Source: Clostridia bacterium (GTDB taxonomy: Bacteria; Bacillota; Clostridia; TANB77; CAG-508). Taken from it: a DNA stretch of 64,000 nucleotides. The notes below the pieces were generated by a model, which was not told the DNA's origin, did no database searches, and saw only the letters and a program-made list of their open reading frames with translations. The position numbers and the translations under genes are program-made. How positions within the stretch are numbered: position 1 is the stretch's first letter; each line of letters starts with the position of its first letter. Shown here piece after piece: positions 1 to 64,000 of the stretch. The stretch spans positions 907-64,906 of the forward strand of contig DBGCHZ010000037.1 of the NCBI GenBank assembly GCA_048355915.1. The letters are read 5' to 3'.

Positions 1-430
1 TTAATTATAAAATAATAAAAGTAATAATAATAAAATAAATAAAGATGATTAATTACTAAAAAATTAAATAAAGATAATTAGTTATAAAAAATAAAAAATA
101 TATATTTAAAATAAGTAATTAAATATAAGTAAGAAAAAAGTTTTAAATTTATTAAGCAATAATATCATCATGTAAATGGAAAAAAATGTATTTTTAAAAA
201 GATGTTATAATTGAAAAATTAAAAAAATAAGTTTGATTTTTTTTGAAAATTAACTTTTAAAAAAATGGATTTTGTTAAAAGTATAGACAACTTGAAATTT
301 ATGATATAAAATAACTACGCAAATGAGGAAGAAAGAGGTTTTTTATATAAATAAAAATCCCAAAAAATAAGTAGACATAAAAAAACCAATCAAAGAATGA
401 ATAAAAAGTTATAAACAATTGGAGAAGAAT

Positions 431-1504
431 ATGTGGATAAGTAAAGTTAAAATTAACAATTTTAGAAATTATAAAGAGCAAGAAATTTTTCTTGAAAAAA
501 ATATTAATATTTTTTATGGAGAAAATGCTCAAGGAAAAACAAATATTATTGAAGCTATTTTTTTAGGTAGTATGGGAAAATCTTTTAGAGCAAAAAAAGA
601 TAGTGAAATGATAATGTTAAATGAGGATATTTCAAATATAGAAATAGAATATGAAAAAAAAGATAGAGATGGAAAAATTAAAATAATTTTAGGAAATAAA
701 AAAAATATTTTTGTTAATGGTATTAAATTAAAAAAATTAAGTGAGTTATTAGGAAATATAAATATTGTTATTTTTACTCCAGATGATATTAATATTTTAA
801 AAGGTGGTCCTCAAAATAGAAGACGATTTTTAGATATCATGATTAGCCAATTAAAACCTAATTATATGCATAATTTAAATTTTTATTCTAAAACTCTTGA
901 ACAAAGAAATAATTATTTAAGACAAATAAGAGAACAAAATAAAGATGAAAATTTATTAGAGATTTGGGATACTAAATTAGTAGAATATGCTTGTAATATA
1001 TATAATTATAGAAAAGAATTTTTGGATAGAATTAATGAAAAAATAAAAGATATTCATAGTGAAATAACAGATAATAAAGAAAACTTAAGATTAGAATATA
1101 TATCTAATTGTACAAGTAAAGAGGAATATTTAAAATTATTAAGAGAAAGAAGAAAATTAGATATAATAAAGGGATATACAACAAAAGGAATACATAGAGA
1201 TGATTTTATTTTATATATAAATGATAAACAATTAGATATTTACGGTTCACAAGGACAACATAGAACATCGATATTGTCATTAAAGATAGCAGAATTAAAT
1301 ATTATATATGATGAAATAGGAGAGTACCCAATATTACTATTAGATGATTTTATGTCTGAATTAGATGAGAAAAGAAGAACACATTTATTAGAGAAAATTA
1401 ACAATGCGCAAGTAATAATTACATGCACTGATAAAATTAAGCTTGAAAATAAAGATATTTTAATATATAATGTACACGATGGGAAAGTATTTAAAGAAGA
1501 TTAA
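431..1504 (+). CDS. recF: DNA replication/repair protein RecF
   Basis: Walker A GENAQGKTNIIEAI, SMC-like ABC ATPase layout, ~357 aa; ATG at 431 sits 5 nt after GGAGA; conserved recF-gyrB synteny. Confidence 0.85.
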   Translation: MWISKVKINNFRNYKEQEIFLEKNINIFYGENAQGKTNIIEAIFLGSMGKSFRAKKDSEMIMLNEDISNIEIEYEKKDRDGKIKIILGNKKNIFVNGIKLKKLSELLGNINIVIFTPDDINILKGGPQNRRRFLDIMISQLKPNYMHNLNFYSKTLEQRNNYLRQIREQNKDENLLEIWDTKLVEYACNIYNYRKEFLDRINEKIKDIHSEITDNKENLRLEYISNCTSKEEYLKLLRERRKLDIIKGYTTKGIHRDDFILYINDKQLDIYGSQGQHRTSILSLKIAELNIIYDEIGEYPILLLDDFMSELDEKRRTHLLEKINNAQVIITCTDKIKLENKDILIYNVHDGKVFKED

Positions 1505-1571
1505 TTTTTGTTATATATAAATATTCATCAAAATTAATATAAATAATAGTCAAAAAAGAGGAGGAAACAAA

Positions 1572-3500
1572 ATGGAAAAGTACGATCATAAGTATGGTGC
1601 AGAACAAATACAAGTATTAGAAGGCCTAGAAGCCGTAAGAAAAAGACCGGGAATGTATATAGGAAGTACATCTGTTAGAGGACTTCATCATATGGTATAT
1701 GAAATTGTAGATAACTGTGTTGATGAGGCTTTGGCAGGATATTGTACTAATATAAAAATAGAAATAGAACCAGGTAATATAATTAGTGTTGAAGATAATG
1801 GTAGGGGAATACCAGTAGAAGTTCATCCAAAAACTAAGATATCAACAGCAGAAACAGTATATACAGTTTTACATGCTGGTGGAAAATTTGGTGGAGATAG
1901 TGGATATAAAGTATCAGGAGGACTTCATGGTGTTGGAGCTTCAGTTGTAAATGCTTTATCAAATTGGACAGAGGTTACTATCAAAAGAGATGGTGGACTA
2001 TATCAAATGTACTTTGAAAAAGGAAAAACAGTAAGAAAATTGGAAAAAATCGGAGAGGCTAAGGGAACTGGAACAAAAGTTAGATTTTTGGCAGATGATA
2101 CAATTTTTGAAAGTTTAGATTATGATTATGATGTTTTAGAGAAAAGATTTAGGGAAATGGCTTTCCTTACAAAAGGATTAAAAATTACAATAGAAGATAA
2201 AAGAGAAGAAACACCAAAAAAAGCTGAATTCCATTTTGAAGGAGGTTTAGTTTCTTTTGTTGAATTCTTAAATAAAAATAAGGATAAATTACATAAAACA
2301 CCTATATATATAGAAAAAGCTGGAGAAGTACCTGTTGAAATAGCTATACAATACACATCTAGTTATTCTGAAAATATTTATACTTTTGTAAATAATATTA
2401 ATACAATAGAAGGTGGAACTCATTTAGAAGGATTTAAAAGAGCACTTACAAAAGTATTTAATGATTATGCAAGAAACCATAATTTCCTTAAAGAAAAAGA
2501 TAATAATTTACAAGGTGAAGATATTAGAGAAGGAATTACAGCTGTTATTTCTGTAAAAGTAAAAGAGCCTCAATTTGAAGGACAAACAAAGACTAAATTA
2601 GGAAATAGCGAAGTTACAGGAGTAGTTCAAAGCATGGTAAATGAAGCTCTTTCAACATTTTTAGAAGAAAATCCACAAGTAGCAAAAGCTATTTTAGAAA
2701 AATGTATTAGTGCTTCAAGAGCAAGAGAAGCAGCAAGAAAAGCTAGGGAATTAGTAAGAAAGAAGAGCAGTTTAGAAACATCTACTTTACCAGGTAAATT
2801 AGCAGATTGTAGTAGTAAAAATGCAGAAGAATGCGAAGTTTATATAGTTGAGGGAGACTCTGCAGGAGGTAGTGCAAAACAAGGAAGAGATAGAAAATTC
2901 CAAGCGATTTTACCTCTTTGGGGAAAAATGCTAAATGTTGAAAAAGCAAGAGCTGACAAAATTTATGGTAATGATAAATTAAATCCAGTTATTGTAGCTA
3001 TTGGAGCAGGAATTGGACCTGATTTTGATGTAACTAAAATAAGATATGGTAAAGTAATAATTATGGCCGATGCCGATGTAGACGGTGCACATATTAGAAC
3101 TTTATTATTAACATTTTTCTTCAGATATATGAGACCTCTAATAGAAAATGGAAATGTATATTTAGCACAACCACCTCTATATAAATTATCAAAAAGAGGA
3201 ATGGAAGATAAATATTGTTATACTGATGAAGATTTGGAAATTGCATATAAAGAGTTAGAAGAAAAAGGAATTGCAAGAGATACTTTATCACTTCAAAGAT
3301 ATAAAGGTTTAGGAGAAATGAATCCTGAACAACTATGGGAAACAACAATGAATCCAGAAACTAGAACATTGGTAAAAGTAACAATGGATGATGCCATTAA
3401 AGCAGATGAAATATTTACTTTATTAATGGGAGATGAAGTTGAACCAAGAAGACAATTTATTCAAGCAAATGCAAAATATGTAAAAAATCTTGATATATAA
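1572..3500 (+). CDS. gyrB: DNA gyrase subunit B
   Basis: GHKL ATPase motifs, [22 protein letters not shown]-terminal [19 protein letters not shown]; RBS AGGAGG. Confidence 0.97.
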
Positions 3501-3504
3501 TTTT

Positions 3505-3540
3505 TAAAGGCATATAACTATTTAAGTTATATGCCTTTAA
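3505..3540. terminator. 13-bp perfect stem hairpin just after gyrB stop (AAGGCATATAACT/AGTTATATGCCTT); no clean T-run
   Basis: inverted repeat read directly from the sequence. Confidence 0.4.
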
Positions 3541-4085
3541 TCTATAAAGCTAATAATAATCTCAGTTAAAACTAATATACATAATTTTCAAACCTAATAT
3601 ATATTACTATATAAATAAGCTATCAACCACATATATTAATCAGTCACTCGACTACTAATACACTTTTAGCAACTATATTCATCCTAATTATAGGACTAAT
3701 AATAACCACATCAAATATAAGAATAATCTTAGCTCAAATATATTACTTATTTTTTCAACCATATAAAAATAACAAGAAATAAAATATAAAATATAGCTTA
3801 AAAACAAATAATATACTCTTATCGCCGACATATATTAATATATTTAATACACCAATATACATCTTTGCTCGAATATTAATAAACTAATAAATAATCTATT
3901 AATATTCTTTGCTCAACTATTATTAACCTTATAAGATTATTATGAACAGAATTAAAAAATATATTCAGAAAAATAAAAAAATTTAAAATTAAAATAACAA
4001 AAATAATAATTGACAATCATACTTTAAATATTAAGTGTAAAATCATTTTAATATATTTTTGTCGAAGAATGTCAAAATGTTTTTA

Positions 4086-4114
4086 TTGACAAGCTATGTA
4101 AAATATTGTAAAAT
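4086..4114 (+). promoter_or_regulatory. sigmaA-type promoter TTGACA-17-TAAAAT upstream of the VirB4-like gene
   Basis: hexamers read directly; RBS GGAGGTG at 4127-4133. Confidence 0.5.
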
Positions 4115-4138
4115 ACAAAAAATACAGGAGGTGATTAT

Positions 4139-6709
4139 ATAGCTAAAAAAAGTAAAACTATTCAAGAATGGATAGAAATAAAAAATATTTTTAATGAAGG
4201 AATTATAGAATTAGAAAATAACAAATTTATTAAAATATTAAAAATAACTCCAATTAATTATAATTTAAAATCTGATTTGGAGAAATCATCAATATTAAAT
4301 TCATATAAAATTTTTTTAAAAACTTGCAATTTTGATATTCAAATATTAATTCAAAGTAATAAAGAAGATTTAAGTCATCATATTTCAAAAATAAAAAATA
4401 ATTTAAAAAATGAGAAAAATGAAAATTTAAAAATTATATCAGAAAATTATATCGAATATATTATCAATTTAAATAAAATAAAAAAATCATCATCAAAAGA
4501 CTTTTATATAATTATATCTAATGAAAAAATAAAAAATAATGAAAATATAAATTCATATGAAATAACTAAAAATGATTTAAAAGAAAAATATTTTAAAATA
4601 AAAGAATGTCTATCAAGATGTGGAAATTTTGTTATTGAAATTAATGAAAAAGAAAAAATTGAAGAAATATTTTTTTCTTTTTTAAATACGAGAAATTATT
4701 TTAATAATATTTTTAATTATAATAAATAAAAATAATTAAATAAAAAAATTAATTATTAAAATAAATTAAATAAAATAATTAATTATTAAAACAAATAAAA
4801 TAAATTAAATAAAAAATTAATAATTAAAATAAATCAAATAAAAAATTAATAAAAATAGAGGAGGAAAAATAAAATTCTAAAAAAAATTAAAAATGAAATA
4901 AAAAATAAAATATTTAAAGGAGGCATAACAACAAAAGATAAAATTGCACCAGCATATATAAATTTAGAAAATCCAAAATATATTGAAATTGATAATATGT
5001 ATTTTGCAGGTTTAGCTATTGTAAATTATTATAGAGAACAAACAGATATCATATTAAAAACATTGATTGAAACAAATATTAATATGAATATATCAATTTT
5101 TTATGAGAAACAAGATTCATACAAAACTATAAAAGATTTAACTTATCATATTGGAAATGTAGGGGTAGAGGTAAAAGGAAGCAACGAAAATAGACAAGAT
5201 ATAGATATTGCAGCTTTTACATATAATGATGCAAAATATATTAGGAAAGAAATGCAAGTTAATAATGAAGATATGTATTTTTTATATGTATACATAATTG
5301 TATATTCAAAAGATATCCAAGAGTTAGAATATTACTTAAATAAGATTGAAGGTATTACACAAAGTAAAGGACTACAAACGAGAAGGACAAATTTTAGAGA
5401 AGAAGAATTATTTTTATCATGTTTACCTACAATGTCAAATAATAAATTAATAAAAGAAATGGCGAGAAGAAATGTTTTAACAACTGGATTATTAGCAACA
5501 TATCCGTTTATATCCTCAACAATATTCGACCAAGATGGAATTTTTATAGGAACAAATATATATAATAATTCCTTAGTATTTATAGATAGATATGACAATA
5601 AAAAATATAAAAATGCAAATATATGTATATTTGGAACAAGTGGAGCAGGAAAATCTTTTTATACAAAATTATTAATATTAAGATATAAATTATTAGGAAT
5701 AAATCAATATATCATTGATCCAGATAGAGAGTATGATAATATTTGTGAAAAATTAGAAGGAACAAATATTAAAATAGGACCAAGTTCTAGTACATATATA
5801 AATATTTTAGATATAAGGAGTGAAAGCTTAGAAGATGGAGAAAATGGATATTTAGCAACTAAAATTGGTAAATTAATAGGATTTTTTAATTTAATTTTTG
5901 GACAATTAAATGAAGAAGAAAAAGCTTTATTAGAGGAAAAATTAATAGAAACATATAATTTAAAAGGAATAAATTTTAATGATGAAAGTTTATATAAAAA
6001 AAGCGAAGAAAAAATTACAGGAAAAGAATTTAAGGAAAGTCAAGATATGCCATTATTAGAAGATTTATATAATTTATTAATTTTAGATAAAAAAACTAAA
6101 AAATTTGCAATAAAATTAATTCCATTTATAAAAGGTTCTATGAAATTTTTTAATAATTATACAAATATAGAATTAGAAAAAGATTTAATAATAGCAGATG
6201 TATATGATTTAGGAGAAGAAAATTTAAAATATGGAATGTATTTATTTATTGATATTTTTTGGGACAAAATAAAAGAAAACAGAAAAGAAAAAAAGGCAAT
6301 TTATTTAGATGAAATTTGGAGACTTATAGGAGTAACATCAAATAAAGATGTAGCAAGTTTTATTTATAAAATATTTAAAACCATAAGAAAATATGGAGGA
6401 AGTAGTGTAGCCATAACACAAGATATATCAGATATTTTTAGCTTAGATAATGGGACATATGGAAGAAGTATATTAAATAATTCAAGTATAAAAACATTTT
6501 TTGCATTAGAAGAAGAAAATATAAAAATATTATCAGAATATACAAATTTAACAGAAAAGGAAAAAGTAGAAATTAAATCATTAAAAAGGGGAGAATGTCT
6601 AATGTTTGTAGGAGAAGATCATATTCTTACAAAAATAGAATGTTCAGATTTTGAAAGGCAAATAGTAGAAGGGAATAAAAATAATGAAAAAAATTCTTAC
6701 AGCAATTAA
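4139..6709 (+). pseudogene. VirB4/TrsE/TcpF-family conjugation ATPase, interrupted
   Basis: N-terminal domain (4139-4729; no in-frame ATG, ATA at 4139 after the RBS) resembles the Tn916 Orf16-type N-terminus. The same frame reopens at 4880 and continues KDKIAPAYINLENPKYIEIDN... through Walker A GTSGAGKS, IIDPDREY, Walker B IYLDEIW, ITQDISDIF to 6709. The two parts are separated by a 150-bp in-frame segment carrying 7 TAA codons and one TAG. Confidence 0.6.
4730..4879. repeat. degenerate ~30-bp tandem AT-only repeat (AAATAAATTAAATAAAATAATTAATTATTAAAA-like, about 4 units) inside the VirB4 reading frame
   Basis: seen directly; length is exactly 150 bp (50 codons), in frame with both gene parts. 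Confidence 0.7.
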
Positions 6710-8087
6710 TAATCCTAATTTAAATAAAAAATTATCAGAACAAGAATTTATAGAAATTCCATATAAAGATATACAATATAAAGAAGCAATTTTAGAAATA
6801 TTAAATGAAGATAATTATTTTGATATTATTATAATAAATGAAAAATTACCCGGAGAAATTAATTTTATAGAATTAATTAAAAAAATAAAAAAAATTAATA
6901 AAAAAATAAAAATAATAATTATTTTAGAAAAAGAAGATGAAATAAAAGAAAATGAATTAAAAAAAATAAATATTAATAAAATTTATTATAATAATAAAAT
7001 TACATTAGAATATTTAATAAAAATAATAAAAGAAAAAGAAATTAATAAAGAAGAAGAATTAAAAAAAGAAATTAATGAATTAAAACAAATTATAAAAATG
7101 AATGAATTTAAAAATGATAAAAAAAATAATAAAAAATTCCCCATACAAAATAAGATTTTTTATCACAAAGAAATATTTAAGAAGCCATTATCGATTATTA
7201 ACAAGATAAAATTAAAACAAAATAAAATTAACATAAAAGAAAATGACGAAGGGACTATGGTTAATATAGTTGGAGATAAAGAAAGTGGTAAGAGTGTTAT
7301 AACCCTAATGTTAGCCAATATACTTTCAGACAAAAATTATAGTATTTTAATAATAAATATTAATTCAGAAGAATTAGATTTTTATTCATATATTTTAAAT
7401 TATAAAAAAGACAATACAAAAAAGTTTTATGTCAAAAAGAAAAATTTTATATCAAAAACCAAATCCATAAATTTCCAAATAAATAAAAATATAATTAAAA
7501 AAATTTTAAAAATAAAAAAAGAAAAATTAAAAAATAAAATATATAAATTTAAAAATTTTTATAACATTGAAAAAAATATAAATAATATATTAAAAGATTA
7601 TAATAAAAATATTAAAATTTTAAATATTAATAAATTAAATATAAATTATTTTAAAATAAAATATTTGAATAAAATAATAAAATATTTTAAAAATAATTTT
7701 AATTATATTTTTTTAGAAATAAATTATAATGAAAAAATAAAAAATAAAAAACTAAAAAAAATATTAATTAGAAATTATTTAAAAAATATAGATAAAAATT
7801 TAATTATTTTAGAACCAAATAAAATAGGAATATTAAAGACAGAGAAAATTATAAATAAATTAAATATAATTGAAAAAGAAAAAATAAATATAAATATAAT
7901 TATAAATAAAAATAGTAAAAGTTCTATAAATAAAGAAATAATAAATAAATATTTTTTTAATTATAAAATATTAACCGTAATTAATAATAACACGGTATTT
8001 GAAAAAGTAATAAATAATAAAAAAATATTAAAAAATAATTTAGTATATTTAAAATTAAAAGAGGCAGTAAGAAAAATAGTTGAATAA
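6684..8087 (+). CDS. extremely K/I/N-rich protein: receiver-like N-terminus plus degenerate P-loop (GDKESGKS), possibly ParA/MinD/TadZ-like fold
   Basis: 467-codon ORF in a 25% GC genome; overlaps the VirB4 stop by 26 nt (translational coupling); RBS GAAGGGAA. Confidence 0.45.
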   Translation: MKKILTAINNPNLNKKLSEQEFIEIPYKDIQYKEAILEILNEDNYFDIIIINEKLPGEINFIELIKKIKKINKKIKIIIILEKEDEIKENELKKININKIYYNNKITLEYLIKIIKEKEINKEEELKKEINELKQIIKMNEFKNDKKNNKKFPIQNKIFYHKEIFKKPLSIINKIKLKQNKINIKENDEGTMVNIVGDKESGKSVITLMLANILSDKNYSILIININSEELDFYSYILNYKKDNTKKFYVKKKNFISKTKSINFQINKNIIKKILKIKKEKLKNKIYKFKNFYNIEKNINNILKDYNKNIKILNINKLNINYFKIKYLNKIIKYFKNNFNYIFLEINYNEKIKNKKLKKILIRNYLKNIDKNLIILEPNKIGILKTEKIINKLNIIEKEKININIIINKNSKSSINKEIINKYFFNYKILTVINNNTVFEKVINNKKILKNNLVYLKLKEAVRKIVE

Positions 8088-8169
8088 AAAATTAATAAAT
8101 TAAATAAATATAAGTTAAATAAAAAATAAAATAAATAAATAAAATTAAAATAAAAAATGAGAAATTTAT

Positions 8170-8889
8170 ATGGAATTAATTAACAATATTGAAAGAGAAA
8201 AAAATAATAATTTATTAAATAATAATGAACAAAATAATTTTTTAGAAACAACATTAGGAAAAGTAATAAATACTGGGATAGATATAGGCATAAGGGCAAT
8301 TTTTCCTGATTTTATTGAAGATGAAATAATTAATTTAAAAGATAATATTTTTGATTATGGAATTGTTGATGGAATAAAAGAAACTATTGATGAGGCAATA
8401 AATTTAGGAAAAAGTGCAGTAGGAATATTTACAGGAAATTTTGAAAATGTTGAGCAAATGCAAAATGCCATAGAAAAAGGAGGTCTAATAGATGGAATAT
8501 CAGAGTTATTATCTTTTGCAGTAGATAAAGCACAAAAGTCTGGAATAATAAATTATTCAATTGGAAATACGATAGAAAAAGGAAAAAATATTATATTAAA
8601 TAATATAGAAAGTAATATAGAAAAAACTTTTTCAGACCAAATTATTTCTGTTGATAAAATGAATAAATATATTAATAATTGGAAAGAAAGTTTTAAAAAT
8701 AAGGATTTTGAAAAAATGGAAAGAGACTATAAAAAAATTCAAAAAGAAAGACAGAACTTAGTTCCATTAGAAAAAACATTGCAAGATACAAAAGCAGTAG
8801 AAATATTACATAATTTAATTAAAAATAATGGGAATAATTTTAACTTAACACAAGAAGAAATGGAATTAGCAAATAAATTAAACAAATAA
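8170..8889 (+). CDS. hypothetical protein
   Basis: 239-aa ORF with ordinary composition; no family recognised. Confidence 0.4.
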   Translation: MELINNIEREKNNNLLNNNEQNNFLETTLGKVINTGIDIGIRAIFPDFIEDEIINLKDNIFDYGIVDGIKETIDEAINLGKSAVGIFTGNFENVEQMQNAIEKGGLIDGISELLSFAVDKAQKSGIINYSIGNTIEKGKNIILNNIESNIEKTFSDQIISVDKMNKYINNWKESFKNKDFEKMERDYKKIQKERQNLVPLEKTLQDTKAVEILHNLIKNNGNNFNLTQEEMELANKLNK

Positions 8890-8929
8890 AATTTATGAAT
8901 TAATAATCCATAAATTCTATAATATATTT

Positions 8930-9283
8930 TTATTTATTATTATATTTTTTTAAATAAGTAAAAGAACAATGAATTAATTCATAAATATATTCAACAGTTT
9001 CAGAAGGACAATTATTTAATATAGTATTTATTTTATTAATTGTATCGGTATTTTCTAATTTACCAAAAAGTATATAATCAGAAGAACTACCAGTATAAGA
9101 AACAATTTTACTTAAAGTTTTTAAACTTAAAGATCTTTCACCTCTTTCAATTTGCCCTAAAAATACTTCAGATATATCTATTATTTCAGAGAATTTTTCT
9201 CTACTCATATTAAATTGTTCTCTTAATTTTCTAATTCTTTCTCCTACTAATACATTATCAATTTGTTTTATATAATCCTGCAT
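8930..9283 (-). CDS. XRE-family helix-turn-helix transcriptional regulator
   Basis: HTH LRKLREQFNMSREKFSEIIDISEVFLGQIERGERSLSLKTLSKI; start chosen at the ATG preceded by AAAGGAA. Confidence 0.7.
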   Translation of the reverse strand: MQDYIKQIDNVLVGERIRKLREQFNMSREKFSEIIDISEVFLGQIERGERSLSLKTLSKIVSYTGSSSDYILFGKLENTDTINKINTILNNCPSETVEYIYELIHCSFTYLKKYNNK

Positions 9284-9462
9284 AAAAATAATTCCTTTCA
9301 TAACAGTATAAATATTTAAGTATTTATATATTATATAATAAATTTTCAACAATACTAATATGCTAAAATCAAATATAAAAAGAATACTAAAAGCAAAAGT
9401 ATGAAAGTATAAAAAAATGAAAAAAGACGAAAATATAAGTAAACAAATTAAAGGAGGAAAAA

Positions 9463-9792
9463 ATGGAAAGATTTGAAATAGAAATAAAAGATTTATTAGA
9501 TAATTTTTATGATTCAGAATATGAAAATTTAGATAAAATAATTATTAAATGTGAAAAAACTAAAAAAATGGAGAAAATAAAAAGTTCAAAAGAAAAAGTA
9601 TGGAAAGAATTTGAAGAAAAAATTAAAATAGATAATGAGATATTAAGTAATACAAAAGAAAAAATAGAGAATAACGAAAACAAAAGATTATCAATTTATA
9701 ATAAAATAATGTATAAACAAGGTTTTATTGATGGAATTAATTTATTAATAAATTGTATATCAAAAAATAATGAAAAGTCCCACAAATACTAA
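9463..9792 (+). CDS. hypothetical coiled-coil protein
   Basis: strong RBS AAAGGAGGA; divergent from the XRE gene. Confidence 0.4.
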   Translation: MERFEIEIKDLLDNFYDSEYENLDKIIIKCEKTKKMEKIKSSKEKVWKEFEEKIKIDNEILSNTKEKIENNENKRLSIYNKIMYKQGFIDGINLLINCISKNNEKSHKY

Positions 9793-9820
9793 GTTTCCCT
9801 AAACTTTTCCCCTAAAATAC

Positions 9821-9849
9821 TTGCAAAATTTTATTTGTTATAATATAAT
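9821..9849 (+). promoter_or_regulatory. gyrA promoter TTGCAA-17-TATAAT
   Basis: hexamers read directly, 40 bp upstream of gyrA. Confidence 0.55.
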
Positions 9850-9885
9850 ACAAATGTAGAAATAACAATGGAAAGAGGGAGAATA

Positions 9886-20408: not shown

Positions 20409-20885
20409 CTAATTTTCTTCAGTTTTAACATTTTTCTTTTTATAATTACCAGAAATAATTTTTGGTAAATATGAAATAATTTTATATACAGCTAAACGAA
20501 TTTTTTTACTCCATAAATAAACTTTTCTTAATTTTCTAGGAGAAGATAAAGAATTAGATTCATTATCTAAAACTAATAATTCAGTAGGTAATTTTTCCAA
20601 ATTAAAAATATAATTTTTTCCATCATTATTATCCCACTCGTTATTTCCATTTCTAAAACAGAAATTAAAAGATTCACCTTCACCTAATTGGATTTCAGCT
20701 TGAAATCCTAAATCTGTTTTTTCCATTTTTATATCATTTATATTATCCCAATTTATTCCAAAACCATAATGAATAAAAACTTCTTCAGAAGCATCCTGAA
20801 AAAATTTACCTGTATATGAAATTTTAACTTTACTATTTTCAACTAATTTATCTGTATTAAAAAAAATATTCTTTGTTAATTCCAT
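20409..20885 (-). CDS. CBM25/26-like carbohydrate-binding domain protein
   Basis: IHYGFGINW...NFCFRNGNNEWDNNDGKNYIF resembles the starch-binding CBM25 signature; no signal peptide; RBS AAGGAGA. Confidence 0.4.
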   Translation of the reverse strand: MELTKNIFFNTDKLVENSKVKISYTGKFFQDASEEVFIHYGFGINWDNINDIKMEKTDLGFQAEIQLGEGESFNFCFRNGNNEWDNNDGKNYIFNLEKLPTELLVLDNESNSLSSPRKLRKVYLWSKKIRLAVYKIISYLPKIISGNYKKKNVKTEEN

Positions 20886-21218
20886 AGATACTCTCTCCTT
20901 GTTTATCTTTTGCTACAAATATTATAATATTAAATTTTACAATCTTCAAGCATTTTTGGTAAAAACAAACAAAATAACAAAAATGTAATTAAATTGTAAC
21001 TTATTTGTAATATAAACAAAAAGAGAAGAAAAAATAGAAGGTATTTAAAAATAATAAATGAATATTATTGATATAGGGACAATAATAAATTTAAAAATAT
21101 AAATGAGTAATTTATAAGTATTATAAAATCGAGTAAAAACAAATAATTTTTTAAAAATATTGTCAAAAAAAATAGAATATGGTACTATTTAATTAGAATA
21201 TTTAAAGGGGTAGATTGA

Positions 21219-23234
21219 ATGAAGGAAAAAACTATTGAAGAAAAAAAAGAAATTAATAATGATTCTAATTTAATAGAGAAAAAAAATGTTGAAGAGCCAA
21301 AAAAAAATATAGAAGAGAAAGAAACTAGTACAATACAAAAAGAAAAAAAACAAGAAAAAAAATTAAGAGAAGAAAAAGAAGATAAAAAAACAAAAAAAGA
21401 AATTGTTAAAGAAAACGAAAAAAAGAATAAAGAGAAAAAAGAGAAGCATTCAAAAAAGGAAAATAAAGATAAAGAACAAAAAGATAATGACACAGAGAGT
21501 AAGTTTAAAAAGATAGAGAATAATAAAAAAGCTAAATCAGAATTTGAAAAAATGAAAGATCAAAAAGAACAAACTATAAAAAAACGTAAAAAAAGAAAAA
21601 GAACAATAATAATAAGTTTAATTTTAGTAATAGTAATGGCAATTTTCTCTACAATATTTGCATTCATAAATATAAACAATGAAAAAATAATAAGTGGTGT
21701 TACAATAAAAGGTATAGAAGTTTCAGGACTAACAAAAGAAGAAGCAATGGCTAAATTAGAAACAATATATTCTGAAAAGTTAGAAAAAGATTTAAAAGTA
21801 AAATATGGTGAATATGAGTCAGAATTAAATCCAACACTTATGGAAGTAAAATATGATATTGAAAAGGCAGTAAATGAAGCATATTTACTAGGAAAAGATG
21901 GAAATATATTCATAAATAATTACAAAATTTTAAGCACATTGATACAGAAAAAAGATATAAATGTTGAAATGACACTTAATGAAGAAATAACAAAACAAAC
22001 CATAAATGATATGGGACAAAATTTATCAGGAATAATGTTAGAATCAAGTTATACTATTGAAGGAAACAAACTAATTATAACAAAAGGAAAAGATGGAATA
22101 GTTATAGATACAGATACATTATTAAATAAAATAAAACAAAATTTAAATGATATAAATAAAACAGAAGAATATATAGAAATTCCAACAATAAATAAATCAC
22201 CTGCACCTATTGATATTGACAAGATACATAGTGAAATATATAAAGAAGCAAAAGATGCATATTATACAAAAAATCCATTTACGGTATATCCAGAAATAGA
22301 AGGTGTAGATTTTGATGTAGAAGCAGCTAAAAAGATGATCGAAACAGAAAATAAAGAAGAATATGTAATACAATTAAAAATAACAAAACCAAAAGTAACA
22401 ATAGACCAAATAGGGCCAGAAGCATTTCCAGATCAATTATCAACATTTAAAACTAGATATGATGCAAGTGACAAAGATAGAACAACAAACTTAATACTTG
22501 CTTGTAAAAAATTAGACGGAAAAGTAATAATGCCAGGAGAAACATTTTCATATAATGCAACTTTAGGTCCAAGAAGCACGGCAACAGGATATAAAAATGC
22601 AAAAGTATATGAAAATGGAGAAGTAGTAGATGGAATAGGTGGAGGAATATGTCAAATATCTTCAACTCTATATAATGCAGCATTAATGGCAGACATGGAA
22701 ATTGTAGAAAGAAGAAATCATCAATTCGTAACATCTTATGTAGGAGCTGGAAGAGATGCAACAGTTGTATATGGATTAACTGATTTTAAATTTAAAAATA
22801 CTAGAAAATATCCAATAAAATTAAAAGCTTCTTCTGTAAGTGGAATTGCAACAATATCAATTTTTGGAATAAAAGAAGAAGAAAGAGAATATACATACAC
22901 ATTTAAAACAAATACAATATCTACAATACCATTTACAACAAAATATGTAGAAGATGCGAATTTAAAACCGGGAGAAGAAGTGGTTAAACAAAAAGGTGCA
23001 AATGGTTTAGTAACACAAACATATATGACAAAAATGAAAAATGGAAAGATAATATCATCACAGTTATTATCTAAGGATACATATAGTGCAATGCAAAAAA
23101 TTATTAGAAGGGGAAAAGCGAAAACAACAGCTGTTCCAGAAAATAAACCGGCAGGTAATGAAGAAAATAAAGTTCAAGACAAAATAGATACAAATACACA
23201 AAATGATGATAAACAAGAAAATTTAATACAATAA
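21219..23234 (+). CDS. VanW-family protein with G5 domain and a long K/E-rich N-terminal tail
   Basis: about 120 aa of KE low complexity, one TM helix, VanW core (GETFSYNATLGPRS...GGGICQISSTLYNAA), C-terminal G5-like segment. Confidence 0.75.
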   Translation: MKEKTIEEKKEINNDSNLIEKKNVEEPKKNIEEKETSTIQKEKKQEKKLREEKEDKKTKKEIVKENEKKNKEKKEKHSKKENKDKEQKDNDTESKFKKIENNKKAKSEFEKMKDQKEQTIKKRKKRKRTIIISLILVIVMAIFSTIFAFININNEKIISGVTIKGIEVSGLTKEEAMAKLETIYSEKLEKDLKVKYGEYESELNPTLMEVKYDIEKAVNEAYLLGKDGNIFINNYKILSTLIQKKDINVEMTLNEEITKQTINDMGQNLSGIMLESSYTIEGNKLIITKGKDGIVIDTDTLLNKIKQNLNDINKTEEYIEIPTINKSPAPIDIDKIHSEIYKEAKDAYYTKNPFTVYPEIEGVDFDVEAAKKMIETENKEEYVIQLKITKPKVTIDQIGPEAFPDQLSTFKTRYDASDKDRTTNLILACKKLDGKVIMPGETFSYNATLGPRSTATGYKNAKVYENGEVVDGIGGGICQISSTLYNAALMADMEIVERRNHQFVTSYVGAGRDATVVYGLTDFKFKNTRKYPIKLKASSVSGIATISIFGIKEEEREYTYTFKTNTISTIPFTTKYVEDANLKPGEEVVKQKGANGLVTQTYMTKMKNGKIISSQLLSKDTYSAMQKIIRRGKAKTTAVPENKPAGNEENKVQDKIDTNTQNDDKQENLIQ

Positions 23235-23247
23235 AAATAGATAGGCT

Positions 23248-23290
23248 GACCTATAATAAAAAATATTTTAGGCCAGTCTTTTTTTATTTT
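23248..23290 (+). terminator. terminator GGCTGACC...GGCCAGTC + T7
   Basis: 8-bp stem with one mismatch and a long loop. Confidence 0.5.
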
Positions 23291-23572
23291 TCCGTATAAA
23301 ATAAATGAAAATAACATAAAAAATTATGATATTTTTACGTATTTATCTTTAATAATATTCTTATCAAAATATCAAATAATTAAAATGTAAAATCATAATG
23401 TAATAATTTTGAAATAAAAATGTAAATAAAAAGATAAAAGTATTAGATATTTAAAATCCCTAAATGAATATAAGAGAATGATAATTGGAGGAAAAAAAAT
23501 CTATTGAAAAAAACAAAAAATAGCTTAAAATATAATTATCATATTATAAATTATTGTAAAGAGGGATTGCAT

Positions 23573-26500
23573 ATGAAGAATTTTTATGAAAATTGCATAA
23601 AGAAAAAAATGAATAAAAAAATGGTAGTTATAGGTATTACTATAACTTTATTAAGCATATTAATAATAAACAATAGTTTTGTAGTAAAAGCGATAGAACA
23701 AATAAATGTTAAAGAAGAAAATGAAGAAAGTAAGATAACAATAAATCAAGAAATTGAAAAGTATGTTAAGCTAGAAAATGGACAAACATTGTTACAAGAA
23801 AAAATTTGCGTAGAAATGGAAGATTTTAAAGAAAAAGAATATGAAATAATAAAGGAAAAAGCACCTAAAATTCAAAATCAATTCCCAGAATCAACAATAG
23901 TTTTACTTAATGGCAATAAAATAGATGAATCACTTTATAAATATAAACCAGAAAGTGGAGAAATAGAAATAACAATAAAAAAAGAAAACAATATTGAATA
24001 TTGGAGAAATGAAAAAGAAGAGTATAAAATAATTTATAAATATAAAAATTTAGATATAACAGAAGAAAATATAATTTTAGATACAGAAATAATAACTAAA
24101 TTAGAAAATACAAGTAGTGAAATAAAAAACAAAAACACAAAAGATATAAAATTGATTGAAAGTGGAGAGAATGTTTCTATATCAGGAAAAATGACAAATG
24201 AAATATATAAAGGATATATATATGAAAATGAGGAAAATGAAACAACATTTAATGAGATATACAATGTAGAAATTTCTAATAAGGAAGATGTAAATGAAAT
24301 TTTTATAAAAAATGGAGAAACATATTTTATGAAAGATAATTCTAAAAAAATAGATGTAAAAGGTAATATATGTTTTAAAAGTACTAAAATTTTAAAAGAT
24401 GATATGTTAAATATATTAGGCGAAAAAGGAACAATTACTATAAAAAATGAGAATGGAGATATATTGTCTGTAATAAACAAGGATACAAAAGAAGACGAAT
24501 ATGGAATTATAGAAATAACTTATAATGAAAAAGATGTAAAAAATTTAGAAATAACAACAACAAATCCTATTAATGAAGGTAGTTTAAAAATAGTAAATAG
24601 TAAAGCAATATTACCAAATACCGAATATTCAAAAAAAGAATTAAAAGAATGTAATAAATTAAAGCAACAAATAAGTGCAAATGAAAGTAACTATGAAATA
24701 GAATCAAATTTATTAGATACAACTTTACAAGCAGATTTTAATGTGAATAAAACAGAATTATCTACAATGATGGAAAATCAAGAGATAGAAATAAAAACAA
24801 TATTAAAATCATATAACAATACAATGGATTTGTATGAAAATCCAACAATAAAAATAACACTACCAGAAGAAATAGAAGAAATTACATTAAAAGAAGAACC
24901 AAAAATTTTATACAATGAAGAGTTAAAAATAAAAAATATAAATATAGAAAAAAATGAAATAAATATTCAATTAGAAGGAAACCAGACAAAATACAATGAA
25001 GAAGCAATTGAAGGAACAGTGATAGATTTAATATTTAATGTAAAATTAAATAAAGAAGCTACAAATGCAAAAAAAAGTATTAATATGATAGTACAAAATC
25101 AAAATAAAGAAATAAATTTAGAAAAAGAAATAAATATAATTTCTCCAAAAGAAATTATATCATTAAATAATATAAAAGAGTTAGGAATAGAAACCTATGG
25201 AATTGAAGAAGATTCAATTATAAACATAGACAGAAAAGACAAGAAAAAACAAATAAGCATAAATTCTCAAATTATAAATAATAAAGAAAAAGAAATATCA
25301 AAAGTAAAAGTTATAGGTGAATTTCCAACAAATGGAGAAAGACAAGTAAGAAAAAATAAAATAGAAAATAACTTAAACTTAGAATTAAATTCAAAAATTA
25401 ATATAGAAGGAAAAGAATGTAAGATTTATTATACAGAAAATAATAATGCGACAGAAGAGTTAGATAATGTAGAAAATGGATGGCAGGAAAATTTTGATGA
25501 ATTAACTAATGTAAAGAAATATATGATAATAATAAACAAAATTGCTCAAAATGAAAAAATTGAATTTAATTATAAAGCAACAATACCAGAAAATTTAGAT
25601 TATAATCAACAAGCAATTGAAGGATATAGAGTAATATATGATAATGAAGAAACACAATCAGAAGAAGTCATAGAATCAACATATATAGAAATGACAACAG
25701 GAAAAGGTCCAGTAATAGAGGGAGATTTGAAAGGCTTTATAGGAGAAAAAGAAATAGTAGAAAATACAAACTTAAAAGCAGGAGAAGAAATTACTTATAA
25801 AATAAATCTAAGAAATACTGGTACAGAAGACTCAGAGAATGCAAAAATAAGTTTAGATATACCAACTGGAATGTATTATAAGAAAGACAAAAGCAAAAGA
25901 AATTTAGAATTGGACTTAGGAAATATAAAAGCAAATGAAAACAAAAATATAAATATTGGTTTAGTGGTAGATGAAAATTTAGCTGAAACAAAAAGTATAG
26001 AAAGTAAGGTAAAAATAAAATACAAAGATATTGAAAAAGAAACAAATATTATTAAATATAATATAGTTCCTTCTGAAATTATAGGGAAAATAGAGATGAT
26101 AACAAATAATGAAACAACATTTATAGAAGGAGATATAATAGAATATAGAGCAACAGTAAAAAACAATAGTAATGAAAAATTAGAAAACATAAAATTTAAA
26201 TGGAACATACCAGAATTTTGTAAAATAAATTCACAATCAATTTTAGGCAAAGACAATTGGCCAGAAACAAATTTTAAACCTGATGAAATTATAAATATTA
26301 AAAGTTTAGAACCAAAAGAAAGTGTAAAAATAAGCCTGTTTGTAAGTATTGGAGAAGTAGTAAAGGAAAATGAAAAATTGGTTGTAGGTGCAACAATAGA
26401 AAAAGGTGAGAATAAGTACATAGTACCATCTTCAGAAGAAATGCCAGTATATAGTATGAACAATTTTGAAATATCTATGGAAGCCAATAATGAAAATGGA

Positions 26501-27916
26501 TTTGTAGAGTCAGGAGAAGAAATTATATATAAAATATTTGTAATTAATAAAAATACAATAAAAGCTACACCAATTATATTAGACAAAATACCAGAGCAAT
26601 TAAAAATAAATGAAATAACAATAAATGGAGAAGAACCTAAAAAAGGTGAAATCGAAGAAAAAGAAAACAATAATATATATATACATACAGAATTTCAAGC
26701 AGGAGAGAAAAAAACAATAACAATAAAAACTTTAGTAAATAAAAAAGAATTAGCAGTACAAGACGAACAAATAGAAAATAAAGCAATATTAACAACTGAA
26801 AAACAAAAAAGAATAGAAAGTAATTCTGTAAAACATATAATTAGCAGAAAAAATGATAATGAAAACAATAATAATAATGGACCAAATGAAAATAATAAAG
26901 AAGAATATAAAATAAATGGAATAGTTTGGGAAGATACTAGTAAAGATGGGATATTAGATAATCAGGAAAAAAGATTAAAAGATATAGAAGTATTTTTGAT
27001 GAATGTAAAAACAAACAAAATAGAAGTTGATGAAAATGGAAATGCAATAAAAACAAAAACTTTAGAAGATGGTAGTTATATATTATCTAATATAAAAGAA
27101 GGAGAATATTTAATAGTATTTAAATATGACAATACTAAATATAAAATAACAACATATAAAGCAGAAGGAATAAGTGAAGAAAAAACATCAAAAGCAATAA
27201 ATAAGAAAATGAACATTGAGGGAACAGATGACATTTATGGAGTAACAGATACAATAAAAGTATTAGATAAAAACATTTCTAATATAAATATGGGATTAAT
27301 AGAAACAGAGAAATTCGACTTAAAATTAGATAAATATATAAAGAATGTTAAAGTAGAAAATAGTGCCATAAAAAATATTTATGATTATAAAAATACACAA
27401 TTAGCAAAAGTAGAGCTTGATGCAAAAGAAATAAACAACACAAAATTAACAATAGAATATAATATTGTTATAAGTAATCAAGGAGAGATTCCAGGTTATA
27501 TAAAAAATGTTGTAGACTATATTCCAAAAGGATTTAGTTTTAATAAAGAAAAAAATAAAGGATGGTATGAAAAAGAAGGAAACTTATATAATGAAAGTTT
27601 AGCTAATGAGAAATTAAATCCAGGTGAAGCAAAAATAATAACATTAACACTTGAAAAAAATACAAATGAAAAAGAAATGGGAACATATTCAAATTTAGCA
27701 GAAATAAAAGAAAGTTATAATGAATTAGGAATACAAGATATAAATTCTAAAGAAGGAAATAAAAAAGAAGGAGAAAATGATATAAGTACAGCATCAATAA
27801 TTATCAGTATAAAAACAGGAGAAAGCATATTATATATTACATTAATTATTTCATGTGTTTTAATAATAGCAGTAGGAATTGTATTTATAAAGAAAAAAGT
27901 ACTTAATATAAAATAA
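23573..27916 (+). CDS. giant cell-surface protein with DUF11 repeats and Cna-B-type domains; C-terminal SIKTG + TM + KKK tail
   Basis: ATG at 23573 follows AGAGGGA; a TTG at 23504 is an alternative start. Signal peptide present. DUF11-like units (ITYKINLRNTGTEDSENAKISLDIPTGM) and a Cna-B/SdrD-B-like unit (DGILDNQEKRLKDIEVFLMN...GSYILSNIKEGEY). Confidence 0.8.
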   Translation: MKNFYENCIKKKMNKKMVVIGITITLLSILIINNSFVVKAIEQINVKEENEESKITINQEIEKYVKLENGQTLLQEKICVEMEDFKEKEYEIIKEKAPKIQNQFPESTIVLLNGNKIDESLYKYKPESGEIEITIKKENNIEYWRNEKEEYKIIYKYKNLDITEENIILDTEIITKLENTSSEIKNKNTKDIKLIESGENVSISGKMTNEIYKGYIYENEENETTFNEIYNVEISNKEDVNEIFIKNGETYFMKDNSKKIDVKGNICFKSTKILKDDMLNILGEKGTITIKNENGDILSVINKDTKEDEYGIIEITYNEKDVKNLEITTTNPINEGSLKIVNSKAILPNTEYSKKELKECNKLKQQISANESNYEIESNLLDTTLQADFNVNKTELSTMMENQEIEIKTILKSYNNTMDLYENPTIKITLPEEIEEITLKEEPKILYNEELKIKNINIEKNEINIQLEGNQTKYNEEAIEGTVIDLIFNVKLNKEATNAKKSINMIVQNQNKEINLEKEINIISPKEIISLNNIKELGIETYGIEEDSIINIDRKDKKKQISINSQIINNKEKEISKVKVIGEFPTNGERQVRKNKIENNLNLELNSKINIEGKECKIYYTENNNATEELDNVENGWQENFDELTNVKKYMIIINKIAQNEKIEFNYKATIPENLDYNQQAIEGYRVIYDNEETQSEEVIESTYIEMTTGKGPVIEGDLKGFIGEKEIVENTNLKAGEEITYKINLRNTGTEDSENAKISLDIPTGMYYKKDKSKRNLELDLGNIKANENKNINIGLVVDENLAETKSIESKVKIKYKDIEKETNIIKYNIVPSEIIGKIEMITNNETTFIEGDIIEYRATVKNNSNEKLENIKFKWNIPEFCKINSQSILGKDNWPETNFKPDEIINIKSLEPKESVKISLFVSIGEVVKENEKLVVGATIEKGENKYIVPSSEEMPVYSMNNFEISMEANNENGFVESGEEIIYKIFVINKNTIKATPIILDKIPEQLKINEITINGEEPKKGEIEEKENNNIYIHTEFQAGEKKTITIKTLVNKKELAVQDEQIENKAILTTEKQKRIESNSVKHIISRKNDNENNNNNGPNENNKEEYKINGIVWEDTSKDGILDNQEKRLKDIEVFLMNVKTNKIEVDENGNAIKTKTLEDGSYILSNIKEGEYLIVFKYDNTKYKITTYKAEGISEEKTSKAINKKMNIEGTDDIYGVTDTIKVLDKNISNINMGLIETEKFDLKLDKYIKNVKVENSAIKNIYDYKNTQLAKVELDAKEINNTKLTIEYNIVISNQGEIPGYIKNVVDYIPKGFSFNKEKNKGWYEKEGNLYNESLANEKLNPGEAKIITLTLEKNTNEKEMGTYSNLAEIKESYNELGIQDINSKEGNKKEGENDISTASIIISIKTGESILYITLIISCVLIIAVGIVFIKKKVLNIK

Positions 27917-27932
27917 AAGAAAGGAGGTAGAG

Positions 27933-30900
27933 ATGGATAGATTAAAAAATAGAAAATATGTTGCTTGTATAATTATAATGTTCTTAATATTAATATTTTT
28001 AAAAGGAAATACTGTACAAGCGCTTTGGTTAGGACAAACAGGAATAACTATTAATGTAACACCAGGACTTACAGGAGCTCACTTTAATATGAGCAATCCA
28101 GGAACAAATGCATATTGTATTCAGCAAGGACAAAGATTAAATGATTATAACAATGATGGAGCAATGTTTAAAGTAACTAGGCAAGTTCACATATCAGGAG
28201 ATGAAGCACACTGGGAAGCAATCAATGGAGCATCAGCGACAAAAAAAGATCCATTAAATGTACAAATGGCTTGGATTATAAATCAGGGAGATCCAGGAAG
28301 TAACCATATAGCAGGTTACTACTCTGAAAAACAAAAAGCAATTTATCAAATATTTCAATCTTGGAGTGATATGTTGGGAATGTCAGGAGGATTAGCAATA
28401 AATGGTGGATCATATACATCATATTTTGTAAATGAATCTGCCAAGTATTATGAATCTTGGAAAAGTCAAACAGATGCATATGTAAATAATAATACTCCAG
28501 ATATAAAAAATATGAAGAAGGAAGTATACAAAGATCCATCATCGGGAAAAGAATATATTCAAGTAGGCCCAATAAATTTAACATATAATTCTAGATATAA
28601 AAATGCAACTGTGTATAATCAAAATGGTTCACCTGTAAAAGTAAAATATGCAAGATATGAAGGTAATACTTTAAGACTATATGACAATATAAATGATGCA
28701 TCAAAATCAAATCAAAATTTTTATATAATGGTAGATACATCTGAAAATGTTAGTACAATAACATTGAAAGCAACTGTAACTGCAAATAGACAAGATTTAT
28801 CAGCTGATGTTTGGGTATTACAAGAACAGAGCAATATGGGAAGACAAAATTGGATAGTAGCAGAGGGACAAATAAATAATAAATCAACTAATGCAGAAAT
28901 AACAATTGGACCAATAGAAATATTAGGAAACTTAAAAATAAAGAAAATAGACATAGATAGCAAAAAGCCATTGGCCAAAGTTGGATTTAAATTATACTAT
29001 AAAAATGCAAATAAATATGTAGAAAGTGCAGATGGAAATAAAGTAGCAACATATACAAGTGATATAAACAAGGCAAAAGAATTTTTTACAGATAGTAATG
29101 GAATAGTAGAGATAAAAAAATTAAAAATGGGAGAATATATAATATATGAAACAAAAAACCCTAATCAAGGATATGAACATATAACTACTCCTGTAAATGT
29201 AAAAGAAATACAAGTAAATAAACCTAAAAATGAAGTTACTATTGGAAATAAAAGAAAATATGTGGATTTGTCAGGAATAGTATGGGAAGATATTGGAGAT
29301 GGAAAACAAACATATAGAAACAATTTATATGGCTCAGAAGACAAACTAATTGAAGGAATGACAGTAAAATTGTTGGAAAACGGAAATGAAGTAATGAAAA
29401 CTACAACAGACAAAAGTGGTAAATACATATTTAAGGAAGTAGAAATAGATAAATTATCAAGCTACTATATATCTTTCACATATAATGGAATGAGCTATGA
29501 ATGTGTTCCAAAAAGTTTAGATAAAGCAAATGGAAGCAAAGCGACAGAAGGAAAAGAGAGAGAAAAATTCAATAATAGATTTGCAGAAATAAAAAATGGA
29601 GAAGCAATAGGAACTAATGGAAATAAGACACCAATAGAATATAATAAAAACGATAAAAAATACGAAAGTCAAATCGATTTAGGCAAGAAAGAAACTAATG
29701 GAAAAAAACCATATTATGGAGTATATGAAAAATATACAATAACATCAAATACATACAATGCATACAATGGTTATTTGAATTCGATAAAGACACCAGATGA
29801 AATTAGAAAAAATGATATCAAAGAAATAACAGACATAAATTTAGGGATATTTTTAAGAGAGCAACCAAATGCATCACTAATTAAAGACTTAAATAATGTA
29901 AAAGTATCAATAAAAGGACAAACACATACATATAATTACAGAGAGAGATTTAATAATTCTAAAGTATATACAGAAGGCAAAGAATTAAAAGACTTAGAAA
30001 CGCAGATAAAATTTCAGGGTAAATATTCTGAAATGACATATTCAAGACCATTATATGCTTCAGATATTTCATATGAAGGAACAGATGAATTGACAGTTAG
30101 GGCAATATATGAAATAGGTCTAATAAATAAAAGTACAAATTTAAAAATGAAAGTATCAGAAATACATGATTATTTTGATAGTAAATATGAATTAAAAGCA
30201 ATTGGAAGGAAAATAGATAAAAAAGGATATGTAATTGATGATACATCAATAAAAAGACAAGAACTAAGTGAACAAAACAACTATAAACATATTCAAATAT
30301 CAACTAATATAATAATAGAACCTCAAAAAGAAGAAAAAATATATGTAGAATTAGAAGTATCAAAAGATAAAATAGTAGAAATTTTAGATGGTAATAAGAA
30401 CATAAAATTAGACAATATAGCAGAAATAGGAAGATATGGAACATTAGATCCAAATGGAAATGTATATGCAGGTATAGATGAAAATTCAGAACCAGGAAAT
30501 GCAAATCCTTTAGATCCAAAAACATATGAAGATGATACTGATAAAGCTCCAGGATTGAGTTTAATTTTACAAAAAAATGCTAGAAAAGTAACAGGAAAAG
30601 TATTTTTAGACAATATAGAAACCTCTAAAGCTCCAACAACAATTATGACCGGAGAAGAAAGAAAAGGAAATGGACAGTATGATAACGGGGAAAAAGGAAT
30701 AAAAGATGTAGAAATTAAATTAGTATATGCTGATAACCCAGATAAAGTAGCAAAAATTTATGATGAATCTTCAAAAACGCTTACAAAAGATGCAATTGTA
30801 AAAACAAGTGCAGAAGGTGATTTTGAAATTAGTGGTTTTATACCAGGAAATTACGAATTAAAATATATCTGGGGAGATAAAGAATATAAAGTTCAAAACT

Positions 30901-32147
30901 ATAAAGGAACAGTAATAGATGAAAGCATATGGAATAAAAATGAACAAAATAACGAATGGTATAAAACAACAGAACCTCGTTACTCAGATGCGGTAGATAA
31001 TTATGAAACAAGACAAAATATAGATAATCAAACTAAAAAAGTAATAAATTCTAATATAAAGACAATTAATGATTATATAGAAGGCTCAAAGCTAGTGCTA
31101 AAAGATGGGGCAGAAGAAACAATGATAACAAAGATGGATTCTAAAACTCAAGACTTTAAAGTCAATATAGAATATAGTAATGAAAGTTCAGATATAAAAG
31201 AAGAGTTTGAAAAAAATCCAGACGGAAGCTTAAAATTAGATTCAGAAGGAAATCTAATATCAAAAGAAGAATTTAAAAATACATTAAAGAATGTAGATTT
31301 TGGAATTGTAGAAAGACCAAAACAACAATTAAATATAGAAAAACATATAAAACAATTAAAAATAACACTTCCTAATGGAGAAATATTGGTAGATGCAAAA
31401 GTGGAAAAAGGACCAGATGGAAAATATCATTTAGCAGAAAAAACTCCATATACAGTATATTTACCAAGAAGTAATTCAGCAGAAGGAGCAATAAAAATAG
31501 AAATAGACCAAGAATTAATAGAAGGTGCAAAGCTAGATGTAATATATGAAATAACTGTAAGAAATACAAGCGAATTAGATTATATTTCAGAAGGATATTA
31601 TAAATTTGGAAATCCAAAAGAAAATCCAGTAAAATTAACACCAAGTATAATAGACTATTTAGATGAAAGTTTGATAATAACAGATAAAGTAACACTAGAC
31701 AAATGGAATAAACTTTCTCTAGAAGACAAAAAAGAGTTATTTAAAAATGGTAGCTTAGATGAAAATTTGAAAAAATACATAGAAAAATTGAAAAGCATAC
31801 AAACACATATAAGTGAAAAACCACTAAAAGCTACCGAAGAAACAAAAGTAGAATTAATATCATCAAGATTACTTTCAAAGAACGATGAAATAATTCTAAG
31901 TAATAAAACAGAAATAATTGAAATAGATAAAACAGGAGGAAGACCACCAATACCAATACCAGGAAACTTTAATCCATTAACAAATGAGCCAAGAGAGCCA
32001 GATGTTGATACCTCAGAGGAAATAATTATTATACCACCTACGGGATTGTCAAATAATAAAATAATTTATATTATATTAGGAATATCAACTTTAGGAATAT
32101 TAACATCAGGAATAATTCTAATAAAAAAATATGTTTTAAAGAAATAA
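27933..32147 (+). CDS. giant cell-surface protein with Cna-B/SdrD-B-like and DUF11 domains; LPXTG-like IPPTG sorting signal
   Basis: RBS AAGGAGG, signal peptide. Cna-B-type units (GIVWEDIGDGKQ..., KKIDIDSKKPLAKVGFKLYY...MGEYIIYETKNP). C-terminus IPPTG + hydrophobic helix + KKYVLKK. Confidence 0.8.
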   Translation: MDRLKNRKYVACIIIMFLILIFLKGNTVQALWLGQTGITINVTPGLTGAHFNMSNPGTNAYCIQQGQRLNDYNNDGAMFKVTRQVHISGDEAHWEAINGASATKKDPLNVQMAWIINQGDPGSNHIAGYYSEKQKAIYQIFQSWSDMLGMSGGLAINGGSYTSYFVNESAKYYESWKSQTDAYVNNNTPDIKNMKKEVYKDPSSGKEYIQVGPINLTYNSRYKNATVYNQNGSPVKVKYARYEGNTLRLYDNINDASKSNQNFYIMVDTSENVSTITLKATVTANRQDLSADVWVLQEQSNMGRQNWIVAEGQINNKSTNAEITIGPIEILGNLKIKKIDIDSKKPLAKVGFKLYYKNANKYVESADGNKVATYTSDINKAKEFFTDSNGIVEIKKLKMGEYIIYETKNPNQGYEHITTPVNVKEIQVNKPKNEVTIGNKRKYVDLSGIVWEDIGDGKQTYRNNLYGSEDKLIEGMTVKLLENGNEVMKTTTDKSGKYIFKEVEIDKLSSYYISFTYNGMSYECVPKSLDKANGSKATEGKEREKFNNRFAEIKNGEAIGTNGNKTPIEYNKNDKKYESQIDLGKKETNGKKPYYGVYEKYTITSNTYNAYNGYLNSIKTPDEIRKNDIKEITDINLGIFLREQPNASLIKDLNNVKVSIKGQTHTYNYRERFNNSKVYTEGKELKDLETQIKFQGKYSEMTYSRPLYASDISYEGTDELTVRAIYEIGLINKSTNLKMKVSEIHDYFDSKYELKAIGRKIDKKGYVIDDTSIKRQELSEQNNYKHIQISTNIIIEPQKEEKIYVELEVSKDKIVEILDGNKNIKLDNIAEIGRYGTLDPNGNVYAGIDENSEPGNANPLDPKTYEDDTDKAPGLSLILQKNARKVTGKVFLDNIETSKAPTTIMTGEERKGNGQYDNGEKGIKDVEIKLVYADNPDKVAKIYDESSKTLTKDAIVKTSAEGDFEISGFIPGNYELKYIWGDKEYKVQNYKGTVIDESIWNKNEQNNEWYKTTEPRYSDAVDNYETRQNIDNQTKKVINSNIKTINDYIEGSKLVLKDGAEETMITKMDSKTQDFKVNIEYSNESSDIKEEFEKNPDGSLKLDSEGNLISKEEFKNTLKNVDFGIVERPKQQLNIEKHIKQLKITLPNGEILVDAKVEKGPDGKYHLAEKTPYTVYLPRSNSAEGAIKIEIDQELIEGAKLDVIYEITVRNTSELDYISEGYYKFGNPKENPVKLTPSIIDYLDESLIITDKVTLDKWNKLSLEDKKELFKNGSLDENLKKYIEKLKSIQTHISEKPLKATEETKVELISSRLLSKNDEIILSNKTEIIEIDKTGGRPPIPIPGNFNPLTNEPREPDVDTSEEIIIIPPTGLSNNKIIYIILGISTLGILTSGIILIKKYVLKK

Positions 32148-32176
32148 TAATAAAGTAATTATTATAGTTAAGAATG

Positions 32177-32235
32177 AACCTAGATTATTGGATTTTATTT
32201 CAATAATCAGGTTCATTTTAATTTAAAACTATTGA
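32177..32235 (+). terminator. long hairpin terminator after the adhesin pair
   Basis: AATGAACCTAGATTATTG / CAATAATCAGGTTCATT with a 1-nt bulge. Confidence 0.55.
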
Positions 32236-32260
32236 CAATGAAAATAAAAGAGAATATAAT
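32232..32260 (+). promoter_or_regulatory. promoter TTGACA-17-TATAAT for tRNA-Lys(CTT)
   Basis: consensus hexamers read directly. Confidence 0.6.
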
Positions 32261-32292
32261 ATAAAAGTATTTGATAATTTAATTGTAAATAT

Positions 32293-32368
32293 GCACCATT
32301 AGCTCAGTTGGTAGAGCAACAGACTCTTAATCTGGAGGTCCTCGGTTCGAACCCGAGATGGTGCACCA
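32293..32368 (+). tRNA. tRNA-Lys (anticodon CTT)
   Basis: manual cloverleaf: acceptor GCACCAT/ATGGTGC, anticodon loop CTCTTAA, T-loop TTCGAAC, CCA end; terminator-like hairpin plus T-run at 32376-32410. Confidence 0.85.
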
Positions 32369-32535
32369 ATAAATAGAAAAAGTACATATATGAGTTCTAC
32401 TTTTTGTAGTATATTTCATATATGTATTTTTTATTTGCTAAATTAAAGTTTATAAAAGTAACACAAAAATAGTAACAATATTAATATTGAAAATGATATT
32501 TATTTATGATAGCATATTATGAGAAAGAGGAAAAA

Positions 32536-34222
32536 ATGAAAGAAAAATTAAAAAATAGTAAATATTTATTGATAATATTAATATCATCAATAATAATTTC
32601 ATTACCACTATTAAAAAGTAATATAGATGTATATTTCGATGATGGAATACAACATATAGGAAGAGCATATGAAACATATTTAGAAATACAAAACAGAGGT
32701 AATCCAAAAGTCTTATCAAATTTAACAAATGGATTTGGATATAGTTGGGACTTATTTTATGGACCGTTATCAACAGCCTTAATATTAATCGCAAAATTAA
32801 TAACAGGAACATTTATAAATAGCTATAAATTAGTATTATTTGTAGGAATATTACTTTCTGGAATTACAATGTATAAATTTATTAGTAAATTAACAGATAG
32901 TAAAATAACAGCTACAATAGCAAGTATTTTATATATGACAATGCCATATCATCTAAATGATATGTATATTAGAAATGCGTTAGGAGAATTTTTAAGTTAC
33001 ATATTTATTCCGCTAGTATTTTTAGGCATGTACAAATTATTTAATAAAGAAAAAGGCGAATGGACTATAAGTGTAGGGGCAATACGGACTAATTATTACA
33101 CATAATTTAATGAGCATACTTACTGCAATAATGGCATTTATATATTTATGTATAAATATTAAAAAATTAAAAGATATAAAAATAATAAAAAAGCTATTTA
33201 TAAATATAATATTAATAATGATGGTTAGTGCATTTTTTTGGATTCCATTATTAGAAACATATAATTTTGCAGAATATGAAGCATATCAAGAAGATGCAAT
33301 GGCAACAAAAAAATCATTCATGGATAGTGGATTAGAAATAAAACAATTATTTACTACATCAACATATTCAGAATATGTATATGAAATAGGTCCTCATATT
33401 ATAATAATGCTAATTTTATCCATATTTGCAATTAAAAATATTATAAAGAAAAAATATAAAAAAGAATATATATTATTTTTTATATTAGGATTTTTGAGCA
33501 TATTCATGTCAACTAAATATTTTCCATGGCAAATATTTAATGAAAAAGTAGCAATAATACAATTTACATGGAGAATGTTAGTATTTAGCGATTTTTTCTT
33601 TGTCATAATTTGTGCAATAAATATAGAAAATGTAATAAAGAAAACGAAAATAGCAGATGTAATTATTATTTCAACAATTGCAATATTATATTGTATGACA
33701 TTAAATAGATTTATACCAGTAAATGACAAAGTTTTAGAAATAAATGAGTGGAATATAGGTAATGTTACAAAAAATAAAACTGAAGCAATTGTAGCAATGG
33801 GGAAAGGAGAATATTTGCCAGTAAACAGCAATAAAAATAGAAAATATATACTTGAAAGAGAAAATACAATTGAAATTTTAAAAGGTAGTGGAAATATAAA
33901 AAGTTTAGAAAAAAATGGACAGAAATTAAAAGCAAATGTAGAAATATTTAAGGATAATACTATTTTAGAATTACCATACATATATTATCCAGGATATAAA
34001 ATAGAATTAAATGAAGAAGAAATAAAAGGTTTTGAAAGTGCAAATGGATTTTTAGCAATTTCAATGAATAAAAATAATAAAGGAATTATAGAAGTAAATT
34101 ATGAAGAAACAATATTAATGAAGATATCAAAAGTAATATCAGTTATAGGAATAATAGCATTTATAGTATATATAAATATAGAAGAGATAAAAAAATTGTA
34201 TATAAAATTTAAAATATTATAA
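32536..34222 (+). pseudogene. GT-C fold membrane glycosyltransferase (YfhO-like), frameshifted
   Basis: multi-TM protein with an acidic first loop (YFDDGIQH). Frame 1 stops at 33105 and frame 2 is open from 33077. Deleting C33085 gives a continuous ...SVGAIGLIITHNLMSILTAIMAF... Confidence 0.5.
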
Positions 34223-34318
34223 AAAATCAAATATTTATTACGAATTAATCATAGAATAGTACACTAATTGACAAAAGCAAATAAAAAGGCTAAAATAAAT
34301 ATGTTAGGAGGGGATTTT

Positions 34319-35269
34319 ATGTTAAAAATATATAATACAGACATAGAAACAAATAGAATAGAAGAAATAAAAGAATTTAAAAAAGGAAGTTGGATAAGTT
34401 TAATAAACCCCTCAGAGGTAGAAATAAGAAAAGTATGTGAAAATGTAAATATTCAAGAAGACTTTATAAGAGATGCTTTAGATTACGAAGAAAAAGCCAG
34501 AATTGATGCAGAAGAAGATGATGGAACAATATTATTTGTAATAGATGTACCAATAATAGAAAAAAATGAAGAAAATGATGTATATACAACAATGCCATTA
34601 GGAATGATAGTAGTAAGAGATGACTTTTTTATAACAGTATCATTAAAGAAAAATAAAGTAATAGAAGATTTTGAAAAAAGAAAAATTAAAAATTTTCAAA
34701 CTTATAAAAAAACAAGATTCATATTCCAAATATTTTATTTAAACTCATCATATTTTTTAAATTACCTAAAACAAATAAATAAGGAAACAGAAATAGCAGA
34801 ATATATATTAAAAAATTCTATGAAAAACAAAGAATTATTAAAATTATTGAGTTTAGAAAAAGGTTTAGTATATTTTACAACATCACTAAAATCAAATGAA
34901 ATTGTCATGGAAAAGACAATGAGAGGAAAAATAATAAAATTATATGATGATGATGAAGATATATTAGAAGATGCTATCATAGAAAACCGACAAGCAATAG
35001 AAATGTCGCAAATATATAGCAATATTTTAAATGGAACAATGGACGCATATGCTTCAATTATTTCAAATAACTTAAATGGAGTAATGAAATTTTTAACATC
35101 AATAACAATAGTATTAGCAATACCAACAATGATATCAAGCTTTTGGGGAATGAATGTAAACTTACCATTTCAAAATAGTCCAATAGGATTTCCAATTATG
35201 ATAGTAATTGCAATAATAACAACATTGGCAGTAACTTGGTGGTTAAAAAGAAGAGATATGCTTAATTAG
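34319..35269 (+). CDS. corA: CorA-family magnesium transporter
   Basis: C-terminal two TM helices with the GMN motif (FWGMNVNLPF); ATG at 34319 after GGAGGGG. Confidence 0.85.
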   Translation: MLKIYNTDIETNRIEEIKEFKKGSWISLINPSEVEIRKVCENVNIQEDFIRDALDYEEKARIDAEEDDGTILFVIDVPIIEKNEENDVYTTMPLGMIVVRDDFFITVSLKKNKVIEDFEKRKIKNFQTYKKTRFIFQIFYLNSSYFLNYLKQINKETEIAEYILKNSMKNKELLKLLSLEKGLVYFTTSLKSNEIVMEKTMRGKIIKLYDDDEDILEDAIIENRQAIEMSQIYSNILNGTMDAYASIISNNLNGVMKFLTSITIVLAIPTMISSFWGMNVNLPFQNSPIGFPIMIVIAIITTLAVTWWLKRRDMLN

Positions 35270-35289
35270 AATTTAATAAAGAAAATAAG

Positions 35290-35531
35290 AAAAAGGACTG
35301 TCCTAAAATATATAAAATATTTCTGGTAATAGTCCTTTTTAATTATATTCCATAGATAAGAACTTGTAAGCTCTACAAATGAACCTTTTTCTATCGCTGA
35401 AAATTTATTTTTATAAATTTTCACGGGAACATTATTCATTTGAAGAGCTTAACAATTTCTAATCTATTCCATATAATATAAAAAGGACTATTACCAGAAA
35501 TATTTTATATATTTTAGGACAGTCCTTTTTG
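35290..35531. repeat. composite palindromic element, copy A: 43-bp perfectly complementary arms (35294-35336 / 35484-35526) around a ~147-bp core
   Basis: left arm AGGACTGTCCTAAAATATATAAAATATTTCTGGTAATAGTCCT is the exact reverse complement of the right arm; the core is shared with copy B. Confidence 0.85.
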
Positions 35532-35537
35532 AAAAAA

Positions 35538-36839
35538 CTAATAATAAAGTATTTCAGGAATTCGATTTAATTCAGAAGTTAGAAAATTAAACATATTATC
35601 ACCGATAGAAGTATCAATTCCCTGCTTATACAAAGAAACAGTTTTATTAATATCTAATAATTTCATCTTTTTATCGCTTAAAGCATTATTTTCATACATA
35701 TAAATAGGAACATAATTAACTTTATCAATGCTAATATTGCCATTAGTATGTTTTGTAATAGTTAAAGTCAAAATTATTGATGTTCTTGTATCTTTTAAAT
35801 TTTGGTCACTTATGAAATTACCTAAAGAATAAATTATAAAACCATCTTTTGAAGAACCATCTTCCAATGTTATAGTTTTTTTCTCTATTTTTTGTAATAC
35901 ATGAGGATGAGAGCCTAAAATTATATCAACACCATTTTTAAATAAGAAATCAGAAAGTTCAGTTTGAGTAGTATTGACATTAGCAGTATATTCATCACCC
36001 CAATTCATATAAGCAATTATAATATCAGCATTTTGAGATTTTGCTTTATCAATTTGTTTTTTTATTAAATCTTTATTAGAGGTATTAATACAAAATTCTT
36101 TATCAGAAGGAATAGCTAAATTTGTTGTATTACAAGTATAATTAACAAAAGCTAATTTAATGCCTTTAACATATTTTATTAAAACATTATCTTGTTCTTC
36201 CTGAGTTTTATTAGTACCAACATGAGAGATATCAGCTTTATCAAGTACATCTAAAGTTCTAGATAAACCATCAAATCCATAATCTAAAGAATGGCTGTTG
36301 GCAGTAGCTATAACATCTAATCCTAATTTTTTCAAATTATAAGCCAAATTATCAGGAGTATTAAAACGAGGATAATTACTATAACCTTTACTCTCACCAG
36401 CAAAAGAAGTTTCTAAATTAGCAATAGATATATTAGAATTTTGAATATAATAACTAATATCATCAAAAACATAAGAAAAATTATAAGAATCGGTAGAAGA
36501 ATTATAAGCATCTAAATACTGTGTATTATGGCACATAATATCTCCTAAAGCTGTTAAAGTAAATGTAGTATCAGAAAGTTCTTTATTAGAATTGGTATCA
36601 GAAGATGTGTTTTCATAATTATTTGAAATAGAGTTATTAATTTCTTGATTTGCCATATCTACTATTTTTTTATAATTTATCCAATTTTTTGTTATATTAA
36701 AAATAACTACAACTAAAAAAACAACAGATAAGATAATTACTAATTTAACTAAACCCGTTGTCAATTTTTTTGTATCATCAGTATTTATAAAGTTCCTTCT
36801 ATTTCTATTAGACCTATTATTTCTTCTCAAATAAATCAC
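35538..36839 (-). CDS. capA: CapA/PgsA-family metallophosphatase-like poly-gamma-glutamate biosynthesis protein
   Basis: N-terminal TM helix; CapA-type motifs (LTALGDIMCH, GSHPH, GNFISDQ). Confidence 0.7.
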   Translation of the reverse strand: MIYLRRNNRSNRNRRNFINTDDTKKLTTGLVKLVIILSVVFLVVVIFNITKNWINYKKIVDMANQEINNSISNNYENTSSDTNSNKELSDTTFTLTALGDIMCHNTQYLDAYNSSTDSYNFSYVFDDISYYIQNSNISIANLETSFAGESKGYSNYPRFNTPDNLAYNLKKLGLDVIATANSHSLDYGFDGLSRTLDVLDKADISHVGTNKTQEEQDNVLIKYVKGIKLAFVNYTCNTTNLAIPSDKEFCINTSNKDLIKKQIDKAKSQNADIIIAYMNWGDEYTANVNTTQTELSDFLFKNGVDIILGSHPHVLQKIEKKTITLEDGSSKDGFIIYSLGNFISDQNLKDTRTSIILTLTITKHTNGNISIDKVNYVPIYMYENNALSDKKMKLLDINKTVSLYKQGIDTSIGDNMFNFLTSELNRIPEILYY

Positions 36840-36943
36840 CCCATTAATTTAATATAAAGTATCATAAAAAATAAAAAAATTCAACCAAATGAATAATTTT
36901 TCAAAAAAATAGAATAATAATAAAAAATAAAAGGAGGAAAAAT

Positions 36944-37132
36944 ATGAAAATAATAGATAAAATAGCATTAGTTCTAATAATTATAGGAGCCATAAATTGG
37001 GGATTAATAGGATTATTTAACTTTAATCTTGTAGCAACAATATTTGGAGATATGACTATAATTTCAAGAATAATTTATGGATTAGTCGGATTATCAGGAC
37101 TATGGGGAATTAAATTATTATTTGAAGATTAG
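36944..37132 (+). CDS. DUF378 family small membrane protein
   Basis: GAINWGLIGLF...GLVGLSGLW signature; RBS AAGGAGGA. Confidence 0.7.
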   Translation: MKIIDKIALVLIIIGAINWGLIGLFNFNLVATIFGDMTIISRIIYGLVGLSGLWGIKLLFED

Positions 37133-37379
37133 TAAAATAGTATAGATTATATAAAATATATAATGTATTAAAATAAAAAATTACCTTATTACATTAAAGT
37201 CTAATTAGATTAGAGTAAAGTGTAAGAAAGGTATTTTTTATTGAGACATTTTCTAAAATGAATTATTAAGACAATATCACAAATGAATTAGAATATGCTA
37301 TACCAAAATAATGTTATACTTGAAAAAAAAGCCTAAATAGTATATAATTACTAACGATAACAATATAGGAGGAGATAAA

Positions 37380-38963
37380 ATGCTAAGTGCAAACGGAGTA
37401 ACCGTAAGATTTGGAAAAAGAGTATTATTTGAAGATGTAAATATAAAATTCGGAAAAGGAAATTGTTATGGAATAATAGGAGCAAATGGAGCAGGAAAAT
37501 CAACATTTTTAAAAGTATTATCAGGTGAACTAGAACCAAGCAAAGGAGATGTAAGTTTAGAAAAAGGAGAAAGACTATCAATACTAAAACAAGACCACTT
37601 TGCTTTTGAAGAATACACCGTAATGGACACAGTATTAATGGGAAATAAAGAGTTATATGACATAATGAAAGCAAAAGATGAAATATATGCAAAACCAGAC
37701 TTTTCAGAAGAAGATGGAATGAAAGCAGCAAAACTAGAAGAAAGATTTGCAGAACTTGATGGATGGAATGCAGAATCAGATGCTGCGATGTTATTAAATG
37801 ATTTAGGAATAGTACCAGAAAATCACTATAAATATATGAAAGAAATAGAAGCAAGAGAAAAGGTAAAAGTATTACTAGCACAAAGTTTATTTGGAAATCC
37901 AGATGTTTTACTATTAGATGAGCCTACAAACGACTTAGATATGAAAAGCATAAACTGGTTACAAGAATTTTTAATAGACTTTGAAAACACAGTAATAGTA
38001 GTATCACATGACAGATATTTCTTAAACAAAGTTTGTACACATATAGCAGATGTAGACTTTGGAAAAATAAAAGTATATCCAGGAAACTATGATTTTTGGT
38101 ATGAATCAAGTCAATTAGCATTAAAACAAGCAAGAGAACAAAACAAAAAGAAAGAAGAAAAAATAAAAGAACTACAAGACTTTATTGCAAGATTTAGTGC
38201 CAACGCTTCAAAATCAAAACAAGCAACATCTAGAAAGAAAACACTAGAAAAAATTGAATTAGAAGAAATAAAACCATCAAATAGAAAATATCCATATGTA
38301 GACTTTAAACCAGACAGAGAACCAGGAAGAGAAATATTGCAAGTTAAAAATATTAGTAAAACAGTAGAAGGAGTAAAAGTTTTAGATAATGTATCTTTTA
38401 CAGTAAAAGAAGGAAACAAAATAGCATTTCTAGCAGATAATGAATTAGCAAAAACAGTATTATTCCAAATAATAGAGGGAGAATTAGAACCAGACGAAGG
38501 AGAACTAATCTGGGGAACAACAATAACAAAATCATATTTTCCGAAAGATAATAACTATTTATTTGAAACAGATGAAAACATAACAGAATGGTTAAGAAAA
38601 TACTCAAAAGATCCAGACGAAACATATGTAAGAAGTTTCTTAGGAAGAATGTTATTCTCAGGAGATGAAGCACTAAAACAAGTAAAAGTATTATCAGGAG
38701 GAGAAAAAGTAAGATGTGTACTATCAAAAATGATGTTATCAGGAGCAAATTTCTTAATATTTGATGAACCAACAAACCACTTAGACATGGAAAGTATAAC
38801 ATCTGTAAACGAAGGAATGAAGAAATTTATAGGAAACATCTTATTCACATCACATGACCACGAATTAACACAAACAGTAGCAAACAGAATAATAGAAATA
38901 AAAGAAGACGGAAAAATAATAGACAAAGAATGTACATATAATGAATATTTAGGAATTGAATAA
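37380..38963 (+). CDS. ABC-F family ATPase (EttA/YkpA-like, two NBDs with about an 80-aa linker)
   Basis: two Walker A sites (GANGAGKST, second-NBD equivalent), two LSGGE signatures, no TM domain. Confidence 0.85.
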   Translation: MLSANGVTVRFGKRVLFEDVNIKFGKGNCYGIIGANGAGKSTFLKVLSGELEPSKGDVSLEKGERLSILKQDHFAFEEYTVMDTVLMGNKELYDIMKAKDEIYAKPDFSEEDGMKAAKLEERFAELDGWNAESDAAMLLNDLGIVPENHYKYMKEIEAREKVKVLLAQSLFGNPDVLLLDEPTNDLDMKSINWLQEFLIDFENTVIVVSHDRYFLNKVCTHIADVDFGKIKVYPGNYDFWYESSQLALKQAREQNKKKEEKIKELQDFIARFSANASKSKQATSRKKTLEKIELEEIKPSNRKYPYVDFKPDREPGREILQVKNISKTVEGVKVLDNVSFTVKEGNKIAFLADNELAKTVLFQIIEGELEPDEGELIWGTTITKSYFPKDNNYLFETDENITEWLRKYSKDPDETYVRSFLGRMLFSGDEALKQVKVLSGGEKVRCVLSKMMLSGANFLIFDEPTNHLDMESITSVNEGMKKFIGNILFTSHDHELTQTVANRIIEIKEDGKIIDKECTYNEYLGIE

Positions 38964-38977
38964 TTTAGTGATTTTGG

Positions 38978-39890
38978 TGATTTTGGGGTCGGAGACAAAA
39001 ATCATTTATATTAAAGACAAACTTTAAATAAAAATTAAATTTAAACATAAAAATCACAATAAAAATACAAAAAGGACATAAAAAAATGATAAAAAGAGGA
39101 AAAAAGAAAGGTAGTGAACGTCATTTCAAGACAAGTACGAGAAAATCTAGAATCCTCTTTTTTTCATGTAATGGTACAAGGAATAGGAAAAGAATATATT
39201 TTTTTAAAAGAACAATACATAAAAATGTATTTAAGACTATTAAATGAAAAGAGAAAAGAATTAAGAATAAAAATAATTGCATATTGCATAATGAACAACC
39301 ATGCACATCTGTTAATTAAAGTTCAAAATATAAAAGAACTATCAAAATTTATGCAAAAAGTTAATAGATGTTATGCACAATACTACAATTTTATGGAAAA
39401 TAGGGTAGGATATGTTTTTAGAGATAGATATAAATGTCAAATAATTAAAAATCAAAAACATTTAATTCAATGTATAAAATACATACATCAAAATCCCGTA
39501 AAAGCTGGAATGGTAAAAAAGGGACAAGAATATAAATTTTCATCATATAATTTTTATCAAAGAAATGTAAATAAATTAAATAAAGTTTTTTCAAATGAAG
39601 AATTAACATATATATTAAAATCAAACAATCCATATGGGAATTTTATAGATGTCGATAATAATTCAGAAGAAATAATAAATAATTTAATAGAAGAATTTTT
39701 AATAAAAGAAAATGTAAAAATATTTGAAATTTTTGAAAAAGATGATATACTAAAAAAGCTAATAAGATATTTAAAATTTGAAAACGGAATAAAATATACA
39801 GAAATAATGAAAAAATTAGATATCACAAAAGGTAAAATGGAAAGATTGAAAATCAAATAAAGATGATTTTTGTCTCCGACCCCAAAATCA
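38978..39890. mobile_element. RAYT / IS200-IS605-like Y1 transposase element bounded by perfect 28-bp inverted repeats
   Basis: TGATTTTGGGGTCGGAGACAAAAATCAT at 38978-39005 and its exact reverse complement at 39863-39890; tandem GTGATTTTG duplication at the left edge. Confidence 0.7.
39114..39860 (+). CDS. Y1/HUH tyrosine transposase (Transposase_17 / REP-associated tyrosine transposase-like)
   Basis: FHVMVQGIGKEYIF, HuH motif CIMNNHAHLLI, GYVFRDRYK, YIHQNPVKAGMV; GTG start. Confidence 0.75.
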   Translation: MNVISRQVRENLESSFFHVMVQGIGKEYIFLKEQYIKMYLRLLNEKRKELRIKIIAYCIMNNHAHLLIKVQNIKELSKFMQKVNRCYAQYYNFMENRVGYVFRDRYKCQIIKNQKHLIQCIKYIHQNPVKAGMVKKGQEYKFSSYNFYQRNVNKLNKVFSNEELTYILKSNNPYGNFIDVDNNSEEIINNLIEEFLIKENVKIFEIFEKDDILKKLIRYLKFENGIKYTEIMKKLDITKGKMERLKIK

Positions 39891-39910
39891 TGGAAAAGAG
39901 AGGATAAAAA

Positions 39911-42094
39911 ATGGATAAGATAATATCAACAATAGCACAAGAATTAGGTGTTAAAAATTCACAAGTTGAAAATACAATTAAATTAATTGATGAGGGAAAC
40001 ACTATTCCCTTTATAGCGAGATATAGAAAAGAGGTAACAGGAGGATTAAGTGACGAAGTATTAAGAAACTTAGGTGAAAGATTAAGTTATCTAAGAAACT
40101 TAGAACAAAGGAAAGAAGATGTTATTCATTCTATTGATGAACAAGGAAAGTTGACAGATGAAATATTACAAGCTGTTGCAATTAGTAAAACTTTAGCAGA
40201 AGTAGAAGATATATATAGACCATATAAACAAAAAAAGAAAACAAGAGCAACGGTTGCAAAAGCAAAAGGCTTAGAACCTTTGGCAGAAATAATACTTATG
40301 CAAGAAGAAAAAACACCAATTGAAGAAATTGCAAAACAATATGTAAATATAGATAACTTATCAGAAGAAGATAAAAAGAATAAGGACAAAGCTGTTGCAA
40401 CAGTAGAAGACGCAATTCAGGGTGCATTAGATATAATTGCAGAAAATATATCAGATAATGCAAAATATAGAAAAGAAATAAAAAGACTTTTATTTAGAGA
40501 AGGTCTAATAATTACAAAAGCAAGTAATGAAGATGAAAAATCAAATTATGAGATGTATTATGATTATAGTGAGCCTTTAAAATATATACCAAGTCACAGA
40601 ATATTAGCAATAAATAGAGGAGAAAAAGAAACCTTTATAAAAGTAAAAATAGAAAAGCCAGAAGAAAAAATTCTTCAATATATAGAAAGAGACATTTTAA
40701 AAGGAGAAACACAATTTACAAGTATATTAAAAGATACAATATTAGATGCATTTAAAAGACTAATAGAGCCATCAATAGATAGAGAAATTCGTTCAGATTT
40801 AACTGAAAAAGCAGAAGATAAAGCTATAAAAGTATTTGGACAAAATTCTAAACAACTATTATTAGGAGCTCCAATAAAAGGTAAAACAGTAATGGGATTT
40901 GACCCAGCATATAGAACAGGGTGTAAAATTGCAGTAATAGATGAAACAGGAAAATTATTAGACTATACAACAGTATATCCAACAGAACCACAAAATGATG
41001 TTGAAAATGCAAAAAAAGAACTATTAAAATTAATAGAAAAAGATAAAATAGATATGATAGCAATAGGAAATGGAACTGCATCAAGAGAATCAGAAATGTT
41101 TGTTGCAGAAATGATAAAAGAAGCATCAAGACCAGTTCATTATGTAATTGTAAGTGAAGCAGGAGCATCAGTATATTCGGCATCAAAACTTGCAACAGAA
41201 GAATATCCAGATATAAATGTATCAATTAGAGGAGCAATATCAATAGCAAGAAGATTGCAAGACCCATTAGCAGAACTAGTAAAGATTGACCCAAAAGCAA
41301 TAGGAGTAGGGCAATATCAACATGATGTAAATCAAAAGAAACTAGCAGAAAGTTTGACAGGAGTTGTAGAAGATAGTGTTAATAAAGTTGGGGTTGATGT
41401 AAATACTGCAACACCATCACTACTTTCATATGTATCAGGAATAAACAATACAATAGCTAAAAATATAGTAAAATATAGAGATGAAAATGGAAAACTAAAA
41501 AATAGAAAGCAATTACTAAAAGTGCCTAAGCTAGGAAAAGTAGCTTTTGAACAATGTGCAGGATTTTTACGTATATTAGATGGAGATAATCCATTAGAAA
41601 TAACAGCAGTACACCCAGAAAGTTATGAAGCAACAGAAAATTTATTAGAAAGTATAGGATTTAATAAAGAAGATATACGCGACAAAGAAAAATTAGGACA
41701 GATAATAAAAAAACTAAGCACAATTGATGTTATTGAAATGTCAAAAGAATTAGGAATAGGGGAGATGACACTTACAGATATTATAAGTGAATTATCAAAA
41801 CCAGGAAGAGACCCAAGAGAAGATATGCCAAAACCAATTTTAAGAAGTGATGTTTTAAAATTAGAAGATTTAAAAGAAGGAATGATATTAACAGGAACAG
41901 TAAGAAATGTAATAGATTTTGGTGCATTTGTTGATATAGGAGTAAAACACGATGGACTTGTACATATATCAGAAATGAGTGATAAATTTATAAAAAATCC
42001 ATCAGAGGTGGTTTCAGTTGGAGATATTGTAAAAGTAAAAGTAATAAAAATTGATAAGGAAAGACAAAAAGTTGGATTATCAATGAAATGTTAA
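39911..42094 (+). CDS. tex: transcription accessory protein Tex
   Basis: HTH, YqgF, HhH and C-terminal S1 domains (GTVRNVIDFGAFVDIG). Confidence 0.9.
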   Translation: MDKIISTIAQELGVKNSQVENTIKLIDEGNTIPFIARYRKEVTGGLSDEVLRNLGERLSYLRNLEQRKEDVIHSIDEQGKLTDEILQAVAISKTLAEVEDIYRPYKQKKKTRATVAKAKGLEPLAEIILMQEEKTPIEEIAKQYVNIDNLSEEDKKNKDKAVATVEDAIQGALDIIAENISDNAKYRKEIKRLLFREGLIITKASNEDEKSNYEMYYDYSEPLKYIPSHRILAINRGEKETFIKVKIEKPEEKILQYIERDILKGETQFTSILKDTILDAFKRLIEPSIDREIRSDLTEKAEDKAIKVFGQNSKQLLLGAPIKGKTVMGFDPAYRTGCKIAVIDETGKLLDYTTVYPTEPQNDVENAKKELLKLIEKDKIDMIAIGNGTASRESEMFVAEMIKEASRPVHYVIVSEAGASVYSASKLATEEYPDINVSIRGAISIARRLQDPLAELVKIDPKAIGVGQYQHDVNQKKLAESLTGVVEDSVNKVGVDVNTATPSLLSYVSGINNTIAKNIVKYRDENGKLKNRKQLLKVPKLGKVAFEQCAGFLRILDGDNPLEITAVHPESYEATENLLESIGFNKEDIRDKEKLGQIIKKLSTIDVIEMSKELGIGEMTLTDIISELSKPGRDPREDMPKPILRSDVLKLEDLKEGMILTGTVRNVIDFGAFVDIGVKHDGLVHISEMSDKFIKNPSEVVSVGDIVKVKVIKIDKERQKVGLSMKC

Positions 42095-42099
42095 AATAG

Positions 42100-42338
42100 T
42101 TTAGGACTATCCTAGAATATAGAAATATTTTGGGGTCTAGTCCTTTTTAATTATATTCCATAGATAAGAACTTGTAAGCTCTACAAATGAACCTTTTTCG
42201 ATTGTCAAAATTTTATAGAAATAAAATTTTGCAAGAACATTATTCATTTGAAGAGCTTAACAATTTCTAATCTATTCCATATAATATAAAAAGGACTAGA
42301 CCCCAAAATATTTCTATATTCTAGGATAGTCCTTTTAT
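42100..42338. repeat. composite palindromic element, copy B: 42-bp perfectly complementary arms (42103-42144 / 42292-42333) with the same core as copy A
   Basis: arms differ from copy A at several positions but remain exact reverse complements of each other; arms contain TTTTGGGGTC. Confidence 0.85.
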
Positions 42339-42342
42339 AAAA

Positions 42343-53259: not shown

Positions 53260-53427
53260 CTATTTCTCAAAAGAATATAGAAGCGATATTGAAGGAATTC
53301 CATGATTTAAAATATGAGAATCTTCCAATGACCGTAATTCTTCATCTGAGAATTGTTCTGTTATAAGATAATTTAATGTGCTCCGAATTCCATTTTCTTT
53401 AACCATGTTTTTAATTAATTTGATCAT
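53260..53427 (-). CDS. small protein, 55 aa (MIKLIKNMVKENGIRSTLNYLITEQFSDEELRSLEDSHILNHGIPSISLLYSFEK)
   Basis: not in the supplied ORF track (below 60 aa); strong RBS GGGAGGA 6 nt upstream of ATG; ends at the terminator hairpin. Confidence 0.5.
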   Translation of the reverse strand: MIKLIKNMVKENGIRSTLNYLITEQFSDEELRSLEDSHILNHGIPSISLLYSFEK

Positions 53428-53618
53428 AAAGATATCCTCCCTTTGGTATTATGTATACATTATAACATGGATTTACATAAAATGCAAATTCATGTTTATG
53501 AAAAGAAGAATATCGTATATGAAATTTAAGAAAATTTATATAAAATATAACTATAAGTATAAAAATATTTATAAATGAAGAATATTTTCAATAAATTGAT
53601 GAAATTTATTAAAAAATA

Positions 53619-53647
53619 TTGACAGGCTAATATTTTTGTGATAATAT
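53619..53647 (+). promoter_or_regulatory. promoter TTGACA-17-TAATAT for tRNA-Arg
   Basis: consensus hexamers read directly. Confidence 0.6.
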
Positions 53648-53666
53648 AATTATGTTGTTAAGAAAT

Positions 53667-53743
53667 GGGTCAATAGCTCAGTTGGATAGAGCACACGCCT
53701 TCTAAGCGTGGGGTCGGGAGTTCGAATCTCTCTTGGCCCACCA
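53667..53743 (+). tRNA. tRNA-Arg (anticodon TCT)
   Basis: manual cloverleaf: acceptor GGGTCAA/TTGGCCC, anticodon loop CTTCTAA, T-loop TTCGAAT, CCA end. Confidence 0.88.
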
Positions 53744-53761
53744 TTTAACAAAATAGAAAAA

Positions 53762-53802
53762 AGAAAAGATGTATATTTTAAATATATGTCTTTTCTTTTT
53801 TT
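53762..53802. terminator. bidirectional terminator after tRNA-Arg
   Basis: AGAAAAGATGTATAT / ATATATGTCTTTTCT + T6; A5 on the other side. Confidence 0.6.
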
Positions 53803-53828
53803 ATTAAAAGTTTGATTATTCAAAATAA

Positions 53829-53978
53829 TTAACACGATAATTTATTTTTTTTATCATAAGTTTTTTCGATTTTTTCTAATTCCAATATAGAAAGCTCTTT
53901 TATGGAATAATAATCACCGTTATTAACACATGAAATTATGCACTTTAAAAAATTCAAATAATATTCGTCACTTATCAT
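53829..53978 (-). CDS. small Cys-containing protein, 49 aa (MISDEYYLNFLKCIISCVNNGDYYSIKELSILELEKIEKTYDKKNKLSC)
   Basis: RBS AAGGAGA 8 nt upstream of ATG; divergent from the XRE gene. Confidence 0.4.
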   Translation of the reverse strand: MISDEYYLNFLKCIISCVNNGDYYSIKELSILELEKIEKTYDKKNKLSC

Positions 53979-54213
53979 AAGAATGATCTCCTTTTTATAC
54001 AAATTTTTCCAGAATAGATTTTTAAAAAACAAGTATAACTAATAGTGATACTTTAAGCTTGCAATAATATAACATTTTTTATAGTTATTTTCAAGTATTA
54101 TAAGAAAAAATGTAATATTTTGTAAAAATATGTGTTGCATTTTTTATATGTTTTAGGTTTGATAAATGATTGTTATACTTATAATGATACTTATAAGGGA
54201 AGGGGCAACTATT

Positions 54214-54564
54214 ATGGATTCTTTTTCAAAAACAGAAATTGATAAATTTTTTGGGAAAATAATTAAAGAATATAGAATAAAAAGTGAACTTACTCAAGAA
54301 GAACTAGCAGAAGAATTAGGAATATCAATTAAATATGTGTCAAGACTTGAGAATGGTTATAGTGGAATAAAAAGACAGACTTTGATTAATTGTATGAATT
54401 TATTAGGTATTTCTCCTAATGTAATTTTTAGTGAGTTTATAACTAATAAAGATGTTATTAATAAAATAGAAATAAGTAATAAATTAGAAAAATTATCACC
54501 AAAACAAATAAATTTTGTTAATGGTATTATTGAGTTAATAGAAAATTATGAAGAAAAAATATAA
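54214..54564 (+). CDS. XRE-family HTH regulator
   Basis: HTH LTQEELAEELGISIKYVSRLENG; start chosen at the ATG after AAGGGAAGGGG. Confidence 0.7.
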   Translation: MDSFSKTEIDKFFGKIIKEYRIKSELTQEELAEELGISIKYVSRLENGYSGIKRQTLINCMNLLGISPNVIFSEFITNKDVINKIEISNKLEKLSPKQINFVNGIIELIENYEEKI

Positions 54565-54704
54565 ATGGCTATATTAGATACAAAGAAAAAAGTACAATGT
54601 AAAGTATATATCTTAAATAAGATTTTAATATTTTACATTGTACTTTTAAACTTTGTTGTAATAATAATTTTAAAAAAGTATTTAGAAAAAATAATAATTA
54701 TTAT

Positions 54705-56102
54705 CTATTCTTGCCAGAATGCTTTGTAAGTTCTGTAAGCTGAATAAACATCATATTTACTAGTAACTTCATATGGAGCGTGCATTGATAAAACTGGAAC
54801 ACCTAAGTCAATTACATCAGCACCTTTATTTGCAATTATATATGCAATAGTACCTCCGCCTCCAATGTCAACTTTTCCAAGTTCAGCAATTTGATATTTA
54901 ATATCATTTTTATCTAAAACATTTCTAATCCAAGCAACATATTCAGCATTTGCATCAGAAGCACCAGATTTTCCACGAGCACCTGTATATTTATTCAAGC
55001 TAATACCTTTACCTAGAAAACCTGCATTTTCTCTGTCAGAAACAGATGCGTAAATTGGATCATATCCAGCATCAACATCTGAAGAAAGCATTTTTGAAAA
55101 ACAAAATACTCTATCTAATAAATTTGGTTTATTAACACCAAGTTTATTTAATATTTCTGAAATAAAGAAATCAAACATATGAGATTCCATACCTGTATTT
55201 CCCATACTTCCTATTTCTTCTTTATCAGATAAAATACAAACAGCAGTATTTTTTACATTATCTAATTCCATCATAGCCATAAGTGATGTATAAGCACAAA
55301 CTTTATCATCTTGACCATATGCAGCAACTAAACCACCATCAAAACCTAAACTTCTAGCTTTAAATTCTGGAACTAATTCTATCTCAGAACTAGACAAATC
55401 AGCCTCAGTAATACCATATTTTTGATTTAAAATATTTAAAATATTTAATTTTACTAAATCTGTTCCTTCTTCATTACCATAAGGAATGCTTCCGACTAAT
55501 AGTTTTAAATCTTCTCCATCAATTCCATCTTTTAATTTTTTTTGCATTTGGTCTTGGGCTAAATGAGGTAATAAATCTGTTATTGTAAAAATTGGATCTG
55601 TTGGATCTTCACCTATACAAATGTCTATTTTTTCACCATTTGTTTTTACTATTCTTCCATGTATTGCAAGTGGAATTGTAGTCCATTGATATTTTTTAAT
55701 ACCACCATAATAATGAGTTTTAAAATAGGCTAATTCAGTATCTTCACATAAAGGGTTAGGTTTTAAATCTAATCTAGGAGAGTCAACATGAGAACCTATA
55801 ATGTGTAAGCCATTTTCAATTGGTTCTGTTCCAATAATTGCTAAATACATACTTTTTTCTCTATTAATAAAATAAATTTTGTCTCCTGGTTTTAATGAAT
55901 CAAATTCCATAATATCTTTGTATCCATTCTCATTAGCTAATTTTCTAGCATTCTTAACAAATTCTCTTTCTGTTTTAGAAATATTTAAAAAATTCATGTA
56001 ATTATCAGAAAATTCAAATATCTTATTTTTTTCTTCGTTATTCAAATTTTTCCAACCATTTTCTTTTTTATTAAAAAGTTTCTTCTTTAATTCTTCACTC
56101 AT
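54705..56102 (-). CDS. M18-family aminopeptidase
   Basis: 465 aa with M18/M42-type metal-binding motifs (HVDSP, GGGGT, HAPYE). Confidence 0.75.
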   Translation of the reverse strand: MSEELKKKLFNKKENGWKNLNNEEKNKIFEFSDNYMNFLNISKTEREFVKNARKLANENGYKDIMEFDSLKPGDKIYFINREKSMYLAIIGTEPIENGLHIIGSHVDSPRLDLKPNPLCEDTELAYFKTHYYGGIKKYQWTTIPLAIHGRIVKTNGEKIDICIGEDPTDPIFTITDLLPHLAQDQMQKKLKDGIDGEDLKLLVGSIPYGNEEGTDLVKLNILNILNQKYGITEADLSSSEIELVPEFKARSLGFDGGLVAAYGQDDKVCAYTSLMAMMELDNVKNTAVCILSDKEEIGSMGNTGMESHMFDFFISEILNKLGVNKPNLLDRVFCFSKMLSSDVDAGYDPIYASVSDRENAGFLGKGISLNKYTGARGKSGASDANAEYVAWIRNVLDKNDIKYQIAELGKVDIGGGGTIAYIIANKGADVIDLGVPVLSMHAPYEVTSKYDVYSAYRTYKAFWQE

Positions 56103-56576
56103 TTTAAACCTCCAATTTTTAATAATATTGTCTAAGAAAAAATATTAATAAAGTATATTTTTGTATATATATTAGGTAAAATATTTTATTAGAAATATTA
56201 ATATAAATTTTCTTAACTGTTATTATAGTATATAATTATACTTTTTATTTTTCAAGTATTTTACTATTTTTTCAAAATTAACATTTTTTATTCAAATTGT
56301 ATTAAGGGAATTTCATATATTTTTAATTTTTCTTGATTTTTATTGACTTACAGTATTTTTTTTGCTACAATTCTTTAATAAATCATATATTTATATATGT
56401 TTATTTTCGTTTATTGAACTAGATTTCTCCTATAATAGTAATCTAGTTCTTTTTTTGTATGTGAAAAATAAATACATATAGATTAAAAAAATATTGGTAT
56501 GAATTTGCACATACCAATAAAAATATGATAGAGTTTAGATATATATTTAAAATTTTATTACAAATTCATGTTAAAA

Positions 56577-57182
56577 CTAAAAATTATATTCAAAATTACT
56601 AAATGGCCATATTCTAGCAAGTACTACACCTTCTATTTTTTCTAATGGAATACAACCAAAATTTCTACAATCTTTACTTTCAGGTCTATTATCGCCCATA
56701 AGAAATAAAGTATTTTCAGGCACTACTAAGTCTGTAAATCCAGCTCCAAGTAAATCTGTTACGATTCCATTTTGTAAATAGTTTTCTTCAAGTTCATTAT
56801 TATTTATATATACTTTACCGTCCTTTATTTGAATATGTTCTCCTGGAAGAGCTATAACTCTTTTTATATAACTTTCTTTTCCAAATTCTAAACCATAATA
56901 CATAAGTTTTTTAAATAAATTTGTTGGCTCATTTTCGTATTTTGCAATTGGATTATTTAAGTTTATTTCTGATTCTTTGTACATTTTTTTACTAGGAGCT
57001 TCAAATGTTACAATATCACCTCGTGAGGGGATTTTATGAGAAATACGCATTGTTCTATTTAGAATTAACTTTTCACCTTCTTTTAATGTAGGAAACATTG
57101 ATTTCATTCTTACTTCAGTAGGTGTAGCAATAAAAAATCTAAATAATAAAGCTAAAATTATAGCAATAACTATACAATACAC
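56577..57182 (-). CDS. lepB: signal peptidase I (S26)
   Basis: TM helix, SMFPTL catalytic Ser box, GDNR box. The frame remains open upstream (..KILFKEILEW) with no ATG, so the true start is uncertain. Confidence 0.8.
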   Translation of the reverse strand: MYCIVIAIILALLFRFFIATPTEVRMKSMFPTLKEGEKLILNRTMRISHKIPSRGDIVTFEAPSKKMYKESEINLNNPIAKYENEPTNLFKKLMYYGLEFGKESYIKRVIALPGEHIQIKDGKVYINNNELEENYLQNGIVTDLLGAGFTDLVVPENTLFLMGDNRPESKDCRNFGCIPLEKIEGVVLARIWPFSNFEYNF

Positions 57183-57374
57183 CCATTCTAAAATTTCTTT
57201 AAATAATATTTTATTTTTTTCATTTTCATTCTCCCAAATTATAGTTTAAATATACATTTTTTTCCTATTGATATTATATAACTATTTATTATTAATATCA
57301 ATACAGCAAATAGAAAAAATTATATATTGACTTTCATTTTAACATAAAATATAATAAAAAAAGGAGGTTCGATA

Positions 57375-57593
57375 ATGAATAAATTAAGTAAAATATTATT
57401 AACTTTTGTTATTATACTTTTAATTGCGTTAATAACTATGACCGTTCTATTTTTTAAGATGAAAAATTTAGCTTACTATAATTATTCTATGTATGAATCA
57501 CAAAAAGATTTATCAAACTTTTTGGAAAAACAATTAGAAGAGTATAGAAAAGAGAGTGGCTATTTAGATCATATTTCGAAAATGGAAAAATAA
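57375..57593 (+). CDS. small membrane protein
   Basis: 72 aa with one TM helix; RBS AAGGAGG. Confidence 0.5.
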   Translation: MNKLSKILLTFVIILLIALITMTVLFFKMKNLAYYNYSMYESQKDLSNFLEKQLEEYRKESGYLDHISKMEK

Positions 57594-57683
57594 AAATTAT
57601 AAATAAATATCTAAATATGAAGAAAATATGCATCAATAATGTAATGAGAGAAATATATTGAAATAAAGGCAAATAGTATAAAA

Positions 57684-57720
57684 TAAAAAAAGCCTATTAT
57701 TAAGTATTTAATAATAGACT
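57684..57720 (-). terminator. terminator downstream of the integrase gene (12/13-bp stem + T-run on the minus strand)
   Basis: AGCCTATTATTAA / TTAATAATAGACT with an A-run on the plus-strand 5' side. Confidence 0.55.
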
Positions 57721-57807
57721 AAAAGTGGTGCAGCAGACCATAATCGCAGATAAAATAATGCAGTAATATCAATGTTTTCAGTGTTATTGTTTTAATAAAT
57801 CATGCGA

Positions 57808-59199
57808 TTATGATGCAGTAGAGTTTTTTTGTATTTTATTTAATTGTTCAAAAGCAAATTCTTTTGAAATATCAATGTAAACATCTTGTGTAACTCCACT
57901 ACCTTCAACATGACCTGCTAAATATTGTATAGCCTCTAAGTCCATTCCTTGTTCTTTCCATCTTGTTATTCTTGTATGTCTTAATTTATGATTATGTAAT
58001 CTTTTACAAATATTATATTTTTTATTTATTCTAATGAGCCAAGAATTAACTTCGGAAGGCGTAATAAAAGTATTATTTTCATAATCCCAAAATATTAATT
58101 TATGAATATTAGTTACCTTATTATTTAATTGCATTGTCAATAATTCTTTTAATTCACCATTAAGAGGAAAAAAACGCATTCCATAGTCAATATCTTTTAC
58201 TTTATCATAAGTTTTAGTATGCTTTCCTATAAAATAATTTCCATTTTTATCTGTTGTAAGTGTATTGTGTATATGTAAGGTATTATTTATTATGTCTATA
58301 TCATCAACAGAACGGGCAAGGACCTCTCCTATTCTTGCTGAAGTTATTAATTCTAATTTTACAATATTTCTGTATTTGTGATAACGCTCAGGTCCATCTA
58401 AGACTTCTATAAGTTTCTTTTCCTCATCGCTAGTTAAAGGAACAACTTTTTCAAAAGTTTTATCAGAAATAGGTTTAGTTAAACTTTCATCATCCATAAT
58501 ATTGTATTGTATTTTTCTTCTAGTAGTCGCTATTTTAAACCCTTTTTGTAATAAAGACCAAATTTTATTAATACTAGTTTGTGAATATTTTTTTATTTCT
58601 ATTTTGGAATCTTCAATATCTTCTACTGTAATATTTTGTAAAGATTTGTATATAAAATTAGAGCATGATTTTTCAATAGCCTTTAGTGTTTGTGTATTTC
58701 TAACATAAGCTCTATCTCTTGTTATACCATCTATATATTTTTGTTCAATGTATCTTTTTAACACATTGTATAATGTATCTTTATTTTTTTCTATATATGT
58801 TCCATTACTTATACTAGCTAACAAGTCATTAAATCTCGCTATAAATTCTGTTTTATTTTCTGTTTTTCTTTGGTAAATAGGACTTTTTCGTTTTCCATTA
58901 TAAGTATATTGACCAGCCCAACATTGCCTTGTATTATCAAAATATATACTCCCTTGACCATTTCCTTTTTTCTTCTTAGTTGATTTTTTCTTCGCAATAA
59001 ATGTAATTTGCCAATTTTCTATAACAAAACAATTATAAGAATGCTCTAATATATTATTTATACGATTTTCATTTAAAGTAATAAATTTTAGAATATTATC
59101 ATTTTCTTTAAATAAAAATATCAAGTCTCCAAAACTTTTTAATTTTTGTTTTTCGTTAGTTTCTAAATTTTCTACAATAATTTCTTTTAATTCATTCAT
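57808..59199 (-). CDS. int: phage-type tyrosine recombinase / integrase
   Basis: C-terminal catalytic region RHTRITRWKEQG...LAGH...Y. Confidence 0.85.
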   Translation of the reverse strand: MNELKEIIVENLETNEKQKLKSFGDLIFLFKENDNILKFITLNENRINNILEHSYNCFVIENWQITFIAKKKSTKKKKGNGQGSIYFDNTRQCWAGQYTYNGKRKSPIYQRKTENKTEFIARFNDLLASISNGTYIEKNKDTLYNVLKRYIEQKYIDGITRDRAYVRNTQTLKAIEKSCSNFIYKSLQNITVEDIEDSKIEIKKYSQTSINKIWSLLQKGFKIATTRRKIQYNIMDDESLTKPISDKTFEKVVPLTSDEEKKLIEVLDGPERYHKYRNIVKLELITSARIGEVLARSVDDIDIINNTLHIHNTLTTDKNGNYFIGKHTKTYDKVKDIDYGMRFFPLNGELKELLTMQLNNKVTNIHKLIFWDYENNTFITPSEVNSWLIRINKKYNICKRLHNHKLRHTRITRWKEQGMDLEAIQYLAGHVEGSGVTQDVYIDISKEFAFEQLNKIQKNSTAS

Positions 59200-59344
59200 A
59201 AAAAATACCTTCTTTCAAATTTTTTAAAAATCCTTGAAAAAAGGTTTAAATATATGATATAATACACATATAAAATACCTTTTCAAGGGTGTTTTCGATA
59301 GGGAAATGTGTTAGTCGGCGAAAACTATGTCACATTTTCCTTTT

Positions 59345-59971
59345 TTAATAAAATTTTCTTTCAATTATTTCCTTAACAACACCTATTATTTTTACAGGTT
59401 TTGTTTCTATATCTTCCTTAGTGAAAAACATTGGTCCATAATCAGAATTAAATGGAATAAGCATAATACCATTATCTAGTATATTAATTTTTTTTACGGT
59501 TGCCTCATCTCCATTTATTAAAACTACAGCAATTTCATTATTTTTAGCAAAATCTTGCTTTTTAACTGCTACAATATCATTTTCCCATAAAACAGAAAGC
59601 ATACTATCTCCTTTTATTTTAAGAGCAAAGAAATCTCCTGTTTTTGCAAGTTCTTCTTTTATATCTACTGTTCCTTGCCAGTTTTCTTGTGCCATATAGT
59701 CGTAGCCAGCTTTTACTTCTCCGAGAAGTGGAATGGAAACAACAGAACTTCCAAATTTATCTAGCCTAGGCTCGTCTAAGCACATTAAATAAGAAGGAGT
59801 AACATTAAATAATTTAGAAAGGATTTCTATTGTTGCTCTTTTCATATTTTGAACATTTCCTTTTTCATATTTCATTATGGCTGCTTTTTTTACACCAATA
59901 TATTTTCCAAGTTCCTCTTGTGTTAGACCTTTTTCTAATCTCAACTGTTTTATTCTTTCTCCCATATTCAT
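59345..59971 (-). CDS. cI/LexA-like repressor (XRE HTH + S24 peptidase domain)
   Basis: HTH LTQEELGKYIGVKKAAIMKYEKG; S24-like GDSM ... K; RBS AAGGAGG. Confidence 0.8.
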   Translation of the reverse strand: MNMGERIKQLRLEKGLTQEELGKYIGVKKAAIMKYEKGNVQNMKRATIEILSKLFNVTPSYLMCLDEPRLDKFGSSVVSIPLLGEVKAGYDYMAQENWQGTVDIKEELAKTGDFFALKIKGDSMLSVLWENDIVAVKKQDFAKNNEIAVVLINGDEATVKKINILDNGIMLIPFNSDYGPMFFTKEDIETKPVKIIGVVKEIIERKFY

Positions 59972-60146
59972 AAAAAGTTCCTCCTTGAAAGTATCTTTAT
60001 TTTACCACATAAAAAGGCTTATTGCAATATATTTATGAAAAAGTATCTTAAAAATTTTATTTTTTTTCAAAAAAGTATTGACAATCTAAAAAAGATAATA
60101 TATGATTACGGTATCTTAAAAAGATACAAAAGAAAGAGGTGAAAAA

Positions 60147-60389
60147 ATGAATACAACATTATTAAAATCAAAAATGGTATTGTTTGGAGATACTAACACA
60201 ACATTAGGAAAGGCATTAGGAATAGCATATCAAACAGTATCTGCTAAGATAAACAACACTAATGGGGCTGAATTTACACAAGGCGAAATACTAAAAATTA
60301 AAAATAGATATGAATTAACCCCTAAAGAAGTAGATGAGATTTTTTTTAACGAACAAGTATCTAAAAAAGATACAAACAATGCCGACTAA
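60147..60389 (+). CDS. Cro-like HTH protein
   Basis: divergent from the repressor; RBS AGAGGTG; HTH LGKALGIAYQTVSAKI. Confidence 0.6.
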   Translation: MNTTLLKSKMVLFGDTNTTLGKALGIAYQTVSAKINNTNGAEFTQGEILKIKNRYELTPKEVDEIFFNEQVSKKDTNNAD

Positions 60390-60407
60390 CACAAGAAAGG
60401 AATTTTA

Positions 60408-60590
60408 ATGAATAAGATTAAAATCTTTAGAAAAAAGAAAAAAATGTCTCAAAGTGATATAGCTAAAATTATGAAGGTAAAGCAAAATACAGTTTCTCAA
60501 TGGGAAAATGACACAAGAATACCAAATGTAAAACAAGCAATAAAAATGGCTGAAATATTAGAAACAACAGTTGAGAGTTTATATAAATAG
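60408..60590 (+). CDS. small XRE-type HTH protein
   Basis: SQSDIAKIMKVKQNTVSQWEN. Confidence 0.6.
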   Translation: MNKIKIFRKKKKMSQSDIAKIMKVKQNTVSQWENDTRIPNVKQAIKMAEILETTVESLYK

Positions 60591-61019
60591 AAAATACTAA
60601 TCATAGTGTCAGTATGACTAGCATTTTCCCACAATTTTTTTATCTTAAACTCTTGCAATTAGTATATAGCCCATATATTCAGTACTGTACGTTTGATTTT
60701 ACGACATTCCATGTCGTCAGCACTGTCCATACATATTCAACTAATATTATGTCTGACACCCATAACTTCTATGAAAGCTCTAGTACTTAATCAGTAGTGG
60801 CTCTGATATATGTAATGTTAATTTACCCTATAGCAACTAGAATATTAATTTATATAGTTCTACCACCGTACAAACTAATTTTTAAGAAACAGGGTAAACT
60901 CAATATTTTTGCCAAGATCCATCAGTCCTTTCATAATTAAATTTACCCATAAGGGTTTATGTAATAAGTAATATATCACAAAAAGAGATAAAAGTAAATA
61001 ATTAAGGAGAGTGATTACG

Positions 61020-61289
61020 TTGCAAGAAGTATTAGAACTTCTAATTAAAATAAACAATAATTTAGAAGATTTAAAGAGCGAAAGGAATTTACCAAAACTA
61101 ATATATGCAAAAGAAATAGCAGAAAAATATAAAGTTAATTTAAACAAAGCAACAGAATTTTGTAAAAGGTATGGGATTAATTTTGGGGGATATTGCATAG
61201 AAGAAGATAGATTTAAAGAAATATTGCAAACGAAAGGGATAGAAATTTTTGAAAATAGGAGGAACACAAATGAAAAGAAAACTAGATAA
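61020..61289 (+). CDS. putative DNA-binding protein (excisionase/MerR-like HTH)
   Basis: TTG at 61020 sits 9 nt after AGGAGA (the GTG at 61011 abuts the RBS); AKEIAEKYKVNLNKATEFCKRYGI. Confidence 0.35.
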   Translation: MQEVLELLIKINNNLEDLKSERNLPKLIYAKEIAEKYKVNLNKATEFCKRYGINFGGYCIEEDRFKEILQTKGIEIFENRRNTNEKKTR

Positions 61290-61395
61290 AAATAAAGTAT
61301 ATGCTTTTATTGGACGAGCAGTAGTATACAGTAGTGCATATGTAGGAATTATACTATTTGGATTCTGGGCATTTTGTCAAAATACTATTTATTAG
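61270..61395 (+). CDS. 41-aa membrane peptide (MKRKLDKNKVYAFIGRAVVYSSAYVGIILFGFWAFCQNTIY)
   Basis: RBS TAGGAGG 7 nt upstream; not in the ORF track. Confidence 0.45.
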   Translation: MKRKLDKNKVYAFIGRAVVYSSAYVGIILFGFWAFCQNTIY

Positions 61396-61805
61396 AAAGA
61401 GGGACAAATGAAAAAGATAATACTAATAATATTATGCTTATATTTTAACAAGGGAAGGAGATGAAAAAAGATGTTTTTAAAAACAATAATTAGGCAATGA
61501 AAATGTATAACGGAACTTAGCAGAAACATAGAACTAACAAAGAAAAATAGTAAAGAGATACAAAAACAAATGTTAGATGAATTTATAATGACAATAAATG
61601 AAGTGCAAGACATAGAAGCTTTAGATATTCCAGAAAAAGAAAAAACACATATGAGAAATACGATTATAGATAATGCAAGAACGAAATATGTAACAAAATT
61701 AATAGAGTTATCTAACACCGAGCAAAGTTTTTAGATAACTCAAACAAATTACATAAATATATGTTCCTATTGCTAATTATAGCATAGGAAAGAAAGGAAT
61801 GTCAA

Positions 61806-61970
61806 ATGAAAAAAATAGATACAGGAGAAACAATAGGAACAATAAGAAGGCTAGATGAATTAGGAAGAGTAGTTTTTCCTAAAGAATTTAGAAACAAATT
61901 AGAATTGAAAGAAAAAGATGAAGTAGAAATTTTCTTATTAAAAGATGGTTTTTATGTAAAGAAGGTGTAG
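61806..61970 (+). CDS. AbrB/MazE/SpoVT-type swapped-hairpin DNA-binding protein
   Basis: LDELGRVVFPKEFRNKLELKEKDEVEIF; 54 aa; RBS AAAGGAA. Confidence 0.6.
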   Translation: MKKIDTGETIGTIRRLDELGRVVFPKEFRNKLELKEKDEVEIFLLKDGFYVKKV

Positions 61971-62066
61971 AAATGCTAGAAAATAAGATGATTTTAGACG
62001 GATATTATGAAGAATACAATGAAGTAAAAACAGATGAATATTATAACGAATTGGAGGATTATAGAA

Positions 62067-62561
62067 GTGAATAATTTAAGTTTATATGAAATAACAAGTG
62101 GTTTTCCAGCTTTAATGGAAAATGAAGAAATAACACAAGAAGAAAAAGAAAAAATACAAGAAGAATTAACAGTATTATTACAACAAAAAAGTCAAAACAT
62201 TATAGGTTATACAAAAAATATTGAATTAACAATTAGTGCAATGAAAGAAGAAGAAAAAAGAATATCTGATAATAGAAAAAGTTTAGAAAATAAATTAATT
62301 AATTTTAAGAAATATGTAAAAGAATGTATGGAAAGAAACGATATAACAAAGATAGAAACAGCTTTAGGAGCATTAAGTATTACAAAAAGCCCAACAAGCG
62401 TAGAAATCGTAAATGAAGATGAAATACCAGGTGAATTTAAACAAGAAGTAGTAACAGTAAAAATAGATAAAACAAAAATAAAAAATTACTTTAAAGAAAC
62501 AGGGGAAATACCAGAAGGAACAAACATAATTACAAATAATACAAGTTTAAGAATAAAGTAG
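62067..62561 (+). CDS. Siphovirus Gp157-family protein
   Basis: GTG start 9 nt after GGAGG; coiled-coil ~164-aa protein immediately upstream of a Sak4-like ATPase, the typical arrangement. Confidence 0.45.
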   Translation: MNNLSLYEITSGFPALMENEEITQEEKEKIQEELTVLLQQKSQNIIGYTKNIELTISAMKEEEKRISDNRKSLENKLINFKKYVKECMERNDITKIETALGALSITKSPTSVEIVNEDEIPGEFKQEVVTVKIDKTKIKNYFKETGEIPEGTNIITNNTSLRIK

Positions 62562-62624
62562 GTGTAATAATGGATTATTTAGATTTAATAAATAACAAAA
62601 ATAACTTTTATGGAGGTAATTAAA

Positions 62625-63338
62625 ATGTTAGCAAAAAAGGCAACATTAAATGATGTTAATTTAAAAATAATGGTTTGGGGAGAAAGTGGAAGTGGTAAAA
62701 GCAGATTTGCATTATCTTCTCCAAATCCAATAGTAATAGATTTAGAAGGTAGCACAAGATTATATGCAGAAGAATTTGATTTTTATAAAGCAGAAGTAGA
62801 TAAGACAGATAATAGAGCAATTAACCCAGCAACATTAACAGTAAATTTAATAGAGGAAATTTTAAAAGGAGAGTATCCTGATAGAAAAACATTAATAGTA
62901 GACCCTATAACAGATTTACTAGATTGTATAGAAGATGTAAGTGCCAAAAAGTATGAGCAAATGATAGGAAAGAAAGTAGGAGATTTAAACCAACTACAAA
63001 AAACAAAATGGTATGCATATAGAAGAGAAATGGCAAGAACAGTACTGAATCAATTGAAAGATGTTCCTATGAATTTAATATTAGTAGCAAGAGCAAAGAA
63101 TATGTGGGATACCAAAGATGGAAAAATGCAACCAGTAGGGCTTACATATGATGCATTAGATATAGTGGAATATTTAATGGATATAGTTATTCAGTTAGAA
63201 AAAAACGGAGATGAAACAAAGGCAATAGTAAAAAAATCAAGAATAGGAAACTTACCAAAAATATTAGATATTAAAGATTATTTATCAATAGAAAATGCAT
63301 TAAAAAACAATAGTAAATTAGCAAAAGAAAATGAGTAG
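62625..63338 (+). CDS. Sak4-like phage ATPase (RecA-fold ssDNA annealing helper)
   Basis: Walker A WGESGSGKSRFAL, Walker B LIVDPITD; ATG at 62625 after GGAGGT. Confidence 0.6.
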   Translation: MLAKKATLNDVNLKIMVWGESGSGKSRFALSSPNPIVIDLEGSTRLYAEEFDFYKAEVDKTDNRAINPATLTVNLIEEILKGEYPDRKTLIVDPITDLLDCIEDVSAKKYEQMIGKKVGDLNQLQKTKWYAYRREMARTVLNQLKDVPMNLILVARAKNMWDTKDGKMQPVGLTYDALDIVEYLMDIVIQLEKNGDETKAIVKKSRIGNLPKILDIKDYLSIENALKNNSKLAKENE

Positions 63339-63346
63339 GTGGTTAG

Positions 63347-64000: not shown

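Follow-up and report, generated by a model that had tools for sequence, protein, structure and literature searches.

Two giant genes arranged in tandem in an uncultured gut Clostridia lineage of very low GC and small genome (about 1.5 Mb) appear to form a single bicistronic operon (23573-32219) that encodes a conserved two-gene surface-fibre module, in which a stalk protein, P1, is paired with a probably thioester-tipped protein, P2, and the sortase would be encoded elsewhere. We regard this reading, taken as a whole, as the best explanation and as reasonably probable. The window is the whole stretch of 64,000 nucleotides that was analysed. The observation underlying the earlier note on this DNA, namely two adjacent giant secreted proteins encoded 16 bp apart on the + strand (ORFs 23504..27916, 1470 aa from a TTG, and 27933..32147, 1404 aa), is confirmed, and its interpretation is partly supported.

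23573..27916, + strand: P1 coding sequence, stalk-only fibrillar surface protein, 1447 aa from ATG 23573
23573..23692, + strand: putative P1 signal peptide (MKNFYENCIKKKMNKKMVVIGITITLLSILIINNSFVVKA / IEQ), read from the translation
23693..25744, + strand: P1 N-terminal 684 residues, ca. 6 Ig-like beta-sandwich domains in a chain (AF2)
25757..26803, + strand: P1 CLIPPER (DUF11) repeats and DUF7927; PF01345 in 4 stretches (E 2.9e-19), PF25549, TIGR01451 (Pfam, NCBIfam)
26912..27211, + strand: P1 SdrD B-like domain; PF17210 (E 1.4e-9), PDB SdrD match (9e-14)
27806..27913, + strand: P1 anchor, with SIKTG, ES, a 21-residue hydrophobic helix and a basic tail (...IISIKTG-ES-ILYITLIISCVLIIAVGIVF-IKKKVLNIK)
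27917..27932, + strand: 16-bp spacer with the P2 ribosome-binding site, AAGGAGG, 7 nt 5' of the P2 ATG
27933..32147, + strand: P2 coding sequence, probable TIE-type adhesin, 1404 aa
28014..28940, + strand: P2 thioester-domain-like tip, residues 28-336 (AF2, Foldseek, conservation)
28926..29252, + strand: P2 SpaA / CnaB-type domain; PF17802 (5e-17), match to PDB 3PHS pilin
29277..29552, + strand: first P2 SdrD B-like domain; PF17210 in 2 stretches (1.9e-12), second copy downstream
32031..32144, + strand: P2 anchor, with IPPTG, LSNNK, a hydrophobic helix and a basic tail (...IIIPPTG-LSNNK-IIYIILGISTLGILTSGIILI-KKYVLKK)
32171..32219, + strand: terminator-like hairpin that would close the P1-P2 operon, then AUUUUAAUUU
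32232..32368, + strand: tRNA-Lys(CTT) (32293-32368) with its promoter, a neighbour outside the module
32506..34222, + strand: GT-C (PTPS_related/YfhO-like) membrane glycosyltransferase, two ORFs, outside the module

The 1470 aa initially given for P1 correspond to the maximal ORF, which begins at TTG 23504; the true start is most likely ATG 23573, since gene callers agree there with the conserved N-termini of homologues, of which 107 were found, and an AGAGGGA ribosome-binding site precedes this ATG. The N-terminal 684 residues gave no Pfam match, and their AF2 model (m1137ca94f79b, pLDDT 86.5) is all-beta, the best Foldseek matches being the Ig-like domains of PrgB (8BEG, 1e-18), integrin alpha legs and AgI/II C123. 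The DUF11 and Cna-B/SdrD-B-type folds of potential isopeptide type that had been proposed were borne out by Pfam matches, to DUF11 and SdrD_B in P1 and to SpaA and SdrD_B in P2. The CLIPPER (DUF11) family has been characterised as an isopeptide stalk domain (PMC12617251), and P1 resembles CLIPPER fibrillar adhesins (PMC12617251; PDB 9IFR) in its signal peptide, its sorting signal, its tandem repeats acting as a stalk and its strand motif DSxPGN...EDD, the isopeptide Lys/Asp/Asn residues of the P1 repeats being putative. A further CLIPPER-like domain precedes the C-terminal end. P1 differs from those adhesins in that no tip or adhesive head domain could be recognised in it with Pfam, the AF2 model or Foldseek; P1 is all stalk.

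P2, an identical copy of which is present on 22 metagenome contigs (one record labelled human gut metagenome), carries at its N-terminus what is probably a thioester domain overlooked by sequence models. The tip has no sequence match in Pfam (including TED), NCBIfam or PDB profile searches. In Foldseek comparisons of its AF2 model (pLDDT 85.9), the top four matches all belong to class II thioester domains, and no other match reaches E <= 0.001; 6FWY and 6FWV were matched at 6e-6 to 5e-5 with a probability of 0.95-0.99, but as a whole the tip superposes poorly on solved thioester domains (TM 0.22). The order of secondary structures in the model, with a Cys-bearing strand, three helices, a beta-sandwich and a 24-residue hairpin bearing the Gln at its tip, parallels the class II topology. 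Among the 424 members of the tip family, taken as 132 representatives at 50% identity, Cys62 (codon 28116-28118) is found in 132 and Gln305 (codon 28845-28847) in 131. The three motifs defined by Miller 2018 (PMC6194298) for thioester domains have counterparts in P2, [YFL]C-phi-zeta in AYCIQ, phi-Q-zeta-phi-phi in RQNWI and TQXX-phi-W in KQKAIY, the last of which opens the second helix of the model. Because the significant fold matches are to class II thioester domains only and Cys62 and Gln305 are near-universal, P2 is probably a thioester/isopeptide (TIE-type) adhesin.

Compared with B. anthracis BaTIE (6FWV), E. faecium EfmTIE86 (6FWY) and S. aureus SaTIE, P2 is predicted to share an N-terminal thioester-type domain, with its three motifs and its Cys and Gln, a CnaB/SpaA-type isopeptide stalk and a C-terminal sorting signal, and in the model its Gln lies, as in those proteins, on a long beta-hairpin following a beta-sandwich insert. 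It differs from them in the lack of detectable sequence similarity at the tip, in a Cys-Gln spacing of 243 residues versus 171-204 in known domains, in a stalk 2-3 times longer with SdrD-B and CLIPPER-like domains mixed in, in its IPPTG motif versus LPXTG, and in being always preceded by a partner gene. The SpaA / CnaB-type domain of P2 contains an E-box-like sequence, YIIYETKNPNQGY, and its K338, E406 and N439, invariant in alignment A1, form a putative isopeptide triad.

Both proteins end, as had been described, in an xxxTG motif followed by a hydrophobic helix and a Lys-rich tail, SIKTG and IPPTG being neither LPXTG nor strict (S/P)PXTG. The consensus of the P1 family, [IL][ILV]-[SG]-[IVL]-[KRSG]-T-G, was recognised in 170 of 189 distinct tails, in 153 of which the helix follows the TG immediately; that of the P2 family, [ITV][IV]-[TVLI]-P-[PSAN]-T-G and then 2-4 polar residues, was recognised in 188 of 216. 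The T and the G are kept in every recognised tail of both families, and the motif class is fixed per family, S[IV]xTG in P1 and xPxTG in P2. With 48% identity over 48 residues (E = 3e-5) and SIKTG in register with IPPTG, the last domain and the anchor are, on alignment, homologous between P1 and P2.

The reported absence of a sortase gene from the window was upheld, there being no Pfam match to a sortase in the scanned ORFs of >=100 aa (a few antisense ORFs nested in scanned genes were left out) and no signature [TS][LIVM]x[TS]C in any window ORF of >=120 aa; phmmer and motif checks, the only searches applied there, turned up no sortase, whatever its class, at or around 81 related loci. Clostridial SrtB-like sortases cut the xPxTG type at its T-G bond. 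The SrtB substrates of C. difficile, cut in this way, are likewise clostridial surface proteins with xPxTG whose sortase gene does not lie beside them, and they differ from the present proteins at position 1, which is S or P in (S/P)PXTG and T, I, V or L here. The nearest precedent for the proline-less motif of P1 is NVQTG of C. difficile CbpA, which also has a beta-branched residue at position 2 and which SrtB failed to cleave in vitro; it belongs to a single protein, whereas here the proline-less motif is a family-wide class.

A search of GTDB species genomes rendered 494 relatives, and 75 loci were kept for pattern counts. The order P1→P2 was found in about 70 of these 75, from uncultured gut Clostridia, and the pairs are frequently duplicated, the commonest patterns being P1-P2-P1-P2 (23), P1-P2-FUSION (17) and P1-P2 (13). 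The gap between the two genes is typically 14-27 bp (modal 20-21 bp). In 28 copies the spacer is lost and the genes are fused in frame, P1 lying N-terminal to a P2-type stalk with a membrane hairpin between them, which retains the motif, the membrane helix and the basic loop of P1 and continues into a signal-peptide-like second helix. This conserved pairing, as well as the thioester-type tip, had been missed in the earlier reading.

The two genes located downstream, that of tRNA-Lys(CTT) and a split GT-C gene, are neighbours independent of the P1-P2 module, because AAG enrichment is absent, synteny is unlinked, and hairpins and a promoter lie between. No terminator was found in the 16-bp spacer 27917..27932, and the hairpin at 32171..32219 is strong (MFE -24.1 kcal/mol, z = -6.5; 0/200 shuffles equally stable); three transcription units are marked off in the stretch by strong hairpins together with a separate promoter of consensus type. 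This promoter, which had rightly been assigned to the tRNA, matches TTGACA-17-TATAAT at 12/12 positions (32232-32260). On the other hand, the supposed link of the tRNA to the adhesins through AAG codons is contradicted by AAG shares of Lys codons of 9.0% in P1 and 11.2% in P2 versus 10.9% elsewhere (Fisher p = 0.53 and 0.89), and "extremely Lys-rich" overstates a Lys content (P1 13.1%, P2 11.5%) that is barely above background, since the other 29 genes of the window (GC 22-27%) already have 10.4%. The tRNA gene is part of the ancestral chromosome, and an adhesin-free relative, L086, has it between VanW and CorA, in that order. It also serves for integration; strain L004 departs from the window at 32371, with a second tRNA copy and an integrase.

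The N-terminal half of the GT-C gene (32506-33105) matches PF10131 (27.2 bits) and its C-terminal half (33110-34222) weakly matches the YfhO C-terminus, as in YfhO / PTPS_related GT-C enzymes; it differs from those in consisting of two ORFs with a conserved junction, whereas full-length homologues have 550-580 aa with PF10131, PF09586 or PF13231. The split had been taken for a frameshift at C33085. Independent assemblies and two further species (L009, L010) have the identical split at the same junction, and both ORFs are under purifying selection (dN/dS 0.17-0.37), from which we conclude that it is old and neither fresh nor private. Nor is the gene tied to the adhesins as had been thought: homologues occur in adhesin-free housekeeping contexts, either flanked by dCMP deaminase and der-plsY-gpsA or located upstream of an SDR gene, an arrangement named beforehand as speaking against the tie, and the adhesin pair stands without GT-C at about 70 loci.

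That the whole 23.5-34.2 kb is one locus for a glycosylated pilus-like fibre, with the tRNA serving Lys-rich genes and the GT-C enzyme glycosylating the product, would agree with the adjacency of all genes on the same strand, with the order adhesin, tRNA, GT-C, CorA kept in the close relatives L009 and L010, and with the fact that YfhO-type GT-C enzymes glycosylate surface polymers. This is highly improbable and largely refuted by synteny: the tRNA is kept without adhesins, adhesins are kept without tRNA or GT-C, GT-C homologues occur in adhesin-free contexts and an integrase element occupies the place of GT-C in one strain, to which the unbiased AAG usage and the three transcription units are added. 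Just as improbable is the view that an integrative conjugative element uses P1 and P2 as adhesins for mating pairs, comparable to PrgB of pCF10 or to the class II thioester adhesin that pLS20 conjugation requires, although genes for type IV secretion (a coupling protein and a pilin-like protein) are located 5 kb upstream, at 15257-18223, a VirB4-like ATPase is encoded at 4997-6709, and PrgB Ig-like domains are the best fold match of P1; L086 has the same type IV secretion genes without adhesins, the pair in distant relatives comes after mreC-mreD-PBP2-minC and has no transfer genes around it, and in the window the two regions are set apart by tRNA genes and housekeeping genes.

The pilus part of the earlier interpretation was not supported, with no sortase found in the window or, by phmmer and motif checks, at the 81 loci and no YPKN-type motif in P1 or P2, and the secreted, fibrillar adhesin-like part was. 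It is quite unlikely that, in the manner of heterodimeric pili built by sortases, two different transpeptidation steps, each directed by one motif class, join the Thr of P2 (xPxTG) to a lysine of P1 and then P1 (S[IV]xTG) to the wall, which would yield a thioester-tipped covalent fibre about 2800 residues long. As in such pili (SpaA-type; Cpa-tipped S. pyogenes), a thioester-tipped protein gene adjoins a second fibre-protein gene, the near-universal and tightly coupled partners carry different sorting motifs, each strictly tied to one of them, and a SpaA-fold domain has an E-box-like sequence; the lack of a tip in P1 also fits. Pilus loci, however, normally carry a class C sortase, P1 and P2 have no pilin-motif lysine or evident polymerising backbone, their size is about 1400 residues versus 300-900 for pilus subunits, and the membrane hairpin of the fusions equally fits independent anchoring. 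A slightly better case, though still an unlikely one, can be made for xxxTG, at least SIKTG, not being a sortase site, the proteins being tethered by their helices and the TG serving to cap the structure where it meets the membrane. The TG set directly against the helix in most P1 tails, the missing proline, the resistance of NVQTG to SrtB, the pLS20 adhesin that functions without sortases and the tolerance of the motif inside the fusion hairpin all point this way; the invariance of T and G in both families, a layout of motif, helix and basic tail that exactly matches a sortase signal, and the positional homology of the P1 motif to the xPxTG of P2 argue against it.

In the bicistronic module that we favour, P1 and P2 would be exported via Sec signal peptides, as predicted from their N-termini, and the short gap or the in-frame fusion through a two-helix hairpin would imply 1:1 co-production at one secretion site. 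Anchoring would most likely fall to a sortase whose gene lies elsewhere in the genome, and P1, with SIKTG directly against its helix, may stay membrane-anchored. P1 is an all-beta stalk in which ca. 6 Ig-like domains are followed by 4 CLIPPER repeats, by DUF7927 and SdrD-B and, at the C-terminus, by a CLIPPER-like domain. Residues 28-336 of P2 would fold as a divergent class II-like thioester domain in which, judging from fold, motifs and conservation, Cys62 and Gln305 would form an internal thioester covalently reactive with a target amine, at the end of a stalk of ca. 1000 residues made of SpaA/CnaB (K338-E406-N439), SdrD-B-like and CLIPPER-like domains. If this is true, the tip of P2 would be a covalent "harpoon" borne on a fibre protein.

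The window is rich in A and T (GC content of 22-27%) and, since recF-gyrB...gyrA are found at its start, it is assigned to the vicinity of the chromosomal origin. The two adhesin genes under study, hereafter P1 (the stalk protein) and P2 (the adhesin downstream), are followed by a tRNA gene and a glycosyltransferase gene of the GT-C type:

23504..27916, + strand: maximal ORF of P1
27933..32147, + strand: ORF of P2, 16 bp after P1
32232-32260: promoter, perfect TTGACA-17-TATAAT
32293-32368: tRNA-Lys(CTT), called by ARAGORN
32506-34222: GT-C gene, two ORFs in different frames, of 199 aa (maximal ORF; 189 aa by gene callers) and 370 aa

Translation of P1 most likely starts at the ATG at position 23573, rendering a protein of 1447 aa, since this codon has its own ribosome-binding site and is favored by independent gene calls and by the N-termini of homologues; a further ribosome-binding site, AAGGAGG, is contained in the P1-P2 spacer. 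Pfam identified in P1 four stretches of DUF11/CLIPPER together with DUF7927 and SdrD_B, with a DUF11-type repeat also recognized by NCBIfam, and in P2 a SpaA domain and SdrD_B (two stretches). The ORFs, the Pfam folds and the xxxTG tails show that the pair of giant surface adhesins described in the earlier note is real and that its structural reading was sound, but neither protein is extremely rich in Lys as was also claimed, this residue amounting to 13.1% of P1 and 11.5% of P2 vs 10.4% in the other genes. An identical P2 is present on 22 metagenome contigs, one of the records being labeled as human gut metagenome, and a variant of P1 is carried on a contig of 1.56 Mb. The kinds of proteins to which the pair belongs are known ones, thioester/isopeptide adhesins (TIE proteins) and fibrillar adhesins of the CLIPPER type, and the pair adds a twist to them.

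Residues 28-336 of P2, the tip of the protein, rendered no match in Pfam, in NCBIfam, or in phmmer or profile searches of the PDB (0 profile matches), and P2 is not matched by the curated models of thioester domains (TEDs; Pfam PF08341, NCBIfam TQXA domain), PF08341 matching 1/24 of the P2-family members with E = 0.089. Among the sequence and fold routes tried, the tip was identified by fold search only. When an alignment-based AlphaFold model of it (pLDDT 85.9, pTM 0.77) was compared with the PDB, the best four matches were class II TEDs of Enterococcus faecium TIE86 (6FWY) and Bacillus anthracis BaTIE (6FWV), with E values of 6e-6 to 5e-5 and probabilities of 0.95-0.99; these were the sole matches at E <= 0.001, and the following ones were about 100-fold worse and corresponded to unrelated proteins. 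Because the global TM-scores to the TEDs are low (0.22), this fold assignment is inconclusive by itself.

TEDs are defined by three motifs, of which the bonding Cys and Gln alone are universally conserved (Miller et al. 2018, PMC6194298). The first motif, [YFL]-C-hydrophobic-hydrophilic with the bond-forming Cys (PMC6194298), is found in P2 as AYCIQ (Cys62), and 24/24 sequences of the P2-family alignment have the Cys, as do 132/132 diverse representatives of the 424 members of the tip family, on which conservation was counted; this Cys is preceded by Y, F or L and followed by I, V or L and then Q, E or N. The second motif, hydrophobic-Q-hydrophilic-hydrophobic-hydrophobic with the bond-forming Gln (PMC6194298), appears as RQNWI (Gln305). 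Among the representatives, 131/132 carry the Gln, which is followed in the family by N, then L, V, I or M, and then I, L or M, and is preceded in most members by a hydrophobic residue (Y or W), the R of P2 being different. The third motif, TQXX-hydrophobic-W on helix alpha2 (PMC6194298), corresponds to KQKAIY, with which the second helix of the model (residues 105-121) begins, with Q in 108/132 representatives and W or Y in 146/149, the T not being conserved. The class II fold consists of a head lobe, a beta-sandwich insert and a long twisted hairpin on which the Gln is carried (slipknot). In the model, the strand bearing the Cys leads to three helices, about eight strands arranged as a sandwich, and a 24-residue hairpin with the Gln at its tip, an order of elements in line with that described for the class II TED topology. 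From the fold, the motifs and their conservation taken together, we consider it quite probable that the P2 tip is a thioester domain, so that P2 is probably an adhesin of the TIE type, and this predicted, sequence-divergent family of tip domains is new. In the SpaA domain downstream of the tip, K338, E406 and N439 do not vary among 18 homologues of 30-78% identity, with a spacing similar to that of the Lys-Glu-Asn isopeptide triad of CnaB-type domains (Cna_B).

P1 is, as judged from its predicted structure, a stalk-only protein. In the model of its first 684 mature residues (pLDDT 86.5), about six Ig-like sandwiches form a chain, for which the Ig-like domains of PrgB, the C-terminal domains of AgI/II and the legs of integrin alpha were the best matches in fold search. 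This chain is followed by the CLIPPER repeats, a type that has recently been established as an isopeptide stalk domain in fibrillar adhesins (PMC12617251), and then by DUF7927 and SdrD_B. A distinct tip domain is not visible in P1.

The C-termini of both proteins are related. P1 ends in ...IISIKTG, followed by ES, a hydrophobic helix and IKKKVLNIK, and P2 in ...IIIPPTG, followed by LSNNK, a helix and KKYVLKK. The two anchors are 48% identical over 48 residues (E = 3e-5), with ISIKTG opposite IIPPTG, and the domain preceding them can also be aligned, so that, at the sequence level, the last domain plus anchor of P1 and P2 are homologous. The motifs nevertheless fall into two classes that follow the partner: [IL][ILV]-[SG]-[IVL]-[KRSG]-T-G abutting the helix was found in 170/189 tails of the P1 type, and [ITV][IV]-[TVLI]-P-[PSAN]-T-G and then 2-4 polar residues in 188/216 tails of the P2 type. 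As the earlier note had it, these sequences (SIKTG and IPPTG; family consensus S[IV]xTG and xPxTG) are LPXTG-like, but they are neither canonical LPXTG nor a motif whose cleavage has been observed experimentally; of the closest motifs that were tested, (S/P)PXTG is cleaved and NVQTG is left uncut in vitro. Both proteins show the features by which sortase substrates of Clostridioides difficile were recognized, namely a signal peptide (read here from the sequence), a pentapeptide located 17-45 residues from the C-terminus, a hydrophobic segment and two or more basic residues in a row (PMC4155245): SIKTG starts 36 residues before the end of P1, followed by the helix and KKK, and IPPTG 38 residues before the end of P2, followed by the helix and KK...KK. 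The class II thioester adhesin of pLS20 works without sortases. Anchoring by a sortase is thus likely for P2 and uncertain for P1.

No sortase gene was found in the window by Pfam on ORFs of at least 100 aa or by a regular expression for the TLxTC-type signature, in agreement with the earlier note, and among the ORFs of 81 related loci, taken together with flanks of as much as 10 kb on either side, there was no real match to the signature and no phmmer match to Staphylococcus aureus SrtA and SrtB queries. In the same 81 loci neither phmmer nor motif search rendered a class C (pilin-specific) sortase, and there is no YPK, as in the YPKN-type pilin motif, in P1 or P2. Since no sortase gene was detected in the window or, by phmmer and motif search, in these loci, and the two proteins have no YPKN motif, a classical pilus locus is unsupported, as is the glycosylated pilus-like system proposed in the earlier note.

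Relatives were found at 494 places in GTDB species genomes, those listed being all from uncultured Clostridia, Clostridium sp. or Eubacteriales MAGs, and the record names suggest human, Hadza, rabbit and mouse gut as the origin of the samples. In 75 fetched loci the commonest gene patterns were P1-P2-P1-P2 (n=23), P1-P2-FUSION (n=17), where FUSION denotes both proteins in one ORF, and P1-P2 (n=13), with a P1-to-P2 gap mostly of 14-27 bp and a mode of 20-21 bp. In distant relatives the pair comes after mreC-mreD-PBP2-minC, and therefore the module moves independently of the neighbors that it has in the window. These results define a new, obligate P1-P2 module with partner-specific classes of sorting motifs. 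In-frame fusions of P1 and P2, also new, were found as 28 ORFs of 2700-3200 aa; the two closest other species (L009 and L010) have the fused form. The fusions retain the P1 motif, the membrane helix and a Lys-rich loop, which lead through a signal-peptide-like second helix into the P2-type stalk, as in ...LLISIETG-IITYTIFAILAVGLLSVVILVI-KGKIKIKPFKNKKIKN-MLSVFIMTGMLGVVISSNVYG-FS... Such an out-in-out topology implies that both ectodomains stay extracellular, and the fusions argue for 1:1 co-production of P1 and P2 rather than for one continuous fiber. A reading that we regard as improbable is that P1 and P2 constitute an obligate two-part covalent surface fiber of an undescribed kind, in which the family-specific motifs, xPxTG of the thioester-tipped P2 and the proline-less S[IV]xTG of the stalk-only P1, would direct separate transpeptidations by one or more sortases encoded elsewhere, joining P2 to P1 and P1 to the wall and placing a thioester warhead of a hitherto unnoticed sequence class about 2800 residues from the cell.

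When the window was compared with its close relatives L009 and L010, nucleotide similarity was almost absent in the gene for P1 and in the region of the P2 tip (27933-29250), and the C-terminal two-thirds of P2 (29252-32147) was 83% identical. Other members of the family carry alternative tips, including a ricin-type lectin, a dockerin and a Cys-rich domain. The P2 tip appears, from these comparisons, to be exchanged in a cassette-like manner.

The earlier note had also ascribed tRNA-Lys(CTT) and the GT-C gene to the adhesin locus, but these are not co-conserved with the adhesins across related loci. A strong hairpin with a U-rich tail follows P2 (-24.1 kcal/mol, z = -6.5) and a second one with a U run follows the tRNA (-21.8 kcal/mol, z = -6.3), so that, with the promoter before the tRNA, P1-P2, the tRNA and the GT-C side form three transcription units. 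A tRNA dedicated to the adhesins was rejected on codon counts and synteny: AAG is not enriched, making up 9.0% of the Lys codons in P1 and 11.2% in P2 vs 10.9% elsewhere (p = 0.53 and 0.89), and the tRNA is present in L086, a syntenic relative without adhesins (...SDR, CBM, VanW, tRNA-Lys(CTT), CorA, PGA_cap; GT-C elsewhere in the genome), which indicates that the tRNA is ancestral and the adhesin pair variable cargo. The strain L004 matches the window with 99.9% identity as far as position 32371 and then diverges; beyond this point (L004 14360-16247) the GT-C gene is replaced by a second tRNA-Lys(CTT), a tyrosine integrase of 518 aa and small genes of phage-like character. The second copy and the integrase show that the 3' end of tRNA-Lys(CTT) is an integration site.

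A role of the GT-C protein in glycosylation of the adhesins was rejected as well, since the contexts of more than 70 adhesin loci and of the GT-C homologues are unlinked; unsplit homologues of 550-580 aa lie in housekeeping surroundings, between dCMP deaminase and der-plsY-gpsA, without adhesins, a finding that the earlier note had itself named as refuting its proposal. In the window, the N-half matches PF10131 (27.2 bits vs a cut-off of 26.4) and the C-half falls below the cut-off for YfhO (21.3 vs 28.5 bits), the matches being on separate ORFs, and full-length homologues do match the Pfam models. The interruption had been taken for a frameshift at C33085. A fresh lesion giving a recent pseudogene is, however, rejected on the split junction (33074-33112, ...ACACATAATTTAATGA...), which is kept in the genes of L009 (13818-15531) and L010 (12594-14268), and on dN/dS values that place both halves under purifying selection (N-half, 0.17-0.24; C-half, 0.29-0.37; compared with 0.02-0.03 for CorA). 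ORFs of about 370 aa comprising only the C-half were found down to about 42% identity, side by side with the unsplit forms. From these sequences, the GT-C gene either was split long ago and has been maintained as such or is read by a programmed frameshift, and the product may be a two-subunit enzyme or arise by programmed +1 frameshifting.

Other genes of the window are the following:

4997-6709: VirB4/TraG-like ATPase
6684-8087: receiver-like plus ParA/MinD-like protein, 467 aa, 21.6% Lys, 11.7% GC
8930-9352, - strand: HTH regulator
12553-18223, - strand: DnaI-like and DnaB_2 replication-loader genes, then T4SS remnants

The remnants comprise a 291-aa protein, a 115-aa T4SS-pilin-like protein and a coupling protein, and the block is unlinked to the adhesins because it is syntenic in the adhesin-less L086; the possibility that the pair is cargo of an ICE or a mating adhesin was rejected on synteny. 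The gap between gyrB and gyrA (3501-9867), which encodes the first three proteins of this list, spans 6.4 kb with 15-20% GC and looks like an inserted element or its remnant. An HtrA-like protease is found in two frames (Trypsin_2 ORF, 52055-52762; PDZ ORF, 52794-53207), and would be a pseudogene or else another case of a split gene. On the minus strand, 45572-49906 encodes a small NRPS of one module that ends in a reductase (C-A-T-R), in a region (42343-51856) that also holds a histidine kinase, a receiver-HD protein and an acyl-CoA ligase-like gene. A prophage-like region extends from 57808 to the window end at 64000 (tyrosine integrase, LexA/S24-type repressor, Siphovirus Gp157, AAA_24 ATPase), with the gene for a type I signal peptidase (56577-57182) just outside.

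Thioester adhesins, or "chemical harpoons", and isopeptide-stabilized fibers are known mainly from pathogens. The hundreds of predicted thioester/isopeptide adhesin genes found here, in a fixed two-gene module, belong to an abundant, uncultured lineage of small-genome gut Clostridia, and in such uncultured Clostridia from the gut of humans, rabbits and mice the module is widespread. With tRNA-Lys(CTT) and the GT-C gene placed outside the adhesin system, a false lead is removed. Since current sequence models do not see the tip domain, the annotation of microbiomes counts too few covalent adhesins. Between close relatives the tips are hypervariable and the stalks conserved, as would be expected if the tips set host or ligand specificity. 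Moreover, the strict link of the motif classes to the partners, together with the in-frame fusions through a membrane hairpin, offers a concrete way to test, in commensal Clostridia, how specific sortases are or whether anchoring proceeds without them.

Follow-up and report, generated by a model that had tools for sequence, protein, structure and literature searches.

Two intergenic palindromes in a 64-kb stretch of a Clostridia genome (the whole of the DNA analyzed here, referred to as the window) share a nearly identical interior and differ in their outer arms, and in each of them one arm is the exact reverse complement of the other. What kind of element is this, and how do its arms remain complementary while changing from copy to copy?

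Anatomy of the two copies

An inverted-repeat search of the 64-kb window placed copy A at 35290-35530 and copy B at 42103-42333, and a whole-window scan revealed no comparable palindrome elsewhere in these 64 kb. The first-pass annotation, which had reported two ~240-bp palindromic copies with exact arms, is thus borne out, its coordinates being right to within a few bases. The arms are complementary at 52 of 52 nucleotides in copy A and 47 of 47 in copy B (100% in both), and are spaced by exactly 137 nt in each. Both elements abut gene 3' ends, copy A lying between corA (34268-35269, + strand), which encodes CorA, and capA/PGA_cap (35538-36839, - strand), and copy B between tex (39911-42094, +) and the gene of an HD-GYP response regulator (42343-43524, -), so that in each case both neighbors read into the element.

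In copy A, the left arm (35290-35341, +), of the form AAAAAGGACT-X31-AGTCC-TTTTTA, is the predicted terminator of corA, and the right arm (35479-35530, -), its exact reverse complement, is a predicted mirror-image terminator read by capA/PGA_cap. The AGGACT...AGTCCT boundaries followed by T5 were correctly described at first pass, although across the repeat family only the inner T-run, TTTTTA, is universal and the outer T-runs are not. The arms enclose a 137-nt module (35342-35478), an imperfect palindrome that, as comparison of the copies shows, consists of two core halves (35342-35391 and 35427-35478) and a variable tip of 'type A' (35392-35426) containing an 11-bp A/T hairpin (35398-35408 / 35413-35423) with the loop TTTT. 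Two outward promoter-like boxes are present, namely, TTAACA-17-TATAAT (35449-35477, +; 11/12 matches to the sigma-70/sigma-A-like consensus), directed toward the right arm and capA, and CTTACA-17-TATAAT (35342-35370, -; 10/12), directed toward the left arm and corA. Copy B is organized identically by comparison with copy A, with the left arm, the predicted terminator of tex, at 42103-42149 (+), the module at 42150-42286, including a 'type B' tip (42200-42234) and promoter-like boxes at 42257-42285 (+) and 42178-42150 (-), and the right arm, the predicted terminator of the HD-GYP response regulator gene, at 42287-42333 (-).

A 36-nt core word occurs at only two sites in the window, copies A and B, with none expected by chance. 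The two copies show 0 differences in 114 positions of the core halves, 15 in the 35-nt tip and 8 in 40 arm positions; the tip differences are paired as well, on which the first-pass annotation was silent. Each complete element folds into a single hairpin of ~240 nt, with a free energy of -123/-126 kcal/mol and a z-score of about -22 relative to shuffled sequences. The arms of copy B were reproduced exactly in independent metagenome assemblies (MEGAHIT k127 and SPAdes-type), and the palindrome is therefore not an assembly artefact.

A family of repeats with variable arms

Half-core pattern scans combined with examination of orthologous loci delineated a family of at least 6 loci and three variants (1, 1b and 2), with arms of 40-71 nt and elements of 216-279 bp, in one clade of uncultured human-gut Clostridia, the relatives that were retrieved. 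Complete copies are present at 5 loci (corA/capA, tex/HD-GYP, the 3' end of galE in two lineages, and L017), the sixth (L012) being a half copy at a contig end; the family also includes a divergent subfamily 2. As had been anticipated, there is no described counterpart: the repeat has no match in Rfam or in the plasmid and phage sets, the Rfam covariance models producing only sub-threshold microRNA and snoRNA noise, and exact half-core scans of GTDB species representatives, JGI metagenomes and IMG/VR recovered short elements only and no autonomous IS. Judging by sequence, this is a previously undescribed family of palindromic intergenic repeats, MITE/REPIN/Correia-like in kind.

The arm spacing is always 136-137 nt across the family. 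The arms themselves are 7-45% different between copies or unrelated, and those of variants 1, 1b and 2 show no sequence relationship to one another, unlike the module ends, which are identical. Some arms are nevertheless similar despite different loci (93% between L014-B and L032-A), and those of subfamily 2 are ~92% conserved between loci, so the argument that terminal inverted repeats would be identical between copies does not distinguish this family in general. Arm and tip relationships are discordant across copies; several of the compared copies come from short-read MAG contigs, L013 being a single low-coverage contig, and tip types in SPAdes contigs may be chimeric because the identical core blocks exceed the SPAdes k-mers in length.

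Like MITEs, the elements are short, non-coding and multi-copy, with terminal inverted repeats; however, these repeats are neither conserved between copies nor matched to an autonomous IS. The search for target-site duplications that had been suggested at first pass gave a negative result, with no direct repeat shared by the flanks in any of the seven copies or alleles read (A, B, L015/a1, a2, L017, L032 and L030). The genomes L019, L029 and L030 lack the element, and none of the corresponding sites is cleanly empty, each being occupied instead by other sequence, by remnants or by deletion derivatives; the alignment of copy B with the element-free lineage L029 breaks at 42098|42339. Given the lack of target-site duplications, a clean empty site and an autonomous partner, the element may be considered only putatively mobile.

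The arms as predicted terminators

Under RNA folding, the arms are strongly strand-biased. The left arm of copy A folds with -17.7 kcal/mol when read inward, and is then followed by U5A, compared to -14.4 kcal/mol outward; for copy B, the values are -18.8 and -11.6 kcal/mol. Inward folding is the better in 12 of 13 arm-type hairpins, including all 12 element arms, with means of -17.7 inward and -9.8 kcal/mol outward, and G·U pairs make up 40 of 234 pairs (17%) in the inward hairpins as against almost none in the outward ones. The inward folds comprise 9-22 pairs, have free energies of -7 to -25 kcal/mol, precede a U5A and start 5-35 nt past stop codons, and all arm-type hairpins are followed by TTTTTA. 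A hairpin followed by a U-tract at the 3' end of a gene is the hallmark of a Rho-independent terminator, and the arms are predicted to have this structure; a simple terminator scan did not flag them, its loop limit of 3-8 nt excluding the arms. Even in L013 and L032, where the two arms are not complementary, each keeps its own fold.

Fold, strand bias and position at convergent gene ends together point to each arm being a Rho-independent terminator of the gene that reads into the element, in agreement with the first-pass annotation. The element would then end both convergent genes and shield the module from read-through. The one hairpin without this inward bias is a solo one at 23244-23284 (+), GGCTGACCTATAAT-AAAAA-ATATTTTAGGCCAGTCT-T7, which resembles one arm (arm HMM E = 2e-4) and lies directly 3' of the gene at 21219-23234; it may have been left behind by an arm or be related to one.

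The conserved module

The 137-bp module hardly varies from locus to locus or from lineage to lineage. Any two copies of subfamily 1 differ at 0-3 of the 114 nt of the core halves, compared to 14-23% divergence at four-fold sites of adjacent genes; the module is far more conserved than neutral sites and hence should have a sequence- or structure-specific role. Several unpaired positions are common to all copies, namely, TTCC (on the + strand, in both halves), an A·A mismatch and a 1-nt bulge, and in variant 1b, the inner helix is changed on both sides with the same A·A mismatch kept. Tip types differ at 5-15 of 35 positions, and in 4 tip pairs both partners differ from one type to another. The + strand box of copy A, TTAACA-17-TATAAT, is, by consensus match, the best-scoring promoter site in the region; this box is kept in all copies of subfamily 1 and variant 1b and is absent in subfamily 2. 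The element may use the module as a site of binding or propagation; alternatively, the module may be a promoter/operator cassette. The 27-codon micro-ORF noted at first pass is not conserved, its ATG missing in variant 1b and subfamily 2 having no counterpart.

How the arms stay complementary

The arms evolve at an approximately neutral rate, and yet both sides change together. Arm-to-arm pairing is strictly Watson-Crick, with no G·U in 99 pairs, and in an RNAalifold analysis of six copies, both partners were altered in 25 pairs and just one partner in 6. Among orthologous or allelic copies, three comparisons include 17 symmetric fixed arm differences, with none unmatched in the two window loci and the galE allele a1. 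The prediction that arm substitutions are compensated accordingly holds in most cases but not always, with an 8-nt indel and about 5 mismatches between the arms of L013 and 5 unmatched columns in those of L032-L034; thus, the non-complementary arms that the first-pass annotation had counted against its proposal do exist, both arms still folding as terminators.

Changes of other kinds accompany these substitutions. At galE, the 149-nt center of allele a2 is 100% identical to that of a1 but inverted; the arms of the two alleles differ by ~30% within one species, in strains whose flanks are 99.5-99.9% identical without a cluster of SNPs. The tip loop is TTTT in one strain and, inverted, AAAA in another. 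Three deletion derivatives, at short direct repeats, were detected (L039, L030 and a short form at galE, the latter two in long-read polished contigs), and in one species, center-deleted forms are frequent. It is established that template switching can make inverted repeats perfect, homogenize them and invert the spacer in between (PMC5941160, PMC7202029, PMC8604942).

These comparative patterns lead us to infer that arm complementarity reflects DNA-level copying rather than RNA-level covariation of a 240-nt stem; between the two explanations offered at first pass, stem selection and hairpin-templated repair, the latter, understood as repair at the DNA level, fits best. In this view, the two arms form an inverted repeat in the DNA, and intramolecular recombination or template switching during replication would reset it time and again, with arm mutations either erased or copied to the opposite arm; an occasional flip of the module or of the tip loop would result from the same process, and the center would be lost through slippage. 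Taken together, we favor, with moderate confidence, a Clostridia family of palindromic repeats in which terminator arms are homogenized by recombination or template switching and the module has a specific role. Several observations complicate this scheme. Were arm-to-arm correction efficient, the single mismatches within the module would be expected to disappear too, and their persistence needs extra selection. The unrelated arms of the variants, along with the discordant arm and tip relationships, would be explained by reassortment or by de novo arm generation no less well than by gradual divergence plus homogenization. The ~30% arm difference between alleles a1 and a2, in flanks free of SNP clusters, also counts against the scheme.

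Alternative explanations

A different scenario, which we consider unlikely, is that the 137-bp module itself is the mobile unit. It would land beside a terminator hairpin, and fold-back (snap-back) synthesis across the module palindrome would copy this hairpin, inverted, to the other side, such that the arms would be perfect at birth, locus-specific and decaying afterwards. This would account for a module that is 98-100% identical everywhere, at a constant spacing of 136-137 nt, between arms of 40-71 nt that range from 93% alike to unrelated, for the inverted placement of the module in one of two alleles at a single site, for the solo arm-like terminators and for the RNA-level (G·U) signature of the arms, which is typical of real terminators; furthermore, copies with unmatched arms carry module mutations (2-3 in L013, 1 in L032, 1-2 in L017), and perfect copies carry none. 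However, in the 64-kb window and a dozen scanned loci, the arm motif without the module was encountered only twice, as solo hairpins, of which that in L030 looks like a center-deletion product of two outer arm halves, and L039 clearly arose from a full copy by deletion. Moreover, the similarity of arms across loci (93% and ~92%, above) implies that arms travel with the module, and the inner stem half (GGGCTAGTCC beside TTTTTA) is semi-conserved, with the outer half covarying with it. An inverted target duplication would be required as well, and, to our knowledge, no bacterial transposition pathway yields these. Another alternative, the main proposal at first pass, is that the whole element is transcribed and acts as one long, perfect RNA hairpin (or as a cruciform), with selection for the stem driving compensatory substitutions in the arms. 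It would be consistent with the extreme stability of the predicted fold and the two-sided changes, and transcripts of Correia and ERIC repeats are known substrates of RNase III/E (PMC10969869). This is nevertheless very unlikely: the absence of G·U from arm-to-arm pairing and the near lack of one-sided intermediates stand against the 17% G·U in the arms' own hairpins, the inward-reading strand being the only one on which these fold well; a transcript entering the element should already end at the terminator formed by the first arm; several samples retain copies whose arms are not complementary and keep their local folds; one species often has center-deleted derivatives; and perfection over 47-71 bp far exceeds what selection for RNA structure normally maintains.

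Two further possibilities invoke a dedicated enzyme, and we assign very little probability to either. Invertons are common in gut bacteria, and a site-specific recombinase could flip the module between the arms, swapping a stronger and a weaker outward promoter. The 137-bp segment with its promoter-like boxes is indeed enclosed by perfect inverted repeats, its orientation at galE is opposite between two strains of the same species, and Correia elements invert (PMC10969869). Against this, loci A and B show one orientation in every assembly and lineage examined; flipping a nearly symmetric module with a promoter box at each end changes little; because the arms differ between copies, there is no single conserved recombinase site; and no recombinase gene lies next to the element copies. 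It appears equally far-fetched that the element is a REPIN/BIME mobilized by the RAYT-like Y1 transposase encoded between copies A and B (39114-39860). This gene is flanked by inverted REPs and is located 3-4 kb from both copies, and the module has strand-specific asymmetries of the kind read by HUH enzymes; REPINs, too, consist of two inverted hairpin units around a spacer, with compensatory changes and without target duplications (PMC3116915). However, neither the arms nor the module is related to the RAYT-flanking REP, GATTTTGGGGTCGGAGACAAAAATC, which has dispersed copies of its own, the related species L019 possesses the RAYT with no element within 22 kb, and L013 possesses the element with no RAYT at the corresponding site.

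Relationship to known systems

The preferred reading, a repeat family with homogenized terminator arms around a putatively functional module, finds partial parallels in several known systems. The Correia elements (CREE/NEMIS) of Neisseria are likewise intergenic palindromes, 100-250 bp long, with inverted-repeat ends, a conserved core, outward sigma-70-like promoters at one or both ends and potential for long transcript hairpins, and are reported to invert and to influence neighboring genes (PMC2649163, PMC10969869). However, they have conserved 26-bp TIRs, a TA target duplication and hundreds of copies, whereas the Clostridia element has variable ends (40-71 bp, unrelated between variants), an invariant interior, no target duplication seen, a low copy number, a non-Neisseria host and arms that are themselves predicted terminators; the resemblance is functional only. 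The element shares with REPINs/BIMEs the paired inverted hairpins around a spacer, the long overall hairpin and a RAYT-like gene in the window, but REPs are conserved, over-represented 16-25-mers that match the RAYT-flanking REPs, the spacer being the part that varies; here, conversely, the arms are the least conserved part and the 'spacer' is kept. SPRITE repeats of Firmicutes are likewise interspersed, terminator-like, located near gene 3' ends, enriched between convergent genes and without a demonstrable target duplication (PMC3049150), but comprise a single long stem with a U-rich tract, without a mirrored pair or a conserved central module. Invertons similarly have inverted repeats flanking a short promoter-bearing segment, in both orientations among strains, but differ in their recombinase and its conserved site, the Clostridia module being nearly symmetric and fixed in orientation at loci A and B. 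Finally, quasi-palindrome correction by template switching, a mutational process rather than an element family and one that alone leaves the survival of the module mismatches unexplained, perfects repeats, homogenizes arms and inverts spacers, and all three of these outcomes are found in the Clostridia element.

Structure of the two palindromic elements

Reading of the two regions, together with repeat finding, confirmed the two palindromic copies with covarying arms that the first-pass annotation had described. In copy A (35290-35530), located between the convergent corA and PGA_cap genes, the 52-nt arms (35290-35341 and 35479-35530) are 100% complementary, and the same holds for the 47-nt arms (42103-42149 and 42287-42333) of copy B (42103-42333), which lies between the convergent genes for tex and an HD-GYP response regulator; exactly 137 nt separate the arms in both copies. 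The common layout is AGGACT-X31-AGTCC-TTTTTA / core-left / tip / core-right / TAAAAA-GGACT-X'31-AGTCCT, and comparison of A with B reveals no differences in the core halves (0/114), 15 in the 35-nt tip (paired again) and 8/40 in the arms. Either strand of each copy is predicted to form a single hairpin of ~240 nt (-123 and -126 kcal/mol; z ~ -22). A 36-nt core word is found at two sites only in the window, namely, in copies A and B (0 expected by chance), and a scan of the entire 64-kb window for inverted repeats detected no second palindrome of comparable kind. The arms of copy B were recovered exactly in several independent metagenome assemblies, which indicates that the palindrome is real. 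Direct duplication of a terminator as a target was rejected because the arms are 100% alike in the inverted orientation and far less so as direct repeats.

Family and distribution

Pattern scans and inspection of orthologous loci in contigs from relatives (L-numbered here) yielded additional copies of the window type, hereinafter subfamily 1. These include a locus A copy from another lineage (three assemblies, L032-L034) and locus B copies (L013, L014 and L016), as well as copies at a third locus, after galE (L015, L040-L049), a fourth, with tandem genes on either side (L011/L017), and a fifth (L012); spoVA genes adjoin one copy. In the sister species represented by L019, whose Tex is 90% identical, both sites are occupied by ordinary terminators and the element is lacking within 22 kb. 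Variant 1b, also after galE (L050 2212-2490; also L051 and L052), probably comes from the species of the window itself. Its arms, perfect over 67-71 nt, bear no sequence relationship to those of the window, and the module between them is exactly 137 nt long. The divergent subfamily 2 (L030 9447-9662; L014 7905-7997) has 40/40 perfect arms, 136 nt between them and core halves that are ~60% similar; it lacks TATAAT boxes, and its arms, which are ~92% alike at two different loci, are not terminator-like in appearance. The window has no subfamily 2 copy at either of the orthologous sites (near 37131-37380 and near 49900).

Searches of Rfam at gathering or permissive thresholds, BLAST of both subfamilies against plasmid records and BLAST of subfamily 1 against phage records gave no matches, and scans of viral contigs produced one chance match (L018) and none afterwards. 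The whole-palindrome pattern had 0 matches among GTDB species representatives but the half-core pattern did give matches, probably because MAG contigs break within the element. The closest public records, with contigs of up to 1.6-1.8 Mb, are human-gut MAGs and metagenome contigs named 'uncultured Clostridium sp. UMGS1673', 'ERR321600-bin.3' and 'Clostridia bacterium'. Many short-read metagenome or MAG contigs end within the element (L004-L012, L014, L016), and SPAdes-type assemblies of one species conflict on the tip type at locus B (L001, L002 and L016 against the window and L003), so that the element breaks or scrambles assemblies and repeatedly disrupts the short-read metagenome assemblies of a common gut lineage. 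For the same reason, swapping of tip types between loci is unreliable as evidence of gene conversion, the SPAdes k-mers being shorter than the identical core blocks of 56-58 nt.

At the convergent tex/HD-GYP junction, the intergenic cassettes are wholly different between lineages (cf. L029, L030); the L019 spacer (12185-12506, 322 nt) carries a TTGACA...TATAAT-like promoter ahead of an ordinary terminator, along with a Shine-Dalgarno-like GGAGG and a tiny ORF before the terminator. The corA-tex-HD-GYP region (window 34268-50300 compared with L013, L014 and L029-L032) diverges between lineages by 6-10% overall and by 14-23% at four-fold sites, and in the window may represent a divergent island inside a species complex; the galE region differs by just 0.1-0.5% among ten sampled contigs with an identical GalE protein.

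Arms as predicted terminators

Each arm contains a hairpin of its own, and from copy to copy the two halves of its stem, outer and inner, vary in concert (GGACU/AGUCC; GUCAGUCU/AGACUGGC; UUAGUCC/GGGCUGG; ACUAGC/GCUAGU), and TTTTTA directly follows all these hairpins. The RNA transcribed inward, from the flanking gene toward the centre, folds better than the opposite strand in 12 of 13 arm-type hairpins, including all 12 element arms, the sole exception being a solo hairpin at window 23244. The mean arm fold is -17.7 kcal/mol inward versus -9.8 kcal/mol for the opposite strand, and the 67-71-nt arm of variant 1b shows the same bias (-25.2 versus -14.8). The inward folds include G·U pairs (40/234), whereas the outward folds have almost none. 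Such strand bias is a mark of selection on an RNA hairpin, as in intrinsic terminators. Fold, strand bias and the universal T-run all support the proposal that the arms act as terminators; the hairpin and T-run of each arm would halt the incoming transcript short of the centre. An origin by insertion of the module into a terminator already in place, within its loop and with AAATATTT as the target duplication, was rejected because every arm contains a complete hairpin whose stem halves covary between copies.

The solo terminator at 23244-23284, directly 3' of the gene at 21219-23234, closely resembles one element arm (arm HMM E = 2e-4) and may be what is left of an arm or be related to one.

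Origin of the arm-to-arm complementarity

The perfect complementarity of arms that differ between copies had been attributed either to selection for a long stem or to hairpin-templated repair, in preference to terminal inverted repeats recognized by a transposase. Among six copies, two-sided pair changes outnumber one-sided changes 25 to 6, and in three orthologous or allelic comparisons, 17 columns were detected in which both arms of one element are unlike both arms of the other; there are no unmatched arm differences in the window copies or in allele a1 of the galE locus. This is the pattern that a selected RNA stem would be expected to leave, but there is not a single G·U among 99 arm-to-arm pairs, and non-complementary arms persist in some copies. 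In L013, an 8-nt indel and ~5 mismatches separate the arms, five arm columns are unmatched in L032-L034, and a one-arm-only A-to-G change is present in four near-identical strains. Contrary to the expectation that arm substitutions are invariably compensated, L013 and L032-L034 thus contain unmatched arms, and since each of these arms keeps its terminator fold despite the mismatched partner, the long stem is not required. Orthologous arms differ by 10-25%, compared with 14-23% for four-fold degenerate positions in the flanking genes, and thus diverge at about the neutral rate. Judging from these alignments, the arms appear to be reset often, though not always, and templated DNA repair, rather than a transposase-recognized repeat, fits the pattern. 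The pairing between arms is therefore best read as a feature of the DNA, and the proposed long RNA stem is not supported.

Several rearrangements point in the same direction. Among strains with flanks 99.5-99.9% identical, the galE locus has two alleles, and the central 149 nt of allele a2 are 100% identical to those of a1 but inverted, with 11 symmetric differences in the arms; similarly, the tip loop of variant 1b reads TTTT in L050 and AAAA in L052, that is, it is inverted between samples. A short form of the galE copy has lost the 85 nt that lie between TCTT repeats; it occurs in L047, a long-read polished contig of 1.64 Mb, as well as in the NCBI assembly L049. L039 retains one arm and 20 nt of the other, with the junction at TTTTA, and a solo near-perfect hairpin in L030 consists of two outer arm halves joined at AAATATTT; the deletion derivatives are located at short direct repeats. 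Arm homogenization, spacer inversion and deletion of the centre have all been described as outcomes of template switching at inverted repeats (PMC5941160, PMC7202029, PMC8604942), so the features listed here appear to reflect recombination or template switching. REPINs, too, have been reported to undergo compensatory changes across the hairpin (PMC3116915).

A further candidate deletion derivative is a diverged half element in L031, L036 and L037, which matches over 39/50 nt (score 22.5 versus a maximum of 17 in 500 shuffles); for the L031 spacer, the likeness is significant for one ungapped 50-nt block and non-significant under loose gapped scoring, and we judged it unreliable.

The central module

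The core halves differ at 0-3/114 positions between any two subfamily 1 copies, including orthologues whose neighbouring genes differ by ~17% at neutral sites, and the tips are identical within one type. The arms lie 137 nt apart in all copies of subfamily 1 and variant 1b and 136 nt apart in subfamily 2, regardless of arm length (40, 45, 47, 52 or 67-71 nt). Several non-palindromic positions are fixed everywhere: the two halves have TTCC on one and the same strand, and there is a single A·A mismatch as well as a bulge of 1 nt. Even where both sides of the inner helix have changed, as in variant 1b (CTACAAATGAA/TTCATTTGAAG to CCAAAAAAGG/CCTTTTTAGG), the A·A mismatch is retained. The outer 38-40 nt of each half harbour outward-pointing promoter-like boxes, TTAACA-17-TATAAT (11/12 consensus matches) and CTTACA-17-TATAAT (10/12), which are the best sigma-70-type matches of their regions and are kept in subfamily 1 and variant 1b but are missing from subfamily 2. 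The 27-codon micro-ORF reported in the core is not maintained: although its frame is open in three tip types, a ribosome-binding site is lacking, variant 1b has lost the ATG and no counterpart exists in subfamily 2. A type I toxin was rejected because the peptide, as read from the sequence, is not hydrophobic.

As candidate roles, the module may be a protein-binding or propagation site, recognized as a folded structure or on a specific strand, or it may serve as a divergent promoter/operator cassette. A more far-reaching, and rather improbable, idea casts the 137-bp module as a novel type of hairpin unit, selfish or regulatory. It would be read in folded or strand-specific form, in keeping with mismatches that are conserved despite two-sided changes in the adjacent helix, and fold-back templated synthesis would let it make or reset the perfect inverted repeats on its flanks, with neighbouring terminators captured as arms. 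If so, it would be a 'self-symmetrising' element with a conserved interior and free termini, the reverse of all described MITEs.

The neighbouring RAYT-like gene

Between copies A and B lies a RAYT-like gene (39114-39860, plus strand; Pfam Y1_Tnp; NCBIfam REP_Tyr_transpos, 74.9 bits against a cut-off of 80) that, with 35-nt inverted REPs on both sides (GATTTTGGGGTCGGAGACAAAAATC), forms a unit at 38978-39890. The element is not the REP of this gene because the REP sequence is unrelated and has dispersed copies of its own, and a link is ruled out also by the uncorrelated occurrence of the RAYT and the element. In L013, the RAYT-like gene is missing and one REP is left, whereas its place is taken by an AAA_14/DUF4143 gene in L022 and, in L030/L031, by an unknown gene of 291 aa; a further REP copy is present at L011 6544 / L017 7184. 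From these sequences, the RAYT and its REPs seem to constitute a REP/RAYT system of their own, polymorphic for presence or absence. Elsewhere in the window, the minus strand at 60591-60841 encodes a FuFi-1 RNA (Rfam RF02986, 85.5 bits versus a gathering score of 59.6).

Implications and classification

The element is a clean natural case in which homogenization of inverted repeats at the DNA level mimics textbook 'compensatory covariation', with 25 two-sided pairs and no selected RNA stem. The diagnostics of the DNA-level origin are that G·U pairs and one-sided intermediates are lacking, in contrast to the G·U-rich, strand-biased local hairpins, which calls for caution in ncRNA discovery based on covariation. 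In practical terms, Clostridia here offer a compact natural cassette with a predicted double terminator/insulator function.

The analysis found neither a target-site duplication nor a clean empty site nor an autonomous partner for the element, so mobility can be surmised only from its multi-locus distribution and from discordant arm relationships: the L014 arm at locus B is 93% identical to the L032 arms at locus A and 79% identical to the window B arm. The element is not evidently an inverton, the module orientation at A and B being fixed in all assemblies. It is best filed with palindromic intergenic repeats, being Correia/REPIN/SPRITE-like (PMC2649163, PMC10969869, PMC3049150), albeit with an unusual, inverted logic of conservation. 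In this family, the usual logic of MITEs is reversed, with an invariant interior, termini that are variable yet perfect and a spacing fixed at 137 bp, which suggests either a strong, unexplained constraint on a non-coding module or a mechanism that regenerates the arms.

Follow-up and report, generated by a model that had tools for sequence, protein, structure and literature searches.

In the 64,000-nucleotide stretch of DNA analyzed here (the window), a 913-bp unit probably represents a "REPtron/TIRtron," that is, a single-copy, vertically inherited and domesticated Y1 gene of the RAYT Group 1/TnpA-Y1 subclass 2.1/TIRYT type bracketed by cognate 29-nt stem-loops. The three names are equivalent, being those of TIRYT/TIRtron (Di Nocera et al., 2013, PMC3733652), RAYT Group 1 (Bertels et al., 2017, PMC5581495) and TnpA-Y1 subclass 2.1 (Quentin et al., 2018, PMC6006769), and the locus adds an example to a kind of system known from other bacteria. 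The features of the region are as follows:

37380..38963, plus strand: ABC-F ATPase gene, the conserved upstream neighbor (ORF list; Pfam ABC_tran/ABC_tran_Xtn on orthologs)
38968..38976, plus strand: 9-nt "echo" GTGATTTTG, repeating in tandem the left hairpin's outer arm (sequence)
38977..39005, minus strand: left hairpin (REP/TIR copy) (sequence; covariance model R1, 46.1 bits, E 7e-7)
39006..39113, plus strand: AT-rich leader from the left hairpin to the Y1 start codon (sequence)
39114..39860, plus strand: Y1 (HUH) endonuclease gene, 248 aa, GTG start (Pfam, NCBIfam, AF2 model, homolog alignment)
39863..39891, plus strand: right hairpin (REP/TIR copy) ATGATTTTTGTCTCCGACCCCAAAATCAT (sequence; R1, 45.8 bits)
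39911..42094, plus strand: tex gene, the conserved downstream neighbor (ORF list; Pfam Tex domains on orthologs)
42103..42333, no strand: palindromic element B, probably outside the system (sharing only ATTTTGGGGTC with the hairpin)

The Y1/HUH gene is bracketed by perfect 28-nt inverted repeats, TGATTTTGGGGTCGGAGACAAAAATCAT at 38978-39005 and its exact reverse complement at 39863-39890, as the first-pass annotation of this DNA had claimed, and the pair can be extended to 35 nt with 94% complementarity. The spacing claimed for the unit also agrees with the sequence, with the ABC-F stop codon ending at 38963 and the left repeat lying 14 nt on (beginning at the 15th base), and tex starting at 39911, 20 nt after the right repeat. 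Likewise found were the tandem duplication of the repeat tip (GTGATTTTG-GTGATTTTG, at 38968-38985) and a 248-aa open reading frame on the plus strand at 39114-39860 containing NNHAHLL, GYVFRDRYK, and YIHQNPVKAG. The right hairpin, taken at its full 29 nt, is 19 nt upstream of the tex start codon and a few nucleotides before the likely tex ribosome-binding site.

Residues 1-150 of the Y1 protein form a catalytic core of the RAYT/TIRYT type, with H63-x-H65 and Y123 (Pfam Y1_Tnp, 3e-10), and H63-A-H65, Y123-IHQ-NP, and NPVKA are invariant across 30 homologs (47-94% identity). Its identification as a RAYT-type Y1 enzyme, and not an IS200 TnpA, was borne out by the family models: NCBIfam NF047646 (REP_Tyr_transpos) was by far the best at 74.9 bits, under its cutoff of 80, a near miss that fits a divergent subgroup, while the IS200 model gave 16 bits vs. 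a cutoff of 55. The best solved structure by both sequence and fold was 4ER8, the E. coli TnpA-REP bound to a REP hairpin (E 7e-7; TM 0.70 for the AF2 model, pLDDT 85), with the IS608 and ISDra2 TnpA structures ranking below it and 2A6M among the other fold matches. In phmmer comparisons with the long TIRYTs published in the alignment of Di Nocera et al. (PMC3733652, Additional file 5), scores were 55-100 bits. The best were gbm_2474 (99.8 bits), dau_2153 (82), sml_1152 (73), and pca_3049 (67), whereas classical RAYTs gave only 17-32 bits (e.g., eco b228 at 19.6 and pfs_3939 at 31.5), placing the protein closer in sequence to the long TIRYTs. We take the label "dau 2153" to denote the clostridial Desulforudis audaxviator. 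The C-terminal domain (residues ~172-248) is a conserved 75-aa region of five helices with a helix-turn-helix-like look. Attempts to name this domain by Pfam, a PDB profile search, a separate AF2 model, and Foldseek yielded weak HTH-like hints: HTH_24 for the window protein (E 0.05) and for one homolog (8e-4), ribosomal protein S25 at E 0.04, no match to Bac_DnaA_C, HTH_23, or HTH_28 in Pfam, and no significant Foldseek match, although several of the top ones were HTH domains (LsrR, sigma region 4, DeoR).

The Y1 gene is intact, under purifying selection, and fixed in its chromosomal position across species. The order ABC-F, Y1, tex is kept in relatives L001-L004, L008, and L011-L015, and by alignment to the window also in L069 and L088; in L005/L006 there is one extra gene ahead of tex. 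The position between the two neighbors is retained down to 48% Y1 protein identity, in at least six Y1 protein lineages (48-94% identity), with orthologs of ABC-F and tex having 90-99.8% and 83-98% amino acid identity, respectively. The ABC-F stop codon directly precedes the left hairpin in all syntenic relatives, and the position of the right hairpin relative to tex is the same in L001-L004, L008, L011, L069, and L088. Omega for the Y1 gene is 0.17-0.40, indicating purifying selection, and its dS resembles that of the neighboring genes. The gene is single copy in the 64-kb window and in each relative's locus. Other genes also occur in this arrangement, with a deaminase gene between the left hairpin and the Y1 gene in L008, L009, and L069, and a DUF975 gene inside or beside the repeat pair in L005. 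Carriage as phage or plasmid cargo was considered and rejected, as among 2.9 million viral contigs there were seven matches to the hairpin pattern and one partial relative of the Y1 protein.

Each repeat is a stem-loop with an A/T stem of 8-9 bp and a 13-nt loop, T-N-N-CTCCG(A/T)CCCC. The left hairpin, whose minus strand reads ATGATTTTTGTCTCCGACCCCAAAATCAC, has a predicted 7-bp stem and 13-nt loop, with the GGGGTCGGAG loop on the plus strand. Inverted flanking hairpins surround the Y1 gene in the window, L001-L011, L069, L088, and L100, and in every lineage the flanking copies are of the variant specific to that lineage, with compensatory changes in the stem. The covariation is pronounced: 91.8% of stem cells pair, vs. 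34-52% when the partner is slid, 65 cells are changed on both sides vs. 20 in shuffles, and the covariation score was reached in 0/500 shuffles. Part of the loop's invariance in the hairpin collection is built in, since copies were searched for by the loop. Within the window, the GC-rich core GGGGTCGGAGAC with up to two mismatches occurs only at the two flanks, and the unfiltered covariance model over all 64 kb recovered only these two copies (46 bits each), the next best site having 20 bits and no loop. A search of 35000-43000 against Rfam with E up to 1 gave no known RNA family; neither flank has a predicted terminator-like site, and promoter-like sites there were at shuffle level.

A dispersed, mostly intergenic form of the same hairpin occurs in related genomes, as single copies and as inverted doublets. 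Our scan of 8-kb stretches of species-representative genomes detected it in at least 118 stretches from at least 72 genomes, about 62 of which are Clostridia MAGs of 25-33% GC; among the stretches listed, only L069, L088, and L100 hold the Y1 gene. At least 11 copies were seen in the richest genome, CAJMJN01 has at least seven 8-kb stretches with the hairpin, and CAUWFY01 and USFW01, which carry the exact variant of the window, have at least four to five copies away from the gene. Most matches tabulated (169/204) are outside ORFs of at least 100 aa. The first-pass annotation had held that a flanking 28-mer unique to this locus would count against its REP/RAYT-like reading; on the contrary, the same hairpin is present at many other intergenic sites in relatives. 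Copies within a genome are near-identical and the stems differ between genomes, which together point to copying within lineages. The cognate dispersed partners of the Y1 protein are these 29-nt hairpins themselves, single and in inverted doublets. No clear filled-vs-empty site pairs were recovered for the hairpin, the shared sites being either orthologous doublets (L064, L102) or unrelated sequence. Among the matches listed, the one high-GC genome of another phylum with a Y1 gene beside the same hairpin was L046 (Spirochaetales), in which the loop motif recurs 70 nt upstream of a distantly related Y1 gene of 169 aa.

The arrangement of the dispersed copies is strongly oriented. Adjacent hairpin pairs comprised 43 in the "- +" order, none in the "+ -" order, and six in the "+ +" order, with a modal spacing of 80-81 nt, counts that may include orthologous sites from several species. 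The sequences of the doublet spacers differ between doublets of one genome, unlike those of classical REPINs, and the doublet consequently stays a candidate copying unit. Single hairpins between co-directional genes have the GGGG loop on the gene-sense strand in 34 cases and the CCCC loop in nine, a bias that a strand-specific, single-strand DNA mechanism together with co-oriented genes would produce. The edges of the hairpins are also a site of variation: an echo, defined as a 7-mer of the copy's own arm within 28 nt on that side, accompanies 16/166 copies, compared with 4/166 on the mirrored side and 0.8% of random windows. Echoes are polymorphic among strains with identical Y1 proteins (none in L001/L003, 14 nt in L002/L004), which suggests ongoing DNA-level events.

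By analogy with the E. coli TnpA-REP and IS608 TnpA, the Y1 protein would bind the hairpin when folded in a single DNA strand, probably that of the lagging-strand template, with the conserved GGGG(A/T)CGGAG loop being what it may read. Nicking and rejoining beside the hairpin would then be performed via Y123 and the HUH metal site, and hairpins or hairpin pairs would be copied to new intergenic sites, while the Y1 gene itself would stay in place.

It is feasible, though unlikely, that the hairpins are mainly transcript-level elements (3′-end stabilizers, terminators, or translation controls, given a CCUCC-containing loop near ribosome-binding sites), with the Y1 protein a non-transposing, hairpin-binding regulator and the spread of copies either ancient or due to other processes. 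Consistent with such a role, many copies are right after stop codons or just before ribosome-binding sites, with a gene end within 70 nt on the GGGG strand for 60/151 copies and a gene start within 70 nt downstream on the CCCC strand for 40/151. In L008, the right copy of a doublet in the spacer between tex and a response-regulator gene is embedded in a terminator-like stem formed by an A-run and a T-run, and the doublets that two species (L064 and L102) have at orthologous sites speak for long persistence. There is also precedent in the secondary, transcript-level roles reviewed for E. coli REPs (PMC5581495). However, a pure binder would not need the HUH and tyrosine residues, which are invariant under purifying selection, and the near-identity of copies per genome with different stems between genomes argues for within-lineage copying. 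The polymorphism of the echo among identical-Y1 strains, the absence of a predicted terminator-like site at the flanks, and the lack of an Rfam match likewise weigh against it. The transcript-level reading is compatible with the domesticated-gene explanation, and hairpins at gene ends and before ribosome-binding sites may additionally act on transcripts.

A second alternative is that the dispersed partners of the Y1 protein are instead the ~235-nt palindromic elements A and B, whose arms would carry the repeat core, as had been suggested from a shared 10-mer. We confirmed that TTTTGGGGTC has exactly four sites in the window (38981, 39878, 42128, and 42299), a count reached in 0/100 shuffles, but the expectation of 0.03 copies given for it was somewhat low (0.19 in shuffles), and the four sites count as only two independent events, each pair being an inverted repeat. 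Each arm of B contains the 10-mer, in the variant that the window itself carries and with the left/right orientation of a doublet, and the tex/response-regulator spacer where B is found is occupied in L008 and L056 by a true hairpin doublet of matching orientation. Against this, element A is without the motif, the match in B is only 11 nt long and falls within a part of the arm where A and B diverge, with A/B homology on both sides of it, and nothing was found in B by R1. Moreover, the A/B family is confined to the window lineage, whereas the Y1 gene and its hairpins are in many genomes. We accordingly rejected A and B as dispersed partners and judge this reading to be quite improbable, although a weak historical link of B to a hairpin doublet is possible.

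Returning to the domesticated Y1 gene and its hairpins, the closest known system is that of the TIRYTs. TIRYT genes have flanking inverted repeats with a common GGGGWSAS (GGGG[AT][CG]A[CG]) and moderately abundant repeat families that occur in dimers (PMC3733652), and TnpA-Y1 subclass 2.1, corresponding to RAYT Group 1, has a C-terminal HTH (PMC6006769). The window protein resembles these in being a long Y1 protein (>210 aa) whose C terminus bears an additional helical or HTH-like domain, in having N-terminal MPR-AR, HV-QRGN, AYC-M-NH-HLL, G-xW/F-xR-YKS, Y-xx-NPV-AG-V, and WSS/YSS motifs in common, and in its single copy, its flanking inverted repeats with GGGG[AT][CG], and its moderate repeat families, often in dimers. 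Differences are also evident. The motif here is GGGG[AT]CGGAG, with the flanks carrying GGGGTCGG and relatives GGGGACGG, which match 7/8 positions of GGGG[AT][CG]A[CG] with G replacing the consensus A, and the C-terminal domain is unalignable with those of published TIRYTs (the profile match covers positions 1-150 only). Because this motif is located within the loop of a short hairpin with a covarying stem, the "TIR" has a REP-like structure here. The first-pass annotation considered a REP/RAYT-like relationship to be unusual for a low-GC Firmicute, which was an overstatement, as RAYT Group 1 is recorded in Clostridia (PMC5581495) and dau 2153 is among the best TIRYT matches.

The resemblance to the classical REP/RAYT systems (E. 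coli TnpA-REP/YafM with REP/BIME; Pseudomonas Group 3 with REPINs) is more general. Both have a domesticated single-copy Y1 gene that is inherited vertically and has inverted palindromic flanks, these being dispersed extragenically and often paired in inverted orientation; in both, the repeat variants are specific to the lineage and match the gene, and 4ER8, from the E. coli system, is the closest solved structure. In contrast, the protein scores against classical RAYTs are low, and the hairpin here has no GTAG or CGTC foot tag, its conserved sequence being in the loop, and an A/T-rich stem where theirs is GC-rich. Classical REPs number in the hundreds of copies, whereas at least tens were seen here, with unconserved doublet spacers, and the host is a Firmicute of 25-30% GC rather than a Proteobacterium. 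With the IS200/IS605 TnpAs (IS608, ISDra2) the protein shares the HUH/Y1 fold and catalytic residues, and would share the recognition of subterminal DNA hairpins and a presumed single-strand, lagging-strand-template mechanism, the latter being compatible with the strand bias of single copies noted above. That the unit is itself an autonomous IS200/IS605-type insertion sequence, moving whole with the inverted repeats as its ends, we regard as highly improbable: the Y1_Tnp domain is present and catalytically intact, and the compact unit fits between two genes with only 14-20 nt to spare, but it is neither multicopy (one copy per window or locus) nor mobile as a unit, given its fixed position in at least six protein lineages and neighbor-like dS, other genes lie within or next to the pair of repeats (a deaminase gene in L008 and L069; DUF975 in L005), no tnpB was found with it in the ORF list, the IS200 model gives 16 bits, it is nearly absent from viral contigs, and its ends are inverted, whereas IS200/IS605 ends are on the same strand and are not inverted repeats.

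The RAYT/REP puzzle is that of a single-copy transposase with housekeeping-like conservation whose only known activity is on small repeats. To our knowledge, nearly all detailed work on RAYTs has concerned Proteobacteria and RAYT Groups 2 and 3; Group 1/subclass 2.1/TIRYT is the largest and least understood group. REPINs have been reported in RAYT Groups 2 and 3 only (Bertels and Rainey) and no REP-like sequences beside subclass 2.1 genes (Quentin et al., 2018, PMC6006769). The locus and its relatives provide a cognate structured repeat for Group 1, in very AT-rich gut Clostridia known mainly from metagenomes. More broadly, we tentatively suggest, at somewhat below even confidence, that Group 1/subclass 2.1 RAYTs, described as lacking REPINs or REP-like neighbors, may sustain a true population of hairpin repeats across a large clade of gut Clostridia that are uncultured and low in GC. 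Such a population would be marked by recognition of a loop (GGGG[A/T]CGGAG) in place of a foot tag, by stems co-evolving with gene lineages, and by a strand bias and polymorphic echo that point to present-day activity on single-stranded DNA. For annotation, the hairpin accounts for a class of GC-rich 29-mers in these genomes, and the Y1 gene should not be labeled an active IS200-family transposase. A REPIN-like hairpin population for a group reported to be without one is a modest addition, and it comes with tractable handles in the conserved loop, the covarying stem, the fixed ABC-F/tex locus, the measurable strand bias, and the indel hot spot at the hairpin edge. If true, it would offer a Firmicute model for asking why RAYTs are kept.

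The perfect 28-nt inverted repeats that the first-pass annotation described around the Y1 gene are present, and the locus has the following layout in window coordinates.

ABC-F gene, stop codon ending at 38963: upstream neighbour of the Y1 unit
38968-38985: tip duplication GTGATTTTG-GTGATTTTG at the left hairpin's outer end
38978-39005: left repeat, 28 nt, sequence TGATTTTGGGGTCGGAGACAAAAATCAT
39114-39860, plus strand: Y1 ORF, 248 aa, the sole ORF between the two repeats
39863-39890: right repeat, the exact reverse complement of TGATTTTGGGGTCGGAGACAAAAATCAT
tex, starting at 39911: downstream neighbour of the Y1 unit

The 248-aa protein is a Y1 (HUH) enzyme and was matched by Pfam Y1_Tnp (E 3e-10). 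Its top NCBIfam model was REP_Tyr_transpos (74.9 bits, slightly below the cutoff of 80), and the IS200 model scored 16 bits. H63, H65, Y123 and NPVKA were invariant in an alignment of 30 homologues (47-94% identity), as were a GYVFRDR block and a Y-x-(Y/F)-SS-Y tail. The only noteworthy match in a PDB sequence search was E. coli TnpA-REP 4ER8, a RAYT in complex with its REP hairpin, which was also the nearest fold (E 7e-7, TM 0.70) to the AlphaFold model of the protein (pLDDT 85), followed by the IS608, ISDra2 and IS200 transposases. Residues ~172-248 form a conserved five-helix domain, for which sequence and fold searches yielded weak hints, several of them helix-turn-helix domains. Catalysis and mobilisation are activities that we infer for this protein.

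Each flank folds into a hairpin with an A/T-rich stem of 8-9 bp and a 13-nt loop, T-N-N-CTCCG(A/T)CCCC, which reads GGGG(A/T)CGGAG on the opposite strand. Relatives keep both positions, one directly after the ABC-F stop and the other a few bases 5' of the tex ribosome-binding site, with lineage-specific stem variants (ATGATTTT/AAAATCAT, ATGCTTTT/AAAAGCAT, GTGTTTTT/AAAAACAC, AGCTGTTTTT/AAAAACAGCT). Across 50 distinct copies the stem was paired in 91.8% of cells, versus 34-52% with a slid partner; five of the nine stem pairs showed changes on both sides, cells with double changes numbered 65 versus 20 in shuffles, and the covariation score of the stem was reached by none of 500 shuffles. Part of the loop's constancy in this set is built in, as the loop was the search pattern, but it is also constant at the flanks of Y1 genes retrieved by protein rather than by pattern. 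By sequence comparison, the hairpins co-evolve with the Y1 gene.

The Y1 homologues lie between the ABC-F gene and tex in all relatives with context (loci L001-L015, L069, and L088), over a range of protein identity from 85% down to 48%. Relative to the window, dS in L001 was 0.35 for the Y1 gene and 0.28 and 0.25 for its neighbours, and in L008 it was 0.93 compared with 0.96 and 1.09, while omega was 0.17-0.40 for the Y1 gene and 0.01-0.14 for the neighbours. As its dS tracks that of the neighbours and its omega exceeds theirs, the Y1 gene is vertically inherited under purifying selection and evolves faster than housekeeping genes. Between the window and L001 the Y1 protein is 85% identical, compared with 99.6% for ABC-F and 97.5% for Tex, and given the similar dS of the three genes the non-synonymous rate of the Y1 gene is 3-20 times higher. 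Other genes can be found inside the unit or next to it: in three relatives (L008, 5379-6000; L009, 251-697; L069, about 5400-6000) the left hairpin is followed by a 148-aa dCMP/cytidine-deaminase gene and only then by the Y1 gene, and in L005 a DUF975 gene separates the right hairpin from tex. No tnpB was found at the Y1 locus, and the hairpin pattern and Y1 protein were essentially absent among 2.9 million viral contigs. The conserved synteny, neighbour-like dS, extra genes within or beside the repeats, lack of tnpB and virtual absence from these viral contigs exclude an autonomous IS200/IS605 element. Elsewhere, window 4001-10000 is extremely AT-rich, at 15-20% GC, and contains numerous low-complexity A/T repeats. 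Relatives carry a large NRPS-like gene downstream of a histidine kinase (L001, 12559 onward; Condensation, AMP-binding, PP-binding, and NAD_binding_4), and its counterpart in the window, from 45582 onward, was placed by synteny.

A scan of 185,579 species-representative genomes with the pattern TTTTNNCTCCGNCCCCAAAA found it in at least 118 eight-kb stretches. The matches listed fall in 72 assemblies, of which about 62 are MAGs of 25-33% GC labelled "uncultured Clostridia/Clostridium sp.", with up to 11 copies per MAG; hosts of the listed Clostridia MAGs were humans, mice, chickens, rabbits, sheep and goats, all sampled from the gut. As only three of the listed stretches (L069, L088, and L100) hold the Y1 gene, more than 110 stretches carry the hairpin elsewhere. 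Among the matches listed, 169 of 204 tabulated lay outside ORFs of at least 100 aa, and genomes with the exact variant of the window, TGTCTCCGACCCC, had 4-5 copies away from the Y1 gene (MAGs CAUWFY01 and USFW01). Copies are near-identical inside one genome, and stems diverge across genomes. Adjacent pairs among the listed matches were arranged "- +" in 43 cases, "+ +" in six and "+ -" in none; adjacent copies thus almost always form an inverted pair led by the GGGG-loop copy, the orientation seen around the Y1 gene. Such doublets have a modal spacing of 80-81 nt, but spacer sequences vary between doublets of one genome, which leaves the doublet no more than a candidate unit of copying. An orthologous doublet with a nearly identical spacer occurs in two species-level MAGs (L064, 4908-4988; L102, 6695-6775), beside homologues of window 56602-57202. 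These shared doublets show long persistence. The counterpart of their site in the window (56300-56640) is without a hairpin.

In single copies between co-directional genes, the gene-sense strand bore the GGGG loop 34 times and the CCCC loop nine times (two-sided binomial p about 2.5e-4, normal approximation), counts that may include orthologous sites more than once. In Firmicutes the majority of genes are co-oriented with replication. Assuming such co-orientation, the bias hints at an IS608-type mechanism acting on the lagging-strand template, under which it would be expected. The tandem tip duplication noted earlier on the left flank is real and proved to be a family trait, seen beside other hairpin copies: 16 of 166 copies had their own outer arm repeated within 28 nt beyond the CCCCAAAA arm, compared with 0.8% of random windows and 4/166 on the mirrored side. 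At the Y1 locus this echo measures 9 nt in the window and 14 nt in L002 and L004 (TGATTTTGGGGTCG, within 5846-5873), and is missing from L001 and L003, yet L001-L004 encode an identical Y1 protein. The left hairpin has a hot spot for indels at its outer margin. The echo may have arisen by slippage at the hairpin or from aborted nick-and-join events, and together with the strand bias it hints at a strand-specific, DNA-level process.

The dispersed partners initially proposed for the transposase were two long palindromes, both in spacers of convergent genes.

35290-35530: element A, ~235-nt palindrome, perfect arms of 52 nt
42103-42333: element B, ~235-nt palindrome, perfect arms of 47 nt

Two 62-nt inner blocks are identical between A and B, which differ in the outer arms and apex, each difference being mirrored in the partner arm; this suggests either a long structured transcript or arms that evolve in concert. 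The 10-mer TTTTGGGGTC is indeed improbable (four sites against 0.19 expected), but the four sites form two inverted-repeat pairs and so amount to two independent events. In B the 10-mer lies within a segment that differs from A, which there reads TTTCTGGTAA; the likeness of B to the hairpin totals 11 nt, and the A/B family is limited to the window lineage. A REP/RAYT relation of A and B to the transposase is therefore unsupported. The site of A holds a short a-b-a' form in L001-L003, and the tex/response-regulator spacer, the site of B, holds a true hairpin doublet in L008 and L056, oriented as in B; that the 11-mer of B is a hairpin remnant seems to us rather unlikely, if still a serious candidate. 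An unfiltered search of the whole window with a hairpin covariance model recovered the two flanking copies only (46 bits each), all remaining scores being at most 20 bits and without the loop.

The RAYT-type reading of the protein was right in kind, the class being the one known as TIRYT, RAYT Group 1, or TnpA-Y1 subclass 2.1. TIRYTs are Y1 genes with flanking inverted repeats sharing GGGGWSAS, whose repeat families are moderately abundant and often dimeric (Di Nocera et al., PMC3733652). Most have been equated with subclass 2.1, which has long proteins with a C-terminal HTH, includes 291 of 292 Bertels Group 1 RAYTs, and had no REP-like sequences found beside its genes (Quentin et al., PMC6006769). 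Group 1 occurs in Clostridia, with flanking 16-mers present about 12 times (Bertels et al., PMC5581495), and REPINs are associated with Groups 2 and 3 only (Bertels and Rainey, bioRxiv 10.1101/2021.07.10.451892). Against the TIRYTs and RAYTs of Di Nocera's Additional file 5 (PMC3733652), the Y1 protein scored 55-100 bits with long TIRYTs and 17-32 bits with classical RAYTs and short acidobacterial TIRYTs. The likeness to long TIRYTs is confined to the catalytic core, whereas the C-terminal domain is of another kind. The top scorers were gbm_2474 and then dau_2153, which we take to be a clostridial Desulforudis protein. The hairpin motif GGGG[AT]CGG agrees with the TIRYT repeat consensus at seven of eight positions.

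A Spirochaetales MAG of 48% GC (L046) encodes a 169-aa Y1 protein that shares 31% identity and lacks the C-terminal domain, and has the loop motif (TTTTGGGGACGGAGGAAAA, 1636-1655) 70 nt upstream of its Y1 gene (1726-2232), which suggests that the loop is read by the catalytic core rather than by the C-terminal domain. The form stem-NN-CTCCG(A/T)CCCC-stem also occurs in high-GC MAGs of other phyla (L094, 6776; L099, 6322; L112, 6629; L053, 1283), for example as AGCTTTTT-AG-CTCCGACCCC-AAAAAGCT. No Y1 gene lies within these four 8-kb stretches; related repeat families, and not chance, may account for the matches.

The system of the window thus belongs to the known TIRYT/Group 1/subclass 2.1 class and is not a new type. 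This locus and its relatives make a modest addition: their "terminal inverted repeats" are stem-loops that covary and hold the conserved motif in the loop, they are scattered through many uncultured gut Clostridia of low GC, both singly and as inverted doublets, and they display a strand bias and a hairpin edge that looks active.
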